Positions 1 to 61,023 of a DNA stretch of 61,023 nucleotides are shown in pieces. Both the position numbers and the translations under genes were made by a program. Under the pieces are notes generated by a model. That model did no database searches and was not told where the DNA came from. It saw only the letters and a list, made by a program, of their open reading frames with translations. Source of the DNA: Vulcanimicrobiaceae bacterium (GTDB taxonomy: Bacteria > Vulcanimicrobiota > Vulcanimicrobiia > Vulcanimicrobiales > Vulcanimicrobiaceae); NCBI GenBank assembly GCA_046262595.1, contig JBHEMM010000004.1, positions 21,761-82,783 on the forward strand, in the 5' to 3' direction. The first letter of the stretch is position 1. The number at the start of each line of letters is the position of its first letter.

Positions 1-1956
1 GTCCTCGGGCAGCTCGGGATCGAGCGTGCGCGCATGGGCGCGCAGGTACGACATCGCCGCCTCCGCCGACTCGCGCATGACGTCGCCGAGCTGACCGGTC
101 AGCACGAGTTTTCCCGTCCCCGGCATCACCGTCGTTTCGATGAACAGAATGTCGCCGCCGACGGGCGTATAGAACATGCCGGTCGAGACGCCGACCGAGG
201 CCACGCGCTTTTTGACCTCGTTGTAAAAGCGCGGCTTGCTCAAGAACTCACCCAAGTTCTCGGGCTTCACGCGGCCTTTGTACCGTGCGTTCTCCGCGAC
301 CTGACGCGCGATCTTGCGGAAGACGGTACCGATCTCGCGCTCCAGGTTGCGCACGCCGGCCTCGCGCGTGTAGTCGGTGATGATCGTCCGCAGTGCGCCG
401 TCGTTGATCGCCGCCTGCGTTTCCTTCACCCCGTTCGCCTTGCGCTGCTTGGGAATCAGGTACCGTTTGGCAATCTGCGTCTTCTCGAGTTCCGTATAAC
501 CGGAGAGCTCGATGATCTCCATGCGGTCGCGCAGCGGGCCGCTGATCGTATCCAGCGTGTTTGCCGTGCATACGAAGAGTACTTGCGAGAGGTCGAACGG
601 CAAGTCGAGATAGTGGTCGCGGAACGAATTGTTTTGCTCTGGGTCGAGCACTTCGAGCAGCGCCGACTGCGGGTCGCCGCGGTAATCGGAGCCGACCTTG
701 TCGATCTCGTCGATCATCATCACGGGATTGCGCGTGCCCGCGTCACGGATGGCGCGCACGATGGTGCCCGGCATCGAGCCGATGTACGTGCGGCGGTGTC
801 CGCGAATCTCGGATTCGTCCCGTACGCCGCCCACCGATAACCGGACGAACTTGCGTCCCATCGCGCGGGCGATCGATTGACCGAGCGAGGTTTTGCCCAC
901 GCCGGGCGGCCCGACGAAGCAGAGAATCGGCCCGGTGAGCCGGTTTTTCAGCTTGCCGACGGCCAAATACTCGATGATCCGGTCTTTGATCTTCTCCAAG
1001 TCGTAGTGGTCTTCGTCCAAGATTTCGCGCGCGCGCTTGATGTCGATGTGGTCGGTCGTTTCCTTGCCCCACGGCAGCTGCACGAGCCAGTCCAGATACG
1101 TGCGGATCACGCTGTATTCGGGGCTCGCCTGCGGCACTTTCGCCAGCCGGTCAAGCTCGCGATCCGCCGCCTTGCGCGCGTCCTCGGGCATCTGCGCCTC
1201 GTCGATCTTTTGTCGCAGCTCGTTCGTTTCGGCTTGCTGCGGATCGACTTCGCCCAGCTCCTCCTGAATCGCGCGCAGCTGCTGGCGCAAATAGAATTCG
1301 CGCTGGTTCTTTTCCATCTCGCGCTGGATCCCGGATTGAATCTTGTGGCCGAGCTCGACGACTTCCAATTCCTTGGTGAGCAGCATCGTGAGCTTGCGCA
1401 TCCGCTTGGCAGTGTTGCGCTCTTCTAAGATCGCCTGGCGGTCGGCCGTCTCCAACCGCATCGTCGAGGCGACGAAGTAGGTGAGCAAATTGGGATCGGT
1501 GATGTTCTGGACTTCCATTTCCATCTCACGCGGCGCTTGCGGCAGAAAGCCCAGGAGTTTCTGGAACAAGCCGCCCAAATTGCGCTGCATTGCGACCAGC
1601 TCGTCCGAGGCATCGGCGATGTCCGGCAACTCGGTATAGCGCGCGATCATATAGGGCTCGGTTTGCTCGAACTTGTCGATCTTAAAGACCGTCTGGCCCG
1701 AAACGATGCAGCGCAGCGTGCCGTCCGGAACCTTAAGCATCTTCTGCACCGTGCCGATCGTGCCGATACGATGCACGTCATCGGGGCCCGGGTTCTCCGT
1801 ATCCTTATCTTTGAGTACGGTCAGCCCGATCGGTTTGCCCTCGCGCAGCGCTTCTTCAACGAGTTGAATGCCCGGCTTTTTCACCACGGCGAGCGGAATA
1901 ACGGTGTTGGGAAAAAGGACCGCTTCTTGCAGCGGAAGGATGCCGATCGAGCTCAT
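1..1956 (-). CDS. lon: ATP-dependent Lon protease (3' end runs off window)
   Basis: Manual translation from ATG at 1956 gives MSSIGILPLQEAVLFPNTVIPL (LON N-domain), then Walker A ILCFVGPPGVGKTSL and RGHRRTYIGSMPG. Not in the ORF track because it has no stop in the window. Confidence 0.97.
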   Translation of the reverse strand, partial: MSSIGILPLQEAVLFPNTVIPLAVVKKPGIQLVEEALREGKPIGLTVLKDKDTENPGPDDVHRIGTIGTVQKMLKVPDGTLRCIVSGQTVFKIDKFEQTEPYMIARYTELPDIADASDELVAMQRNLGGLFQKLLGFLPQAPREMEMEVQNITDPNLLTYFVASTMRLETADRQAILEERNTAKRMRKLTMLLTKELEVVELGHKIQSGIQREMEKNQREFYLRQQLRAIQEELGEVDPQQAETNELRQKIDEAQMPEDARKAADRELDRLAKVPQASPEYSVIRTYLDWLVQLPWGKETTDHIDIKRAREILDEDHYDLEKIKDRIIEYLAVGKLKNRLTGPILCFVGPPGVGKTSLGQSIARAMGRKFVRLSVGGVRDESEIRGHRRTYIGSMPGTIVRAIRDAGTRNPVMMIDEIDKVGSDYRGDPQSALLEVLDPEQNNSFRDHYLDLPFDLSQVLFVCTANTLDTISGPLRDRMEIIELSGYTELEKTQIAKRYLIPKQRKANGVKETQAAINDGALRTIITDYTREAGVRNLEREIGTVFRKIARQVAENARYKGRVKPENLGEFLSKPRFYNEVKKRVASVGVSTGMFYTPVGGDILFIETTVMPGTGKLVLTGQLGDVMRESAEAAMSYLRAHARTLDPELPED

Positions 1957-1957
1957 G

Positions 1958-2356
1958 TTATGCGAGAATCCTTTTGACGGTGACGTGAATCTCCGTTCGC
2001 ATCACCGGAATGTATTCGGAAGCAGCCACCGGCAGCGCGAGCGTGAGCATGCCGTCAACATAGGTTGCCGTCACTTCGCCGTACTCAACGCTTACGGGCA
2101 GGTGCAGTTTTTTCATGAACTCGCCGTCCGGAATCTCTTTTTGCAGCAGCGACCCGTCGCGCAGACGCATTGTCCGCGCGCGCCGTCCCGAGATGAACAA
2201 GTGGCGGCCGTCGATGAACGCCTGAAGGCTTTCCGGCTCGACGCCGGCCAATTCCACACGGACCAAGACGCGGCGCGACGACTCGTCGATGACGAGGTCC
2301 GCGTTGGGTTCCCACCGGCCGCCATGCGGGCGGCGCACCAACTCTTGAAAGTCCAT
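1958..2356 (-). CDS. Hsp20/alpha-crystallin small heat-shock protein
   Basis: WEPNADL...VELAGV...ATYVDGMLTLALP motifs; start at MDFQ (2356); stop is 1 nt upstream of the lon ATG. Confidence 0.9.
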   Translation of the reverse strand: MDFQELVRRPHGGRWEPNADLVIDESSRRVLVRVELAGVEPESLQAFIDGRHLFISGRRARTMRLRDGSLLQKEIPDGEFMKKLHLPVSVEYGEVTATYVDGMLTLALPVAASEYIPVMRTEIHVTVKRILA

Positions 2357-2378
2357 TCCAGGCGTATAACCCTCGTGG

Positions 2379-2405
2379 TTAGCAACCGGATTCGTAAACT
2401 GCTCA
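2379..2405. promoter_or_regulatory. Degenerate CIRCE-like inverted repeat upstream of hsp20-lon
   Basis: TTAGCAACC-N9-AACTGCTCA versus consensus TTAGCACTC-N9-GAGTGCTAA; exact 9-nt spacer; lies upstream of heat-shock genes. Confidence 0.4.
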
Positions 2406-2540
2406 TTTTGCGCTGAGCGCGAGGCCTCCCTGGCCCGCCCGGTTCCCGGCACCAAGGGCCCGATGGCCCAGAACACGCTCTGTTGAAAGCCCCGCGACCG
2501 CGCGCCCATAGGCTGCTACCATATCCGATAGGAGGCTGCC

Positions 2541-2666
2541 ATGCACGAAATCGACCTGCCGCGCCGCTCCGATGCGTTTTGCGACGAGGCGACGATCGGC
2601 CGCGATGCCGGGCTCCCGCGTTCAGAATCGCGGGCAGCGACGCTTTCCGAGTATGCGGGTGCATGA
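2541..2666 (+). CDS. 41-aa small ORF coupled to the flippase gene
   Basis: Extended -10 TGcTACCAT (2514-2522), SD AGGAGG (2530-2535), ATG 2541; TGA overlaps the flippase ATG (ATGA at 2663-2666). MHEIDLPRRSDAFCDEATIGRDAGLPRSESRAATLSEYAGA. Confidence 0.5.
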   Translation: MHEIDLPRRSDAFCDEATIGRDAGLPRSESRAATLSEYAGA

Positions 2667-3955
2667 GCGAGCTCGCTAGGAAAAGCGTCGAGAACTTCGC
2701 CGCCCGCATTGCGACCCAAGCGTTCTCGATCGTCGGCGCCATCGTCGTCGCGCGGACGCTCGGCGCTTCGGGAAAGGGGCTGTTCAGTTACGCCGGCACC
2801 GTGCTCGCGATGCTGCAGATGGCGAACGCCGGGCAATCAGCCGCTATCGCTTGGCAGTATACGCAAAAGAACCGCTCACCGATGCAACTGCTGCGTTCGA
2901 TGATCGCGATCTTGAGCCGCATTGCGCTTCCCGTCGCCCTCGCACTGGTCGCCGTTGCGCTGTTCGTGCCCGGGCAGCGCGCGCTTCTGGCGGTCGCCGC
3001 GGCATTACCTTTCGCGCTCTTTGCGCAATCGGCTACCGGTTTTTTCTTTGCCGACAGCGACGTGCGGATGATCAATCTTCAGCAAATCCTCATCGGCGTT
3101 GTTTCCGTCGCGATCTATATACCGCTGCTCGTGTTTGCGCACGCCGGCCTGAACGCACTGCTCGCGGTATGGATCGCCGGATACGTTGGCGGCGCGATCT
3201 ACACCGCGATCCGCTTGCGCTCGTATGCGCGGAAAACGGCCGGCGACGACAACGCGCAGGTAACGCGGGAGCAGCTGCGCTACGGCAGCCAAGTAAGTTT
3301 GAATAGCGCCGTGCAGTTTCTGAACTTTCGCATCGACGTCTTCATCATCATGTTCATGCTCGGCAATACGGCGCTCGGCGTCTACTCCATCGGCATCGGC
3401 ATCGGCGAACTGCTCTGGCAGCTCAGCCGGCCAATGGCAACCGCGGCGTTCGGCGCGATCGCGCGCGGGACGGAGTCGCAAGCCGCCGACGCAACCGCAA
3501 CGTGCATGCGGCACTCCTTTTTGCTGGTGGCCTTGGCCTCCATCGCGGTGTTCTTCATCGCGCCCCCGCTCGTGCCGCTCGTCTACGGAAAAGCCTTTGC
3601 CCAGGCAGGCCTGGTCGCGCGCGTGCTGTTGCCGGGAATCATCGCTTACAGTATGATGCCGACGCTCGCAACGTTCTTCGGCCAGCAGCTCGGCAAGCCG
3701 AAGATTCCGCTCGTCATCAGCACGGTTTCAACGCTGCTTTGCGCCGGGATTACCATACTGGCCGTGCCGAGTATGGGCATCGTCGGGGGCGCCGTCGCCA
3801 CATCGATTACTTACGTGCTTGCGTTTGCGGCGGCGGCAATGTATTTCATGCAGCGCACGCGCATCGCGCCGCTCCAGCTGTTCAAGCTGACGCGGCGCGA
3901 TTTGCGTCCATACCGGGCGCTGCTCCAGTACAAACCGACGAGACGCGGCGTCTAG
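2663..3955 (+). CDS. Oligosaccharide flippase (Wzx/MOP superfamily)
   Basis: About 12 hydrophobic segments; VVARTLGASGKG, FLNFRIDVFII, LGVYSI and MGIVGGAVATSITY are typical polysaccharide-transporter motifs. Confidence 0.85.
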   Translation: MSELARKSVENFAARIATQAFSIVGAIVVARTLGASGKGLFSYAGTVLAMLQMANAGQSAAIAWQYTQKNRSPMQLLRSMIAILSRIALPVALALVAVALFVPGQRALLAVAAALPFALFAQSATGFFFADSDVRMINLQQILIGVVSVAIYIPLLVFAHAGLNALLAVWIAGYVGGAIYTAIRLRSYARKTAGDDNAQVTREQLRYGSQVSLNSAVQFLNFRIDVFIIMFMLGNTALGVYSIGIGIGELLWQLSRPMATAAFGAIARGTESQAADATATCMRHSFLLVALASIAVFFIAPPLVPLVYGKAFAQAGLVARVLLPGIIAYSMMPTLATFFGQQLGKPKIPLVISTVSTLLCAGITILAVPSMGIVGGAVATSITYVLAFAAAAMYFMQRTRIAPLQLFKLTRRDLRPYRALLQYKPTRRGV

Positions 3956-4314
3956 TGGATTTTTGAGGGTATCTGCGAGCCTGACTTTTTGTTGCTGTTG
4001 TTCAAGATGTAGATCTTGTCGGCGTGGCGGATTCCGAGCACCTTCTGATCGTACACGACGCGGACGTACTGTCCGGCTTTGAGATATTTCATCTGGTACG
4101 TCGTCTTGCCGTTGCCCGAAAACACTTGGTCGAACTTGGGCGTGAGCACGAATCCCAGTGTGAGCTTGGCCTTGGGGTCGAAGACCTTGACGCTGTTCAC
4201 AGAAACGTGAACCACGTCACCGTAGAAGTTGTTCGTTTTACCGGCGAGGGCCGCTTGGGGAGCGGCAAATGCGGCTAAAAAAAGCACCGCAAAAAGTGCG
4301 CGTAGTATTCGCAT
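3952..4314 (-). CDS. Secreted hypothetical protein (small beta/OB-fold-like)
   Basis: Signal peptide MRILRALFAVLFLAAFAAPQAALA; SD AAAGGAA; GxVxxV...LKAGQYVRVVY pattern. Confidence 0.75.
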   Translation of the reverse strand: MRILRALFAVLFLAAFAAPQAALAGKTNNFYGDVVHVSVNSVKVFDPKAKLTLGFVLTPKFDQVFSGNGKTTYQMKYLKAGQYVRVVYDQKVLGIRHADKIYILNNSNKKSGSQIPSKIH

Positions 4315-4385
4315 GAATTTCCTTTCGAAAGAGCCTCGAGTGAGGCACGGAGGGCTTTTACCCATTCGCGGACCATATCGCCGCC

Positions 4386-5744
4386 ATGGAAGTGCGCAAG
4401 CGTCCAGGGCTGGCCCGCCGGCTGGGCGTCTACGATGCGGCGCTCATCGTCATGGGCGGCATCATCGGCTCCGGTATCTTCCGCAATCCCTCGGTCGTCG
4501 CGGCGCGGCTGCATGTGCCGGCACTGATCTTAGCGGCGTGGGGACTGGGCGGAGCGGTTGCCTTGGTGGGCGGCTTTATCTTTGCCGAACTGGCGGCGCG
4601 CCGGCCGGAGACCGGCGGCCTGTACGCCTATATGCGCGACGCCTACCACCCGGTAGTCGCGTTCATGTACGGGTGGACGCTCCTGCTGGTCTCCCAAAGC
4701 GGCGGCGCCGCGGCGTCGGCCGTCACGTTCGCCGGCTACTTCCACGGCCTGAACGCCGCCTGGCATCCGAACGAACAAATCGTGGCGGCGGCAACGCTCG
4801 GTTTTCTGACGCTGATCAACTGTTTGGGCGTGCGCGCAGGCAGTAACGTGCAGAACGTCTTCATGGTGATCAAGATCGGCGCCATCGCGTTGCTCATCGG
4901 CGCCGGCCTTTTCGCGCATCCGGGCCCGCAGGCCGCGATGCACGCGCAAGCTTTCGGAAGTTCGATGGATCTCCTGAGCGCGATGGGCTTTGCGATGGTG
5001 CCGGTGCTTTTTGCGTACAGCGGCTGGCAAACGTCGAGCTTTATGACCGGCGAGCTTAAAGACCCAAAACGGACGCTTGCGATCGGGATGATCGCCGGCG
5101 TCAGCGTCGTCGTCGTCCTCTACATGCTGGTCAATATCGTTTCACTGCGCGTTTTAGGACCGCTGGGTCTGATGCAGACGACGACGCCTGCATCGGATGT
5201 GATGCAGCTGGTGCTGGGCCCGCGCGGCGCGCAGTTGATAGCGGCTGCGGTGATGCTCTCGACCTTCGGCTTCATGAGCAATCAGATCCTCACCTCACCG
5301 CGCGTCTATTACGCAATGGCGAAAGACGGCGTTTTCTTTAAACAAGTCGCGTGGGTGCACCCTGCTTCACGCGTGCCCGTGATCGCGATCGCCCTGCAAG
5401 GCATTTTCGCAATCGTCATCGCGCTCTCGGGCAAATACGATCAGATGCAAAATTACGTGACGTCCGTCGATTACGTTTTTTTCACGCTTTCCGCTATCGC
5501 AATCTTTATCTTCCGCGCGCGGGATCGTTCCGCAGGACGTGCCGAGCCCGCATTTCGCGTTCCTGGACATCCGTATTCAACAGCGCTTTTCGCTCTGGCG
5601 GCAGGCGCTGTGGTGCTGGACACCTACGTCAAGTCGCCCGCCAACAGCCTCATCGGCGTGGGTCTGCTCGCGCTCGCGGTCCCCGCTTATTTCGCTTTTG
5701 CGCGCAGCCGGCGGTTTGCCTCAGAGGCAGCCCGGGAACAGTAG
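4386..5744 (+). CDS. APC-family amino acid permease
   Basis: GGIIGSGIF, FAELAA...GGLYAY, LFAYSGW, PRVYYAMAKDG; 12 TM pattern. Confidence 0.95.
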   Translation: MEVRKRPGLARRLGVYDAALIVMGGIIGSGIFRNPSVVAARLHVPALILAAWGLGGAVALVGGFIFAELAARRPETGGLYAYMRDAYHPVVAFMYGWTLLLVSQSGGAAASAVTFAGYFHGLNAAWHPNEQIVAAATLGFLTLINCLGVRAGSNVQNVFMVIKIGAIALLIGAGLFAHPGPQAAMHAQAFGSSMDLLSAMGFAMVPVLFAYSGWQTSSFMTGELKDPKRTLAIGMIAGVSVVVVLYMLVNIVSLRVLGPLGLMQTTTPASDVMQLVLGPRGAQLIAAAVMLSTFGFMSNQILTSPRVYYAMAKDGVFFKQVAWVHPASRVPVIAIALQGIFAIVIALSGKYDQMQNYVTSVDYVFFTLSAIAIFIFRARDRSAGRAEPAFRVPGHPYSTALFALAAGAVVLDTYVKSPANSLIGVGLLALAVPAYFAFARSRRFASEAAREQ

Positions 5745-5748
5745 CCCC

Positions 5749-6183
5749 ATGGCGAGCCTCTTAAGATTTGCCGCCGCCTTCGCCGTTGCGGCGCTCGCGT
5801 CGTGCACAACGCCTGCGCACCACGCCGCTGCGCAGGCAGCGGACGCACGTTGCGGCGCGCGGGCGGCGCAGCTGATGAATTCCAGCACCGGCTCAGTGAG
5901 CGCGCGTCGCTATGAAGCTGCCTCGCGCAAGGCTGAGGGCGCGGCGCGCATTTGGCTGGGCTGCGGCGACCGGTGGCGCGGCGCGAACGCGATGATCGTC
6001 GCCGCCGAACTGGCGCACCAGCACGGAGATGCCGCGCATGCACGCTCGCTGGTGCATCAAGGCTTTGCGATCATGCACGGCTTGCGGAAAACAGTGAGTG
6101 TAAACGCCATGCAGTCGTCGCTGCTCGCCGATAAACTGCATTCGGCAGCGCGCGATATGCGCGGCGAGTGGTCGTACTGGTAA
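5749..6183 (+). CDS. Hypothetical lipoprotein (helical)
   Basis: ATG 4 nt after the permease stop; lipobox ALASC. Confidence 0.7.
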   Translation: MASLLRFAAAFAVAALASCTTPAHHAAAQAADARCGARAAQLMNSSTGSVSARRYEAASRKAEGAARIWLGCGDRWRGANAMIVAAELAHQHGDAAHARSLVHQGFAIMHGLRKTVSVNAMQSSLLADKLHSAARDMRGEWSYW

Positions 6184-6223
6184 AGTGAGGGACACCGCGC
6201 TCGCGCGCGGTGTCCTCATTGCT

Positions 6224-6724
6224 CTAGGTACTCAGGTCGCCGCAGGAAACGTACCGTTTCAAGTTGTGCTGATCGTGTACATTGATTGCGTAGTGACCCT
6301 TTTTGATTTGGTCCAGCGTTACGCCCGCGACGTGCGTCGTCGACGCACCGTTCACCACCGCGGCGAGCGGTTTCCATGGAACCGGGTCGAGATTCTTGCA
6401 GGTTCCCCGGTGAATATGGGCGGGCTCCGAGCCGCCTTTCGGCTCGTTGAAGACTTTGACGACAACGCTCAGGCCGTTGCCGGTCGTTCCGACGCTCGCC
6501 GAACCGTCCTGTTTGGAGCTGTTCATGGCGCCCATGTTGACGTTGAGCACTTTGCCCGTCATCTCGTTGTGCGCTTTGTGCAGCGGATTGATTTGTTTCA
6601 TGTGGGAACCCGTCGTTTGCGTGTTCCCTGTATTCGTCTGGTTGCTCGAGCCGCTGCCGCAGGCGGCCAGAACCAGAGCCATACCGGCCGCAAGGAGCGC
6701 CGGCGCAAGAGTGCGTGTATTCAT
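6224..6724 (-). CDS. Lipoprotein with CHRD/Cu-Zn SOD-like His motifs
   Basis: Lipobox LAAC; PAHIHRGTC...YAINVH...SCGD. Confidence 0.75.
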   Translation of the reverse strand: MNTRTLAPALLAAGMALVLAACGSGSSNQTNTGNTQTTGSHMKQINPLHKAHNEMTGKVLNVNMGAMNSSKQDGSASVGTTGNGLSVVVKVFNEPKGGSEPAHIHRGTCKNLDPVPWKPLAAVVNGASTTHVAGVTLDQIKKGHYAINVHDQHNLKRYVSCGDLST

Positions 6725-6801
6725 GCTGCAGTATTGCCCGCTTTGCGTGCGTGCTAACGAGGGCGGAGTGCGCCTACTTGCTTTGGAAGCGAGGCTTCAC
6801 A

Positions 6802-6838
6802 TAAAAAGAGCGAGGCCCGCAACGCGGAGCCTCGCTCT
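6802..6838 (-). terminator. Rho-independent terminator of groESL
   Basis: AGAGCGAGGC...GCCTCGCTCT stem followed by a T-run on the minus strand. Confidence 0.85.
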
Positions 6839-6864
6839 CAAATGGCCCTCGCCTGAAGCGAAGG

Positions 6865-8541
<1,677 letters not shown>

Positions 8542-8847
8542 TTAAACGCCGGCCGGGACTTTGTCGACAATTGCGAGGACGTCTTTTTCCGAGATGATCA
8601 GATACTCGGTGCCTTCGAGCTTCACTTCGGAGCCCGAGTACTTCGAGTAGATGATCCGGTCGCCGACCTTGACGTCCATCGCAAGTTTGGTGCCGTTGTC
8701 GAGCGTGCGGCCGGAGCCGACCGCCTTGACGAGACCTTCTTGGGGTTTCTCTTTGGCGGTATCCGGCAGAAACACGCCGCCGGCGCTCTTATCCGCCTGT
8801 TCTACGTGCTCGACGACCACGCGATCGCCCAATGGCTTGAGATTCAC
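8542..8847 (-). CDS. groES: Co-chaperonin GroES
   Basis: LKPLGDRVV...[12 protein letters not shown] start at 8847 behind AGGAGG. Confidence 0.99.
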
Positions 8848-8873
8848 TAAATAGCCTCCTAAAATTCGTGGCG

Positions 8874-8900
8874 TTGGCACTCTCAGCAAATGAGTGCCAG
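8874..8900. promoter_or_regulatory. CIRCE (HrcA operator) 1
   Basis: TTGGCACTC-N9-GAGTGCCAG. Confidence 0.92.
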
Positions 8901-8907
8901 CCGAGCG

Positions 8908-8937
8908 ATCTTAGCAGACGCGCGCCATGAGTGCAAG
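8908..8937 (-). promoter_or_regulatory. sigmaA promoter of groESL overlapped by CIRCE 2
   Basis: Minus strand TTGCAC-N17-TAAGAT; overlapping CIRCE TTAGCAGAC-N9-GAGTGCAAG (8911-8937). Confidence 0.88.
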
Positions 8938-9048
8938 CCATAAAAGCCGCAAGGCGAGCGCGACGACGCTTCGGGCTTGGGCTCCCACGGCGCGCACGTC
9001 CCGGCGGCTATTCGGTGGGGAAACGCCCCAGCCGACCCCTCGCCGTCG

Positions 9049-9972
9049 TCATTTCGTGGGCTGCGGATGCGGCTTGAACGGATCGAAATGCATGATCGTG
9101 CGGTGCAGCCAGCCATGCCGTCTGGGCGCCGGCGGCGGCGTGATGAGTTTTACCGCACGCGGCGCGATCACCGGCACCGCCGTTTGGTCGGGCATCGGCG
9201 TCGCATCGGTATACGGCTGCGGCATGTCGCTCGTGTCGATCGGCGCCGCCTGCGTGGGACTGGCAGACGGACGCGCCGGCTGCGGCACCGTAACGACCGC
9301 TTCTCCTTGCGCCACGGGAAGGGAAGACGGACGCGCCCGCTGCCGTTGCATGCGGGCCGGAACCGGCGGCAACAGCTGCGGCGCGGCCGTTACCGGCGCG
9401 AAACCCGCAGCCGGCGCCTGCGGCACCGCGACGGCGATACGATGCTGCAACGGCACAGGCGTGACGCGCGCCGGGCGCCGACGACGCGCAGGCGCAACGG
9501 CGATCTTCGGCAAGACGATGTACGGCGTCGGAAGCGCGTTCGCCGTTTGCACGCGGGCGGTTCGTGCGTACTGCGCTCCGCCGGCCGCAGCGAGCGCAAG
9601 TGCTGCGACGAACATGGCGCCGAGGGCAACGGCGCGGCCCGGGCGCCGCGAGCGCTCGTCCGCGAATCCCACGGTGCGTTCGCCGCCGGCCTTCGCCAAC
9701 ACCGCTTCGCCGAATGCGCGCCCGAAAAGCGGAATCGCGCGCAGGTTGCTTTTAAGCGATTGCGCAAACGCGGTTTGCAGTGATGCTTGTTGCTCGTGCG
9801 CGTTCACGTCTGCGAATTCGGAAACGTAATACTCGTTTAGCCGCGGCAGCGCCGCGTCGATCAATTCGTGAATTTCCGGCGCGGAAAGCGAGCGCACGTG
9901 ACGATCGACGGCTTGAGCGAGATCGAACGGGTCGGTTTGGGCTAAAACCTGATCGAGACGGTGGACGAGCAC
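9049..9972 (-). CDS. Hypothetical single-TM protein with Pro-rich C-terminus
   Basis: Helical N-domain, TM AVALGAMFVAALALAAAGG, Pro/Ala-rich tail; start GTG 9972 (alternative ATG 10005). Confidence 0.7.
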   Translation of the reverse strand: MLVHRLDQVLAQTDPFDLAQAVDRHVRSLSAPEIHELIDAALPRLNEYYVSEFADVNAHEQQASLQTAFAQSLKSNLRAIPLFGRAFGEAVLAKAGGERTVGFADERSRRPGRAVALGAMFVAALALAAAGGAQYARTARVQTANALPTPYIVLPKIAVAPARRRRPARVTPVPLQHRIAVAVPQAPAAGFAPVTAAPQLLPPVPARMQRQRARPSSLPVAQGEAVVTVPQPARPSASPTQAAPIDTSDMPQPYTDATPMPDQTAVPVIAPRAVKLITPPPAPRRHGWLHRTIMHFDPFKPHPQPTK

Positions 9973-10003
9973 GTCCTTCGTATACCCGTCTGCGGCGGCG
10001 AGC

Positions 10004-11140
10004 ATGATCGGTGCGGTTCATATCGCGCGTGACGCCTTGCAAGAGAACGCGCGCTCTCTCGCTGCTTTCATCGCGCCGTGCGATCCGGCGTTCGTCGTGA
10101 AGGCGAACGCCTACGGCCACGGACTCGTGGAAACGGCGCGGACGCTCGAGCCCTTCACGAAGCGTCTTTGCGTCTACTCGGTTCAGGAGGCGCTTGCATT
10201 GCGCAGCGCCGGCATCCGCTGCGCGATTTTTGCGATGGGTCCGGTCGAAACAAGTGCGCTCGATGACGCGATTGCCGGCCGCATCGAGCTCGCGCTTTGG
10301 GATACCGGTTGCTACCTGCGCGCACTTACCAATGCAGCGAGGGCGCGCAACGCACGCTGCGCCGTTCACGTGAAGATCGATACCGGCGTCGCACGTTTAG
10401 GATTGGAACCGCAAAAGGCGCCGTCCGCGATCGAAGGATTTTTGCGCACGCGCGAGATCCACGTCACCGGTATTTTCTCTCATCTCGCGGCCGCCGAAGA
10501 ACTGGATTCGCCGTTCACCGCTTCACAGCTCGAGAAATACAACGGCGTTCTTTCGGCGATAGGTCCCGCGCTGCAACCGGCGGGTGCGAAACCGCTTCGC
10601 CACATCGCGGCATCGGCGGCAGCGATGCTGTGGCCGCAGACTCGTTTGGATTTTGCGCGCACCGGCATTGCGCTCTACGGCATCTGGCCTTCGGCGCAAA
10701 CGCGTGAAGCGATGAACGGCTCGGCGCTGCAATTGCGGCCCGCACTCTCGCTGCATTCGCAACTCGTTGCTGTGCGTGATGTCGAAGCGGGCACCGCGGT
10801 CGGATACGGCGGTACCTATCACGCACCTGCGTCGACCCGCATCGGCGTTGTCCCGCTCGGTTACGCGGACGGCATACCGCGCGCGTTTTCGAACCGCGGC
10901 GCATTTTTGGCGGGCGGAGCGCGCTGCCCGATCGCGGGCAGGGTATGCATGAATATGACGATGATCGATCTGGCGGCGGCGCCGCAGGCGCGTCCCGGCA
11001 GCGCCGTGACGCTGCTTGGACGCGACGGCGATGCCGAGATCGGCGCAGCCGATTGGGCCGCATGGGCGCAGACCATTGAGTACGAGATTTTGGCGCGCCT
11101 GCCCGAACATTTGCCGCGCGAATATCGTTCCGGAGAATAA
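10004..11140 (+). CDS. alr: Alanine racemase
   Basis: VVKANAYGHG PLP-lysine motif, HVKIDTG, GYADG, GRVCM. Confidence 0.97.
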   Translation: MIGAVHIARDALQENARSLAAFIAPCDPAFVVKANAYGHGLVETARTLEPFTKRLCVYSVQEALALRSAGIRCAIFAMGPVETSALDDAIAGRIELALWDTGCYLRALTNAARARNARCAVHVKIDTGVARLGLEPQKAPSAIEGFLRTREIHVTGIFSHLAAAEELDSPFTASQLEKYNGVLSAIGPALQPAGAKPLRHIAASAAAMLWPQTRLDFARTGIALYGIWPSAQTREAMNGSALQLRPALSLHSQLVAVRDVEAGTAVGYGGTYHAPASTRIGVVPLGYADGIPRAFSNRGAFLAGGARCPIAGRVCMNMTMIDLAAAPQARPGSAVTLLGRDGDAEIGAADWAAWAQTIEYEILARLPEHLPREYRSGE

Positions 11141-11141
11141 G

Positions 11142-12017
11142 ATGCTTGCCATCAGCGTGGACGACCGGCCTCTTGCCGCGGAAGCCATCGTACAGCACGG
11201 GCGCGCGTTCGTGCCGCTGCGGGCGGTCGGGCAAGCACTGGGCGCAACGGTCCGGTACGAGCCGCGAACGCATCGCGTTATCGTCAGGCGTTTCGGAAAA
11301 AGCCTCACGCTGCGCCCGCGGATCGTTGCGAACCGCGCGTTTGTACCGCTGCGTTTCGTTGCGCAGTGGTTTGGTGCGGTGGTCGGCTACGACGCGCGTC
11401 TGCAGCTTGTACGGGTGAGCGATCCCGCCGCAGCGGCCGCCGCATCGCCGGGCGCGATAACGCACGCTTTCAGCACGCCGCTTCCCGTGCCGCCGCCTTG
11501 GAATACCGGTCAGGATGCGCCCGCGTATGCGGAAAACTTCAATTTTTATACGGAAGGCGCGCGCGCCTATTATCCGGGCGATTGGATGCATTTCGTGCTG
11601 ATCGCCCCGCCGGGGGGATCCGCATCACTCGAGCTGTGCAATCTGGGCTACCGGTACCAACTCACCGATCAAGGATACGGAAACCGTTATGAAGTGAACG
11701 TGCCGGTTCCTAACGGTTTGTACGTTCCGAACTGTCTGGTGAGCGCGCAGTACACATCGTGGTCGGGCCGCGCGAGGTGGGTGGACGTCCCCTTATACAT
11801 CGGCCTTTACACCGGCAGCCGCGGTTCACACCGCGCCCCGCGCCCGTCGCCCTCGCCGGCGTCCAGCACCGCGCCTCCGCCGGGCCGCCGCCGCCCCGAG
11901 CCCACGCCCGGACCGGTGGTGAGCGCACCGCCCGTCGTGCCCAAGCCCGTGCGCACGCGCGAGCCGGTTGTGCAACGGACGCCGCCTCCGCGTCCCGGCG
12001 TTAAACCGACGCCTTAG
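11142..12017 (+). CDS. Copper amine oxidase N-terminal (stalk) domain protein with Pro-rich tail
   Basis: Two repeats GRAFVPLRAVGQALGATV and RAFVPLRFVAQWFGAVV; ATG 1 nt after the alr stop. Confidence 0.75.
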   Translation: MLAISVDDRPLAAEAIVQHGRAFVPLRAVGQALGATVRYEPRTHRVIVRRFGKSLTLRPRIVANRAFVPLRFVAQWFGAVVGYDARLQLVRVSDPAAAAAASPGAITHAFSTPLPVPPPWNTGQDAPAYAENFNFYTEGARAYYPGDWMHFVLIAPPGGSASLELCNLGYRYQLTDQGYGNRYEVNVPVPNGLYVPNCLVSAQYTSWSGRARWVDVPLYIGLYTGSRGSHRAPRPSPSPASSTAPPPGRRRPEPTPGPVVSAPPVVPKPVRTREPVVQRTPPPRPGVKPTP

Positions 12018-12018
12018 C

Positions 12019-12738
12019 CTAGCCGACTGCGGCGATCGCTTCGGCAAGGGAGAGCGTGCCTTCGTAGAGCGCGCGTCCCACGATGCACGCATCCACGTTC
12101 GGCGGCGCCGCTTGCCGCAGCGCGCGCAGATCCTCCACCGTTTTCGCACCCCCGCTTGCAGTGACGCGGATCGCGCCCGCTTGCGCGACCCGCGCGAGCG
12201 CATCGGTGTCGTAGCCGGCTCCCATGCCGTCGCGTCCGATCTCCGTAAAGACCACGCGGACGATGCCCCACTGCACGACGCGCTGCACGAGAGCGTCGCG
12301 ATCGACGATGGAGCCCGATTGCCAGCCGCGCACCGCTACCTTGTCGCCGCGTGCGTCGATGCCGGCAAATACTTTTTCGCCCAGCTGATGAATGATGTTG
12401 CGCGCAACGCGCTCTTCTTCCACGAGCAGCGTTCCAAGAATAACGTACGAGGCGCCCGCGTTCAGCCGCGCCTGCGCCTGCGTGAGCGAACGGATGCCGC
12501 CGCCCGACTGCACGGGAACGTCCACGCCTTTGCAGATGCGCGCGATCGCTTCGTGATTTTCTCCCGCTCCGAAAGCGCCGTCTAGATCGATCACGTGCAG
12601 CTGCCGCGCGCCGGCGGCAACGAAAGCCTTCGCTTGCGCCACCGGATCGGTTTGGTACGCCTTTTCGCGCGTGGGATCGCCCTGCTGCATGCGCACGCAT
12701 TTTCCGCCGCGCAGATCGATGGCCGGGATGACGAGCAT
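12019..12738 (-). CDS. hisA: ProFAR isomerase
   Basis: VIPAIDL, LHVIDLDGA, GGGIRS, ASGG, IVGRALY. Confidence 0.96.
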   Translation of the reverse strand: MLVIPAIDLRGGKCVRMQQGDPTREKAYQTDPVAQAKAFVAAGARQLHVIDLDGAFGAGENHEAIARICKGVDVPVQSGGGIRSLTQAQARLNAGASYVILGTLLVEEERVARNIIHQLGEKVFAGIDARGDKVAVRGWQSGSIVDRDALVQRVVQWGIVRVVFTEIGRDGMGAGYDTDALARVAQAGAIRVTASGGAKTVEDLRALRQAAPPNVDACIVGRALYEGTLSLAEAIAAVG

Positions 12739-12745
12739 TACTTAA

Positions 12746-13351
12746 TCACGCCTCGCGAGCTCTGAGCAAAAAGTTATCGAGCAGTTTTGCGCCGGTTCCG
12801 CGGCTTTTCTCGGGGTGAAACTGCGTACCCATAACGTTGTCCCGGGCGACCACCGCGCTGAACCGTTCGCCGTGCGTCGCCGCGGCGACCGTGTCGGCAA
12901 GGACGGGCGCGCGGTATGAATGCAGAAAATAGGCGTAAGGTTCCTCTGCCAGCCCATCCACGAAGGGGTGCTCCGCAACCTTCTCGAGCAGATTCCAACC
13001 CATGTGCGGAATGCGCGGCGCGTTCTCGAAACGCGAGACGCGCCCGTGCAGGATCCCCAGGCCTGGCGATTCGCCGAACTCGGTGCTTGCCTCAAACAAG
13101 ACTTGCATGCCGACGCAGATGCCTAAAAACGGCCGCCCGGCTTCAATGTGGCGCCGGATGCCGTCATCCAAACCACGCTCGCGCAGCGCCCGCATGGTCG
13201 CCGCGAAGGCGCCGTCGCCTGGAAGAATCGCGGCACGTGCATCGTGCAGGCCGCGCGGATCCGAACAGACGGTAAACGCCGCCCCGCGCCGCTCGAGCGC
13301 CGCGAGCAGCGAACCCAAGTTGCCGCCGCCGTAGTCCAGCACGGCAAGCAA
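12746..13351 (-). CDS. hisH: Imidazole glycerol phosphate synthase glutaminase subunit
   Basis: DYGGGN, GICVGMQ, PHMGWN, QFHPEKS. Confidence 0.97.
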   Translation of the reverse strand: MLAVLDYGGGNLGSLLAALERRGAAFTVCSDPRGLHDARAAILPGDGAFAATMRALRERGLDDGIRRHIEAGRPFLGICVGMQVLFEASTEFGESPGLGILHGRVSRFENAPRIPHMGWNLLEKVAEHPFVDGLAEEPYAYFLHSYRAPVLADTVAAATHGERFSAVVARDNVMGTQFHPEKSRGTGAKLLDNFLLRAREA

Positions 13352-13356
13352 CGCTT

Positions 13357-13935
13357 CTATTCCAGCAGACCTTTGGTGGAAGGCACGCCGCCGCCCGTGA
13401 CCGCCGCCGCTTCGCGGAAGGCGCGCGCAAATGCTTTAAAGCATGCTTCACAGACGTGGTGCGCGACGTGCCCGTCCATTTGTATCAAGTGCAGCGTGAT
13501 CTTCGCATTGTCGCTGACCGCGCGGAAAAACTCCCCGATCATCTCGCTGGGCAACGCACCGAGATTTTCCCGCAGAAACGAAACGCGAAAATTTAAAAAC
13601 GGCCTGCCCGAAAGATCGACGGATGCGGCGATCAGCGCTTCGTCGAGCGGCAGCATGATCGAGCCAAAGCGCGCGAGGCCTTCTTTGGTCCCGAGCGCCT
13701 GCGCGATCGCTTTGCCGAGCGCGATGCCGACGTCCTCGATCACGTGATGGTTGTCCATTCCGTCGCCGGTCGCGCGGATCTGCAGACCGCAGCCGCTGTG
13801 TTTTGCGAATGCGTGGAGCATATGATCGAGAAAATCAACGGAGGTTGCAATGGCGGCCGGCCCGCCGTCCAGATCGAGCTGCAACTCGATCGACGTCTCG
13901 GACGTCGTGCGGCTGACCGACGCGATCCGGCTCAC
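13357..13935 (-). CDS. hisB: Imidazoleglycerol-phosphate dehydratase
   Basis: RTTSET, FLDHML, HHVIED, PLDEAL, HHVCEA, PSTKG; GTG start overlaps the gltA stop (GTGA). Confidence 0.96.
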   Translation of the reverse strand: MSRIASVSRTTSETSIELQLDLDGGPAAIATSVDFLDHMLHAFAKHSGCGLQIRATGDGMDNHHVIEDVGIALGKAIAQALGTKEGLARFGSIMLPLDEALIAASVDLSGRPFLNFRVSFLRENLGALPSEMIGEFFRAVSDNAKITLHLIQMDGHVAHHVCEACFKAFARAFREAAAVTGGGVPSTKGLLE

Positions 13936-15101
13936 GACACGCCGTTGCCGCTGCGCGTTTCGATCGGCTCGAAGGCGTGAACGTCGGGCCCTTTGTACGT
14001 TGCCTGAGGACGTATCAACCGGTTGTCTTTCAACTGTTCGAGAATGTGCGCGGTCCAGCCGGCGATGCGGCCGCACGCGAAGATCGGCGTAAACTCATCG
14101 CCCGGAAATCCGAGACTGTAAAACAGCGGCGCGCTGTAAAAATCGACGTTGGCGTAGATGCTTTTGTCGGGTTTGGCTTCCTGCAGAACCTTACGCGCAG
14201 CTTCTTCCAGCGCGCGCGCGATGTTGTACCATTTCGGATCGGTGGTTTCGCTCAGCTTCTTGGCAACTTCGTCCAAATGCTGCGCGCGCGGATCGCGCAC
14301 GCGGTACTCGCGATGCCCCATGCCCATAATGCGCTCGCCGCGCGCGAGCTCTTCGCGCACGTACGTTTCTGCGCGTTCCGGCTCGCCGATCTCGACAAGC
14401 ACGCGCCCCACCGCGCTCGCCGCGCCGCCGTGCGCCTCGCCTTGCAGCGTCGCGATCGCCGCCGTCACTGCGGCGTAGAGATCCGCCTTCGTCGACGCCG
14501 TCACGCGCGCAGAAAAGGTCGAAGCGTTATACGAATGATCCGCCAGGAGCACGAGATACGTGTCCACCGCATCTTCCGCGACAGCGCTGGGCACCTCGCC
14601 GCGGCACATGTAGAGAAAGTTCGCCGCCTGCGAAAGATCTGCACGCGGCTCGATCGGTTCCAGGCCGCGGCGGATGCGGTCCCACATCGCGACGACCGAC
14701 GGCACTTTGGCGATCAGTTCGATCGCGGCGTGCACGTCCGACGTATGGGCGCCTTTGTTGTCGACCGGAACGAACAGCGCCAAACCGGAAACGAGCGTGC
14801 GCAGCACATCCATCGGCCAGGCGTCTTTGGGTGTGCGCTGCATCGCATCGATCAGCGGTTCGGGCAGCATACGGCGCGCGCCGAGTTCCTTTTTAAGCGC
14901 GGCGAGCTCTTGCCGCGAGGGCAAGTGCCCGTACAGCAGCAGATGCGCGACTTCTTCGAAGCATGCGTGCGGCGCCAAGTCGTGAATGTCGTAGCCGCGA
15001 AACGTGAGGCGGCCTTGTTTGCCTTCGACGTTGCTGAGCTGCGTGTTGCCGACGACCACGCCTTCAAGGCCGCGGTCGACAACGATACCGGTGGTACTCA
15101 G
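13932..15101 (-). CDS. gltA: Citrate synthase / 2-methylcitrate synthase (short type)
   Basis: RGLEGVV, ADHSYNASTF, HGGA, MGMGHREY, ANVDFYS, RIAGWTAH; probable CTG start at 15101. Confidence 0.93.
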   Translation of the reverse strand: MSTTGIVVDRGLEGVVVGNTQLSNVEGKQGRLTFRGYDIHDLAPHACFEEVAHLLLYGHLPSRQELAALKKELGARRMLPEPLIDAMQRTPKDAWPMDVLRTLVSGLALFVPVDNKGAHTSDVHAAIELIAKVPSVVAMWDRIRRGLEPIEPRADLSQAANFLYMCRGEVPSAVAEDAVDTYLVLLADHSYNASTFSARVTASTKADLYAAVTAAIATLQGEAHGGAASAVGRVLVEIGEPERAETYVREELARGERIMGMGHREYRVRDPRAQHLDEVAKKLSETTDPKWYNIARALEEAARKVLQEAKPDKSIYANVDFYSAPLFYSLGFPGDEFTPIFACGRIAGWTAHILEQLKDNRLIRPQATYKGPDVHAFEPIETRSGNGVS

Positions 15102-15163
15102 GATGATTCCTCCAGGGATAAGCTCCCGTGCATTCGGCAGCCCGGTGCCGGGACCCCCGCACG

Positions 15164-16081
15164 CTACTCCGGAGCGTTGGCCTGGTTCTGCGCGTACTCG
15201 CGCGGATTGAAGTACCACGGCGGCAGCGAGCCGGGGAAACTGATGTCTTTGAACTCGAAGTCGACCGTGCGCCCGTCGCCGCCGTACTCGGTTTTCGAAC
15301 CGTTGGACTCAATGCGCGGCTCGACGATCCCGTGCAGACGCGTGATGAGCAGCGTGCCGCGAAGGTACCCGAGCGTGTAGGTAAAGGTCACGGGAAAGAC
15401 GCCCTGGTCGTCGGTGAACAGCCGGTCGTGCGCGACGATCTTGCGCAGTTCGTACGTCTTTTTGTCGGCCCAAATCTCGCGCAGCACGTTGCGTTCCGGA
15501 TCCCGCCGCGGACTGAGAACCAGATGCATGAGCGCGCCTTCGGAGGTAAGCGAGGTCACGTTATAGTCCGGTTCACCAATTGCAATTACCGAGGCGATGT
15601 TCTTGAACGGTTCGGCGGAAGGCTCGGGAGTCGGGACGTATGCCTGCGGGTTCGGATGCTGCCGCACGGGCGCCGCCGCAAACAGATCGACGGTAGGCGG
15701 GCCGGGGTCGGTGGCTTCGTTCAATTCCGGCCGCTGAAAGTTCAGGTCGCCCTCGGCATCGTCGCGGAAAAGACGGCGCGTCAGCGCGGCGCGGTCCTGG
15801 TTGCGCACCCAATATCTCGTGGTGTACGAACCGGCATAGTCCGGATAACCGTAGTTCGTGGTTTGCGTGCGCACCATCGTGTAGATCTCGAACGGCGGCG
15901 GCGGACGATGCGCACGGTACACCCGGCGGATGAGACCCAGCACGCGCACGGGCTGCACCGAGTTGTACGGCGGAAGGGTGAACGACGGTTGAGGCGCCGC
16001 TGTGCTTTGCGCCGGCGCGGCGTGCGGCAAAAGCAGCGCCGTAAAGAGCAGCAGCGCGAGCCAAGAATATTTCATACGCAT
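15164..16081 (-). CDS. Secreted hypothetical protein
   Basis: Signal peptide MKYSWLALLLFTALLLPHAAPA; beta-rich C-half (LHLVLSP...EIWADKKTYELRKI) loosely LolA-like. Confidence 0.75.
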   Translation of the reverse strand: MRMKYSWLALLLFTALLLPHAAPAQSTAAPQPSFTLPPYNSVQPVRVLGLIRRVYRAHRPPPPFEIYTMVRTQTTNYGYPDYAGSYTTRYWVRNQDRAALTRRLFRDDAEGDLNFQRPELNEATDPGPPTVDLFAAAPVRQHPNPQAYVPTPEPSAEPFKNIASVIAIGEPDYNVTSLTSEGALMHLVLSPRRDPERNVLREIWADKKTYELRKIVAHDRLFTDDQGVFPVTFTYTLGYLRGTLLITRLHGIVEPRIESNGSKTEYGGDGRTVDFEFKDISFPGSLPPWYFNPREYAQNQANAPE

Positions 16082-16131
16082 GTACTAGAACGCATCAACG
16101 CCTCCAATGGTCGCGCCGCGAGAACCGGTGT

Positions 16132-17079
16132 CTAACCCGCGAGCACCCGCTCGCCCGCACGCGCCAGCGCATAGCCCACGAGCCGCTCGATCAACGCATC
16201 GTACGAGATGCCCAGAGCGTTACAGGCGTCGGGCAGCAGGCTCGTGGGGGTGAGGCCGGGGAGCATGTTGATCTCCAAGATATACGGGCGGCCTTCGTTG
16301 CTCACGATGAAATCGGTGCGCGAATAGTCGCGCAGGCCAACGAGGCGGTGCGTCGAGAGCGCAAGCATTTGAATGCGCGCGCTCAAATCGTCGTCGATCT
16401 TCGCGGGAACGATGTGCGTGCTGCCGTTGGCGCCGTACTTTGCTTCGTACGTGTAAAACTGATCGCGGTTGGCGATGATCTCCACGACGGGCAGCGCCTG
16501 TTCGCCCAGAACGCCGCACGTGTACTCGCGGCCCGGGATAAACTCCTCGGCGACGATCTCACTGTAGCGTTCGGCCGCCTCGATCATGGCATGGCTCCAC
16601 TGTTCGTGCGTTTTGACGATCGACACACCGGCGCTGCTGCCTTCGAACCGCGGCTTGATCACCAGCGGCAGGTCCAGCGATCCGGGAAGGAGCGGCAGCG
16701 TGCCTCCGGTCAGATCGAAGAGATCCCATGCAGCAGTCGGCAGGCCTTCGGCGGCGCACAATTTCTTCGTGAGATGCTTGTCCATTGCGAGCGCGGCCGC
16801 TTCGATGCCGCTGCCGGTATACGGAAGGCCCAGAAAATCGAGCACGCCCTGAATCTGACCGTCCTCGCCGCCGGGGCCGTGCAGCGCGTTGAACACGATG
16901 TCCGGCTCGATGTCGCGCAGCGCATCGACGAAGCGCTCGTTGTAGTCGAGCGATCGCGCCTCATAACCGAGATCGGATAGCGCGCGCATCACGCCCGAGC
17001 CGGTCTGGATCGAGATCTCGCGCTCGGCGCTCGAACCGCCCATCACGACGGCGACCTTGATTTTTTTTCTGCTCGTCAT
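16132..17079 (-). CDS. ddl: D-alanine--D-alanine ligase
   Basis: GGSSAEREIS, LHGPGGEDG, KPRFEGSS, LEINMLPG. Confidence 0.98.
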   Translation of the reverse strand: MTSRKKIKVAVVMGGSSAEREISIQTGSGVMRALSDLGYEARSLDYNERFVDALRDIEPDIVFNALHGPGGEDGQIQGVLDFLGLPYTGSGIEAAALAMDKHLTKKLCAAEGLPTAAWDLFDLTGGTLPLLPGSLDLPLVIKPRFEGSSAGVSIVKTHEQWSHAMIEAAERYSEIVAEEFIPGREYTCGVLGEQALPVVEIIANRDQFYTYEAKYGANGSTHIVPAKIDDDLSARIQMLALSTHRLVGLRDYSRTDFIVSNEGRPYILEINMLPGLTPTSLLPDACNALGISYDALIERLVGYALARAGERVLAG

Positions 17080-17085
17080 TGCCGT

Positions 17086-18054
17086 TTAACCAAACGCCTT
17101 CATACGATCGTGGTCGATAAAGACGCCCACGAGGTGGACTTCGAGGTGCAGCTCCACTCCGAATTGCCGCGCAACTTCACGGCGGACGCGCGCCAAGAGC
17201 GTGGCAACGTCGCGCGCGCTGGCGTCAGCGCGGTTGTTGATGAAGTTAGCATGCAGCGGCGAGAGTTCCGCTCCGCCTTCGCGCCACCCCTTGGCCCCCG
17301 CCGCTTCGATCAGCCGCGCCGCCCGGTCGCCGGGCGGATTGCGGAAACAGGAGCCGGCGTTCGGCAACGCGATCGGCTGCGTTTGCTTGCGGCGCACCAG
17401 ACGCCGCTGCATCTCTTCACGCACCTGCTCCGGGTCGCCGCGCTCGAAACCGAGTACGACATGCCCGACGATCGCATCGCGCGCGAGCGTGGTGTGCCGG
17501 TAATAATACTGCACGTTGACTGGATGCGCGCGCGGCTTTGCGGGCGAATGCACGTAGACCTCGCGCACGAAATCGCCGATCTCGCGATCCGTCCCTGCGT
17601 TCATGCGCAGCGAGCCGCCAACGCTTCCGGGTATGCCGGCGAGCGACCCGATGCCGGCCGCGCCTGCCGAGGCGGCCTTTGCCGTAAGCGCCGCCATGCC
17701 GGCGGAAGCGCCGGCGCGCACGGTGACCAGCGAATCCGACGGATCCACTTCGATGACGGCAAACTCACCGGCCAGGCGCATGACCACGCCACGCATCCCG
17801 CCGTCACCGACCAGCAAATTGCTGCCGCTGCCCAAAACAAACCACGGAACGCGCCGTTTGCCGCAAAACGTCATGAGCGCTTCCAACTGCGTAACCGTCT
17901 CCACGACGATCCACGCGTCCGCGGGGCCGCCGATCTTCCAGGACGTGTACGGCGCGATCGGCTCGTCGAAGGTCACGGTGGGCACAATGGCGCGCAGAGC
18001 CGCACGATCCGTCTCGTTCAGCAGCGATCGAAGCGCTTGCGCCGCCGCACTCAT
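17086..18054 (-). CDS. murB: UDP-N-acetylmuramate dehydrogenase
   Basis: KIGGPAD, LGSGSNLLV, GIPGSVGG, NAGSCFRNP, HANFI. Confidence 0.96.
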   Translation of the reverse strand: MSAAAQALRSLLNETDRAALRAIVPTVTFDEPIAPYTSWKIGGPADAWIVVETVTQLEALMTFCGKRRVPWFVLGSGSNLLVGDGGMRGVVMRLAGEFAVIEVDPSDSLVTVRAGASAGMAALTAKAASAGAAGIGSLAGIPGSVGGSLRMNAGTDREIGDFVREVYVHSPAKPRAHPVNVQYYYRHTTLARDAIVGHVVLGFERGDPEQVREEMQRRLVRRKQTQPIALPNAGSCFRNPPGDRAARLIEAAGAKGWREGGAELSPLHANFINNRADASARDVATLLARVRREVARQFGVELHLEVHLVGVFIDHDRMKAFG

Positions 18055-19427
18055 GCGCTCACGGCCGCGTTCACATCGCAAGCCAAATCGGCCGCGACTT
18101 TCGTAATGTTTCCCGCGCCCAGCATCAGCACAAACGCCCCGTACGGCACGTTTTCGGCAAGCGCGGCGCGAAGATCGTAAACGTATTTTACGTACCGCAC
18201 CAGCGTGCCCGAAGCTTGCAGCGGCTCTCCGATGCTGCGCTCGCTGATGCCCTCCATCGGCGGCTCGGCAGCAGCGTAGACCGGCACGAGATAGACTTCA
18301 TCGGCGCCGCTGAGCGCGTTCGCAAACTCGCTCGCCAGATATGCGGTGCGCGAATAACGGTGCGGCTGAAACGCGACAATCAGCGGACCGGCGGCGACGC
18401 GCCGTGCCGCCGCGATGGTCGCGCGCACCGCCGTTGGATGGTGCGCGTAATCGTCGACAAGCGTCATGCGGGGCGTTTGCGCCAGAATTTCAAAGCGGCG
18501 GCGAACACCGCGGAATGCGCGCAGGCCGGCGGAGATCGTGGCGAACGGCAGATCCAGCGCGCGGCCCGCGCAGATTGCGGCAAGCGCGTTCTCAATGTTG
18601 ATCGTTCCCGGAACGTGCAGCTCGATCGGCCCCAGGCGCTCGCCGCCCGCGACGGCTTCAAACCGCGAGTGCAGCCCGTCGAAATGAATTTTCGCAGCGC
18701 TCACTTCGGCCGGCGGGCGCAAGCCGAACGTCACGGTGCGCGCCCGACGCGGCACGCTCGCGAGGGATCCGCTCAGCGGATTGTCGACGCCCAGTATCGC
18801 CGTTCCGTCCGCAGGCATACGCGACAGAAAGGCTTTGAACGATTCGACCAACGCGCGCAGCTGCGCATCGGAGGAGAGATGATCGTTCTCGATGTTGGTG
18901 ACGACGGCAATCGAGGGATCGAGCAATGCGAACGATCCGTCCGATTCGTCGGCTTCCGTCAGAAAATAGGGCGCGCTTCCGTGGTGCGCGTTCACGCCGC
19001 TAACCACGTCCATGCCGCCGAGCACGACGCTTGCGTCGATGCCGGCCTCGCGCAAAACCGCTGCCGTCATTGCCGTGGTCGTCGTTTTTCCGTGCGTCCC
19101 GCAGATCGCAATCCCGCGCGTATCGTTCATAATGCGGCGCAGCATTTCGCCGCGGCGCACGACGGGAATGCCGCTCGCAACGGCGTGGGCGTATTCGGGA
19201 TTCCCCGGATCGATCGCCGAGCTGACGACGACTTCACGCGCACCGTTCACGTTTTGCGCGCGGTGGCCGATGGTGACGGCCGCTCCCAGATCGCGCAGTT
19301 GCTGCAGCAGAGGCGAGTCGCCCGTGTCGGAACCGGTAACCGTTTCGCCGCGGGCTATCAGCACGCGCGCGATCGCGCTCATGCCGATGCCGCCGATGCC
19401 CACAAAGTGGACGGTCCCCTGCGTCAT
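18051..19427 (-). CDS. murC: UDP-MurNAc--L-alanine ligase
   Basis: HFVGIGGIGMS, GTHGKTTTT, EADESD, DDYAHHPT, FQPHRYSRT. Confidence 0.98.
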   Translation of the reverse strand: MTQGTVHFVGIGGIGMSAIARVLIARGETVTGSDTGDSPLLQQLRDLGAAVTIGHRAQNVNGAREVVVSSAIDPGNPEYAHAVASGIPVVRRGEMLRRIMNDTRGIAICGTHGKTTTTAMTAAVLREAGIDASVVLGGMDVVSGVNAHHGSAPYFLTEADESDGSFALLDPSIAVVTNIENDHLSSDAQLRALVESFKAFLSRMPADGTAILGVDNPLSGSLASVPRRARTVTFGLRPPAEVSAAKIHFDGLHSRFEAVAGGERLGPIELHVPGTINIENALAAICAGRALDLPFATISAGLRAFRGVRRRFEILAQTPRMTLVDDYAHHPTAVRATIAAARRVAAGPLIVAFQPHRYSRTAYLASEFANALSGADEVYLVPVYAAAEPPMEGISERSIGEPLQASGTLVRYVKYVYDLRAALAENVPYGAFVLMLGAGNITKVAADLACDVNAAVSA

Positions 19428-20539
19428 GCGGCACCCTTTCTCGCCGCTAATGCGTCAATCCGCGCGAGAATCGCCGCGCAGGCGTCCCGTCTGCCAAGCG
19501 AGCGCGCGGCCTCGCGCATGGCCGCAAGGCGCTCGGGGTGCATCAGTTCACGCATCGTCCACCACAGCGAATCGGCATCGAGCGAGCGGTCTTCAAGAAG
19601 AGCGGCGGCGCGCGCCGTCTCAAAAACCTTCGCATTGCGGAACTGATGGTCGTCCGAGGCGTACGGATACGGAATCAAAATCGAAGGAATGCCGAGTGCG
19701 GCGAACTCGGCCAACGTCGAGGCACCCGAACGCGCGATGGCAAGATCGGCCGCTTCATACGCGTCCGCCATGTCGGGTAGGTACGCATGCAGCGCGACGA
19801 GATTGTTTTCGAACGGCTCGCGTTCCTCGGCTTGCATATAGCCGAAGTCGCGCGGTCCGCACACGTGAAGCACTTGCCAATCCGGCGGAAGCGCGCGCCG
19901 CGTAACGAGCGCAGCAATCGTTTCATTGATCGTGCGTGCGCCCTGACTGCCGCCGATCGCCAGAATTGTTTTACGCGAAGGGTCGAGCCCCAAGCGCCGC
20001 GCCGCTTCGATGCGGTTGCGCCCGCGCAGCAGCGAAGCGCGCACCGGAATGCCCGTCCGCCGGTACTTCTTTCCGAAGTGCGCCCCTGCCGCATCGTATG
20101 CGCCCCACACTTCGTCGACCAGCGGCGCGAGCAGGCGGTTCGTCAGGCCAGGCTGCGCATTGGGTTCGAGCAGCGCAAAACGTGCGCGCAGCAAACCGCA
20201 CGAACGCAGGAGCCGCGCCGCAACCATGACGGGAAAGCACACGTAGCCGCCGGTCGCGACGACGAGATCCGGCGCGAACGCGCGCAGTTCTCGCAGCGCT
20301 TGTGCGACGCCCAAAGCGTTGATCGCCGCCGTTCTGATCGCCGCGAGCGAAGCGCTGCGCTGCAGCGGCTCGGCGGCGATGGTGCGCAGTTCGTAGCCTG
20401 CCTGCGGCACGATCGTGGTTTCGAGCCGTCCTTGCGTGCCGATGAAACGCACACCCGCGCGCGTGCCGAGCGCATCGGCGAGCGCAACCGCCGGATAGAG
20501 GTGTCCGCCTGTTCCGCCGCCGGCAAAAAGAATCCTCAC
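19424..20539 (-). CDS. murG: Lipid I GlcNAc transferase
   Basis: GGGTGGH, GGSQGA, RSGAST, HQFRNA; GTG overlaps the ftsW stop. Confidence 0.97.
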   Translation of the reverse strand: MRILFAGGGTGGHLYPAVALADALGTRAGVRFIGTQGRLETTIVPQAGYELRTIAAEPLQRSASLAAIRTAAINALGVAQALRELRAFAPDLVVATGGYVCFPVMVAARLLRSCGLLRARFALLEPNAQPGLTNRLLAPLVDEVWGAYDAAGAHFGKKYRRTGIPVRASLLRGRNRIEAARRLGLDPSRKTILAIGGSQGARTINETIAALVTRRALPPDWQVLHVCGPRDFGYMQAEEREPFENNLVALHAYLPDMADAYEAADLAIARSGASTLAEFAALGIPSILIPYPYASDDHQFRNAKVFETARAAALLEDRSLDADSLWWTMRELMHPERLAAMREAARSLGRRDACAAILARIDALAARKGAA

Positions 20540-21702
20540 TCCAAATTGACGCGGCGGAAGCGGCCCACGTTCATGATCAGCGCGACGCACAGCAAACAAA
20601 CGATCAGCGAGCTGCCTCCGAACGAAATGAACGGCAAGGGCACACCCGTGACGGGCCACGAGGACGTGACCACGCCGATGTTCACGAATGCTTGGATCGT
20701 GATGAGCGCCGCGCAGCCGCTTGCTAAAAAGAATCCGAAGCGATCCGGGGCTGCGATCGCGATGCGGATCGCGCGGTAGGCGAAGAACAGAAACAGAATC
20801 ACGACCGCCATCGTGCCGGCGAGCCCGAACTCTTCGCCAAGAACGGAAAAAATGAAGTCGGTATACTGCTCGGGCAGATAGAAGAACTTCGCGCGCGATT
20901 CGCCGGCGCCCACGCCCGTCAAGCCGCCGCTGCCGAGCGCCAGCAGCGACTGCACGATATGGAAGCCGGTATTTTGCGGATCTTTCCACGGGTTGATGAA
21001 GGCGAAGATGCGCGCGCGTTTGTATGGGCTGGTCAAGACCATGAGGATTGTGGGCGGCAGCGTGACGAGGATCACCGCAATCAAGTGCTCGATGCGCGCG
21101 CCGGCCGCAAACAGCATCGCGAACGCCGTGAAGACGAGCAGGCTCGCGGTGCCCATGTCCGGTTCGGCAAACACCAAGCCCGCCATCAGGCCGGTGACGA
21201 GCAGCACCGGGAACAAGCCGCGTGAAAGCGACTTTATCTGATCCGCGCGCATCGAGAGGACCGCCGAAAGGTACAGCACCAGCCCGAGCTTTGCAAACTC
21301 CGAGGGCTGCAGCGAGATCGCACCGCCGCCGATCCAGCGCTTCGCGCCGTTCACCGATACGCCGATATGCGGTACGAGCACCGCAGCCAAGCTCCCGATG
21401 CACAGCACCAGCGCATACGGGGCGAGCGCGCGCAGTTTGCGGTAGTCGATCTTGTAAGCGAAGTACGCCAGAAACAGTCCCACCGCGAGATACACGGCCT
21501 GATGTTTCACGTAGTAGGCGGTGTCGCGGTGATCGGCATACGCCTGGGCGCTCGAGGCGCTGAAGATCATGATCAAGCCAATCGCCACCAGGGTGGCAAC
21601 CGAACCGAACAGCCAAACGTCGGGCGGCGCCGGAACGAAGGCGCGGATCGTTTCCGCTTTTGACGCCCGCGAAGGCGCTGCCGCGCGCACGGACGTCTTC
21701 AG
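20536..21702 (-). CDS. ftsW: SEDS peptidoglycan polymerase FtsW
   Basis: NGAKRWI, QPSEFAK, EPDMGT, LPEQYTDFIF, LPFISFGGSS; start CTG 21702 or GTG 21690. Confidence 0.96.
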   Translation of the reverse strand: MKTSVRAAAPSRASKAETIRAFVPAPPDVWLFGSVATLVAIGLIMIFSASSAQAYADHRDTAYYVKHQAVYLAVGLFLAYFAYKIDYRKLRALAPYALVLCIGSLAAVLVPHIGVSVNGAKRWIGGGAISLQPSEFAKLGLVLYLSAVLSMRADQIKSLSRGLFPVLLVTGLMAGLVFAEPDMGTASLLVFTAFAMLFAAGARIEHLIAVILVTLPPTILMVLTSPYKRARIFAFINPWKDPQNTGFHIVQSLLALGSGGLTGVGAGESRAKFFYLPEQYTDFIFSVLGEEFGLAGTMAVVILFLFFAYRAIRIAIAAPDRFGFFLASGCAALITIQAFVNIGVVTSSWPVTGVPLPFISFGGSSLIVCLLCVALIMNVGRFRRVNLE

Positions 21703-23105
21703 CGGCCGGCACCTGAAGGCGAATGGTCCGTAAGCCCATGCACCGCGGCGATAAATTGCGTACCGCGATCTTCGGCGGACGCAAACATGTCGAACGAGGC
21801 GCAGGCCGGCGAGAGCAGCACGACGGCGCCGGGCGCGGCGTGACGCGCGGCGCGCTGCACCGCATCTTCCATCGACACGGCAGGCTCGATCGGCGTGCGG
21901 TAGACGTGCGCTGCGAGCTCCTCCGCCGTTTCGCCGATCGTGACGAGCGTTTTCACGCGCGCGTCGATCGCGCGTCCGAGTTCGGTGAAGTCGGTGTTTT
22001 TCGATTTGCCGCCCGCAATGAGCACGATCGGGCGATCGTATGACTGCAGCGCGGCGATGACCGACCCGGGATTGGTGGCTTTGCTGTCGTCCACGAAAAG
22101 CACACCGCCGATGGTGGCGACCGGCTGCAAGCGGTGCGCCATCGCCGAAAAACTCCGCACACCCTGGCGCAGTTGCACCGGATCGCAGTCCGCCGCCAGA
22201 GCCGCAAGGAGCGCCGCCATCACATTGCAGACGTTGTGCGGGCCGGCAAGCGGAATCTCCGCGACGGGCATAATCTCCACCGGGCGCGGATCGCCGCGGA
22301 ACGGCGCATACGTAATGACGCCGCGCTGCACGTACATCGAGGCGTCCCGGTGTGCTTGCGCCAGCGTGAACCACAGCTGCCGCGCGTGCACGCGCACCTC
22401 CGCCGACGTTTTGAGCCAGTGCAGCTCCGCTACGCGCGGGTCGTCCAGGTTGCCGATGAAAAAATCCCGCTCGCTTTGGTTCGCGAAGATGCGGTACTTC
22501 GCTTCGGCGTACTCGTCGATCGAGAAATACCGGTCGAGATGATCGGGCGAGATGTTCAGAATCACCGAGATGCGCGGATGGAACGAGCGGATGGCTTCGA
22601 GTTGAAACGAAGAGACTTCCGCGACGACCCATTGATCGGGCGCCGTTCCGCCCACTTCCGCAATCAGCGGATTACCGATATTTCCGCCCACGCGCACTTC
22701 TTTGCCGGCGGTGCGCAGCAGATGCCCGACAAGCGAGGTGGTCGTGGACTTGCCCTTGGTGCCCGTAACGGCAACCACGGGCGCCTTGCACAAGCGGTAC
22801 GCCACTTCGATCTCGCTGTACACCGGAACGTTCGCGTTTTGCACGGCGCGCACGAGGGGCCCGTTGAGCGGCACGCCCGGCGAGAGCACGGCCAACGTCA
22901 GTTCGCGTTCGACGGAAGGCAGCGCCGCAGGTTCGATAAAAACGGCGCCGAGCGACTCGACGTACGCAATGGCTTGCTGCAGCTGTTCGCGCGGCTTCTC
23001 GTCGACCGCAACTACGCGCGCGCCACGGGCGCGCAGCACCTGGGCGCTGGCCTGGCCGCTGCGGCCCAAACCGATGATCAGGATCGTATCGCCGCTATCG
23101 AACAA
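21699..23105 (-). CDS. murD: UDP-MurNAc-L-Ala--D-glutamate ligase
   Basis: GLGRSG, GTKGKSTTT, EVSSFQL, DHLDRY, DSKATN, LSPACASFD. Confidence 0.98.
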   Translation of the reverse strand: MFDSGDTILIIGLGRSGQASAQVLRARGARVVAVDEKPREQLQQAIAYVESLGAVFIEPAALPSVERELTLAVLSPGVPLNGPLVRAVQNANVPVYSEIEVAYRLCKAPVVAVTGTKGKSTTTSLVGHLLRTAGKEVRVGGNIGNPLIAEVGGTAPDQWVVAEVSSFQLEAIRSFHPRISVILNISPDHLDRYFSIDEYAEAKYRIFANQSERDFFIGNLDDPRVAELHWLKTSAEVRVHARQLWFTLAQAHRDASMYVQRGVITYAPFRGDPRPVEIMPVAEIPLAGPHNVCNVMAALLAALAADCDPVQLRQGVRSFSAMAHRLQPVATIGGVLFVDDSKATNPGSVIAALQSYDRPIVLIAGGKSKNTDFTELGRAIDARVKTLVTIGETAEELAAHVYRTPIEPAVSMEDAVQRAARHAAPGAVVLLSPACASFDMFASAEDRGTQFIAAVHGLTDHSPSGAGR

Positions 23106-24052
23106 GGGCTAGACCCAAGAGCGACACCGCCGCCGAAGCGAGCCAAAAGCGCGCCGTCACGATCGTCTCCGGCCACCCGGAGATTTCGAAATGATGATGC
23201 AGCGGACTCATCTTGAAGATCCGTTTTCCTCCGGTGCGTTTGAAATACGTCACTTGAATGATAACCGAAAGCGCTTCCGCAACAAAGACGCCGCCGATCA
23301 AAATCAGCAGCAGCATCTCGCCGCTCAAGATCGCAACACCCGCGAGCAGCGCGCCCAGCGCGAGTGAACCGGTATCGCCCATGAACACCTTTGCGGGATG
23401 CCGGTTAAACACCAAAAATCCAAAACATGCGCCCATTCCCAGCAGCGCTGCGAACGCCGGCGCGGCGCTTTGCGTGTGGACGAACGCCGGGAGCGCGAGA
23501 ACAAGCAGCGGGGGCACCATCGTGCCGGCAGCCAAACCGTCTAAGCCGTCGGTGAGGTTCACCGCATGCATCGTACCGCTCACGGCGAGAATTCCCAAAG
23601 CCAGCCAAAGCCAGTGCGGCACGGTCAGCACGTACGCGCCGGTGCGAAACAGCACGTCGGCGTTGATATTGCCCTCGACGCCGAAGCGCAAGAACATCAC
23701 GGCAGCAAGCGCAGTGAGGAGATATTTGGTGCGCGCGCATCCCGGCGTTCTTGCCGGAGCGGATTGCCTGGTAGTCGTCGGCGAAGCCGACGAGCGCACA
23801 AGCGGCGACAAGCAGCAGGAGCGCCATCGCTGCGCGATCGGCGTGCAGTGCGAGCAGCGGCACCAGCGCCGCCACGAATGCGATGCCGCCCATCGTCGGC
23901 GTGCCGGATTTTTTCTGATGCGTCTGCGGCGCATCTTCATACGCATGCTGGCGCAGTTGGAAGCGCCGCAGCAGCGGAATCAGGGCGGCACAGCAGAGCA
24001 CGCACACAAGGAAGCCGGCGGCGGCGATTTCCAGGAACAGTGCAACGGTCAA
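23095..24052 (-). CDS. mraY: Phospho-MurNAc-pentapeptide transferase, split by a frameshift near 23731-23738
   Basis: N-half KSGTPTMGG and GFADD in ORF 23405-24052; C-half NLTDGLDGL, FMGDTGS and PLHHHFE in ORF 23095-23946. Confidence 0.95.
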
Positions 24053-24753
24053 GCGGGCCGCTCCGCGAAGAGCGGGTTGGGGCCTTCACCGCGCCATTTC
24101 AATACCACGATGGGCGTCTGTTCGTCGCCGTTGCCGTGGGGATTGGCGAGCAGCGCATACTCCACGCTGCGCCGGTTTACGCCCCGAGATGCGCCGAGCA
24201 CTTTTGCCTTTTGTAGATCGTTCGCGTCGACGACCGTGCACGCGATGCCGGTGCGCTCGCACACGGATTGCGCGAACGCGTCGGGACGCTGCGGCGCGAA
24301 GACGATATTGCGTTCGAAGGGCGGCAACGTCCCCGTGTAGCCGTCGATCGCCGTGATCGCTTCCCCGAGGATCTCATAGAACATGCCGCGGCGCCCGAAC
24401 GCGCGGCCGATCACCTGCATCACCGCCGCGAAAAGAACTTTGCCGGGACCGGTTTGGTCGATGACGATCTGCAGCGACTCGGGCTGGCTCACGGTCGCCA
24501 GCGCGCCCGCATGCCGGGAAAGCACGTACGCCAGTTTACCCGGGCGCACGAGCTCGGCCGGCACCGACTGGCCTTGCGCGATCGCGACCGCGGTTTCCGA
24601 AACGGCGAGCACGTCACCCGGGCGCGCGATGCCGCGCACGCAGCGCGCGATCAGCGCCGTCAGATCGTCGCGGGGGGCGACCAGCGGCGTGCGCACGGGA
24701 AGCGCGGCGATGCCCTCGGGGAGTTCGGGGCGCACGACACGCAGCTGTTTCAC
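24049..24753 (-). CDS. CofE / F420-0:gamma-glutamyl ligase-like protein
   Basis: PVRTPLV...GDVLAVSETAVAIAQG and GNGDEQTPIVV resemble CofE-family motifs; 4-nt overlaps with both neighbours. Confidence 0.8.
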   Translation of the reverse strand: MKQLRVVRPELPEGIAALPVRTPLVAPRDDLTALIARCVRGIARPGDVLAVSETAVAIAQGQSVPAELVRPGKLAYVLSRHAGALATVSQPESLQIVIDQTGPGKVLFAAVMQVIGRAFGRRGMFYEILGEAITAIDGYTGTLPPFERNIVFAPQRPDAFAQSVCERTGIACTVVDANDLQKAKVLGASRGVNRRSVEYALLANPHGNGDEQTPIVVLKWRGEGPNPLFAERPA

Positions 24754-26123
24754 GCGCTCGCCGCCGGAAGAAGGCGTTGCACGATCTGCTCCATCGCGTA
24801 CTTGCGGGAACCTTTGAGCAGCACCGCATCACCCGGGCCGGCGTGCAGGCGGATCCAATGCGCGGCCTCCTCGTTGGTCTCGTACCGCACCAGGCGCGTA
24901 CGCGGAAATCCCGCCGCAAGCGCGCCTCCGATGAGCGCGCCCGCAAACTCGCCGCCCGCCAGAACCGTGTCCATATGGACCGCCGCCGCCTTCGCTCCCA
25001 CGCGCTCGTGCATCTCGTGGGCTTGGGGCCCGAGTTCGGCCATGCCGGCAAGCACGGCGATGCGGCGGCGCGCCGGTTCGGCGGCGAACGCATCGAGCGC
25101 GGCGAGCATGCCGCTTAAGTTCGCGTTGTACGCGTCGTAGATCAAACGGGGCCCGCTGCTGAGCGCGATGCTTTCGAAGCGTCCGAGCGGTAACGTCAGT
25201 CCGCGAATCGCGCCCACAATCTGCTGCTCTGAAACGCCGAGCAGCAGCGCGCCGGCAATCGCTGCCGCCAGGTTCATGCGGTTGTGTTCGCCCGGCAGCC
25301 GGATATCGACCGCGTACGCCGAGGGTTCGCGCTCCGCGGTGAGCACCAACGTTTTTGAATCGGGAATCCATACTCCGGGCGCCCCCGCGGGTACCGTTCC
25401 GAACCACAACGGCGGCGTGGGCAAGCCGCCCGCGCGCGCCAGCGATTCGGCGTCGTTCGCACCGAGCACCGCTTGCGCACCGGAGGCGAACAGTCCCCAC
25501 TTGGTTTCGGCCAGACGTTCGCGCGAACCGAAGATCTCCAGATGCGCCTCGCCGATATTGGTCAGCACGCCGACATGCGGACGCGCGATCGCAACAAGCT
25601 CGGCAATATCGTGTACGTGCCGCGCGCCGAGCTCCACGACGACAAAACGGTGCAACGGCTGCGCGCGCAGCAGCAGTTTGCTCACGCCGATCTCGTTGTT
25701 TTCATTTCCGGGCGTCGCCAGAACGGCGTCCTCACCGAATGCGGCGGCGAGCAACTGCGCGAGCAGATGTTTGGTGGTGGTCTTGCCCGCACTGCCCGTA
25801 ATGGCAACCACGCGCCCTTCAAACAGTTCGCGGTTCGCCGCGGCAAGATCCATGTAAGCGCGCTTGGTGTCTGCGACAACCAGGGCGGGAGTATCGTCGG
25901 GGATGACGCCCGCGTCGTCGACCACGAGCGCAGCCGCGCCGCGCTGAATGGCTTGCGGGACGTACGCATGTCCGTCGAAATGCTCGCCGCGCAGCGCTAA
26001 AAACGTCTCTCCCGCAACCAGCCCGCGCGAGTCGGTGGCGATTCGCAAGGCGGCCGGAAAACGCGATTGGCGATACACCGCTCCGCCGGTCGCGGCACGC
26101 GCCCGCTCGATCGAAAGCATCAT
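24750..26123 (-). CDS. murF: UDP-MurNAc-tripeptide--D-Ala-D-Ala ligase
   Basis: TDSR, GEHFDGH, GSAGKTTTK, NNEIG, DAYNAN, LLKGSR. Confidence 0.97.
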   Translation of the reverse strand: MMLSIERARAATGGAVYRQSRFPAALRIATDSRGLVAGETFLALRGEHFDGHAYVPQAIQRGAAALVVDDAGVIPDDTPALVVADTKRAYMDLAAANRELFEGRVVAITGSAGKTTTKHLLAQLLAAAFGEDAVLATPGNENNEIGVSKLLLRAQPLHRFVVVELGARHVHDIAELVAIARPHVGVLTNIGEAHLEIFGSRERLAETKWGLFASGAQAVLGANDAESLARAGGLPTPPLWFGTVPAGAPGVWIPDSKTLVLTAEREPSAYAVDIRLPGEHNRMNLAAAIAGALLLGVSEQQIVGAIRGLTLPLGRFESIALSSGPRLIYDAYNANLSGMLAALDAFAAEPARRRIAVLAGMAELGPQAHEMHERVGAKAAAVHMDTVLAGGEFAGALIGGALAAGFPRTRLVRYETNEEAAHWIRLHAGPGDAVLLKGSRKYAMEQIVQRLLPAASA

Positions 26124-27586
26124 GCGCCTGCGGCCGTGCGCGAGGCAATCGCTTCGCGCACGACTTGGGCGTCGTCGAACGGCAGCACGTCTGCGCCGGC
26201 GATCTGATAGTTCTCGTGCCCTTTGCCCGCAACGACCACGATGTCGCCGGGCTGCGCGGCGGCGATTGCGGAAAAGATCGCGCGGCGCCGGTCGAGCTCG
26301 ACGGCGTAGCGCGCGCCGGTCATGCCTTGCGTGATCTCTAGCGCGATTGCTTCGGGCGCTTCCGTACGCGGATTGTCCGAGGTGACGTACGCGTAATCCG
26401 CAAGGCGGGAGGCCGCCGCGCCCATGAGCGGGCGCTTCCCGCGATCGCGATCGCCGCCGCAGCCGAAGACGAGCAGCACGCGCTGCGCCGTTAACTCGCG
26501 CGCCGCCCGCAGCACGTTTTCGAGCGCATCAGGCGTGTGCGCGTAGTCAACGATCGCATCCACGCCCTCGCCGCGCACGTGTTCCATCCGGCCCCTCACC
26601 CGCTGCAGTGACGCCAAACCGCGCGCGGAAGCGCTGTCCGCGACGCCGAACGCGCGCGCGACGGCAAGCGCGCACAAGGCGTTCGAAACATTGAAACGCC
26701 CGGGCAGGCGCACTTCGAAAGCGGTGCCGTTCAGCGTGAAGGTGCTTCCGCCGGTGCGAACTTCAACGCTTTTGGGACGGATGTCCGCACCGGCGTGCAT
26801 CGCATACGTGGTAACGGCCTTGCGTGCACGCAGCTCGCGCGCCCATCGCTCGCCCGTTTCATCGTCCATATTCAGCACGCAGGCGCGCGCAGCGTCGAGC
26901 AGTTTGCGTTTCGCCGCCGCATAGGCTTCGAAGGTGCCGTGAAAGTCCAAATGATCGCGGGTCAGGTTCGTGAGCGCGCCCACCTCGAACCGCACCTCGC
27001 CCACGCGTTCGAGCGCAAGCGCATGCGAGCTCACTTCCATGGCCACTGCGTGCGCTCCGAGCGAACGCATCTGCGCGAGCAAACCGTGCAACTGCGGCGC
27101 GAGCGGCGTCGTATTTGCCAGAGGCCACTCGCGCGCGCCCAGGCGCGCCCCGATCGTCCCAATCGTTCCGCACACGACGCCGCCCTCGCGCAGCATCGCC
27201 GCGATCATCTGCGTCGTGGTGGTTTTTCCGTTTGTCCCCGTGACGCCCGCGACATGCATCGCCGCGGAGGGGCTTCCATAAAAGACGTCCGCGATCTGCG
27301 AGGCTGCCCGTGCGCTGTCGGGAACGACGATCGTGGTTACGCCGTGCGTTTCGATCGCTTCTTCGGCGACGACCGCGACCGCACCGCGCGTGACGGCGGA
27401 CGCGATAAAACGGTGACCGTCGCTGCGCTCGCCGCGCATTGCAATAAACAGCGCACCGGGCATCACTTCGCGCGAATCGATCGCGATCGAGCTGATGCTC
27501 ACGTCACGCGCTCCGATCACGCGCGTGTTTTGCGCGAGATGCTCGATCAGCGTTTCTAGCCGGATATGCTGCCCGGGCGGTTCCAT
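26120..27586 (-). CDS. murE: UDP-MurNAc-dipeptide--diaminopimelate ligase
   Basis: GTNGKTTT, MEVSSHAL, DYAHTPD, DNPR (mDAP-type motif), GKGHE. Confidence 0.98.
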   Translation of the reverse strand: MEPPGQHIRLETLIEHLAQNTRVIGARDVSISSIAIDSREVMPGALFIAMRGERSDGHRFIASAVTRGAVAVVAEEAIETHGVTTIVVPDSARAASQIADVFYGSPSAAMHVAGVTGTNGKTTTTQMIAAMLREGGVVCGTIGTIGARLGAREWPLANTTPLAPQLHGLLAQMRSLGAHAVAMEVSSHALALERVGEVRFEVGALTNLTRDHLDFHGTFEAYAAAKRKLLDAARACVLNMDDETGERWARELRARKAVTTYAMHAGADIRPKSVEVRTGGSTFTLNGTAFEVRLPGRFNVSNALCALAVARAFGVADSASARGLASLQRVRGRMEHVRGEGVDAIVDYAHTPDALENVLRAARELTAQRVLLVFGCGGDRDRGKRPLMGAAASRLADYAYVTSDNPRTEAPEAIALEITQGMTGARYAVELDRRRAIFSAIAAAQPGDIVVVAGKGHENYQIAGADVLPFDDAQVVREAIASRTAAGA

Positions 27587-27587
27587 C

Positions 27588-29375
27588 CTAAAGCGGCTTC
27601 GCCGCGGCGCCCAGGCGGACCAAGCGTTTCCGCGCCGGTGCCGGCGAGGACAGCGGCGGCGGCGTCACGGCCGGCAGCACGCCCGAGCGCAGCATCGCCG
27701 CTTTCGCAATGGCGTCGAATGCCGGTGCCGCGACGACCGAGCCGTAGATTGCGTCCTGCGGCTGTTCGACTTTCACAAAGATCACGTACCGCGGATGCTC
27801 GTACGGAATCATGCCGATGAAGGAGGCGATGTACCCGTCGTAGCGTCCGTTGATGACCGCCTGCGCCGTGCCGGTTTTGCCGGCCGTGGTGTAGCCGGCG
27901 ATCTTTGCCGACGGATTGCCCGTGCCGTGCACGACGACCGCGCGCAGATACCCGCGCAGCATTTGCGCCGTCCGTTCGCTGAAGGCACGGCGTTCGATTT
28001 GTTCGGGATAAGAGTAGATCGCGTTGCCTTGCGCATCGAGAATGGATTTGACGATCCGCGGGCGCACCAGCAACCCGCCGTTCGCGATCGCGCAGTAAAA
28101 ACGGGCCATCGCGATCGGCGTCACCGAGACGCCTTGTCCGAACGACATGGTCGCGAGCGAGCTGCCGCTCCACGTGCCGGGCGCCGGCACCATGCCGGGC
28201 GATTCACTCGAGAGCCCGATCTGCGTGCGGCGTGAAAATCCCAGGCGCTCCTCCATGTCGTAGAACGGGCGCGATCCGATCGCCATAGCGACGCGTGCCG
28301 CGCCGACGTTGAGCGAATCGGCGATGATCGTTTCCAGCGTATCGCCTGACGGGCTGGGCGTGAGCCCGTCGAGCGCGTTGAAAATCCGTCTTCCGCCGAC
28401 CTCAAGCGGCCCGTTCGCATTGAAGCGGTCGGTGCTGCTCACGCGTCCGCTTTCGAGCGCGGCGGCAGCGGTGACGAGCTTATAGGTCGATCCCGGTTCG
28501 TACAGATCCGAAACGGCGCGGTTGCGGTAACTGTCGGCCGGATATTTCCAGTATTGATTCGGATCGTAGTGCGGATAGTTCGCCATGGCCAACACTTCGC
28601 CGGTGTACGGATCCATGACGATCGCGGTGCCGTTTTTTGCGTGATACCCGAGCACTTGCTTACGCAGCGCCGCTTCGGCCGTGTATTGCAGATACGAATC
28701 GATCGTGAGTTGCAGCGAGAGGCCCGGCTTTGCGGGCTTGAGCACGTGCGTGCTGCCGAACGGCAGCGGCCGTCCGAATTCATCCGCCTCCAGCGTCATG
28801 CGTCCGGACGAGCCTTTGAGCAGATCGTCGAAGGTGTACTCCATGCCGCTCAGGCCGTTTTCATCGATGCCGACGAAGCCGAGCAGCGTGGATGCGCTTT
28901 GGCCGGCGATGTCGATGCGCCGCCCCGTGTCTTCTTCGATGACGGCAACGCCGGTCAGATTAAGCGCCTGCACTTTGTCGGCCACGTCGTGCGTGATCTT
29001 GCGCGCGATCCAAACGAACTGCATGTGCCGGTCGTGCATGAGCGAATGCGCAGCGGGGCTGACGCGCCCCAAAACGTTGGACAACGCGGCGATCGTTTGA
29101 TCGGCGTCCCCGAAATCGTGCGGAACCGCGTACACGCTTTCGGAGGGCAGGCTGTGCACCAGCGTATTGCCGTCGCGATCCAGAATGCTGCCGCGGCGCG
29201 CGTACACTTCCACCGTATCGCTGCGCTGATCCAGCGCTTCCTTTGCGTAGACGGGGCCTTTGATTACCTGCACGTCGAAGAGCCGCCAGCAGAGATAACT
29301 GCCGACGAGCAGCAGCGCATAAAACAGCACTTTCGCCCGCCGGGGCCCGACGCGCGCGAAGGTCCGTTTGTGCAT
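27588..29375 (-). CDS. ftsI: Class B penicillin-binding protein (FtsI/PBP2B)
   Basis: N-terminal TM, RGSILDRDG, EPGSTYK (SxxK), SLN, KTGTAQ. Confidence 0.95.
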   Translation of the reverse strand: MHKRTFARVGPRRAKVLFYALLLVGSYLCWRLFDVQVIKGPVYAKEALDQRSDTVEVYARRGSILDRDGNTLVHSLPSESVYAVPHDFGDADQTIAALSNVLGRVSPAAHSLMHDRHMQFVWIARKITHDVADKVQALNLTGVAVIEEDTGRRIDIAGQSASTLLGFVGIDENGLSGMEYTFDDLLKGSSGRMTLEADEFGRPLPFGSTHVLKPAKPGLSLQLTIDSYLQYTAEAALRKQVLGYHAKNGTAIVMDPYTGEVLAMANYPHYDPNQYWKYPADSYRNRAVSDLYEPGSTYKLVTAAAALESGRVSSTDRFNANGPLEVGGRRIFNALDGLTPSPSGDTLETIIADSLNVGAARVAMAIGSRPFYDMEERLGFSRRTQIGLSSESPGMVPAPGTWSGSSLATMSFGQGVSVTPIAMARFYCAIANGGLLVRPRIVKSILDAQGNAIYSYPEQIERRAFSERTAQMLRGYLRAVVVHGTGNPSAKIAGYTTAGKTGTAQAVINGRYDGYIASFIGMIPYEHPRYVIFVKVEQPQDAIYGSVVAAPAFDAIAKAAMLRSGVLPAVTPPPLSSPAPARKRLVRLGAAAKPL

Positions 29376-29392
29376 CAGAAGTTTGCGCTAAC

Positions 29393-29818
29393 CTACTTCG
29401 CGCCGAAAAGCGTGGCCAGGCCCGCCAGAAACGCCAGGTGCGTTCCGGTCTGCGCACGGACGGGGCCCGGCATCGTTATCAAGGCGAACTGCTGCGGATC
29501 CTGCATCTGCAAACGCGCCGCCAGCATGCTCAAGCGATCGTCGCCGCGCAGTACGGCAAGCTGTTCGTCCAAGCGCGCCGTCTGCGCTTGCAGCGCCGTG
29601 CGCTGATGCTGCGCCTTCACGTACCCGTAGTTCAAACTCGTCAGTCGCGCGTTCAAAGCCAGATACGTCATGAAGAGCGCGAGTGCAACGACCAGACACG
29701 CGCTGAACTGCACCAAACTCTGATAGCGGGCGCGTTCCTTGCGTGAAATGCCCCGCTGCGTGGCGCGCTTGGCGGTGCGGACCCGCTGCGGGGGCGCGAG
29801 TCGCGGCTGTGCGAGCAT
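29393..29818 (-). CDS. ftsL: FtsL-like cell division protein
   Basis: Basic N-terminus, one TM and a coiled coil; sits between rsmH and ftsI. Confidence 0.75.
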   Translation of the reverse strand: MLAQPRLAPPQRVRTAKRATQRGISRKERARYQSLVQFSACLVVALALFMTYLALNARLTSLNYGYVKAQHQRTALQAQTARLDEQLAVLRGDDRLSMLAARLQMQDPQQFALITMPGPVRAQTGTHLAFLAGLATLFGAK

Positions 29819-30693
29819 TAGCTGGCCTTCCGTTGGGCGGCGCGCAGTTTTGCGCTGCGCGCGCGAGGGTTGCGGTCGATCTCCGCTTGAGCGGGAACGA
29901 TCGGTTTACGGGTGATTACGTCCAGGCGCGCGTCCTCGCGCAGCCCGTGCTTGACGATCCGGTCTTCAAGCGAATGAAAGCTGATCGCAACGATGCGGCC
30001 GGCAGTACGCAAGCGTGCCGCTGCGCCGTCCAAGCTTTCGCGCAGCGCATCGAGCTCGTCGTTCACCGCAATGCGCAGCGCTTGGAACACGCGCGTGGCG
30101 GGATGAATCCGTTCGCGGTGCCCCGGACGGTGCAGCATGCCGCTGATCAATTGCGCGAACTCCACCGTTCGCGAGGGCAGCTTTCCGGCCGCGCGCCGCT
30201 GGACGATCAGCCGCGCGATCCGGCGCGCCGAGCGCTCTTGGCCGTAATGGAAGAAGATGTCGGCAAGCTCCGATTCGCTGCTGGTCATTAAGACGTCGTA
30301 GGCGCTCTTGCCCGTGTTCGGATTCATGCGCATATCGAGCGGGGCGGATTCGCGGAACGAAAAGCCGCGCGAAGCGTCATCAAGTTGCATGGACGAGACC
30401 CCCAAATCGTAGAGCACGCCGTCCACCGACTCGATCTCCAGCCGGTCTAAGGCGTTCGAGAGTTCGCGGAAGTTCGAAGGTTCGAAAGTGAAAGCGCGAT
30501 GAACGACTTGTGCGGCACGGTCGGGCGCCTGCGGATCGGCATCGAGCGCGATCAAGCGGCCCGAGTGCAAGCGCTCCAAAATCGCGCGCGAGTGGCCGCC
30601 CGCCCCAAACGTCGCATCGACATAGATCCCATCCGGCCGGATAGCCAGCAACTCCAGCGCCTGCGGCAAGAGGACCGGAACGTGTTCGCTCAT
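29818..30693 (-). CDS. rsmH: 16S rRNA m4C1402 methyltransferase
   Basis: HVPVLL, DATFGAGGHS, DLGVSSMQLD, SFHSLEDR, NPRARSAKLR. Confidence 0.98.
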   Translation of the reverse strand: MSEHVPVLLPQALELLAIRPDGIYVDATFGAGGHSRAILERLHSGRLIALDADPQAPDRAAQVVHRAFTFEPSNFRELSNALDRLEIESVDGVLYDLGVSSMQLDDASRGFSFRESAPLDMRMNPNTGKSAYDVLMTSSESELADIFFHYGQERSARRIARLIVQRRAAGKLPSRTVEFAQLISGMLHRPGHRERIHPATRVFQALRIAVNDELDALRESLDGAAARLRTAGRIVAISFHSLEDRIVKHGLREDARLDVITRKPIVPAQAEIDRNPRARSAKLRAAQRKAS

Positions 30694-30708
30694 CGTTCCG
30701 CTCGCTCA

Positions 30709-31152
30709 TTAATAGAGTCCAAGGTCGGCCATGAGGTCGGCCACGTTGCCTTCGGGTGCGGCGTGCGCCCCGAACCGCTCTTTCGCCCAGACTTCGATCC
30801 GCGTGAACGAGCCGATGGAGACGACCTCGCGGTCGATGCCGGCGTACGAACGAAGCGCCGCCGGCAAGAGCAGCCGCCCTTGGGCGTCGCACGCGACCTC
30901 TTCGGTATGCGCGAAGACCTGGCGCACGAAGCGCCGGTAACGGTCGTCCTTGCGGGGCGCAGCTTCAAGACGGGCGCAGAACTCGTCCCAAGCGGCTTGC
31001 GGGTAAAGAACCAGGCACGGGTCGGGCTGCGCGATGGTCAAAATGAAGCCGGCGCCGAGGCGCTCCCGGAAGCGCGCGGGAACAATGAGGCGGCCCTTTT
31101 CATCAAGAGCATGCTCCACCGAGCCCGTAAAACGCGGCAACTCCGAGTGCAA
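30709..31152 (-). CDS. mraZ: Division/cell wall cluster regulator MraZ
   Basis: Two DxxGR motifs (LDEKGRLIVP, CDAQGRLLLP); TTG start after GGAGG. Confidence 0.96.
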   Translation of the reverse strand: MHSELPRFTGSVEHALDEKGRLIVPARFRERLGAGFILTIAQPDPCLVLYPQAAWDEFCARLEAAPRKDDRYRRFVRQVFAHTEEVACDAQGRLLLPAALRSYAGIDREVVSIGSFTRIEVWAKERFGAHAAPEGNVADLMADLGLY

Positions 31153-31169
31153 TATGCCTCCCTCTCCAA

Positions 31170-31221
31170 CCACTTTGCACCACTTCCCACCACTATACGC
31201 TTTTGTAGGGGGGCGATGCAA
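31170..31221 (-). promoter_or_regulatory. dcw promoter with MraZ-binding direct repeats
   Basis: TTGCAT-N18-TATAGT overlapping three AGTGG boxes at 10-nt period (31194, 31184, 31174). Confidence 0.85.
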
Positions 31222-31353
31222 CTTTCAAGCGTCTTCATTGTCTGTCACAAGCTGAATGGCGCGCCGTTTGGGCCGCGCTCGTCGCCGCGCGCCGGCATAC
31301 GTTGCGCGACCCTTCATGCATTCTTCAGGCGTTGGCGGTAAGTCAACGAAGCA

Positions 31354-31854
31354 ATGAGCTCGACAACCATCTCTCGTTCACAGCCTCTTCAAAACCGCCG
31401 TGAGACGGCGGCCTCAGCAGGACGCGTTGTATTGACGTTCCTTGCCGCCGGCATCGCTTTGGCATTTGCAGTTTATACTGCCGTTGCATTGACCGGCATG
31501 TCACAGAACATCGGCGATATGCGAACGGCGGCCCTAAATCGCACGAATCAGCAACTCAGCGAAACGAATGCACATTTCAAAGAGGCGAACGCATCTGCTG
31601 CGCGGCACGGAGCGGCGGGTTCAAACGACGAACACGACGCTCCGGCTTACGACGGACCGCCTGGGCGATACCAAGCATCTGCTGATCCGCACGAACAGCG
31701 GCTGACGGGCATGTCCCAGGACTCGCGGCTTACCGTTACCGCCTTAACGCTCACCAACGGGAAACTTCGACTGACAAATAAGTCGCTTGCGTCTATGCAG
31801 GCGCAGATCACGACGATTACCCACAAGATTACCCACGCGAAGATCCTGTTTTGA
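31354..31854 (+). CDS. Membrane-anchored heptad-repeat (LxxTNxxL) coiled-coil protein with an apparently frameshifted middle
   Basis: TM then LNRTNQQLSETN and LTLTNGKLRLTNKSL; the repeat continues only in the +1 frame at 31592-31702. Confidence 0.6.
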   Translation: MSSTTISRSQPLQNRRETAASAGRVVLTFLAAGIALAFAVYTAVALTGMSQNIGDMRTAALNRTNQQLSETNAHFKEANASAARHGAAGSNDEHDAPAYDGPPGRYQASADPHEQRLTGMSQDSRLTVTALTLTNGKLRLTNKSLASMQAQITTITHKITHAKILF

Positions 31855-31895
31855 ACATTTTGGCAAGTTGCCGGGATGCGCGGCTTCCCGCTCGG

Positions 31896-32363
31896 TTAGA
31901 GCAGGAGCCGCTGCATGAACGTCGCGTTTTGGTACCATACCGCGCCGTACGGCTCGCACTCTTCGAAGCCAAAAGAACGGTACAAACGATAGGCGGCCGG
32001 TAAGCGATCTTTCTCGGTATCGAGCACGACGCGCCCGTACCGCTGCCTATGACAAAACTTCAACGCGGCAGCGACAAGCTCGCGCGCGATACCGTGCTGC
32101 TGGTATTCCGGCTTGATATAAAGCCGCTGAATGATTGCGGCCGATGCATCGAGATGAGCCGTTGCAACACAACCCGCCGCAGCACCGCCCATCTTCGCGA
32201 CAAACGCCGCATGCGGCCGATCGTATGCCGCACGCACGGACGCTCGATCCGGCTCGCTACCGTGCCGCAAGTCGGCGGGAAGGCTGCGGTCGTATTCGGC
32301 GAGCAGTTCCGTGAACCGGTGCAGCGCGTCATCGTCGCGCACGTCGAGCGTCGTTATCTCCAT
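31896..32363 (-). CDS. GNAT family N-acetyltransferase
   Basis: RLYIKPEYQQHGIAREL (motif A), AYRLYRSFGF. Confidence 0.92.
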   Translation of the reverse strand: MEITTLDVRDDDALHRFTELLAEYDRSLPADLRHGSEPDRASVRAAYDRPHAAFVAKMGGAAAGCVATAHLDASAAIIQRLYIKPEYQQHGIARELVAAALKFCHRQRYGRVVLDTEKDRLPAAYRLYRSFGFEECEPYGAVWYQNATFMQRLLL

Positions 32364-32421
32364 TCTTTGCCGTCGGCGTTACGGCCGCGGCTCGCCTTCC
32401 CTCTCTGGGTAAAAACCGCGC

Positions 32422-32964
32422 ATGACAAGCAGCGCAATCGAACAGATTCCGCCTTTCCCCGGCAAACCCGATGACGATCACCTCGTGAATATCGTCGTGG
32501 AAACGCCGCGCGGCGTCCGCCACAAGTACGCGCTCGATGCAGCCTCGGGGCTCTTCAAACTGAAAACGACCATACCCGAGGGCCTGCAATGGCCGTACGA
32601 CTACGGCTTCGTTCCGGGCACGAAGGGCGCTGACGGCGACCCGGTGGATATCTTGTTCCTCGACGACGCGCCGACGTTCCCCGGCTGCCTGCTCGAAGCG
32701 CGGCTGCTGGGCATCGTGCGCCTGGAGAAAAACGGCGAACGGAACGACCGTCTCGTGGCGTGCGCGAAGCGCGTTGAAGGTGTGGCGCAAACGACCGATC
32801 CGTACGAGCGGCTCGCGGACTTGCCCGAAACTTCCATCAACAGCCTATGCCGCTTTCTCGTCGAGTACTCGGCCGAGGCCGGCAACACGATCGTTTTTAA
32901 AGGTATCGACGGCCGCAAAAAGGCGCTCGCGGCGATCCGCGAGGGAATCGAGCGTTTCCGGTAG
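32422..32964 (+). CDS. ppa: Family I inorganic pyrophosphatase
   Basis: VETPRG...KY, YGFVPGT...DGDPVD signature. Confidence 0.92.
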   Translation: MTSSAIEQIPPFPGKPDDDHLVNIVVETPRGVRHKYALDAASGLFKLKTTIPEGLQWPYDYGFVPGTKGADGDPVDILFLDDAPTFPGCLLEARLLGIVRLEKNGERNDRLVACAKRVEGVAQTTDPYERLADLPETSINSLCRFLVEYSAEAGNTIVFKGIDGRKKALAAIREGIERFR

Positions 32965-32979
32965 CCGGCCCGCGGGTAT
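32954..32979 (+). promoter_or_regulatory. sigmaB/sigmaF-type promoter
   Basis: GTTTCC-N14-GGGTAT upstream of SD GAAGGGAG and ATG 33007. Confidence 0.55.
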
Positions 32980-33006
32980 ATCATGTGATCCGAAGGGAGT
33001 TTCGCC

Positions 33007-33237
33007 ATGACGACGCTCGAGCAGCCGCTATTTCACGTTACCGGAACCGTCGTGTTTTCGCTTACGTCGAAGCGCCGGTTGCGCGCGTGCCTTGCCGGCG
33101 CGCCGCCCGCGTATCGTGTGCTCAAGGGCGTACGCATCCGAGACGGCCACCGCGGTTTGAAAAATTTCGCGCTCGCCGGTGCGCTGCGGATCCGCTTGCA
33201 GTTACCTCGTTCAACCAGCTCGTGGAGTCGCCGCTAA
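33007..33237 (+). CDS. Small basic hypothetical protein (76 aa)
   Basis: Has its own promoter-like motif, an SD (AAGGGAG) and a downstream terminator. Confidence 0.55.
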   Translation: MTTLEQPLFHVTGTVVFSLTSKRRLRACLAGAPPAYRVLKGVRIRDGHRGLKNFALAGALRIRLQLPRSTSSWSRR

Positions 33238-33255
33238 CGGCCGCACATCGCTAAC

Positions 33256-33296
33256 AAACAGAAAGGCCGGTGCACCTGCACCGGCCTTTCTGTTTT
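33256..33296. terminator. Bidirectional intrinsic terminator
   Basis: AAACAGAAAGGCCGGTGCA-cc-TGCACCGGCCTTTCTGTTT perfect inverted repeat between convergent genes. Confidence 0.92.
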
Positions 33297-33309
33297 GCGC
33301 CGTGCGCCG

Positions 33310-35703
33310 TTAGATGGCTTGCGCTAACGCCCAGCCCTTCGGTGCGCCGATGCCGGTGACCAGATCGTATCCGGTGACGGCGTTGTACGCGCCGTTCGTG
33401 CCCGAGGTTACGTCGGTGTAGTCGGTATACGAGCTGTTCTTGAAGATGCTGTACAGCGTCGGATTCACCCATCCGAACTTGGTGCTGTGCAGCTGATTCA
33501 CTTCAGCCATATACGCGGTGAATTCCGGCGAAGACCACGACGTGCCGTCAACCTTCATCCAGCCGCCCTGGCCCGAAGCGTACACGGCAACGCCGATGCC
33601 CGGAAGCGACACGTCGGGCTGATTGCGTCCCGAGCTGTTCGTTCCGGATACGCCCGACTGGTAGCTCGGCAGTGCGAACACCGTCGAAACGCCGCCGCCG
33701 GACTGGAATCCGTTGGCCGTGTCGTTCGCAGCGACGATGCTCGTGAGCGCGCCGGTCGTGCTGCTTTGCGTGAAGTCGACGGCGCCGACGGAAACGAAGT
33801 ACGGGCCGCCCGCCGGCGCGCTAACGCCCAGCGCACCGCTGCACTCGTTGCTGCCCGAGTCGCCCGAAGAGGCCATGAACGTCATGCCCTTTGCTGCGGC
33901 TTGCTGCGCGATCGAGTTCGTGGTATTGGCGAACGGCGTGTCGCCGGACTCGCATCCGCCGAACGAGCTGTTCACCACGCTGGCGATGCCGTCGTTCACG
34001 GCTGCGTTATAGCCGTCTTCGATGTGCTGATCGCTTAGATCGGGGAAGTTGTAGACGCGGATGTTCGAGGCCGGCGCAAGACCCGAAACGGTTTCCACGT
34101 CGAGCGCGGTTTCCACGTAATCGCTGCTGGAAGCAACGCCGCCGCCGTCAACCGCGACGTTCGTGATCGATCCGCTTTGCGTGATGCCCGCCGCACTCAT
34201 GTACGTGCTGACATCGCTCGCCGTGATCGGCGTATCGATTTCGATTGCAACGGTTTGACCCGAGCCCGTGCATCCGTGTTCGGACGGGAAGTCGAACGCC
34301 TTTGCAACGCCCGTCGCCAAATGTCCGTTCGTGCTGCTCAGCGGCCCATTCAACGCCGCAGCGTTGTTGCAATTACCGCTCGGAGTCGGCGTCGGCGCAG
34401 GGGTTGCCGTCTTGACCGGCGTCGGCGTCGGCACAGGCGTTGCCGTCGGTGCAGGCGTTGCCGTCTTGACCGGCGTCGGCGTCGGCGCAGGTGTTGCGGT
34501 CGGCGCTGGTGTCGGCGTCGCGCTGCCGCCCGAGAGGCTTACGTCGTCAACGTACTGCCACGTGTACAGATACGGATAGCCGTCGCCATGCACGCCGAAG
34601 TACAGCCAGAGCGTTTGGCCGGCATACGAGCTGAGACTGTAGCTCTTCTGCACCCAACCGCTGGCGTTGCTGACCGTCTTGTAGAACTGAACGACGCGCG
34701 TGCCGGAGCTGTTGAGCAAAGCGGCTTCCTGCCACGCGTACGACGTGTCCGATTCGGTGGACGTCTGGTATACCCAGAACGTCAGCGTACCGCTCGAGGG
34801 AATCGTCACTTGCTGGCAGATGCCCGAGTCGCCGTTCGGTTCGCCGGCGTTGGAGTTTGTGGAACCCATGCGGCCGCTGTACGAACCGGTGTGCGGATGA
34901 TTCGTCGAAACCGTCGGGTTCATGTTCGAGCTGCCGCAGAAGCTCCACGAGCTTAGCGTGCCGGTTTCAAAACCGGGATTTCCCACGACGTTCGCCATCG
35001 TGTGCACGGCTTGCGGGTGCATGCCGCCCGAAGGAACGGTGAGATTGGTGTTCGAGGCATGGCGCCCGGCGCTCGCGCCGGCCTGCGTGTGTGCGACGAT
35101 GACGTTATTGAGGGAGAGGTCTTTTACGAACGGAGCGATCGCCGCGGGAACCGCCGGATTCTTCACGTTCATGAAACGGCGTCCGAACTTGCCTTGATTC
35201 ACATCGTGAATCTCGGTGGTGAAGAAGCGTTCCACGGCGCCGCTCGACGCGCGCGCATCGATGATCGTGCGGTTCGCAAAGCGCTGCGTGATCGTAAATC
35301 CGGCGGATTGCAGCGCCGAAAGCACGGCCTGTTCCTGCTGCGCCGTCGGCGCGTAGTATGCATTGAACTGCGCCGTGGTCAAATAGTGGTGGTACATCGG
35401 CGAGGACGCGTCGGCTTGCGCGGCAACGAGCGCATCGAGTTCGGATTGGTGGTTGTACGCAAGCGTCAGCGAAACAGTGACGGGAGCGCTCGCGGAGCGG
35501 CGGCCCAAATCCGAAACCGAAAACTCACCGGAAGGATGAACGACCGCGCCCGGTTGGCTACGCGCAACGCTTTCGGCGGCGCGCGAGCCGCCGGTTTGGC
35601 TGGTCGAGCCGATCGGCGGCGGCGTCAGTGAGTGGCCGCCGCAGGCGCTGAGCGCCATGCCGAAAGCAAGGACGGACGCTATGGCCCTAGAGGATGTTCG
35701 CAT
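33310..35703 (-). CDS. Sedolisin (S53) serine-carboxyl peptidase lipoprotein with an inserted CBM-like domain
   Basis: Lipobox LSAC, activation prodomain, ETALD (E-x3-D), SSGDSG, GTSWSSP, GYDLVTGIG; SD AAGGAG. Confidence 0.93.
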   Translation of the reverse strand: MRTSSRAIASVLAFGMALSACGGHSLTPPPIGSTSQTGGSRAAESVARSQPGAVVHPSGEFSVSDLGRRSASAPVTVSLTLAYNHQSELDALVAAQADASSPMYHHYLTTAQFNAYYAPTAQQEQAVLSALQSAGFTITQRFANRTIIDARASSGAVERFFTTEIHDVNQGKFGRRFMNVKNPAVPAAIAPFVKDLSLNNVIVAHTQAGASAGRHASNTNLTVPSGGMHPQAVHTMANVVGNPGFETGTLSSWSFCGSSNMNPTVSTNHPHTGSYSGRMGSTNSNAGEPNGDSGICQQVTIPSSGTLTFWVYQTSTESDTSYAWQEAALLNSSGTRVVQFYKTVSNASGWVQKSYSLSSYAGQTLWLYFGVHGDGYPYLYTWQYVDDVSLSGGSATPTPAPTATPAPTPTPVKTATPAPTATPVPTPTPVKTATPAPTPTPSGNCNNAAALNGPLSSTNGHLATGVAKAFDFPSEHGCTGSGQTVAIEIDTPITASDVSTYMSAAGITQSGSITNVAVDGGGVASSSDYVETALDVETVSGLAPASNIRVYNFPDLSDQHIEDGYNAAVNDGIASVVNSSFGGCESGDTPFANTTNSIAQQAAAKGMTFMASSGDSGSNECSGALGVSAPAGGPYFVSVGAVDFTQSSTTGALTSIVAANDTANGFQSGGGVSTVFALPSYQSGVSGTNSSGRNQPDVSLPGIGVAVYASGQGGWMKVDGTSWSSPEFTAYMAEVNQLHSTKFGWVNPTLYSIFKNSSYTDYTDVTSGTNGAYNAVTGYDLVTGIGAPKGWALAQAI
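34381..34522. repeat. Pro/Thr linker tandem repeat (54-bp unit)
   Basis: GTTGCCGTCTTGACCGGCGTCGGCGTCGGC at 34403 and 34457; encodes PTPTPVKTATPA repeats. Confidence 0.85.
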
Positions 35704-35961
35704 AGGACTCCTTAGAACGGAATGCAGCAAAAACGGGCGGGCGCGCTCCACACGCACTCGGGCCGTGCGATCAACCGTAAAGGTTTCGTTAACGCCTGTC
35801 TAGGAGGCATTTTCCATATAGCCCCCGCTTGGTGGCTCCGAAAAGGCGGAGAAGGCAACCGAGCCTGAACTCCTAGGACCTTCGTTCTAGGAATGTTAGG
35901 ATGCGGTGAACGTGCCCCGTCCGCGCAGGCGGGGTACAGGAGCATTGAGAAAGGCGGTGGC

Positions 35962-36435
35962 ATGCGGAAGCTTTTCGGGCTTTTCCTGGTTTTGGGCGTG
36001 CTCTACGGCTGCAGCGATGCGGGCGTATTGCCGTATGCGCCCTCGAGCCTGGACGCCTCGCAGATTCAAGCGCTCGTTACCGGCGCGTCCTCGCGTAACG
36101 ACGTTGCCGCAGGCCTCGTCAACGCCGTCGTCATGGCTGAATCGGCCGGCAATCCTGCTGCCGTCAGCAGCGCCGGCGCGCAGGGTCTAATGCAGATCAT
36201 GCCCGAGACCGCCTCATCGTGCGGCGTGAGCAACGCTTTCGACCCGGCGCAGAACGTCGATTGCGGAACGCGCTACCTGCACTCGCTTCTCGCGCGCTAC
36301 AACAATAACGTGGAACTCGCCGTCGCCGCTTACAATGCCGGCCCCGGCGCCGTGGATCAGTACCGTGGCGTTCCACCGTATGCCGAAACGCGCGCTTACG
36401 TGCAACGCGTGCTCTCGGCATACCGTAACTATTAG
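35962..36435 (+). CDS. Lytic transglycosylase (SLT) lipoprotein
   Basis: Lipobox LYGC; AES, GAQGLMQIMP, AAYNAGPG, ETRAYV. Confidence 0.95.
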   Translation: MRKLFGLFLVLGVLYGCSDAGVLPYAPSSLDASQIQALVTGASSRNDVAAGLVNAVVMAESAGNPAAVSSAGAQGLMQIMPETASSCGVSNAFDPAQNVDCGTRYLHSLLARYNNNVELAVAAYNAGPGAVDQYRGVPPYAETRAYVQRVLSAYRNY

Positions 36436-36451
36436 CGACTAGGTACGTTCG

Positions 36452-37606
36452 TTGGCGTCCGTGTCCGGAGCACGCAGCGCTCCTGCTGCGATCTCCCGCC
36501 CGCGTTTTCTCCCAATCCTCGATGCGTATCTCTTAGGCGAGTTCGTCATGCCGTTCGTGCTCGCGTTTGCGATCATGTACGTGTTCTGGGCGTTCAACAT
36601 CTACTTCTTGGCGCTCAAGTTCATCGCGCAGGCCAACGCGCCGTTCTTTCTGGTCCTGCGCTTTATCGTTTTCCGCATCCCGCAGGCCATCCCGTTCGCG
36701 TTTCCCTTCGCTACGCTCGCTGCGACGATGCTAGGCATGGGGCGGCTGCAGGGCGATAACGAGGTCAACGCCATCCGCACGAACGGCGTCTCGCTCTGGC
36801 GGCTGTGCGTAACGCCGCTAATCTTTGGTTTTTGCGTGTTTTTGGCGGCCTGGGCCGCAAACGAATATATTGCGCCGCGCTCGGTCGACCTTTCCACGCG
36901 CACGTTTTATCAAATCGTTTACCACACGGCCTCTTTGCCGCTGGACGCGCAGTTCTTCCGCAAGGATCCCGACACGAACAACGAGTTCTTCGTGAACCAA
37001 GTTCTTGGCGACGGCCGCACGATGCAGGGCGTGCAGATTTTCAAGCCCGGACGCAGCGGCGTATGGAACGAAACGATCCAGGCGCAGACGGCACACGTCG
37101 AGGGCGCAACGCTCGTGCTCAACAAAGCGATCCTCACCTTTTATAACGCGCAAGGGTACGAGACATCGCAAACCACGACGCCGGAATTCCGCATCGGCTT
37201 GCCGCTGGGCGAGAGCGCGATGCAGTTCATGACCAATCAAAACGCCGATGCGTGGACGATGAACTCCAAGGACCTGAAGGCCCGCGTCTCGGCACTGCAG
37301 TCGCAAGGCGTCGGCGGTGAGGCGCTGGGCAATCTGGAGATGAACCTGGCCGACAAGCTGGCGTTCCCGTTCGCCTCGTTCGTGAGCGTGCTCATCGCGC
37401 TGCCGCTGGCCTTCCGCTTCGGAAAAAAGGGACGCGGCGTCGGAATGGGCATGACCGTTCTTGCGTTCATTGTGTATTACTTCATGACCGAGGCAGCGTC
37501 CGCGTTCGGCAGCACCGGGCGCGTAAACCCGTACGTTATCTCGTGGATGCCGAACGTGCTGTTCGGGTTAGGCGGCTTGTTCATGCTCTGGAAGGAAGAC
37601 CGCTGA
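36452..37606 (+). CDS. LptF/LptG family permease
   Basis: ILDAYL, 3 TM + periplasmic beta domain + 3 TM, NEVNAIRTNGVS, WMPN. Confidence 0.9.
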   Translation: MASVSGARSAPAAISRPRFLPILDAYLLGEFVMPFVLAFAIMYVFWAFNIYFLALKFIAQANAPFFLVLRFIVFRIPQAIPFAFPFATLAATMLGMGRLQGDNEVNAIRTNGVSLWRLCVTPLIFGFCVFLAAWAANEYIAPRSVDLSTRTFYQIVYHTASLPLDAQFFRKDPDTNNEFFVNQVLGDGRTMQGVQIFKPGRSGVWNETIQAQTAHVEGATLVLNKAILTFYNAQGYETSQTTTPEFRIGLPLGESAMQFMTNQNADAWTMNSKDLKARVSALQSQGVGGEALGNLEMNLADKLAFPFASFVSVLIALPLAFRFGKKGRGVGMGMTVLAFIVYYFMTEAASAFGSTGRVNPYVISWMPNVLFGLGGLFMLWKEDR

Positions 37607-40047
37607 AGATTCGCGCGCTCGCGTGCCTGCTTTCCTTCGCGGGCAGCCTGTGCGCAGGCACCGCCTCGGCAGCGCAGGCTACCTCGTTCGATGATCCCGC
37701 TTCCCAGCGCGCGATGGCGCTGCTCGGCGCGCGCAATTGCGGTGTGGTGGCTCAAGTGACCGCTGCGCCCTCACCTTCGGTGTCCCCCTCGCCTAGCGGC
37801 TCGCCGACCGTGCCGCCTGCCTTGGGGCAACCCGGCGGTCCGCTTTACGCCACGCCGTTTGCGACTGGTTCGCCCGTGACGCCGCCGCCCGTGCCGACGC
37901 CGACGCCCGAAACGAGCGGCAGCCCCGGACCCGTCTTTTTGGTTCGTCCCTCGGGCGCGCCGTCCATCGCGCCGCACGGGCAAACGGCGCCGTCCGCTTC
38001 GCCGTCCGCCTCGCCGAGCGCCGAGCCGACGCTTCGCCCGGGCGATGTCGCCGTTTTGGCCGACAAAGTGGCGTTCAGCACAAAGCCCGGCGTGCCGGGT
38101 GACGCGACGGGGAACGTGCACGTGTTTTACCGCGATCAAGTGCTTGTCGGCGATCGCGCGCATTACGACGGCATTCGCACCATTACGGTGACGGGCAACC
38201 CGTACATCGTCAACAACACCAAGAACACGATCTTGTACGCGGACAAAATCACGTTCGATACGGTGGCGCAAAAAGCGGCGCTGACCAACGGACGCGGCCA
38301 GAGCTCGCAAGGCGTCGAGCGCGGCTTAGTGTACTACGGGGCGAAAGATTTTGCGACCGACCAGCACGGCGTCGCGCACGGGAACTTCGCGACGTTGACC
38401 ACCTGCGAGCGGCCGCGCGCGGGCTACCACGTCACCGGGAAAACGATCGACGTCTATCCGGGGGACAAAATCGTCATCTCGCGCGCGATCTTGTGGCTCG
38501 GAGCGGCGGCGGTGTTCCTGATACCGAAACTCGTCATTCCGCTGCGTACCGTTTCCGACGAGCGGCAGAAGCCGCAGTTTTTCCCGGAGATGGGCTACAA
38601 CTCGTATCAGGGCTACTTCGTTAAAGCGCACTTGGGTTTCGGCTACACGCAGTATTATTACGGCTACTACACGATCGAGTTTTACAGCAAACAGGGTGTA
38701 ACGCTCGGGTATAACGGTTCGATCAATAAAAAGAACGGGCGCCGGCAGACCAATATCAACGTGCAGCGCGTTCAAGACCGCATCCAGAAGCAAACCAAAT
38801 ACAACGTCTCGCTCAACGACGTGGAGAACTTCTCGCAGACGCTGCACGCCAACATCGCGTACGGGTATCAAAGCGCGTTCGGCCCGTACACGCAGTTCCC
38901 GCCGTCCCAAAATCTCAACGTCTCGCTCTCGCATATGCGCCCGAGCGAATCGCAGACCTACACGCTGGCGAAAACCTCGACCGGCACGCAGTCGAAGTCG
39001 TGGAACTTAGGCTTTGCCGACACGCGGCAGTTCTCGAGCACGCTGCAGAACAGCTTCAGCGCGAACTTGAGCCGCTCCGAGGCCACCTACGGCACGTTCT
39101 TTTCAACGTCCACCGGGCACGTCACGGACCTGGTTCACTGGGCGAGCAAGGGCGTCGACTACCAGTTGAACTTCGACAAGTCGTACACGAACACGCCCTC
39201 GGACATCAACAAAGAACCCGAACTGATCGTGCGGCCGAACTTGTTCAGCCCGCACTTCATCTTTCCGGTCTCGCCCACGCTCACCATCGGCGAATACAAC
39301 GAGCCGCAGACGCCGGAGACCACCACCCGGGCCGATCTGGCACTGAACATGGGTCCGCTGATCTATAAGTTTTTGGGCAACGACTTCAACGCGCAGCTCA
39401 ACGTGCATCAGTATGCGTACGGCACCGGCGATCTCAAAGCCAGTGTGCTGCAGACGATGTCGCTCACCTCGCAGCTGGGCCAGCACGTGAACAACATCAT
39501 CTCGTACAACGAGAGCAATTACAACGGCCCGGGCACCGTGCCGTTCTCGACGCTCGATCTGCAAAACGGTCAGAACACGAAGAACGCGACGGATACCGTG
39601 CGCTTCTTTAACGGCGACATCTATAATTTCAGCTTAGGGTTCAGCACGGCGTTTAACCGTATGGCGCTGCCCGTGAACTACACGCTGACGCTGCGTCCGA
39701 CGCCTGCGATCTACGCCAATCTGCAAGGGACGTATAATCCGGGGCCCAGCAACGGCTTCTATCAAACCAACGCGCAGCTTGCATTTCCGCTCGGGGTCGG
39801 CGGCTACGTACAGTTCCAAGGCAACGTGGACTGGAAGCAGAAGGGCCGCATCGAGAACAAAACGATCTACTACAGCCGCATCATCGGCGACTGCTACGAG
39901 ATCCAGCTCACGTACAACCAAGATTCAAAGCAAGTCAATGCCGTGCTGAACCTGCTGGCTTTCCCCTCGCGCAGTGTGAGCTTCGGCTTAACGGACAAGG
40001 GGTCGATCATCCCCTCAAGCTTCAACGGCCAGAATTCGTCGTACTAG
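37603..40047 (+). CDS. lptD: LptD-like outer-membrane assembly protein
   Basis: Signal peptide, P/S/T linker, OstA-like jellyroll (ATGNVHVFY...TTCERPRAGYH), Y/N-rich beta-barrel; probable CTG start. Confidence 0.75.
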   Translation: MKIRALACLLSFAGSLCAGTASAAQATSFDDPASQRAMALLGARNCGVVAQVTAAPSPSVSPSPSGSPTVPPALGQPGGPLYATPFATGSPVTPPPVPTPTPETSGSPGPVFLVRPSGAPSIAPHGQTAPSASPSASPSAEPTLRPGDVAVLADKVAFSTKPGVPGDATGNVHVFYRDQVLVGDRAHYDGIRTITVTGNPYIVNNTKNTILYADKITFDTVAQKAALTNGRGQSSQGVERGLVYYGAKDFATDQHGVAHGNFATLTTCERPRAGYHVTGKTIDVYPGDKIVISRAILWLGAAAVFLIPKLVIPLRTVSDERQKPQFFPEMGYNSYQGYFVKAHLGFGYTQYYYGYYTIEFYSKQGVTLGYNGSINKKNGRRQTNINVQRVQDRIQKQTKYNVSLNDVENFSQTLHANIAYGYQSAFGPYTQFPPSQNLNVSLSHMRPSESQTYTLAKTSTGTQSKSWNLGFADTRQFSSTLQNSFSANLSRSEATYGTFFSTSTGHVTDLVHWASKGVDYQLNFDKSYTNTPSDINKEPELIVRPNLFSPHFIFPVSPTLTIGEYNEPQTPETTTRADLALNMGPLIYKFLGNDFNAQLNVHQYAYGTGDLKASVLQTMSLTSQLGQHVNNIISYNESNYNGPGTVPFSTLDLQNGQNTKNATDTVRFFNGDIYNFSLGFSTAFNRMALPVNYTLTLRPTPAIYANLQGTYNPGPSNGFYQTNAQLAFPLGVGGYVQFQGNVDWKQKGRIENKTIYYSRIIGDCYEIQLTYNQDSKQVNAVLNLLAFPSRSVSFGLTDKGSIIPSSFNGQNSSY

Positions 40048-40051
40048 CGCG

Positions 40052-40213
40052 CTAGGGCGCGTCGCACGGCGGATGACCGCATTTGCACGTGTCGGTTTCA
40101 ATGCCGCCGTCCTGAGCGTTCTTGCAGCTGAGGCTGCAATACGTCTCCGTGTTCATGTCCGCGGTGATCGTGCAGTTGCACAGGTCGTGAGCGCACTCCA
40201 TCGATTGTTGCAT
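40052..40213 (-). CDS. Bacterial metallothionein-like protein (53 aa)
   Basis: SD GAAAGGAG; MQQSMECAHDLCNCTITADMNTETYCSLSCKNAQDGGIETDTCKCGHPPCDAP, with 8 Cys, 2 His and YCS and CGH motifs. Confidence 0.85.
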   Translation of the reverse strand: MQQSMECAHDLCNCTITADMNTETYCSLSCKNAQDGGIETDTCKCGHPPCDAP

Positions 40214-40231
40214 GCTGCTCCTTTCCCGTTT

Positions 40232-41011
40232 TTACGGGCTATTGATCACGGCTCCGCCCGCGACTTGCCCGGACGGACCGGTCCCGGCGTTTTGCGTCCA
40301 CGGCGGCGAAGGCTGGGCTGTCCACGCCAAGTTGAAGCTTTGCGTCACGTCGAGGCCCGGATTGCCGTCGGGGAACTGAAAGGTCGTGTCGTTGACGCCT
40401 TGCTGCCCCGGCGCCCAGCTCGGTGTTCCGGCGGGCTGACCGTTTGCGCCGCCCTGCGGCGATGCGACGATCCAATTGATGTACCAGACGCCGCCGGGGC
40501 CGTTCGCCGGAGGCGGCGTTGCATTGGCGATCTGCACGCCGTCGAATATGCGGCGGTTGATCGTCAGGCAAAACTGCATCTGATTGCCGTCGCAGTTGGG
40601 ATTGATCACAATATCGACGTTCGGAATGAACGGCGCCTGGATCGCCACCTTCTGCGTGCCGTTCACCGTACTTTGCGTTTGGAATTGCCAAAAGGCAACT
40701 TGCACGGGACTGCTCGCATTCGGCTGACCCACGACCATTTCAAAGTCCCAGTTGCGGTAGTTCTGCAGTTGCGTCCCGTAGGTCGCGTACGGCTCGCAGT
40801 TTTGCGGCACATCGGTGCAAAACAGATCGAAAGCAAGAACGTACCGGTTGTTCACGAAATCGAGCTGGGCTTGCGTCGAATATTTAATTTGCATCTGCCC
40901 TGCATGCAGCCCGTTCGCGCCCGTGTCCGCCCGGTTCGGCGTCACCTGCCGCCCGCACGAGGTTAACGTGAGCGCAAGCGCACACACCACCAGCATCAGA
41001 TTCCGGACCAT
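40232..41011 (-). CDS. Hypothetical lipoprotein
   Basis: SD GGAGG, lipobox LTSC, beta-rich Q/N/P composition. Confidence 0.8.
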   Translation of the reverse strand: MVRNLMLVVCALALTLTSCGRQVTPNRADTGANGLHAGQMQIKYSTQAQLDFVNNRYVLAFDLFCTDVPQNCEPYATYGTQLQNYRNWDFEMVVGQPNASSPVQVAFWQFQTQSTVNGTQKVAIQAPFIPNVDIVINPNCDGNQMQFCLTINRRIFDGVQIANATPPPANGPGGVWYINWIVASPQGGANGQPAGTPSWAPGQQGVNDTTFQFPDGNPGLDVTQSFNLAWTAQPSPPWTQNAGTGPSGQVAGGAVINSP

Positions 41012-42581
41012 CGCTACCTCCGTTCGTGCAACCGAACTGCTCGTTTGCCTCTTCGGCGCAATCGCGCTTGCGTTTGCGCTGCCCAAGGCCGGTCAGGCGT
41101 GGCTGGCGCCGCTCGGGGCGGCGGCCCTGTTCTGGGCATGGCAACGTCTGTCCTACAAACGCGCGTTCTTCGCGGGTTGGTTCGCCGGGGCGGTGTATTT
41201 CGGCATCGGCTACAGCTGGATCACCTATACGGTGGGCAGCTACGTGGGAATCTTCGCGTTTGCAATCGTCGTCATTCCAGCAGCGGTGCACGCGCTGACG
41301 TTCGCGTTCACCGCGCTTGCCACGCGCCTTGCCGCACGCCATGCCCCCGCTTGGCTTGTCCCGCTTGCGTTCGCAGCGGCGTTCACGGTCTTCGAGTGGT
41401 GGCGATCGATCGGCGTGATCGGCATTCCCTTCGCGCAAGTGGGCTACTCGCAAACCGGCACGCTGTTGGGCGTCTACGCCGCGTACGCCGGCGCATTCGG
41501 CGTGACGTTCGCCGTCATGGGTATCGGCGCGTACGCCGCATACGCGATCGCTTCCCGGACCGTTCGCGCCCTCGCAGCAGCTGCCGCGGTACTCGCGGCC
41601 AGCTGGAGCCTCTGCTTCCTTTTTTGGCCGGCGCGCCATGCAGCACCGCCGCGCATGCGCGTTGCCGTCGTGCAAGGCAACATTCCCCAGTCGCTCAAAG
41701 CGGAAAACTTGGATCTGGCGGTTTCCCGCTACACCGCCATGACGCTGCGGCTCGAGGCATTGCGCCCGGCATTGATTGTGTGGCCCGAGACGGTGATTCT
41801 CACCGAACTGAACGAATCGCCCGCGTATTTCGATTGGCAAGCCGGAACGCCGCAGCAGCGTGCGCGGATGCAATCGCTCATCGCGGCGGATCGGTCGCTT
41901 TTCGGACGCTTTGGACAGCTCGCCGTCCGTGTGCGCAGCACGCTCATGGTCGGCAGCCTGGATCGTCATTACGGGCCGGAGGGCCTCAAAAGCTACAACG
42001 CCGTCTACACGTACGCACCCAGCGGCGTGCTGCAAGATGTTTATGACAAACGCCAGCTCGTGCCGTTTGCCGAATCGCTTCCCGCGCCGGCACTTTTTTC
42101 CCATCTGCCATACGCGGATCTGATCGGCCGGTACGGCCACGGCACCGACGACACCGTCATCACGGTGGACGGCATGCGCTTCGCACCGCTCATCTGCTGG
42201 GAATCGGCATTTGCCGATATCGTTCACGCGCGGCTGCAAAAGGGTGCGCAAGTGCTCGTGATACCGACGGATGATGCGTGGTTCGGCCCAAGCTCGGGCA
42301 CATACCAACACGCGCAAATCGCGCAGATGCGTGCGATCGAATCGGGCGAATGGGTCGTGCAGGCGGCCTCGACCGGCGTAAGCGGCATCATTTCGCCTGC
42401 AGGGCGCTGGACCGAAAGTTCGCCCGTGGGAAAACAAACGGTCGTCGTGGGCAATGTGGGACAGCCGACCGGATCCGTATTCGCGCGCATCGGCCCGACG
42501 CCGGTCGGAGTTGCGATGATGCTGCTGTACGCTGCGATCGCCGGTTTGAGCGCGCTTCGCGCCCGGATTCGCAATGCGTAG
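40968..42581 (+). CDS. lnt: Apolipoprotein N-acyltransferase (start uncertain)
   Basis: VQGNI, VWPE, YDKRQLVPFAE, LICWES, NDAWF-like TDDAWF, QMRAIE. Confidence 0.95.
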   Translation: MSASAHTTSIRFRTIATSVRATELLVCLFGAIALAFALPKAGQAWLAPLGAAALFWAWQRLSYKRAFFAGWFAGAVYFGIGYSWITYTVGSYVGIFAFAIVVIPAAVHALTFAFTALATRLAARHAPAWLVPLAFAAAFTVFEWWRSIGVIGIPFAQVGYSQTGTLLGVYAAYAGAFGVTFAVMGIGAYAAYAIASRTVRALAAAAAVLAASWSLCFLFWPARHAAPPRMRVAVVQGNIPQSLKAENLDLAVSRYTAMTLRLEALRPALIVWPETVILTELNESPAYFDWQAGTPQQRARMQSLIAADRSLFGRFGQLAVRVRSTLMVGSLDRHYGPEGLKSYNAVYTYAPSGVLQDVYDKRQLVPFAESLPAPALFSHLPYADLIGRYGHGTDDTVITVDGMRFAPLICWESAFADIVHARLQKGAQVLVIPTDDAWFGPSSGTYQHAQIAQMRAIESGEWVVQAASTGVSGIISPAGRWTESSPVGKQTVVVGNVGQPTGSVFARIGPTPVGVAMMLLYAAIAGLSALRARIRNA

Positions 42582-43143
42582 AAAGTTGAATTGGAAGTTT
42601 TTAGGTTTCGGCGTGGGCGCCGCGCTGCTGCTTTACGTCATCATCGGCATCGTCCTTGCGGGACGCGAGCCGGCGCCGCCGCCGCCCGGATCGGAACCGA
42701 TCGTTCTCATGGGCTGCAAAGGCATCGGCAACCGCATCAGTACGCGTTCGTGGAGTTTCCAGTGCAAACGCGCGACGATGTCGGCGGATGGCGTGAATGC
42801 CACGATCGAAGGCGTGCACGACGGTGTGCTGTACAAGAAGGGCAAACCGTATCTCAAACTTTCGGCGAAGGAAGTGGCGATCAATACCCAGTCATTCGAT
42901 TTCAACGCGATCGGCACGGTTCACATTGAAACGATATCCTCGAACGACGGAACGACGCGAACGTTCGAAACGGATCTCGTGCAGTGGACGAACGCGACGA
43001 AACTACTGCTCCTGTCTCATCCGAGCATCATCCGCACCGGCGATCAGGTGCTTAAGGTGACGAACATGAGCATCGATTTCAGTAAAGATGAAGTGCACTT
43101 AGGAAAGATCGAGGGCGGCTTGCAAGCTCCCGGCATTCCGTGA
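42574..43143 (+). CDS. LptC-like periplasmic beta-jellyroll protein
   Basis: One N-terminal TM; WSFQCKRA, LSAKE, GTVHIE, FETDLVQW pattern; overlaps the lnt stop. Confidence 0.65.
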   Translation: MRRKLNWKFLGFGVGAALLLYVIIGIVLAGREPAPPPPGSEPIVLMGCKGIGNRISTRSWSFQCKRATMSADGVNATIEGVHDGVLYKKGKPYLKLSAKEVAINTQSFDFNAIGTVHIETISSNDGTTRTFETDLVQWTNATKLLLLSHPSIIRTGDQVLKVTNMSIDFSKDEVHLGKIEGGLQAPGIP

Positions 43144-43640
43144 GCCGCCGCCGCATCGCGGCGCTCGCCGCGCTGGCCCTCGCCGCATGCGCCGCTCCTG
43201 CGCACGCGCCCCGGCCTTCACCCTCGCCGCTGCCGATGCTCATCGAATCGCGCGGCATCGTGATGCCGCTGGCGCAAGCGCGCGCGAACATCGCGTTCGC
43301 GCCGTTCATTCCGCCGGGCCGGGTCCTCGCCGTTGCCGCAATTCCTCCGCTGGGCGGATCGGACAGCAGGCGAACCCACGGCATCGCGCTGGAATACGAA
43401 AAAACGGGCCGCCGTATGCTGCTCTCGCAGTGGCCTCTTGGCGAGCTGAGAATCAACGCTGCTGGTTGGGACGCCGTCCACCGTCCGTGCGCCCCCATCG
43501 CCTTCAAGGCCGACGGCCTTTTGTGGGCGACTCGCAACGGACTGGTGATGACGCTGCAGCCTGACGGGGCTGTTTCCGGCCCGCATCTGGCGAGCGAATC
43601 GCGAGGGCTGCTGGGTGCCTCGCACTGTTTGCGGCGCTAG
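43140..43640 (+). CDS. Hypothetical lipoprotein
   Basis: GTGA overlap with the upstream gene; MSRRRIAALAALALAAC lipobox. Confidence 0.7.
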   Translation: MSRRRIAALAALALAACAAPAHAPRPSPSPLPMLIESRGIVMPLAQARANIAFAPFIPPGRVLAVAAIPPLGGSDSRRTHGIALEYEKTGRRMLLSQWPLGELRINAAGWDAVHRPCAPIAFKADGLLWATRNGLVMTLQPDGAVSGPHLASESRGLLGASHCLRR

Positions 43641-43975
43641 GGCTTCTTTGCTTTCGCTTCGTCAGCCGCTATCTGTTTTTTCGCATCCTCGATCAGCTTT
43701 TTGACTTTCTGACCGCCCTTGTGGCCGATTTCCTCGTAGAAGTCGGCGCCGTATTTTTCTTTGACGACTTTTCCGCCTTTTTGTCCGATGGACTCGTAGA
43801 ACTCGACGCCGTGGCGTTCTCGCGTTGCCTGGCCGCCCTTGCGCCCGATTTCTTCATAAAAGCCGGACCCGTAACGGTCGCGGACCGTGTTGCCGCCCTT
43901 CTTGCCGGCCTCGCGCACGGACATCTCGCCACCCGGCTCCTTGTCCTGCGGTTCGCCTTTGGTGGGTTTTGCCAT
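43637..43975 (-). CDS. KGG-repeat general stress protein (GsiB/YciG-like), 4 repeats
   Basis: EAGKKGG, FYEEIGRKGG, FYESIGQKGG, FYEEIGHKGG at 20-aa period. Confidence 0.92.
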   Translation of the reverse strand: MAKPTKGEPQDKEPGGEMSVREAGKKGGNTVRDRYGSGFYEEIGRKGGQATRERHGVEFYESIGQKGGKVVKEKYGADFYEEIGHKGGQKVKKLIEDAKKQIAADEAKAKKP

Positions 43976-44012
43976 TAGGTTGACCCCGGAGACTTTCTAG
44001 AGAATTGAACGA

Positions 44013-44231
44013 TTAGGGTGTCTTGCGTTTGAGTTTCTGGCCGCCTTTTTGGCCGATGACCTCGTAAAATGAGGGACCGTACTTTTCCTTGGTCGCTTCC
44101 CCGCCTTTGCGACCAATGGCCTCATAAAACTCCGTGCCGTATTTCGCTTTGACGCGATCTCCGCCGCGCTTGCCTGCTTCGCGTACAGTCATGCCCCCAC
44201 CGGGGCCCTGCGTTTCGTCTTGCATTGCCAT
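44013..44231 (-). CDS. KGG-repeat general stress protein, 3 repeats
   Basis: EAGKRGG, FYEAIGRKGG, FYEVIGQKGG. Confidence 0.92.
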   Translation of the reverse strand: MAMQDETQGPGGGMTVREAGKRGGDRVKAKYGTEFYEAIGRKGGEATKEKYGPSFYEVIGQKGGQKLKRKTP

Positions 44232-44273
44232 ACCTGATTTCGCACCTCGAAGTGAGAAGGATTCACCGACTAA

Positions 44274-44298
44274 ATACCCACTCGACCGCTTGTTAAAC
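44274..44298 (-). promoter_or_regulatory. sigmaB-type promoter
   Basis: GTTTAA-N13-GGGTAT, identical to the B. subtilis sigmaB consensus, upstream of the KGG genes. Confidence 0.75.
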
Positions 44299-44324
44299 GA
44301 AGCAGCGGACAGGACTATCGCTCG

Positions 44325-45905
44325 ATGATTACGACGCTACTGCACAATGCGACCATTATTGACGGCACGGGCCGCCCGCCTTACACGACGGATGTGGCTA
44401 TCGCCGGCGATCGAATCGCGCTTATCGGCGATCTTTCCCAACGCGACGCCGGCAAACACCTCGACTGCACGGGAAAGACGCTCGCGCCGGGCTTCATCGA
44501 CGTGCATTCCCACAGCGACGAGCTGTGGCTCGCGCTGCCGCGTTGCGACGGCAAGATCGCGCAGGGCGTAACCACCGAAATCGGCGGCAATTGCGGCATG
44601 TCGGCAGCGCCGTTGTCAGGCCCCGGGCTCGATCGCATGCGCCGTCACGCGCAGCATCTGCGCATGAGCGTCGATTGGCAGTCGCTCGATGCGTTCTTCG
44701 CGCTGATCGAACGGCAAGGCGTCGCGCTCAACGTCGCGACGCTCGTGGGTTTGGGAACGACGCGTCAGACCGTCGCGGGCGATTCGGAGCGCCGGCTGGA
44801 GCGCGAGGAGACCGAACTGCAGGCGCGCGCCGTTCTATTGGCGTGCGAGCAGGGCGCGCTCGGTGTCTCGAGCGGACTGATTTATCCGCCTTCGATGTAC
44901 GCGGACAGCGATGAGCTCGTCGCGATGGCGCGCGCGGCGCGCGAAGGCGGCGCGCCGCTGTATGCTTCGCACATACGTGATGAAGCCGACGGCGTAGTCG
45001 CGGCGATAGAAGAAGCACTGCTCGTCGGCGAACGCGCGAACGTAACGGTGCAGTGTTCGCACCACAAAGCGTCGGGCAAGCAAAACTGGGGCAAGGTGCA
45101 TCACACGCTCGAGCTCATGGATAGGGCTCGTTCGCGCGGCACAAACGTTTTCTGCGATGTGTATCCGTACACCGCAAGCTGGACCGGGCTCTCGACCATC
45201 TTACCGGAAAGCGCACATTTCGGCGGCGCCGCCGCGACACTCGAGCGGTTGGCGGATCCGCAGCAGGCGGCGTCGATCGCTCTGCATCTGCATCTCAAGC
45301 AGCAAGGCAATTGGCACGACATTTTGATCACCGAGGTCGGCAGCGAGAAGAACCACGCGCTGGCCGGCATGCGCATGGACGAGATCGCCCGCTCCTGGTT
45401 TTTGCCGCCGGCCTGGGCGGCAATCCGTCTGTTGCGTGAAGAAGCGCTCGAAGTGGGCGCGATTTTCTTCAAAATGAGCGAAGACGACGTCGCGACCGTG
45501 CTTTCGGCCGCTTTCTGCTGCATCGGCAGCGACGCATCGGCGCGCGCGCTGCGCGGTCCCACCGCGCGCGGTGTTCCGCACCCGCGCACGTTCGGCACGT
45601 TCCCGCGCGTTTTCGGACGCTTCGTGCGTCAGCGGAAAACGATCGAGATCGTCGAAGCGGTGCGCCGCATGACCTCCCTGCCGGCTGCTATCTTCGGTTT
45701 GCGCGATCGCGGCTCGATCGAACCCGGACGGTTTGCCGATCTCGTTCTTTTCGAGGCCGGCGCTATCGCCGACACCGCGACATACGACGATCCGTTTCAA
45801 TTTCCAAAAGGCATCGCGCACGTTTTTGTCAACGGAGAAGCGGTGCTGCAGGACGGCGAATTTACAACCGCGCTGCCCGGGCGCGTGCTGCGCGGCGGAG
45901 GTTAA
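44325..45905 (+). CDS. N-acyl-D-amino-acid deacylase (D-aminoacylase)
   Basis: PGFIDVHSHSD, GNCG, SHIRDE, IGSD, HPRTFGTFPRV, ADLVLF. Confidence 0.93.
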   Translation: MITTLLHNATIIDGTGRPPYTTDVAIAGDRIALIGDLSQRDAGKHLDCTGKTLAPGFIDVHSHSDELWLALPRCDGKIAQGVTTEIGGNCGMSAAPLSGPGLDRMRRHAQHLRMSVDWQSLDAFFALIERQGVALNVATLVGLGTTRQTVAGDSERRLEREETELQARAVLLACEQGALGVSSGLIYPPSMYADSDELVAMARAAREGGAPLYASHIRDEADGVVAAIEEALLVGERANVTVQCSHHKASGKQNWGKVHHTLELMDRARSRGTNVFCDVYPYTASWTGLSTILPESAHFGGAAATLERLADPQQAASIALHLHLKQQGNWHDILITEVGSEKNHALAGMRMDEIARSWFLPPAWAAIRLLREEALEVGAIFFKMSEDDVATVLSAAFCCIGSDASARALRGPTARGVPHPRTFGTFPRVFGRFVRQRKTIEIVEAVRRMTSLPAAIFGLRDRGSIEPGRFADLVLFEAGAIADTATYDDPFQFPKGIAHVFVNGEAVLQDGEFTTALPGRVLRGGG

Positions 45906-45999
45906 GCGTGGTTACGCGCGCCGGGCAAGCATGTTTAAGCGCACGCCGCGGATGGGCATACTGTCCGTGCAAGAGAATCCAGAGGAGTAGTCCATTGGC

Positions 46000-46623
46000 T
46001 TAGCTTGAAAAAGGACCGGGCGTTTCGTCCGGTCCTTTGCTTGTTTGCAAAAGCAACGCACCGTACACTTCTGCGGTGCGCGCCTTGAGGTGCGCCAGGT
46101 CGCCGTCGTTTTCGATGACGTACGTCGCACGTCCCCGCGCCTGCGCAGGATCGATCTGGGAAACCATGCGCGCGCGGATCTGCGCCTCGCTCCAGCCGTC
46201 GCGTTTTGCGACGCGCCGTATCCGCATGTCGTCCGGAGCGATCACCACGATATTCGCACCGGTCCGCGCGTCGTAGCCCGTCTCGAACAGCAGCGGCACC
46301 ACGTGCACGACGATCTGGCCGGGTCTAGCATATGTTTCTTGCGCGGCCGCAAGCCGGCGCACGTGCGGATGCACGATGCCGTTTAAGCGCTCGCGCGCGC
46401 CCGCATCGCGAAAAACGATGTCGGCCAGCGCGGGCCGGTCCAGATTGTCGTTGCGCACGACGCCCGGCCACGCGCGCGCTATCTCGCGCAGGGCATCGCT
46501 GCCCGGGCAGACCGCTTCGCGGGCAAGACGGTCCGTGTCGATGATGAACGCGCCCAGCTCCTGCAGCAGGCGCGCAACCTCGCTTTTGCCCGAACCGATT
46601 CCGCCCGTCAATCCTACTCGCAT
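46000..46623 (-). CDS. coaE: Dephospho-CoA kinase
   Basis: VGLTGGIGSGKS, LNGIVHP, VPLLFE. Confidence 0.97.
   Translation of the reverse strand: MRVGLTGGIGSGKSEVARLLQELGAFIIDTDRLAREAVCPGSDALREIARAWPGVVRNDNLDRPALADIVFRDAGARERLNGIVHPHVRRLAAAQETYARPGQIVVHVVPLLFETGYDARTGANIVVIAPDDMRIRRVAKRDGWSEAQIRARMVSQIDPAQARGRATYVIENDGDLAHLKARTAEVYGALLLQTSKGPDETPGPFSS
46008..46046. terminator. Intrinsic terminator-like hairpin inside the coaE 3' end
   Basis: AAAGGACCGGGCG-ttt-CGTCCGGTCCTTT with T-rich tails on both strands. Confidence 0.7.
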
Positions 46624-46662
46624 AAAAAGAGAGCGTCACGTTTCGACGTGACGCCCTCTTTT
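46624..46662 (-). terminator. Terminator after rpsA
   Basis: AAGAGGGCGTCACGT-cgaa-ACGTGACGCTCTCTT plus TTT on the minus strand. Confidence 0.85.
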
Positions 46663-46679
46663 ACTCTCGAAGCAGCCCG

Positions 46680-47813
46680 TTATGGAACGGTAGGCTCGAT
46701 ATCGTCTTCCACGACAAGCTTTTCGATCTCCTCAAGCGGCACGTCGGCGACGTGCTGGATCGAGGCGGTGATGCGGCGCGTCTGATGATTGATCGTAAGC
46801 AGCGTCACCTCGACGTCCTGTCCGGGGCTGAACTGCGCGGACGGGTCGAACTCGCCCTTGGGAACCATCGCCAGCACGCCGGGGACGATTTCCACCAGAA
46901 GATAGTTCGGCGTCACCTTGACCACTTGCGCGGTCAATTTGTTCGTTTCGTACAACTTGTCCGCGTGCTCGTCCCACGGATCGGGCAGCGTGTGTTTGAG
47001 TGAAAGGCTGACCTTCTTTGCGTCGGCGTCGAACTTCATGATCTCGACGTTGACGACGTCTCCAATCTTGACCACTTCCGACGGATGCTTGATGCGCGCA
47101 TAGCTCAGTTCGCTATTGTGAATCAATCCGTCGATGCCGCCGAGGTCTACGAATGCGCCGAACTCGGCAAGCCGTACGACCACGCCTTCACGGATCTGGC
47201 CGACCTCGAGCGTTCCCAGCAGCTCTTGCTTCTTCGCGTTCAGTTCTTCTTCGAGAACCAAACGCTGCGAGAGCACAACGCGGTGACGCTTATGGTCGAG
47301 GTCGATCACTTTCAAGCGCAGCTTGCGCCCGATCAGTTCGTCCAAATTGCCGACGGGCTGACGCCGGATCTGCGATGCGGGCACGAAGCCACGCATTCCG
47401 AGATCCACCAAAACGCCGCCCTTGACGACTTGCGTGACCGTTGCTTCGATCACTTCGTCGTTTTCGTGCGCTTCGATGACTTTCTCCCACGTCTTGAGGG
47501 CGCGGGCGCGCCGTTCGGAGAGAAAAAGCGTACCGTCTTGATCGTCGATGCGATGGATCATCACTTCGAGCGTATCGTTGACCTTGAGCTCTTTGGGCTC
47601 GACCGCCAGCGAAAGCTCGCGGAACGGCAATACGCCTTCCGATTTGCCGCCGATGTCGACGAGTAGTTCGTCCTGGTATTTGGCAACGATGATGCCGGTC
47701 AGGACTTGTCCTTCATCCAGGACCTTGAGCGAGTCTTCGTACAGGCGCTGCTCGAGTGCGAGCTGATCTTCTTCTTCTTCAGGCTGCACGGGAGCGATAT
47801 CAGTGGTAGAGAT
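46680..47813 (-). CDS. rpsA: Ribosomal protein S1 (short, about 4 S1 domains)
   Basis: VDIGGKSEG, RGFVPASQI, FGAFVDLGGIDGLIHNSEL, SLSLK...DPW; start ATC 47813 or GTG 47789. Confidence 0.95.
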   Translation of the reverse strand: MSTTDIAPVQPEEEEDQLALEQRLYEDSLKVLDEGQVLTGIIVAKYQDELLVDIGGKSEGVLPFRELSLAVEPKELKVNDTLEVMIHRIDDQDGTLFLSERRARALKTWEKVIEAHENDEVIEATVTQVVKGGVLVDLGMRGFVPASQIRRQPVGNLDELIGRKLRLKVIDLDHKRHRVVLSQRLVLEEELNAKKQELLGTLEVGQIREGVVVRLAEFGAFVDLGGIDGLIHNSELSYARIKHPSEVVKIGDVVNVEIMKFDADAKKVSLSLKHTLPDPWDEHADKLYETNKLTAQVVKVTPNYLLVEIVPGVLAMVPKGEFDPSAQFSPGQDVEVTLLTINHQTRRITASIQHVADVPLEEIEKLVVEDDIEPTVP

Positions 47814-47857
47814 TGTTAAATTCCTAGCCTTTCAAATCTTTTTACTCTTACGGATGT

Positions 47858-48670
47858 CTATTTTTGATGCTTGCGGCACCACCAGGTGCCGCGGCCGGCG
47901 AGGACGGTTCGTACAACCGTTCCACCGCAGCGCGAACATTTTTTGCCCGCTTTCCCGTAGACCGAAAGCACGTTTTGAAAACCGCCTTTGAGTCCGCCGG
48001 CATCAACGTAGTCATCGATGCTGCTGCCGCGCAGCTTTACCGCGCGGTTTAAAACGTCGACGAGAGCGTGATGCAGCCGGCGTGCAGCCGGCTTGCTCAG
48101 TGAGCCCGCGGGACTGGCGGGTCGTATCCCCGCTTCCCACAATGCTTCGCAGGCATAAATGTTACCGATGCCTGCAATGCGCCGCTGGTCCAGGAGGAAA
48201 GCCTTGACCGGCGTCGTCCGCCCCGACAGCATAGCGATAAAGCGCTCTGGAGTAAAGCTTTTATCCAGGGGCTCGGGCCCGAGCGCCTGGTCCCAAGGCT
48301 CTTCCGGTTCCACCAGACGCATCCGCCCAAATTGCCGCACATCGGCGAACACCAAACGGCCGCCGCCGTGAAAGGCCAGCGTCACGTACCCGTAGGGATA
48401 CGGCTCATCGCCTGCCTGGAGGGCGACAAGGCGACCCGTCATGCGTAAACTCACGACCAGCGAGCGCCCCGAACCCAACCCGATCACCGCGTATTTGCCG
48501 CGGCGCGCGAGACGCGCGATCCGCTCCCCGCAAACGGCCTCTTCAAAGATGATTCCGGCGGGCGCCTGCGCCATCTTCGGCAGCGTGACCGCCGCCGAGG
48601 CGATCGTTTTACCGGAGATCGCTTTGCGCAGGCCACGCACGATCGTTTCGACTTCGGGCAGCTCGGGCAT
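47858..48670 (-). CDS. mutM: Formamidopyrimidine-DNA glycosylase
   Basis: MPELPEVE, RRGKY, LGPEP, AGIGNIY, C-terminal zinc finger. Confidence 0.97.
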   Translation of the reverse strand: MPELPEVETIVRGLRKAISGKTIASAAVTLPKMAQAPAGIIFEEAVCGERIARLARRGKYAVIGLGSGRSLVVSLRMTGRLVALQAGDEPYPYGYVTLAFHGGGRLVFADVRQFGRMRLVEPEEPWDQALGPEPLDKSFTPERFIAMLSGRTTPVKAFLLDQRRIAGIGNIYACEALWEAGIRPASPAGSLSKPAARRLHHALVDVLNRAVKLRGSSIDDYVDAGGLKGGFQNVLSVYGKAGKKCSRCGGTVVRTVLAGRGTWWCRKHQK

Positions 48671-48678
48671 CGCGCGCC

Positions 48679-49119
48679 TTAAGGCAAGCCGTGAAGAACG
48701 CTGCCGACGCGCAGCCCGTCCGCGCGCGCTTCGAACGCGGGTAACTCGATCACGTATTTCCCCTCGCCGCGCTCGAGCGGGATGTCGGTATCGGGCAGCC
48801 AGAGCGGAACAACCGGCACGCCGGAAAAAATCTTTCGCACCACGCCGCTGCGCGAAACGAAGATCATGTCGAGTGCGACCGGCGTATCTTTCATCCAAAA
48901 CGCAACGGGGCCGTCTTTTTCGAAGACGAACACCATACCGGTGCGCGGCGGCAGACGCATGACGCCCATCAGCCCGCGCTCACGCTGCGCCTCGCTGAAG
49001 GCGACTTGTAAATGCAGCGTCGCATGCGGCGCGCGCACGTCGATCGCGCGAAGGGACTGCGGCGTGGGAAGCGGCGCGGCGCTTTGAAGCGCAAAGCCCA
49101 GCATCAGAGCACTAATCAT
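48679..49119 (-). CDS. DUF192 family protein
   Basis: RERGLM, GMVFVF, FWMKDT..LDMIF, YVIEL. Confidence 0.92.
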   Translation of the reverse strand: MISALMLGFALQSAAPLPTPQSLRAIDVRAPHATLHLQVAFSEAQRERGLMGVMRLPPRTGMVFVFEKDGPVAFWMKDTPVALDMIFVSRSGVVRKIFSGVPVVPLWLPDTDIPLERGEGKYVIELPAFEARADGLRVGSVLHGLP

Positions 49120-51730
49120 CGGATGTTTCCTCCACGTCGTACCAGTTCGCGCCGGCTTTCGCGGTGACGGCAAGCGGAACGCTCAGCTGCACCACATTTT
49201 CCATCTCGGAGCGCACGAGCGTGACGAGATCGCGCAGTTCGTCCTGCGGCACTTCAAAGATCAGCTCGTCGTGAATCTGGAGCAGCATGCGCGCCCGCGC
49301 GCTCGCGCTTTGCATTTTCCGGGCGATCCGCACCATCGCGAGCTTCATGATGTCCGCCGCACTGCCTTGTAACGGAGCGTTGGTCGCTTCACGTTCCGCA
49401 GCCGAGCGCAGCATGTAGTTGCTGGAGCGCAGCGCCGGCATGTAGCGGCGGCGCCCAAGCAGCGTCGTCACGAACCCGTCCTCGCGTCCTTGGCGTATCA
49501 CACTCTCGATATATGCGCGCACGCTGGGAAAGCGCGCGAAGTAGGCTTGCGTCATCTCTCGCGCCTGTGCGCGGCCGATCTCCAAGCGCTGGGCGAGGCC
49601 GAAATCCGACATGCCGTACAGTAAGCCGAAATTAACCGATTTTGCCATGCGCCGCTGGTTGCCGTCCACGCGCTCGCCGGGCGGCACGCCGAAGATCTGC
49701 CGCGCCGTGAAGTCGTGAATGTCCTCGCCGTCCTCGAAAGCGCGGCGCATCGCCGCATCGCCGGAAAGGTGCGCCATGAGGCGCAATTCGATCTGGCTGT
49801 AATCCGCCGCGAGCAGCACGCAGCCCGGCGGAGCGACGAATGCCTTGCGGATCTTGCGGCCCAGATCGCTGCGCACCGGGATGTTCTGCAGATTCGGATT
49901 GCTCGAGGCCAGACGCCCGGTTGCAGTCGAGGTTTGATGAAAGATCGTCCGCAGGCGGCCGTCGCGTTTGTCCGCGAGGGCGGGAATGACGTCGATGTAC
50001 GTGTTCTTGAGCTTCGTGACTTCGCGGTATTCGAGCACGCGTGCGCAGATCGAATACTCTTGCGCGAGGCCCGCGAGAATCTCGACGCCGGTTGCGTATC
50101 CCGTTTTCGTTTTCTTGCCGCCCGGTATGCACAGCTTCCCGAACAGGATGTTGCCGAGCTGCTGCGGCGAGCCGATATTGAACTCCTCGCCGGCAAGGTC
50201 GTAGACTTCCTTTTGCAGACGCGCGATATCCGCGTCCACGCCGCGCGCAAGACCTTCCAGCTGCGTCGGATCGATCAGAACGCCGTTCCATTCGAGTTCG
50301 GCGAGCAGCCCGGCGAGCGGAACTTCGACGTCTTCATACAGGCGCAACTGATCGCGCGATTCAAGCTCGGGACGCACGGCCTGCACCAGCTGCAGCACGG
50401 CGTCCGCATGCGCGGCGACATCGTCGCCCGCAGAGAGCGCCAACCCTTCCTGAGCCGCTTCTTCGATTGCGCTGAAATCGCGCGAGGGGTTGAGCAGATG
50501 CGCGCCGACCATCGTATCGTCCGCAAAGCTGCGCGTTTCAAAGCCTTGCCCGTGCAGGACGTGCATCAGCTGCTTGACGTCGTGCGCCGCCAAGCGCTGC
50601 GCACTTGCGAACGCCGCGGCAAACGCCTCGCGCACGTGTTCGTGCGCGAGCGCGTGAACGGTGAAACTCAAGCCGGTTCCGCTGTGCGCGCTCACGCCGA
50701 TCTCTTCGTTCGTCCGCATCGCGAATGCGAGCCGTTCGGCCCCTTCAAGCGCGCGCAGCTCGTTGGCAAGCTCTGCAAACTCGGGCGGGTCCGTCGCAGG
50801 AAGATACGAACGGTAGCGCCCTTTGATCCGCTCTTGCGTTTCGAGCAGCGGCATCTCGAGCGGAACGTCGAGCTTATTGAGCAGCGTTTTGAACTCCAGC
50901 TCGCTATACAAGCGGTAAAGCTCGTCGTTGCCCGGCGGCGTGTATGCCGCGGCGTGCCAATCGATCGCAACGGCCAGGTTCGCGCGAGCCACGGAAACGT
51001 CGCGGCAGACCTGCGCCTGCGCTCCGTATTCGTGCACGAGTTTCTCCAGTTTCGGCGTGCCGGCGAGTGACGGATTCGCGACGAGGGCATCGAGCGAACC
51101 CGCCGCTTTGATCAATTTGATGGCCGTCTTCTCGCCGACGCCGGGAATGCCGGGAAGGTTGTCGGAGGGATCACCTTTGAGCCCGCGGTAGTCGGGCAGC
51201 TGCTTGGGCGTCAATCCGTCGTAGCGCGCGACCACCGCGTCCACGTCGTAGCGTCCCAGATCGGTTATCCCGCGGCGCGTCATGAGTATTCCCGTGTTGC
51301 GGTCCACGAGCTGGAGCAGATCCGTGTCGCCCGTGACGATCACCGTCTGTTCGCCGAGTTCTTCCGCCTGCCGCGCAAGCGTTGCGATCACGTCATCCGC
51401 CTCTTCGCCCTCCACTTCCAAAACCGGGATGCGGTTCACGTCCAGCACTTGCCGCACGAGCGCGAACTGCGGGCGCAAATCGTCGGGCATCTGATCGCGC
51501 TGGGCTTTATATTGCTGATAGAGCGCAACGCGGTGCGCGGGCAGGCCCTTGTCGAACGCCGCGATCACGTGCGTCGGGCGCTCCTCGCCGACTATTTTGT
51601 TGAGCATCATCGTAAAGCCGTACGCTGCGTTGATGGGAATGCCGCGCGTCGTGGTCAGCGGCGGCAAGGCGAAGAACGCGCGGTAAACCAAACCGTACGT
51701 ATCCAGAAGCATTAACTTTTTTGCGCTCAT
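49112..51730 (-). CDS. polA: DNA polymerase I
   Basis: 5' nuclease (EADD, GDPSDNLPG), TGRLASSNPNLQNIP, DYSQIELR, QIHDEL. Confidence 0.99.
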   Translation of the reverse strand: MSAKKLMLLDTYGLVYRAFFALPPLTTTRGIPINAAYGFTMMLNKIVGEERPTHVIAAFDKGLPAHRVALYQQYKAQRDQMPDDLRPQFALVRQVLDVNRIPVLEVEGEEADDVIATLARQAEELGEQTVIVTGDTDLLQLVDRNTGILMTRRGITDLGRYDVDAVVARYDGLTPKQLPDYRGLKGDPSDNLPGIPGVGEKTAIKLIKAAGSLDALVANPSLAGTPKLEKLVHEYGAQAQVCRDVSVARANLAVAIDWHAAAYTPPGNDELYRLYSELEFKTLLNKLDVPLEMPLLETQERIKGRYRSYLPATDPPEFAELANELRALEGAERLAFAMRTNEEIGVSAHSGTGLSFTVHALAHEHVREAFAAAFASAQRLAAHDVKQLMHVLHGQGFETRSFADDTMVGAHLLNPSRDFSAIEEAAQEGLALSAGDDVAAHADAVLQLVQAVRPELESRDQLRLYEDVEVPLAGLLAELEWNGVLIDPTQLEGLARGVDADIARLQKEVYDLAGEEFNIGSPQQLGNILFGKLCIPGGKKTKTGYATGVEILAGLAQEYSICARVLEYREVTKLKNTYIDVIPALADKRDGRLRTIFHQTSTATGRLASSNPNLQNIPVRSDLGRKIRKAFVAPPGCVLLAADYSQIELRLMAHLSGDAAMRRAFEDGEDIHDFTARQIFGVPPGERVDGNQRRMAKSVNFGLLYGMSDFGLAQRLEIGRAQAREMTQAYFARFPSVRAYIESVIRQGREDGFVTTLLGRRRYMPALRSSNYMLRSAAEREATNAPLQGSAADIMKLAMVRIARKMQSASARARMLLQIHDELIFEVPQDELRDLVTLVRSEMENVVQLSVPLAVTAKAGANWYDVEETSDD

Positions 51731-54120
51731 TGCACCGTCACATCGCCCGAGGCGGCAATGACGCGGCCGTCGTCACCGATCTCGAGCAGCGAGACCACGT
51801 ACTTGCCGGGCGTTAGCGGCGCTTGCAGCTGCACGCTCTCACCGGAATGGCGTTCGACATGCCAGTACACGCTTTGCGTGTCGGCTTGGGTCATGGTCAA
51901 ATCCGGCGGCGGTTCGCTGCGGCGTGCGAAGCTCTGCATCGCCGGATGGTCGCCCGTCGAATCGACCCAAGCATGCCACGATGCGCCGTCGATCGCGGTG
52001 TCCTGCGTTGCGGTGCTGCCGACGCTGAGCAGATCCGGCGCGCTGGAAAATAGCGCCGAGCCGGTAGGCTCGCTTTTCGTAATGCGCACCGCGAGTGTTC
52101 CGCTTCCGGCGCGCAGACCGTCGAGCCGCGCAAGCACGAGCGCGCCCGGCCCGTATGCGGCGCGATCGAAGAGCAGGGCGGCGATGAGCGGGCGTCCCGG
52201 AGCATCCAACGCAAGCGGCGCGCTTGCCCACTGCAGCGCACCGTCGCGCACGAATGCGCCGCCGACTGCAAGCGCGCCCGGCGCGTTGCTTAAGCGAAGC
52301 CGCAGCGATGCGGATCCATCCTCAACTGCGACGACGTGCGCTTGCGCTGACGCACCGCTTTCCAACGTGATCAACGCATCGCCGGAAGCGCCGGAAAGCG
52401 ACGCGTGCACGCGTGCCTCTTCGCCCGGAACATACCTTGCGCGATCCAAAACGATTGCCGCGTTTTGGTTTCCGGCGCCGCTCATCTGCATCGTGACCGG
52501 TTCCACTTGCAGTTCCGCCGCGTCCATCGCGTCCGCGCCCTGCAGCGAGGCGAGAATGAGGTTGGAGCCGGCTTCGGGTTCGGTGAAGGCACCGCGCCCG
52601 CGCCCGTTCTCATCGAGCACGATCTGTTGTTCTTGCACGGAAGCGCCGTGCATCAGCCGGACTTGCACGTGCGCGCCGGGCAGCGGTTTGCCGCCCGAAA
52701 CGTCGTTTGCAAAAACGCGAAACGATGCCGGCATGCCGCTGCCGATATCGGTGCGATCCAGTGCGAGGCGGATCGTTTGCGGCGAGGTGGGCACCACGAC
52801 GCGCGTGTCGGCCGTCGCCCCGCCGGCGGAAAGACGCACGCCGTACGTGGAGGGTAAGCCGTCGGTGGGGTGCGGAATCGCAATCGACGCCCGCCCGTCG
52901 GCGCCCGTGAGGACCGTAACGGCGTACCATTGCGCGATGCCCCACGGCGCCTGGGGCGTTTCATCGGCATAAACGTGGGGCGATCGGATGATCGAGGCGG
53001 ATACCGCAACGCCCGGCGCGGGAAGCGCGCCGCGCATGGCGCGCACGATCACCGGAACGTCGGCCGAGGCATCGCAGAACGTCTCGCACTGCACCGTCGC
53101 GGAAAGCGTAAGATTTCCGGCGTTGGCATCGACGTGCAGGCCCGTGGCGGCCGACGTACCGTTTACCGTAGCCATGATGACGTAATCGCCTGCAGCGCTG
53201 TTTTGCGGCACGCGCAGCACCGCTGAAAACGCGCCGGCCGCATCCAAACGTACGCTGCTCTGCACGAGCGTTCCGCGGTTCGAGCGCAGCGCAACCGCCG
53301 CACTTCCGCCGGCGGATCGCAGCGCCGGTCCGGAGCGCTTGCGAGCGAAACCGACGACATGCAGCACGTCACCCGCGTGCACGACGGCGGAATCGGTTTT
53401 TATGCCGACGATCGTGCGCGGCAGCGGCGCCTGCGGCAAAAAGGAGAGAAAGGTGCTGCTCGCGCCCCATTGTGCGAGCGCGAACACCGGGCGCGGCGAC
53501 GACTCCCAGACGACCACGCCGCTGCGATCGCTCGTGCGATCGACGAACCTGCCGTTCGCAATAAACGATACGCGCATGCCGGCAAGAGCTTTTCCCGTCG
53601 CTAAGTCGGCGCCGTACAGCACGATACCGCCCGGCGTCTCCTTACTGATCAGGCCCACGCGCGTGCGTTCGATCCACACCTGCTCGCCGACGTTGCCGCG
53701 GCGCGCTTCGACAACGAAAAATCCCTCGCGAGAGCCGAGCGGGACGGCGACGTCGCTGCTCTCGAAGCGGTAACCGCCGGCCGGCGTAAACGTCCATTGC
53801 GCGAGCGGTTTGCGTTTGCGCGTGTCGATGGAGCGGGGCCGCGTGTTCGCTCCAGCGCTGATCACCTCGGCAACGTCCGCTTGGTACAGCGTAAACTGCA
53901 CGGGTGCGCTCGTGTATGTGTCCAGCCGAACCGCAGCAGGTTTCCACGGGACGCTCGTGTCGCGCGCGTACAGCGCAAAATAGGCATCGAGCCGATGGTA
54001 ATCGAGCAGAGGACGGGCCGCGAACGCCGGCGCGTGCACGAGAGCAAGCGCGGCTGCAAGCCCGGCTATAAACGTACGCCGGAGCACGGTAAACGCGCGT
54101 TCGACGGCAGGGCGGTCCAC
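51727..54120 (-). CDS. Alpha-2-macroglobulin-like MG-domain protein lacking the thioester region
   Basis: Repeated MG-type motifs TDSAVVHAGD, LDRARYVPGE, FDRAAYGPG; RRTFI signal; no CxEQ. Confidence 0.65.
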   Translation of the reverse strand: MDRPAVERAFTVLRRTFIAGLAAALALVHAPAFAARPLLDYHRLDAYFALYARDTSVPWKPAAVRLDTYTSAPVQFTLYQADVAEVISAGANTRPRSIDTRKRKPLAQWTFTPAGGYRFESSDVAVPLGSREGFFVVEARRGNVGEQVWIERTRVGLISKETPGGIVLYGADLATGKALAGMRVSFIANGRFVDRTSDRSGVVVWESSPRPVFALAQWGASSTFLSFLPQAPLPRTIVGIKTDSAVVHAGDVLHVVGFARKRSGPALRSAGGSAAVALRSNRGTLVQSSVRLDAAGAFSAVLRVPQNSAAGDYVIMATVNGTSAATGLHVDANAGNLTLSATVQCETFCDASADVPVIVRAMRGALPAPGVAVSASIIRSPHVYADETPQAPWGIAQWYAVTVLTGADGRASIAIPHPTDGLPSTYGVRLSAGGATADTRVVVPTSPQTIRLALDRTDIGSGMPASFRVFANDVSGGKPLPGAHVQVRLMHGASVQEQQIVLDENGRGRGAFTEPEAGSNLILASLQGADAMDAAELQVEPVTMQMSGAGNQNAAIVLDRARYVPGEEARVHASLSGASGDALITLESGASAQAHVVAVEDGSASLRLRLSNAPGALAVGGAFVRDGALQWASAPLALDAPGRPLIAALLFDRAAYGPGALVLARLDGLRAGSGTLAVRITKSEPTGSALFSSAPDLLSVGSTATQDTAIDGASWHAWVDSTGDHPAMQSFARRSEPPPDLTMTQADTQSVYWHVERHSGESVQLQAPLTPGKYVVSLLEIGDDGRVIAASGDVTVQ

Positions 54121-54181
54121 GGCCTCCAGCGTACGACGGCTGCGTGGAACGATTTAGCGGCGTCTTCTCGTACCTAGAAGC

Positions 54182-54703
54182 GTGATGATCAAGCTTTTCT
54201 GCGCGGCCGGTCTCGCGCTTGCACTGCTCGGCGCAAGCCCCGCTCCGGCGCCCTTCGCCGCCCCGCCGGCCCTACCGTCAAAACCGCTGCACGCACGCTA
54301 TTCAGTCGAAGTGAACCGCTTAGGTCAGGTGGTTCGTGTCGAGCACGGCACGCTTTCCGGCAACCAGGCTTTCGATACAATGACGCTGGGCAACGCCATG
54401 CAGATGTGGATCCGCCGTGCCAACGGCACCGCAACGGCGGGATTGTATGCGGTGCGGTACGACTACGATGCGCGGACGAAGAAACTTCTGCGCGTTCCTT
54501 CCTTGATTTCCGCCGGAGGCACGTGGGCCGGCAAGCCCGGCGCGGCCACGCTCATCGTCAAGGAAGCCAAGCGCCAAACGATTGAAGCGTACACGCGCCT
54601 GCGCGCCGAGCAGCAAAAAGCGGATCGCGAGCGCGCCAAGCACTTGCCCGACATCAACGCCGCCGTTAAGCGCGCCGTCGCGTCGCCCTCGCCCAAACCG
54701 TAA
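54182..54703 (+). CDS. Secreted hypothetical protein with a TonB C-terminal-like segment
   Basis: Signal peptide; VEVNRLGQVVRVE...SGNQAFD...AMQMW. Confidence 0.6.
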   Translation: MMIKLFCAAGLALALLGASPAPAPFAAPPALPSKPLHARYSVEVNRLGQVVRVEHGTLSGNQAFDTMTLGNAMQMWIRRANGTATAGLYAVRYDYDARTKKLLRVPSLISAGGTWAGKPGAATLIVKEAKRQTIEAYTRLRAEQQKADRERAKHLPDINAAVKRAVASPSPKP

Positions 54704-54706
54704 CGC

Positions 54707-55549
54707 GTGCGGTACGTCAGCTTCTACCGGGACGGTGCGATGCGCCCCGGCCGGATAGAAGATGAACACATCGTCCCGATCGCTTGCGCGACGCTTCTGG
54801 AGTACATCGAGCTGCCGGCGAGCCAGCGCGCTGAGCGCGCTGCCGGCACGCCGCTCGCGCTGGACAGTGTGACACTCGGCGCGCCGCTGCGGCCGCGCAA
54901 AAATGTGTTCTGCGTCGGCCGCAACTATTTAGAGCACGCGAAGGAAGGCGCGCGCGCCTCCGGACGCGAGCTCAAGCTTCCCGACGTGCCGACCTTCTTT
55001 TCCAAGGCGCCCACCGCGATTGCGGACCCCGACACGGCGCTCGAATTCGATGCCGCCGTCTCGCATGAGTACGATTGGGAAGGCGAGCTCGCCGTCATCA
55101 TCGGCGAACGCATCAAAAACGCTTCGGAATCAGAAGCGATGCGGGCGGTGTTCGGATACACGTGCTTGAACGACATCACGGCGCGCGATCTGCAGCGCAC
55201 GCACCTGCAGTGGCTCAAAGGCAAGAGCCTGGACAACAGCTGCCCGATGGGACCGTGGATCGCCGGAACCGACGAGATCGACGATCCGCACCGTCTGCAC
55301 ATCACGACGCGCGTGAACCGCGCGCGTAAACAAGATTCCAATACGGGGCAGATGATTTTTAGCGTGACGCGGATTATCGCGGAGCTCAGCAAAGGCATGA
55401 CGCTCGAACCGGGCGACATCATCGCAACGGGCACGCCCGACGGCGTGGGCTTTGCGCGCACGCCGCCGGAGTTTTTCCAAGACGGCGACGTCGTCGAGGT
55501 CGAAATTCAAAAGATCGGCACGTTGCGCAACACGATTCGCATCCGATAA
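54707..55549 (+). CDS. Fumarylacetoacetate hydrolase family protein
   Basis: CVGRNY, DWEGEL, NDITARDLQ, GDIIATGTP. Confidence 0.95.
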   Translation: MRYVSFYRDGAMRPGRIEDEHIVPIACATLLEYIELPASQRAERAAGTPLALDSVTLGAPLRPRKNVFCVGRNYLEHAKEGARASGRELKLPDVPTFFSKAPTAIADPDTALEFDAAVSHEYDWEGELAVIIGERIKNASESEAMRAVFGYTCLNDITARDLQRTHLQWLKGKSLDNSCPMGPWIAGTDEIDDPHRLHITTRVNRARKQDSNTGQMIFSVTRIIAELSKGMTLEPGDIIATGTPDGVGFARTPPEFFQDGDVVEVEIQKIGTLRNTIRIR

Positions 55550-55589
55550 AGGTCGCAGGGTTCGTACTCCCCGCGCGGAACCTGCGGGC

Positions 55590-56735
55590 ATGAATCTGGC
55601 GGTACCGCGTGAAGCAGCGCCCGGTGAAAACCGCGTAGCGCTCGTGCCCGAAACGGTCGCGAAACTGAGCAAGGCCGGCGTGTCGGTGAAAGTCGCGCGC
55701 GGCGCCGGCTCGCGCGCAGCGTTCTTAGACGATCACTATACCCGTGCGGGCGCGGCGATCGTCGACGATGAAGCGGCGCTCCTCTCGGATGCCGATGCCG
55801 TCGTTACCGTGGGCCGTCCGGGCGAGGCGGCGCTGATGGCAATGCCCAAACGCGCGGTTTTGGTCGGCTTGCTCGCGCCGCTGGGCGACCCGGAGTACGT
55901 AAAACGCTTAGCGGACGCCGGTATCACCGCTCTTTCCATGGATGCAATCCCGCGCATCACACGCGCGCAGTCGATGGACGCGCTCAGTTCGCAAAGCAAT
56001 ATCGCCGGCTACAAAGCCGTGTTGATTGCGGCCTCGGCCTTACCGAAGTTTTTTCCGATGCTCACAACCGCCGCCGGAACGATACCGCCGGCCAAAGTTC
56101 TGATCTTAGGCGCCGGCGTTGCCGGGCTGCAAGCCATCGCGACGGCGCGCAGGTTAGGCGCCGTCGTCAGCGCGTACGACACGCGCGCGATCGTCAAAGA
56201 GCAGGTGCAGAGTTTGGGCGCGGCGTTTCTCGAGATCGATCTCGGCGTGGACGCGCAGGCGGCGGGCGGTTACGCGCAAGAGCTCACGCCCGAACAGATC
56301 GCCAAGCAGCGGCAGTTCATGGTCGACGCGATCGGCGCATCCGACGTCGTCGTCACGACAGCGCTGGTGCCGGGCCGCCGTGCCCCGGTGCTGATCACGA
56401 AAGAGGCGGTCACGGCCATGCACGCCGGTGCGGTGATCGTCGATCTCGCGGCTGAGGCGGGCGGGAATTGCGAGCTGACCGAGCGCGACCGCACGGTGGT
56501 CTCGCCGAACGGCGTGCAGATTATCGGGCAAACGAATCTCGCCTCGACGATGCCGTACCACGCGTCCCAGTTGTATTCGCGAAACGTGCAGGCGCTGCTG
56601 TCGAACATGCTCAAGGACGGCACGCTCGTGCTCGATATGGAGGATGAAATCACGCGCGGCACGACGATCGTGCACGGCGGCGAGATCGTGCACAAGCCAA
56701 CGATCGACGCGCTTGCAGCGGGCGCCCTCAGTTGA
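55590..56735 (+). CDS. pntAA: NAD(P) transhydrogenase alpha subunit, part 1 (dI)
   Basis: RITRAQSMDALSSQ, GAGVAGLQA, TTALVPG, GGNCE. Confidence 0.97.
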   Translation: MNLAVPREAAPGENRVALVPETVAKLSKAGVSVKVARGAGSRAAFLDDHYTRAGAAIVDDEAALLSDADAVVTVGRPGEAALMAMPKRAVLVGLLAPLGDPEYVKRLADAGITALSMDAIPRITRAQSMDALSSQSNIAGYKAVLIAASALPKFFPMLTTAAGTIPPAKVLILGAGVAGLQAIATARRLGAVVSAYDTRAIVKEQVQSLGAAFLEIDLGVDAQAAGGYAQELTPEQIAKQRQFMVDAIGASDVVVTTALVPGRRAPVLITKEAVTAMHAGAVIVDLAAEAGGNCELTERDRTVVSPNGVQIIGQTNLASTMPYHASQLYSRNVQALLSNMLKDGTLVLDMEDEITRGTTIVHGGEIVHKPTIDALAAGALS

Positions 56736-57058
56736 GCACGATGCAGTTCGTCCACGATCTGTTCGGCATGCTGCTGGTGTTCGCGCTGGCGATCTTCGTC
56801 GGCTTCGAAGTGATCTCTAAGGTTCCGGCGACGCTGCATACGCCGCTCATGTCCGCAACGAACGCCATTCACGGCGTCGTCCTCGTCGGCGCGATCTTCG
56901 TTGTGGCAACGGTGTTCGGTGCGCATCTGAGCGGGCCGCTGATGACGACGCTTGCGATTTTGGCCGTGACGCTGGGGACGATCAATGTCGTCGGCGGGTT
57001 CGCGGTGACGGAACGGATGCTGCAGATGTTCAAGAAGAAGGAGCCCTCGAAGAAGTGA
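56732..57058 (+). CDS. pntAB: NAD(P) transhydrogenase alpha subunit, part 2
   Basis: LHTPLMSATNAIHG, NVVGGFAVTERML. Confidence 0.96.
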   Translation: MSTMQFVHDLFGMLLVFALAIFVGFEVISKVPATLHTPLMSATNAIHGVVLVGAIFVVATVFGAHLSGPLMTTLAILAVTLGTINVVGGFAVTERMLQMFKKKEPSKK

Positions 57059-58494
57059 CCGAGCCCAGTTCGTATCTGCTCGCGCGCGAAATATTCTTTT
57101 ACGCGGCGACGCTGACGGCGGTCGCGCTCTTCATCGTCGGGCTGAAAAAATTAGGTTCGCCCGCGAGCGCGCGCGCCGGCAACCGCTACGCAGCCGTCGG
57201 CATGCTGCTCGCCATCGCCGCTTCAATCTGGGAGATCGACGGCATCGGCTGGTGGGCGATTCTTATCGGCATGGTGATCGGCGGCGCCATCGGATTGTAC
57301 TCGGCGCTCAAAGTGAAGATGACGGCGATGCCGCAGATGGTGGCATTATTCAACGGCGCCGGCGGCGGTGCCGCCGCGCTCATTTCGACGGCCGAGTTTT
57401 TGGCCAACGAGTACGCGCACGGTTCGACCGGCGTGCCCTCGTTCAATCTGCTCGTCGTCGTTTCGCTCGTTATCTCCGGAATTATCGGCGCGGTGAGCTT
57501 CGCCGGCTCCATCATCGCATTTCTGAAACTGCAGGAATGGATGACCGGACGTCCGGTGACGTACAAGGGCCAGCAGGCGGTAAACGCGCTGCTGGGCCTG
57601 ACGATCTGCGCGATCGCGCTGGTGATCATGGCGGCGACGGGCGAGGTGCAGTGGTATTGGTTCGCCGGAATGATGCTCGGCGCGCTCGCGTTCGGCGTGC
57701 TGTTCGTGCTGCCGATCGGCGGCGCCGACATGCCGGTGGTTATCTCGCTGCTCAACTCGTTTACCGGCGTCGCAGTAGCGATTGCCGGCTTTGAACTCAA
57801 CGACGAGCTGCTCATCGTGAGCGGCACGCTCGTTGGCGCATCCGGAACACTGCTGACGATCATGATGGGTAAAGCGATGAACCGCCCGTTGAGCAACGTG
57901 CTGTTCGGCGCGTTCGGCGCGGCGGGCGGCACGGAAGTAGCGTCGTCATCGGGCGCTCCGCAAAACGTTCGCGCGGTAAGTGTCGACGACGTGGCGATTA
58001 TGCTGGCCTACGCGCATCAAGTGATCGTCGTGCCGGGCTACGGTATGGCCGTCGCCCAAGCGCAGCACAGCGTGCGTGAGCTGGCCGACCAGCTCGAAAA
58101 AAAAGGCGTCGCCGTCAAGTATGCGATTCACCCGGTGGCGGGCCGCATGCCCGGCCACATGAATGTGCTGCTCGCCGAGGCCAACGTTCCGTACAATCAG
58201 CTCTACGACATGGACGACGTCAATCCGGAGTTTGCGCGCACCGACGTCGCCCTTGTGATCGGCGCGAACGACGTCACGAATCCCGCCGCTCGCAACGTCA
58301 CTTCATCGCCTATCTACGGCATGCCGATTCTCGACGTCGATAAAGCCGCGAACGTCGTCGTGCTCAAGCGATCGATGCGCTCGGGCTTCGCCGGCATCGA
58401 AAATCCGCTGTATGAAGATCCGAAGACCGGCATGCTGTTCGGCGATGCAAAAACGAGCGTGAACGGTTTGGTTGCGGCCGTTAAAGCGCTGTAG
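57055..58494 (+). CDS. pntB: NAD(P) transhydrogenase beta subunit
   Basis: MTAMPQMVA, IGGADMP, HPVAGRMPGHMN, GANDVTNP. Confidence 0.98.
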   Translation: MTEPSSYLLAREIFFYAATLTAVALFIVGLKKLGSPASARAGNRYAAVGMLLAIAASIWEIDGIGWWAILIGMVIGGAIGLYSALKVKMTAMPQMVALFNGAGGGAAALISTAEFLANEYAHGSTGVPSFNLLVVVSLVISGIIGAVSFAGSIIAFLKLQEWMTGRPVTYKGQQAVNALLGLTICAIALVIMAATGEVQWYWFAGMMLGALAFGVLFVLPIGGADMPVVISLLNSFTGVAVAIAGFELNDELLIVSGTLVGASGTLLTIMMGKAMNRPLSNVLFGAFGAAGGTEVASSSGAPQNVRAVSVDDVAIMLAYAHQVIVVPGYGMAVAQAQHSVRELADQLEKKGVAVKYAIHPVAGRMPGHMNVLLAEANVPYNQLYDMDDVNPEFARTDVALVIGANDVTNPAARNVTSSPIYGMPILDVDKAANVVVLKRSMRSGFAGIENPLYEDPKTGMLFGDAKTSVNGLVAAVKAL

Positions 58495-58497
58495 ATA

Positions 58498-60015
58498 ATG
58501 ATGCTCCGCTTGCCCGGGCGGCTGCTCGTGTGCGCTCTCATCGCCGCAGTGAGCGCCTGCCAAGCGCGCGGCGGCGGATCCGTTCTGCGGATTGCGGATC
58601 TGGCGAACCCGACTTCACTCAATCCGCTCCTTGCGCACGACCAGGAAACGATCGGCAACGATCTGCTCGTCGTGCAGACGCTCACCGGACTCGACGAGCA
58701 CAACCGCGAGGTGCCGCTGCTGCTCGCGCGCATGCCGCGGATTTCTCGCGACCGGCGCCGCATCGTGTACCGCCTTCGCCGCGGCGTGCGCTTCGCCGAC
58801 GGCGTCGAACTCACGTCGGCCGACGTCGCCTTCACGTTCCGCGCGATCGCAGATACGCGCAATCCCGTTCTTTCTCAGGATTCGTACCGCCGCATTGCCT
58901 CGCTTACGGCACCCGATCGCTATACGGTCATCGTCAATCTGAAGCGCCCATGGAACGCCGCGGTGAACGATCTCTTCGCCCAATCCGATTTTGCCTTCGG
59001 AATTTTACCGGCGCACGCGTTCAAGAGCACCGCCTTGCAAGGCGCCGATTGGGAGAATCATGCGTTCGGCACCGGGCCCTACCGGGTGGTGCAGTGGCGC
59101 CGCGGCGACCGCATCGAGCTTGCAGCAAATCCATACTTTTCGCCCAAGCCGAAAATTGAACGCATCGAACTACGGATGATTCCCAGCGCCAATACGGCCT
59201 CGCTCGCGCTGCGCTCGGGAGAGGTCGATATCGCGCCGCTCGATACGCCGCAAGCCATCGCGCTGGCCATGCGCGCGCGCGGAATTACGGTCGTGCGCAC
59301 GCCGCTCAACGGCACGGAATGGATTACCGTGCAAACGACGGCACCCGGAACGAGCGGTGCGGCGGTGCGGCGCGCAATCGCCGGCAGCATCGACATGCGT
59401 TCGGTCGCAAAGACGTTCGGCAGCGTGTACCCTGAGGCGGCATCCTTTCTGCCGCCGGTCATGCGAGGTTTTTACGATAGCAGCGTCCGGCCGTACGTGC
59501 GCGCTGCGCTCCCGGCCTACGCCGGCGAATTGACGCTCGTCATTCAGGGCGAGAATCCGCTTTGGACGCGCATCGCCACCACCGTACAGCAAGACTTGGA
59601 CCGCGCGGGTTTCCGCGTTACCATAAAAACGTTTCCGACGGCGCTGTTCAATGCGCCGGACGGCCCGATCCGCAACGGACGCTTTACGCTCGCAATCGAC
59701 GGCTGGCTGGGCGGGGGCGATCCCGAACAGTCGATCGTATTCACGTGCGCGCAAGCCGGCGTGAACGGCGATAATATATCGCGCTTCTGCGACCCGCGGT
59801 TTGAGGCGCTGTTCGCCGATCAGGCCGTCACGCGCGACTCGGCGCGGCGCCGCGCCGACTTCATGCAGATGCAGCGGATCGTCCATGAGAACGCTCCGGT
59901 CATTCCCCTGTATTACATGACGTGGTTCGACGGCGTGAACCGACGCGTGCGCGGATTCGCGCGCAACATGCTGCAGTATCCCGTCGCCCCCGAAACGTGG
60001 TCTTTAGCGCGCTAA
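58498..60015 (+). CDS. Peptide ABC transporter substrate-binding lipoprotein (family 5)
   Basis: Lipobox VSAC; LRRGVRFADGVELTSADVAFT, GTGPY, IPLYY. Confidence 0.9.
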   Translation: MMLRLPGRLLVCALIAAVSACQARGGGSVLRIADLANPTSLNPLLAHDQETIGNDLLVVQTLTGLDEHNREVPLLLARMPRISRDRRRIVYRLRRGVRFADGVELTSADVAFTFRAIADTRNPVLSQDSYRRIASLTAPDRYTVIVNLKRPWNAAVNDLFAQSDFAFGILPAHAFKSTALQGADWENHAFGTGPYRVVQWRRGDRIELAANPYFSPKPKIERIELRMIPSANTASLALRSGEVDIAPLDTPQAIALAMRARGITVVRTPLNGTEWITVQTTAPGTSGAAVRRAIAGSIDMRSVAKTFGSVYPEAASFLPPVMRGFYDSSVRPYVRAALPAYAGELTLVIQGENPLWTRIATTVQQDLDRAGFRVTIKTFPTALFNAPDGPIRNGRFTLAIDGWLGGGDPEQSIVFTCAQAGVNGDNISRFCDPRFEALFADQAVTRDSARRRADFMQMQRIVHENAPVIPLYYMTWFDGVNRRVRGFARNMLQYPVAPETWSLAR

Positions 60016-61023
60016 TCTCCAGCGCGCCGCATTCCAGGTCGGCAAAAACGCATTCGGACCGAAACCCCGCAATTGCGCGCGGTACGCATAGATATATTGC
60101 GCATCGAACAGGTACAGAATCGGCACGTCGGCTGCGACGATGCGCTGGATGCGTCCGTAGAGCGCTTTGCGCGCCGGCTGCGCGGGCGTCGAAAGCGCTT
60201 GGCGTTCCAGCGCGTCGACACGCGGGTTGCAGTAGCGCATGTAGTTCGAAGCGCCGGCGCAGCTGAGGATCGACGAGTCGTCCGGATCCGCACCCATGGT
60301 GAACGGGACGTACGCGAGGTCGAAATCGCCGCTCGCCAGCGTGCCGCCGCGAGCGGAAGGCAAAAACAGTTGCGCGTTGCTGACCGACTTCAACTCCACG
60401 CTGATGCCGCGTTCGCGCAGCTCTGCTTGAATATCGGTCGCGACGCGCACGCCCGTGGCCGATTCGGGAAACTGCACGTAGACCAGCGCGAGCGCTTTGC
60501 CGTTCTTGCTGCGCACACCGCCCGGACCCCGGGGCCAGCCCGCCGCATCGAGCAGCGCATCGGCGGCGCGCGGATCGTACGCCGGCTCGTGCACCGCGGG
60601 ATCGTACGCCCATGAAAAGCGCGGCTGCAGGACGTCGGTGACCGGGTAATGGCCCAGCGTGATTTTCTTGCTGATCTGCGTGCGGTCGATCGCCATCGCG
60701 AGCGCGCGCCGCACGCGCACGTCGTTGAGCGGCGCATGAGAAAGATTCAGAACTGCGCCGGCGACAACGGCTGTCGGAACGTCGGCGTAGCGGATGGAAC
60801 CGGCGTTGGCAAGCGTGCGCTGCTGCGAAGGCGCGATCAGATTCCAGTCTAATCCGCCGGCGCGCAGCAGCACCAGATTCGTTTGGGGATCAGGAATGAT
60901 GCGGATGTCCAAGCCGCCGTTTCGCGGCGTGCCGCGCCAATAGCGCGCGTTCGGACGGTACGCGATGGACTCGCCGCGATGCCAGGAAACGAACGTGTAT
61001 GGGCCGTCGCCTACGGCGGGCGC
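60004..61023 (-). CDS. Peptide ABC transporter substrate-binding protein (5' end outside window)
   Basis: Frame is open to the window end (VGDGPYTFVSW); DVRVRRALAMAIDR, ALLDAAGW. Confidence 0.9.
   Translation of the reverse strand, partial: APAVGDGPYTFVSWHRGESIAYRPNARYWRGTPRNGGLDIRIIPDPQTNLVLLRAGGLDWNLIAPSQQRTLANAGSIRYADVPTAVVAGAVLNLSHAPLNDVRVRRALAMAIDRTQISKKITLGHYPVTDVLQPRFSWAYDPAVHEPAYDPRAADALLDAAGWPRGPGGVRSKNGKALALVYVQFPESATGVRVATDIQAELRERGISVELKSVSNAQLFLPSARGGTLASGDFDLAYVPFTMGADPDDSSILSCAGASNYMRYCNPRVDALERQALSTPAQPARKALYGRIQRIVAADVPILYLFDAQYIYAYRAQLRGFGPNAFLPTWNAARWRLAR

Follow-up and report, generated by a model that had tools for sequence, protein, structure and literature searches.

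The dcw cluster of the Eremiobacterota genome studied here contains, between murF and mraY, a gene whose product resembles the F420-0:gamma-glutamyl ligase CofE, and the question raised by this locus is what such a protein does at that point of the pathway. The catalogue of cytoplasmic steps in peptidoglycan synthesis is, to our knowledge, considered complete. The host phylum lives in soil and is globally abundant. The features of the window, by which we mean the whole stretch of 61,023 nucleotides that was analyzed, are collected in Table 1, and the CofE-like gene is called cofEL throughout.

Table 1. Coordinates of cofEL, its two neighbors and the surrounding cluster in the window.
Feature	Position	Strand	Description and basis
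cofEL (CofE-like gene)	24049..24753	minus	234 aa; diverged CofE fold; ORF list, PF01996, structure model
murF (UDP-MurNAc-tripeptide:D-Ala-D-Ala ligase)	24750..26123	minus	Mur_ligase, Mur_ligase_M and Mur_ligase_C domains
mraY	23095..24052	minus	MraY_sig1 and Glycos_transf_4; two frames in the assembly (23405-24052 and 23095-23946)
dcw cluster	15164..31221	minus	Pfam scans and order conserved among related loci

The original prediction, made from the sequence of the window, described an open reading frame that overlaps both of its neighbors, and this was confirmed. The GTG start of cofEL (24753-24751) overlaps the TGA of murF (24752-24750) in a shared GTGA (24750-24753), and its own TGA (24051-24049) overlaps the TTG (24052-24050) that opens the MraY frame, in a shared TTGA. 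The N-terminus of the protein aligns with the N-termini of its orthologues, and the GC3 of the frame is 0.83. Several sources label these orthologues 'coenzyme F420-0:L-glutamate ligase'. The cluster runs mraZ, rsmH, ftsL-like, ftsI, murE, murF, cofEL, mraY, murD, ftsW, murG, murC, murB, ddl, ftsQ-like, where the names ftsL-like, ftsW and ftsQ-like come from position and from tblastn matches between loci, with no Pfam match. In this assembly a frameshift within a (CG)n run, near 23730, splits mraY; tblastn with an orthologue against the region placed the switch of frame near 23732-23736, at that run. What had been taken as a single mraY gene is therefore to be corrected to two overlapping frames.

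The arrangement is highly conserved among relatives. In 80 related loci, all from Eremiobacterota and picked by their match to cofEL, mraY follows cofEL in every case, and murF lies directly upstream in 79, the 80th locus beginning at a contig end. With such figures, the order murF-cofEL-mraY is not a matter of chance. It also occurs in a second order and in a second family of the class, and a cofEL homologue is present in 198 of the 201 genomes sampled from the phylum. No other dcw protein is as conserved over these loci: the median identity of cofEL to the window protein is 72% (murF, 55.5%; murE, 57.9%; murD, 63.4%), a figure that is biased by the selection of the loci through cofEL itself. 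As far as sequence comparison can tell, cofEL is strongly constrained.

The kinship with CofE was apparent at the level of both profile and structure. PF01996 matched cofEL above its cut-off (41.8 bits against 25), the match covering only residues 20-101, or profile positions 2-81 of 218. In an AlphaFold model (pLDDT 92.7) the protein found a sole match with Foldseek, the CofE of A. fulgidus (E 4e-10), and VIA aligned the model with the 2PHN structure (2phn_A) at Z 14.7, with an rmsd of 3.0 A over 180 residues and 25% identity; the next-best chain reached a Z of 4.6. The CofE-like character originally proposed from motifs is thus upheld. However, cofEL fell short of the equivalog model TIGR01916, with 26.9 bits where 180.65 are needed, and scored 25.8 with NF009809 against 274. 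As modeled, then, cofEL has the CofE fold, shared with CofE over nearly its whole length, though it is no CofE equivalog.

The PF01996 score above the gathering threshold, CofE as the only structural match and the orthologue names quoted above would all be expected if cofEL were a genuine F420-0:gamma-glutamyl ligase that lies in the dcw cluster by accident. We regard this as extremely improbable. Besides the failure of TIGR01916, no F420 family other than cofEL itself was found among the 46 ORFs of the window that were scanned, in keeping with the original prediction. In the organism's own genome (89.7% complete) cofD was not found, and matches to cofC and cofH stayed under cut-off. Neither genuine cofE nor cofD was found in any of the 131 other genomes sampled from the class, which belong to families f1-f3. 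Across the phylum, genuine cofE was found in 39 of 201 genomes and cofD in 38, and these F420-positive relatives hold a true cofE, in several cases adjoining cofD, with cofEL as an extra paralogue. In the three F420-positive genomes whose cofEL loci were examined (G003, G052 and G078), cofEL and cofE are at different places. Failure of the equivalog model, a pathway that was not found and a separate paralogue in F420-positive relatives together place cofEL outside F420 synthesis, as had been proposed.

Comparison of the two proteins residue by residue suggests what has been kept of the ancestral site. Over 137 diverse members of the cofEL family, D47 (99%), D137 (97%), D176 (99%), N178 (95%), D179 (92%) and N204 (99%) are nearly invariant, a set that resembles an active site. 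Profile homology to CofE is detectable: in an hhalign comparison with eight genuine CofE sequences from the same phylum (probability 97.9%), D137 and the segment 178-182 align with GVDxSN and DSFGR. Yet of the motifs that are invariant in CofE (HK..SKAEGR, GVDxSN and DSFGRxWR), just two elements survive in cofEL: the Asp of GVDxSN and, after the central strand, the acidic beginning of the third motif. HK..SKAEGR has become SE(T)..AIAQG(R/Q), with the HK and SK residues replaced, and FGRxWR has become NDLGK, with the WR pair replaced; the loss of this last stretch also speaks against a genuine CofE. When the sequences are aligned by eye rather than by hhalign, a conserved Glu in the C-terminal region of CofE stands opposite an invariant Asn of the cofEL family. 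The Arg at position 62, present in 92% of the family, is Gln in the window protein and in 10 of 10 other aligned Baltobacteraceae-type sequences.

Physical fusions also join cofEL to its neighbors. In one genus (g43) all four genomes checked carry an in-frame fusion of MurF and cofEL, and Mur-ligase domains occur together with PF01996 in 26 of 98 longer homologues by a hand count. Open frames of 444-860 aa in family f1 were considered as further fusions of this kind and rejected, murF and cofEL being in different frames at 30 of 30 f1 loci. A single cofEL::MraY fusion was checked (L073), and it may be an indel artefact. If the N-terminus of MraY is periplasmic, the cofEL domain of this fusion would end up at the wrong membrane face.

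One could read the MurF fusion and the tight coupling to mraY, together with the altered nucleotide-contacting motifs and the Arg62 lost in this lineage, as signs that catalysis has been lost and that cofEL is an adaptor handing UDP-MurNAc-pentapeptide from MurF to MraY, or a regulator of flux at the first membrane step. We think this quite unlikely, given that the near-invariant Asp/Asn cluster is retained across phyla and in very different architectures, that the domain persists where MurF and MraY are not its neighbors and that a fusion to adenylate kinase, described below, suggests nucleotide use.

Homologues outside the class provide a second line of evidence. Among 32 representatives scanned, the cofEL domain was fused to Amidase_3 in six and to an AsnB-like amidotransferase in four, with single fusions to Polysacc_deac_1, an M20 peptidase, GNAT and adenylate kinase; AsnB fusions make up 44 of the 98 longer homologues. 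A further fusion partner outside the class is a membrane-anchored beta-sandwich that we call X. Negativicutes encode X (183 aa) separately, directly upstream of the cofEL homologue at 76 of 76 loci, and a racemase-like gene lies no more than 1.5 kb upstream at 44 of 64 loci; two examples of the latter scored 213 and 200 bits with the TIGR00067 glutamate racemase model (cut-off 146.65). Such pairs of cofEL homologue and X were seen in Selenomonas, Anaerovibrio, Megasphaera, Mitsuokella, Sporomusa, Pelosinus, Propionispora and Thermosinus, Veillonella parvula itself being outside the confirmed set. X has no Pfam or NCBIfam family, and its fold is a generic one, the best match being the luminal domain of TMEM106B at Z 8.2, tied with many at Z 7-8. 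Our own genome gave no match to X, nor did G011, G036 and G134, whereas both positive controls, G007 and G003, did. To judge by the charges that flank the anchor, X would hold the enzyme against the membrane's inner face in the lineages that have it. The family also has cyanobacterial members, Amidase_3-fused members in spirochaetes, AsnB-fused members in Actinomycetota and members in a candidate-phyla-radiation lineage (Roizmanbacteria); the neighborhoods described here are those of Eremiobacterota and Negativicutes. As the Actinomycetota are monoderm and the candidate phyla radiation is represented too, the family cannot be accounted for by any one type of envelope.

The original prediction of dcw linkage therefore needs to be divided: it stands inside the class, while distant homologues lie outside the dcw cluster, yet adjoin or are fused with other cell-wall genes. 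The broader tie to peptidoglycan precursor synthesis is supported by synteny, by translational coupling, by the in-frame MurF fusion and by the peptidoglycan-related fusions and neighbors elsewhere. In several lineages, then, the gene is linked to genes for peptidoglycan precursors, which is a mark of ligases that decorate the stem peptide, a functional class with no single fold.

The anchoring of the enzyme by X at the membrane's inner face, where many lipid-linked precursors are made, and the presence of a CsaB-like family in the class would also suit an enzyme whose substrate is not peptidoglycan but some different envelope polymer or lipid, for instance a lipid-linked glycan or a secondary cell-wall polymer, with its place in the dcw cluster reflecting co-regulation with growth and nothing else. 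This seems to us very unlikely, as all informative partners are peptidoglycan enzymes (MurF, MraY, MurI, Amidase_3, AsnB-like proteins and a peptidoglycan-type deacetylase). A role within the cell-wall pathway other than decoration of the stem peptide deserves more attention, though we still doubt it. Here cofEL would produce or edit a small building block, a carboxylate or an amine, for MurF or a later step, or would recycle stem peptides by re-ligating or trimming those released by amidases. The fusions to Amidase_3, M20 peptidase and GNAT are in its favor, as is the proximity in Negativicutes of glutamate racemase, a supplier of building blocks, and inspection by eye of the two Amidase_3 fusion sequences that were read showed no signal peptide, a hint that released peptides would be handled in the cytoplasm. 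However, a step on the finished nucleotide precursor agrees better with the MurF fusion and with a gene placed between murF and mraY, and the ddl gene of the same cluster indicates that an ordinary supply of D-Ala-D-Ala exists.

We therefore return to decoration of the stem peptide. Because the host lacks a detected F420 pathway and relatives of the gene are fused to or paired with cell-wall enzymes, cofEL probably carries out an undescribed step that decorates a cell-wall building block. In its specific form, the proposal is that cofEL is an amide ligase dependent on an NTP and a metal, and that it decorates the stem peptide of peptidoglycan at a free carboxylate; we give this about an even chance of being right. 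We infer that cofEL is catalytic, and what nucleotide, substrate and product it would have. CofE is a dimer whose active site lies at the interface. It uses GTP and two Mn2+ ions and proceeds through an acyl-phosphate intermediate (PMC10861534, PMC8498797). By this scheme, a CofE-fold enzyme would have been recruited from the tailoring of a cofactor to the cytoplasmic synthesis of a cell-wall precursor. It would most likely bind a nucleoside triphosphate and a divalent metal in the conserved acidic pocket; as the CofE signature is kept only in part, NTP binding is an assumption here. The enzyme would then activate a free stem-peptide carboxylate, either the alpha-carboxylate of D-iso-Glu or the epsilon-carboxylate of meso-DAP, as an acyl phosphate and couple an amine to it, be it ammonia, a diamine or an amino acid. 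In this organism its place would be between MurF and MraY, and its substrate either UDP-MurNAc-pentapeptide or lipid I.

Enzymes that do the same kind of job are known. MurT/GatD and the AsnB-type proteins LtsA and AsnB1 activate a stem-peptide carboxylate with ATP and form an amide on the precursor. Their folds are unrelated to that of cofEL: MurT/GatD has a Mur-ligase fold and the AsnB-type enzymes an asparagine synthetase fold, whereas cofEL has a CofE fold. MurT_C was found in 0 of 61 genomes of the class, and the usual system for D-Glu amidation is thus one that we did not find there. Since AsnB-like domains are fused to the cofEL domain in other phyla, we would argue that the two activities complement each other and are not redundant. 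For the sole cultured member of the phylum, the diderm Vulcanimicrobium alpinus WC8-2, the passages found report no peptidoglycan chemistry (PMC9758169).

Among the possible amines, diamines invite comparison with the Negativicutes. Polyamination of peptidoglycan is required for OmpM-based tethering of the outer membrane in diderm Firmicutes, and biochemistry of the 1980s showed that the diamine-adding activity of Negativicutes works on lipid intermediates. Cadaverine or putrescine is attached to the alpha-carboxylate of D-Glu in Selenomonas ruminantium and Veillonella (PMC10628300, 10.1101/2021.05.31.446380). The literature searched assigns no sequence to the enzyme, so that any match to cofEL relies on distribution and chemistry: homologues with X occur in the Negativicutes genera listed above, and CofE-type enzymes make amide bonds on carboxylates. 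A tentative and on balance improbable extension of our proposal is that the family, together with X, is the missing diamine ligase of Negativicutes, which joins cadaverine or putrescine to the D-Glu alpha-carboxylate, and that in Eremiobacteria the anchor-less, dcw-embedded form carries out an amine decoration of the same kind a step sooner, with the soluble MurF product as its substrate.

The original prediction had linked such decoration to outer-membrane tethering, and in this class that part is unsupported. A CsaB-like pyruvyl transferase family is present in 59 of 61 class genomes, our own included, and SLH domains occur in 34 of 61 and were not found in our own genome. A polyamine-based tether is therefore unnecessary to explain the envelope, and the same survey lends no support to the idea that the class needs polyaminated peptidoglycan for SLH-based tethering.

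If the proposal is correct, a strongly constrained enzyme between MurF and MraY would add a step to the textbook pathway of peptidoglycan synthesis throughout the phylum, and that step could be a lineage-specific target for drugs or probes. Automatic names such as the one carried by the orthologues of cofEL are misleading for organisms without F420. The MurF fusion, the fusions to Amidase_3, AsnB-like and deacetylase domains and the obligate pairing with X near glutamate racemase in Negativicutes turn what was a single odd gene into a family whose role can be tested, and that family offers a concrete candidate gene for the polyamination of peptidoglycan. Should the diamine reading hold, amine decoration of the stem peptide by CofE-fold enzymes would be an old and widespread trait of the Terrabacteria.

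The dcw cluster of the window is complete and lies entirely on the minus strand, in the order mraZ, rsmH, an ftsL-like ORF, ftsI, murE, murF, cofEL (the CofE-like gene studied here), mraY, murD, ftsW, murG, murC, murB, ddl and an ftsQ-like ORF. The original prediction of a gene overlapping both murF and mraY is borne out: with a GC3 of 0.83 its codon usage is that of a genuine gene, its GTG start shares bases with the stop codon of murF, its own stop does so with the TTG at which the MraY frame begins, and orthologue N-termini align with its N-terminus. In the assembly mraY is split over two frames, orthologue residues 1-122 aligning in one and 122-334 in another, with the break in a (CG)n run. 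Since mraY is essential and the assembly is in 122 contigs, an assembly error is more likely than a pseudogene. The cluster ends with ddl and the ftsQ-like ORF, followed by citrate synthase, and neither ftsA nor ftsZ lies downstream of it within the window.

Coordinates of cofEL, of related genes and fusions, and of nearby features (loci, L, and proteins, P, are those sampled in the survey)
Feature	Sequence	Position	Strand	Length
cofEL	window	24049-24753	-	234 aa
murF/cofEL overlap (GTGA)	window	24750-24753		
cofEL/mraY overlap (TTGA)	window	24049-24052		
Gln62 codon of cofEL	window	24568-24570		
mraY frame break	window	near 23730 (23700-23790)	-	
dcw end: ddl, ftsQ-like ORF, citrate synthase	window	13932-16081		
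LptF/LptG-type LPS export permease and apolipoprotein N-acyltransferase (Lnt) genes	window	36452-37606 and 40815-42581		
CofH/CofG-like radical-SAM genes (L002, L003)	window's genome (G000), contig C31	6317-9258		
MurF::CofE-like fusions	L040, L221, L222, L223 (genomes G134, G087, G071, G135)			about 740-810 aa
CofE-like::MraY frame (P0517)	L073	5788-7668		556 aa
AsnB::CofE-like proteins	P0544-P0610; P0268, P0222, P0243			840-1020 aa
X gene, example	L140	7432-7980		183 aa
S-adenosylmethionine decarboxylase / HDAC-like gene	L176; L140	9785-10591; 12182-13504		

cofEL is a real, strongly constrained gene. Homologues turned up in 198 of the phylum's 201 sampled genomes; among the 170 genomes with a completeness of 90% or more, 169 had one. 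At the top 80 genome loci, which carry the label Eremiobacterota or Vulcanimicrobiota apart from one labelled Verrucomicrobiia, mraY always comes next after cofEL and murF precedes cofEL at 79, the 80th starting at a contig end; L041, from a second order, and L040, from family f3, show the same arrangement. The expectation that homologues would be dcw-linked thus holds at all 80 best loci but not in distant classes of the phylum, where the gene lies outside the dcw cluster. Over the 80 loci cofEL is the most conserved dcw member, with a median identity to the window protein of 72% (a figure biased by the choice of loci on cofEL similarity), against medians of 55.5-63.4% for murF, murE, murD and ftsI.

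In one genus of family f3 (g43), MurF and the CofE-like domain share a single reading frame in all four genomes checked, joined by a stop-free, Ala/Pro/Glu-rich linker of at least about 45 aa (47 aa in L040). By hand count, Mur-ligase domains accompany PF01996 in 26 of 98 longer homologues. Long open frames in family f1 were considered as MurF fusions and rejected, murF and cofEL sharing a frame in none of 30 loci. At L073 the CofE-like domain and MraY are encoded in one uninterrupted frame. This could be a genuine fusion or the product of an indel, since a single-base mistake in the TTGA overlap is enough to generate it; if genuine, its topology is puzzling.

The CofE-family resemblance that had been read from motifs stands: cofEL scores 41.8 bits with Pfam PF01996 (F420_ligase), above the cut-off of 25, with the match confined to the first third of the model. 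It fails the TIGR01916 equivalog by a wide margin (26.9 bits; cut-off 180.65), and identity with CofE proper was rejected; the CofE fold is nonetheless present. A confident AlphaFold model (pLDDT 92.7), built on 41 diverse family members, has Archaeoglobus fulgidus CofE as its sole structural relative in the PDB (Foldseek E 4e-10, TM 0.58/0.55; VIA-align Z 14.7, rmsd 3.0 A over 180 residues at 25% identity, next chain Z 4.6). Profile-profile comparison with genuine CofE, represented by eight sequences from this phylum's F420-positive genomes, put the probability of homology across residues 24-191 at 97.9%.

Across 137 full-length family representatives, a near-invariant set of polar residues looks like an active site: T22 (94% conserved), D47 (99%), E53 (87%), D137 (97%), D176 (99%), N178 (95%), D179 (92%), N204 (99%) and T213 (96%). 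The Asp of the GVDxSN motif of genuine CofE (D137) and the acidic segment 176-179 are retained in cofEL, whereas the HK..SKAEGR and FGRxWR signatures are substituted. Arg at position 62, in the AIxQGR motif, occurs in 92% of the CofE-like family and in genuine CofE; it is retained in f2 and f3, and is replaced by Gln in cofEL and all ten other Baltobacteraceae-type sequences aligned.

The proposal that the enzyme acts apart from F420 synthesis agrees with the genome check as well as with the TIGR01916 failure. The window's genome (2.42 Mb, 89.7% complete) has cofEL as its one PF01996 gene, no detected cofD, and for cofH and cofC only similar genes with sub-threshold scores. Two neighboring radical-SAM genes resembling CofH/CofG reach 311 and 256 bits, below the cut-off of 374, and are more likely the menaquinone (futalosine) enzymes MqnC/MqnE. 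Among the 201 phylum genomes, genuine cofE was found in 39 and cofD (E <= 1e-20) in 38, tallies that take in a few unpublished genomes, on which alone no statement depends. All positive genomes belong to families f6 and f18-f21, and neither gene was found in the 131 other genomes of f1-f3, the families with dcw-embedded cofEL. In the F420-positive genomes examined for it, the CofE-like gene sits at a separate locus from cofE. cofEL and genuine cofE are therefore separate paralogues with different roles.

Searched exhaustively, 1.84 billion representatives yielded 697 clusters at E <= 0.001, with alignments spanning the full length of the CofE-like domain. A Pfam scan of 32 of these found Amidase_3 in six, an AsnB-like glutamine amidotransferase in four, Glycos_transf_4 (MraY) in three, TPR repeats in two, and MurF, polysaccharide deacetylase (after a transmembrane segment), M20 peptidase, GNAT and adenylate kinase in one each; nine had PF01996 without a further domain and three had no match whatever. 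AsnB fusions account for 44 of the 98 longer homologues, with members named from Terrabacter, Mycobacteriales and Candidatus Roizmanbacteria; in this large set a full AsnB-type glutamine amidotransferase/synthetase is linked to the CofE-like domain. ESM Atlas look-alikes belong to Bacillota, Actinomycetota, Cyanobacteriota, Caldisericota and Chloroflexota, and the family is present in monoderm lineages as well.

In the distant classes of the phylum the protein is of about 400 aa, with an N-terminal transmembrane helix, a domain of about 180 aa (X) and the CofE-like domain. A stand-alone CofE-like form of 223 aa is shared, at 72-88% identity, by Sporomusa, Methylomusa, Pelosinus, Thermosinus, Propionispora and Lucifera; further members were located by exact-sequence look-up in Anaerovibrio lipolyticus, Selenomonas, Megasphaera and Mitsuokella. 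Our Negativicutes-type sample comprised 80 metagenome loci (L135-L214), non-independent in that several come from the same species; a 183-aa gene lies immediately upstream in all 76 with sufficient upstream sequence. Its product is homologous to X in the N-terminal half of the fused forms, so X and the CofE-like domain are a pair, split or fused. Eight residues are invariant across 12 X sequences, and X has no family in Pfam or NCBIfam. Its predicted model (pLDDT 88.7) is a single N-terminal helix followed by a beta-sandwich with only generic structural neighbors (best Z 8.2), and basic residues after the helix suggest that sandwich and enzyme would lie on the cytoplasmic side, at the membrane surface. 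X had no match in the window's genome, in two others of its family that are single contigs, or in one genome of f3; both positive controls matched at E 1e-62 to 1e-65. Given this, the dcw-embedded cofEL would have given up its membrane anchor and gained a link to MurF and MraY instead.

Of 64 Negativicutes-type loci, 44 have a racemase-like gene no more than 1.5 kb upstream, and the two examples tested pass the TIGR00067 glutamate racemase model (213 and 200 bits; cut-off 146.65). Downstream genes differ: rph, rdgB, a metallophosphoesterase, or an HgdB/activase/hydantoinase/HDAC block. In some of these loci a polyamine-related gene sits a few genes downstream of the pair, an S-adenosylmethionine decarboxylase in one and in another an HDAC-like gene, presumably of the family that includes acetylpolyamine amidohydrolases; this is no more than suggestive. 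In the peptidoglycan of Negativicutes the D-Glu alpha-carboxylate bears cadaverine or putrescine, and tethering by OmpM requires this, according to PMC10628300 and 10.1101/2021.05.31.446380. No gene for this addition is named in the full-text literature searched. The X-cofEL pair occurs in Sporomusa, Pelosinus, Anaerovibrio lipolyticus, Selenomonas, Megasphaera and Mitsuokella, among others. Because the chemistry is right in principle, the predicted location at the membrane face and the position next to murI fit, and these genera have the pair, we offer it as a candidate for the diamine-attaching enzyme, albeit an improbable one.

For the window's own class, the argument for outer-membrane tethering through a modified stem peptide is weak, since a CsaB-like family is present in 59 of 61 class genomes, the window's included, and SLH in only 34 of 61, with none found in the window's genome. 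LptF/LptG-type and Lnt genes in the window fit a diderm, LPS-bearing envelope.

The window MurE carries a DNPR motif, which we take to mark mDAP-adding enzymes, so the stem peptide probably ends L-Ala-D-Glu-mDAP-D-Ala-D-Ala; its D-Glu and mDAP would offer free carboxylates as targets for cofEL. MurT was found in none of the 61 class genomes, and thus the usual D-Glu amidation system was not found. CofE, as described in PMC10861534 and PMC8498797, uses GTP and two divalent metals to activate a carboxylate, which an amine then attacks, a chemistry that the authors liken to that of MurD. We therefore suggest that cofEL may be an NTP- and metal-dependent amide ligase decorating the D-Glu or mDAP carboxylate on UDP-MurNAc-pentapeptide or lipid I, a reading to which we give about an even chance and no more, given the changed nucleotide-contact motifs and the Arg62Gln change. 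The most fitting description of cofEL is a previously undescribed functional form of the CofE fold, devoted to peptidoglycan synthesis and with a predicted chemistry.
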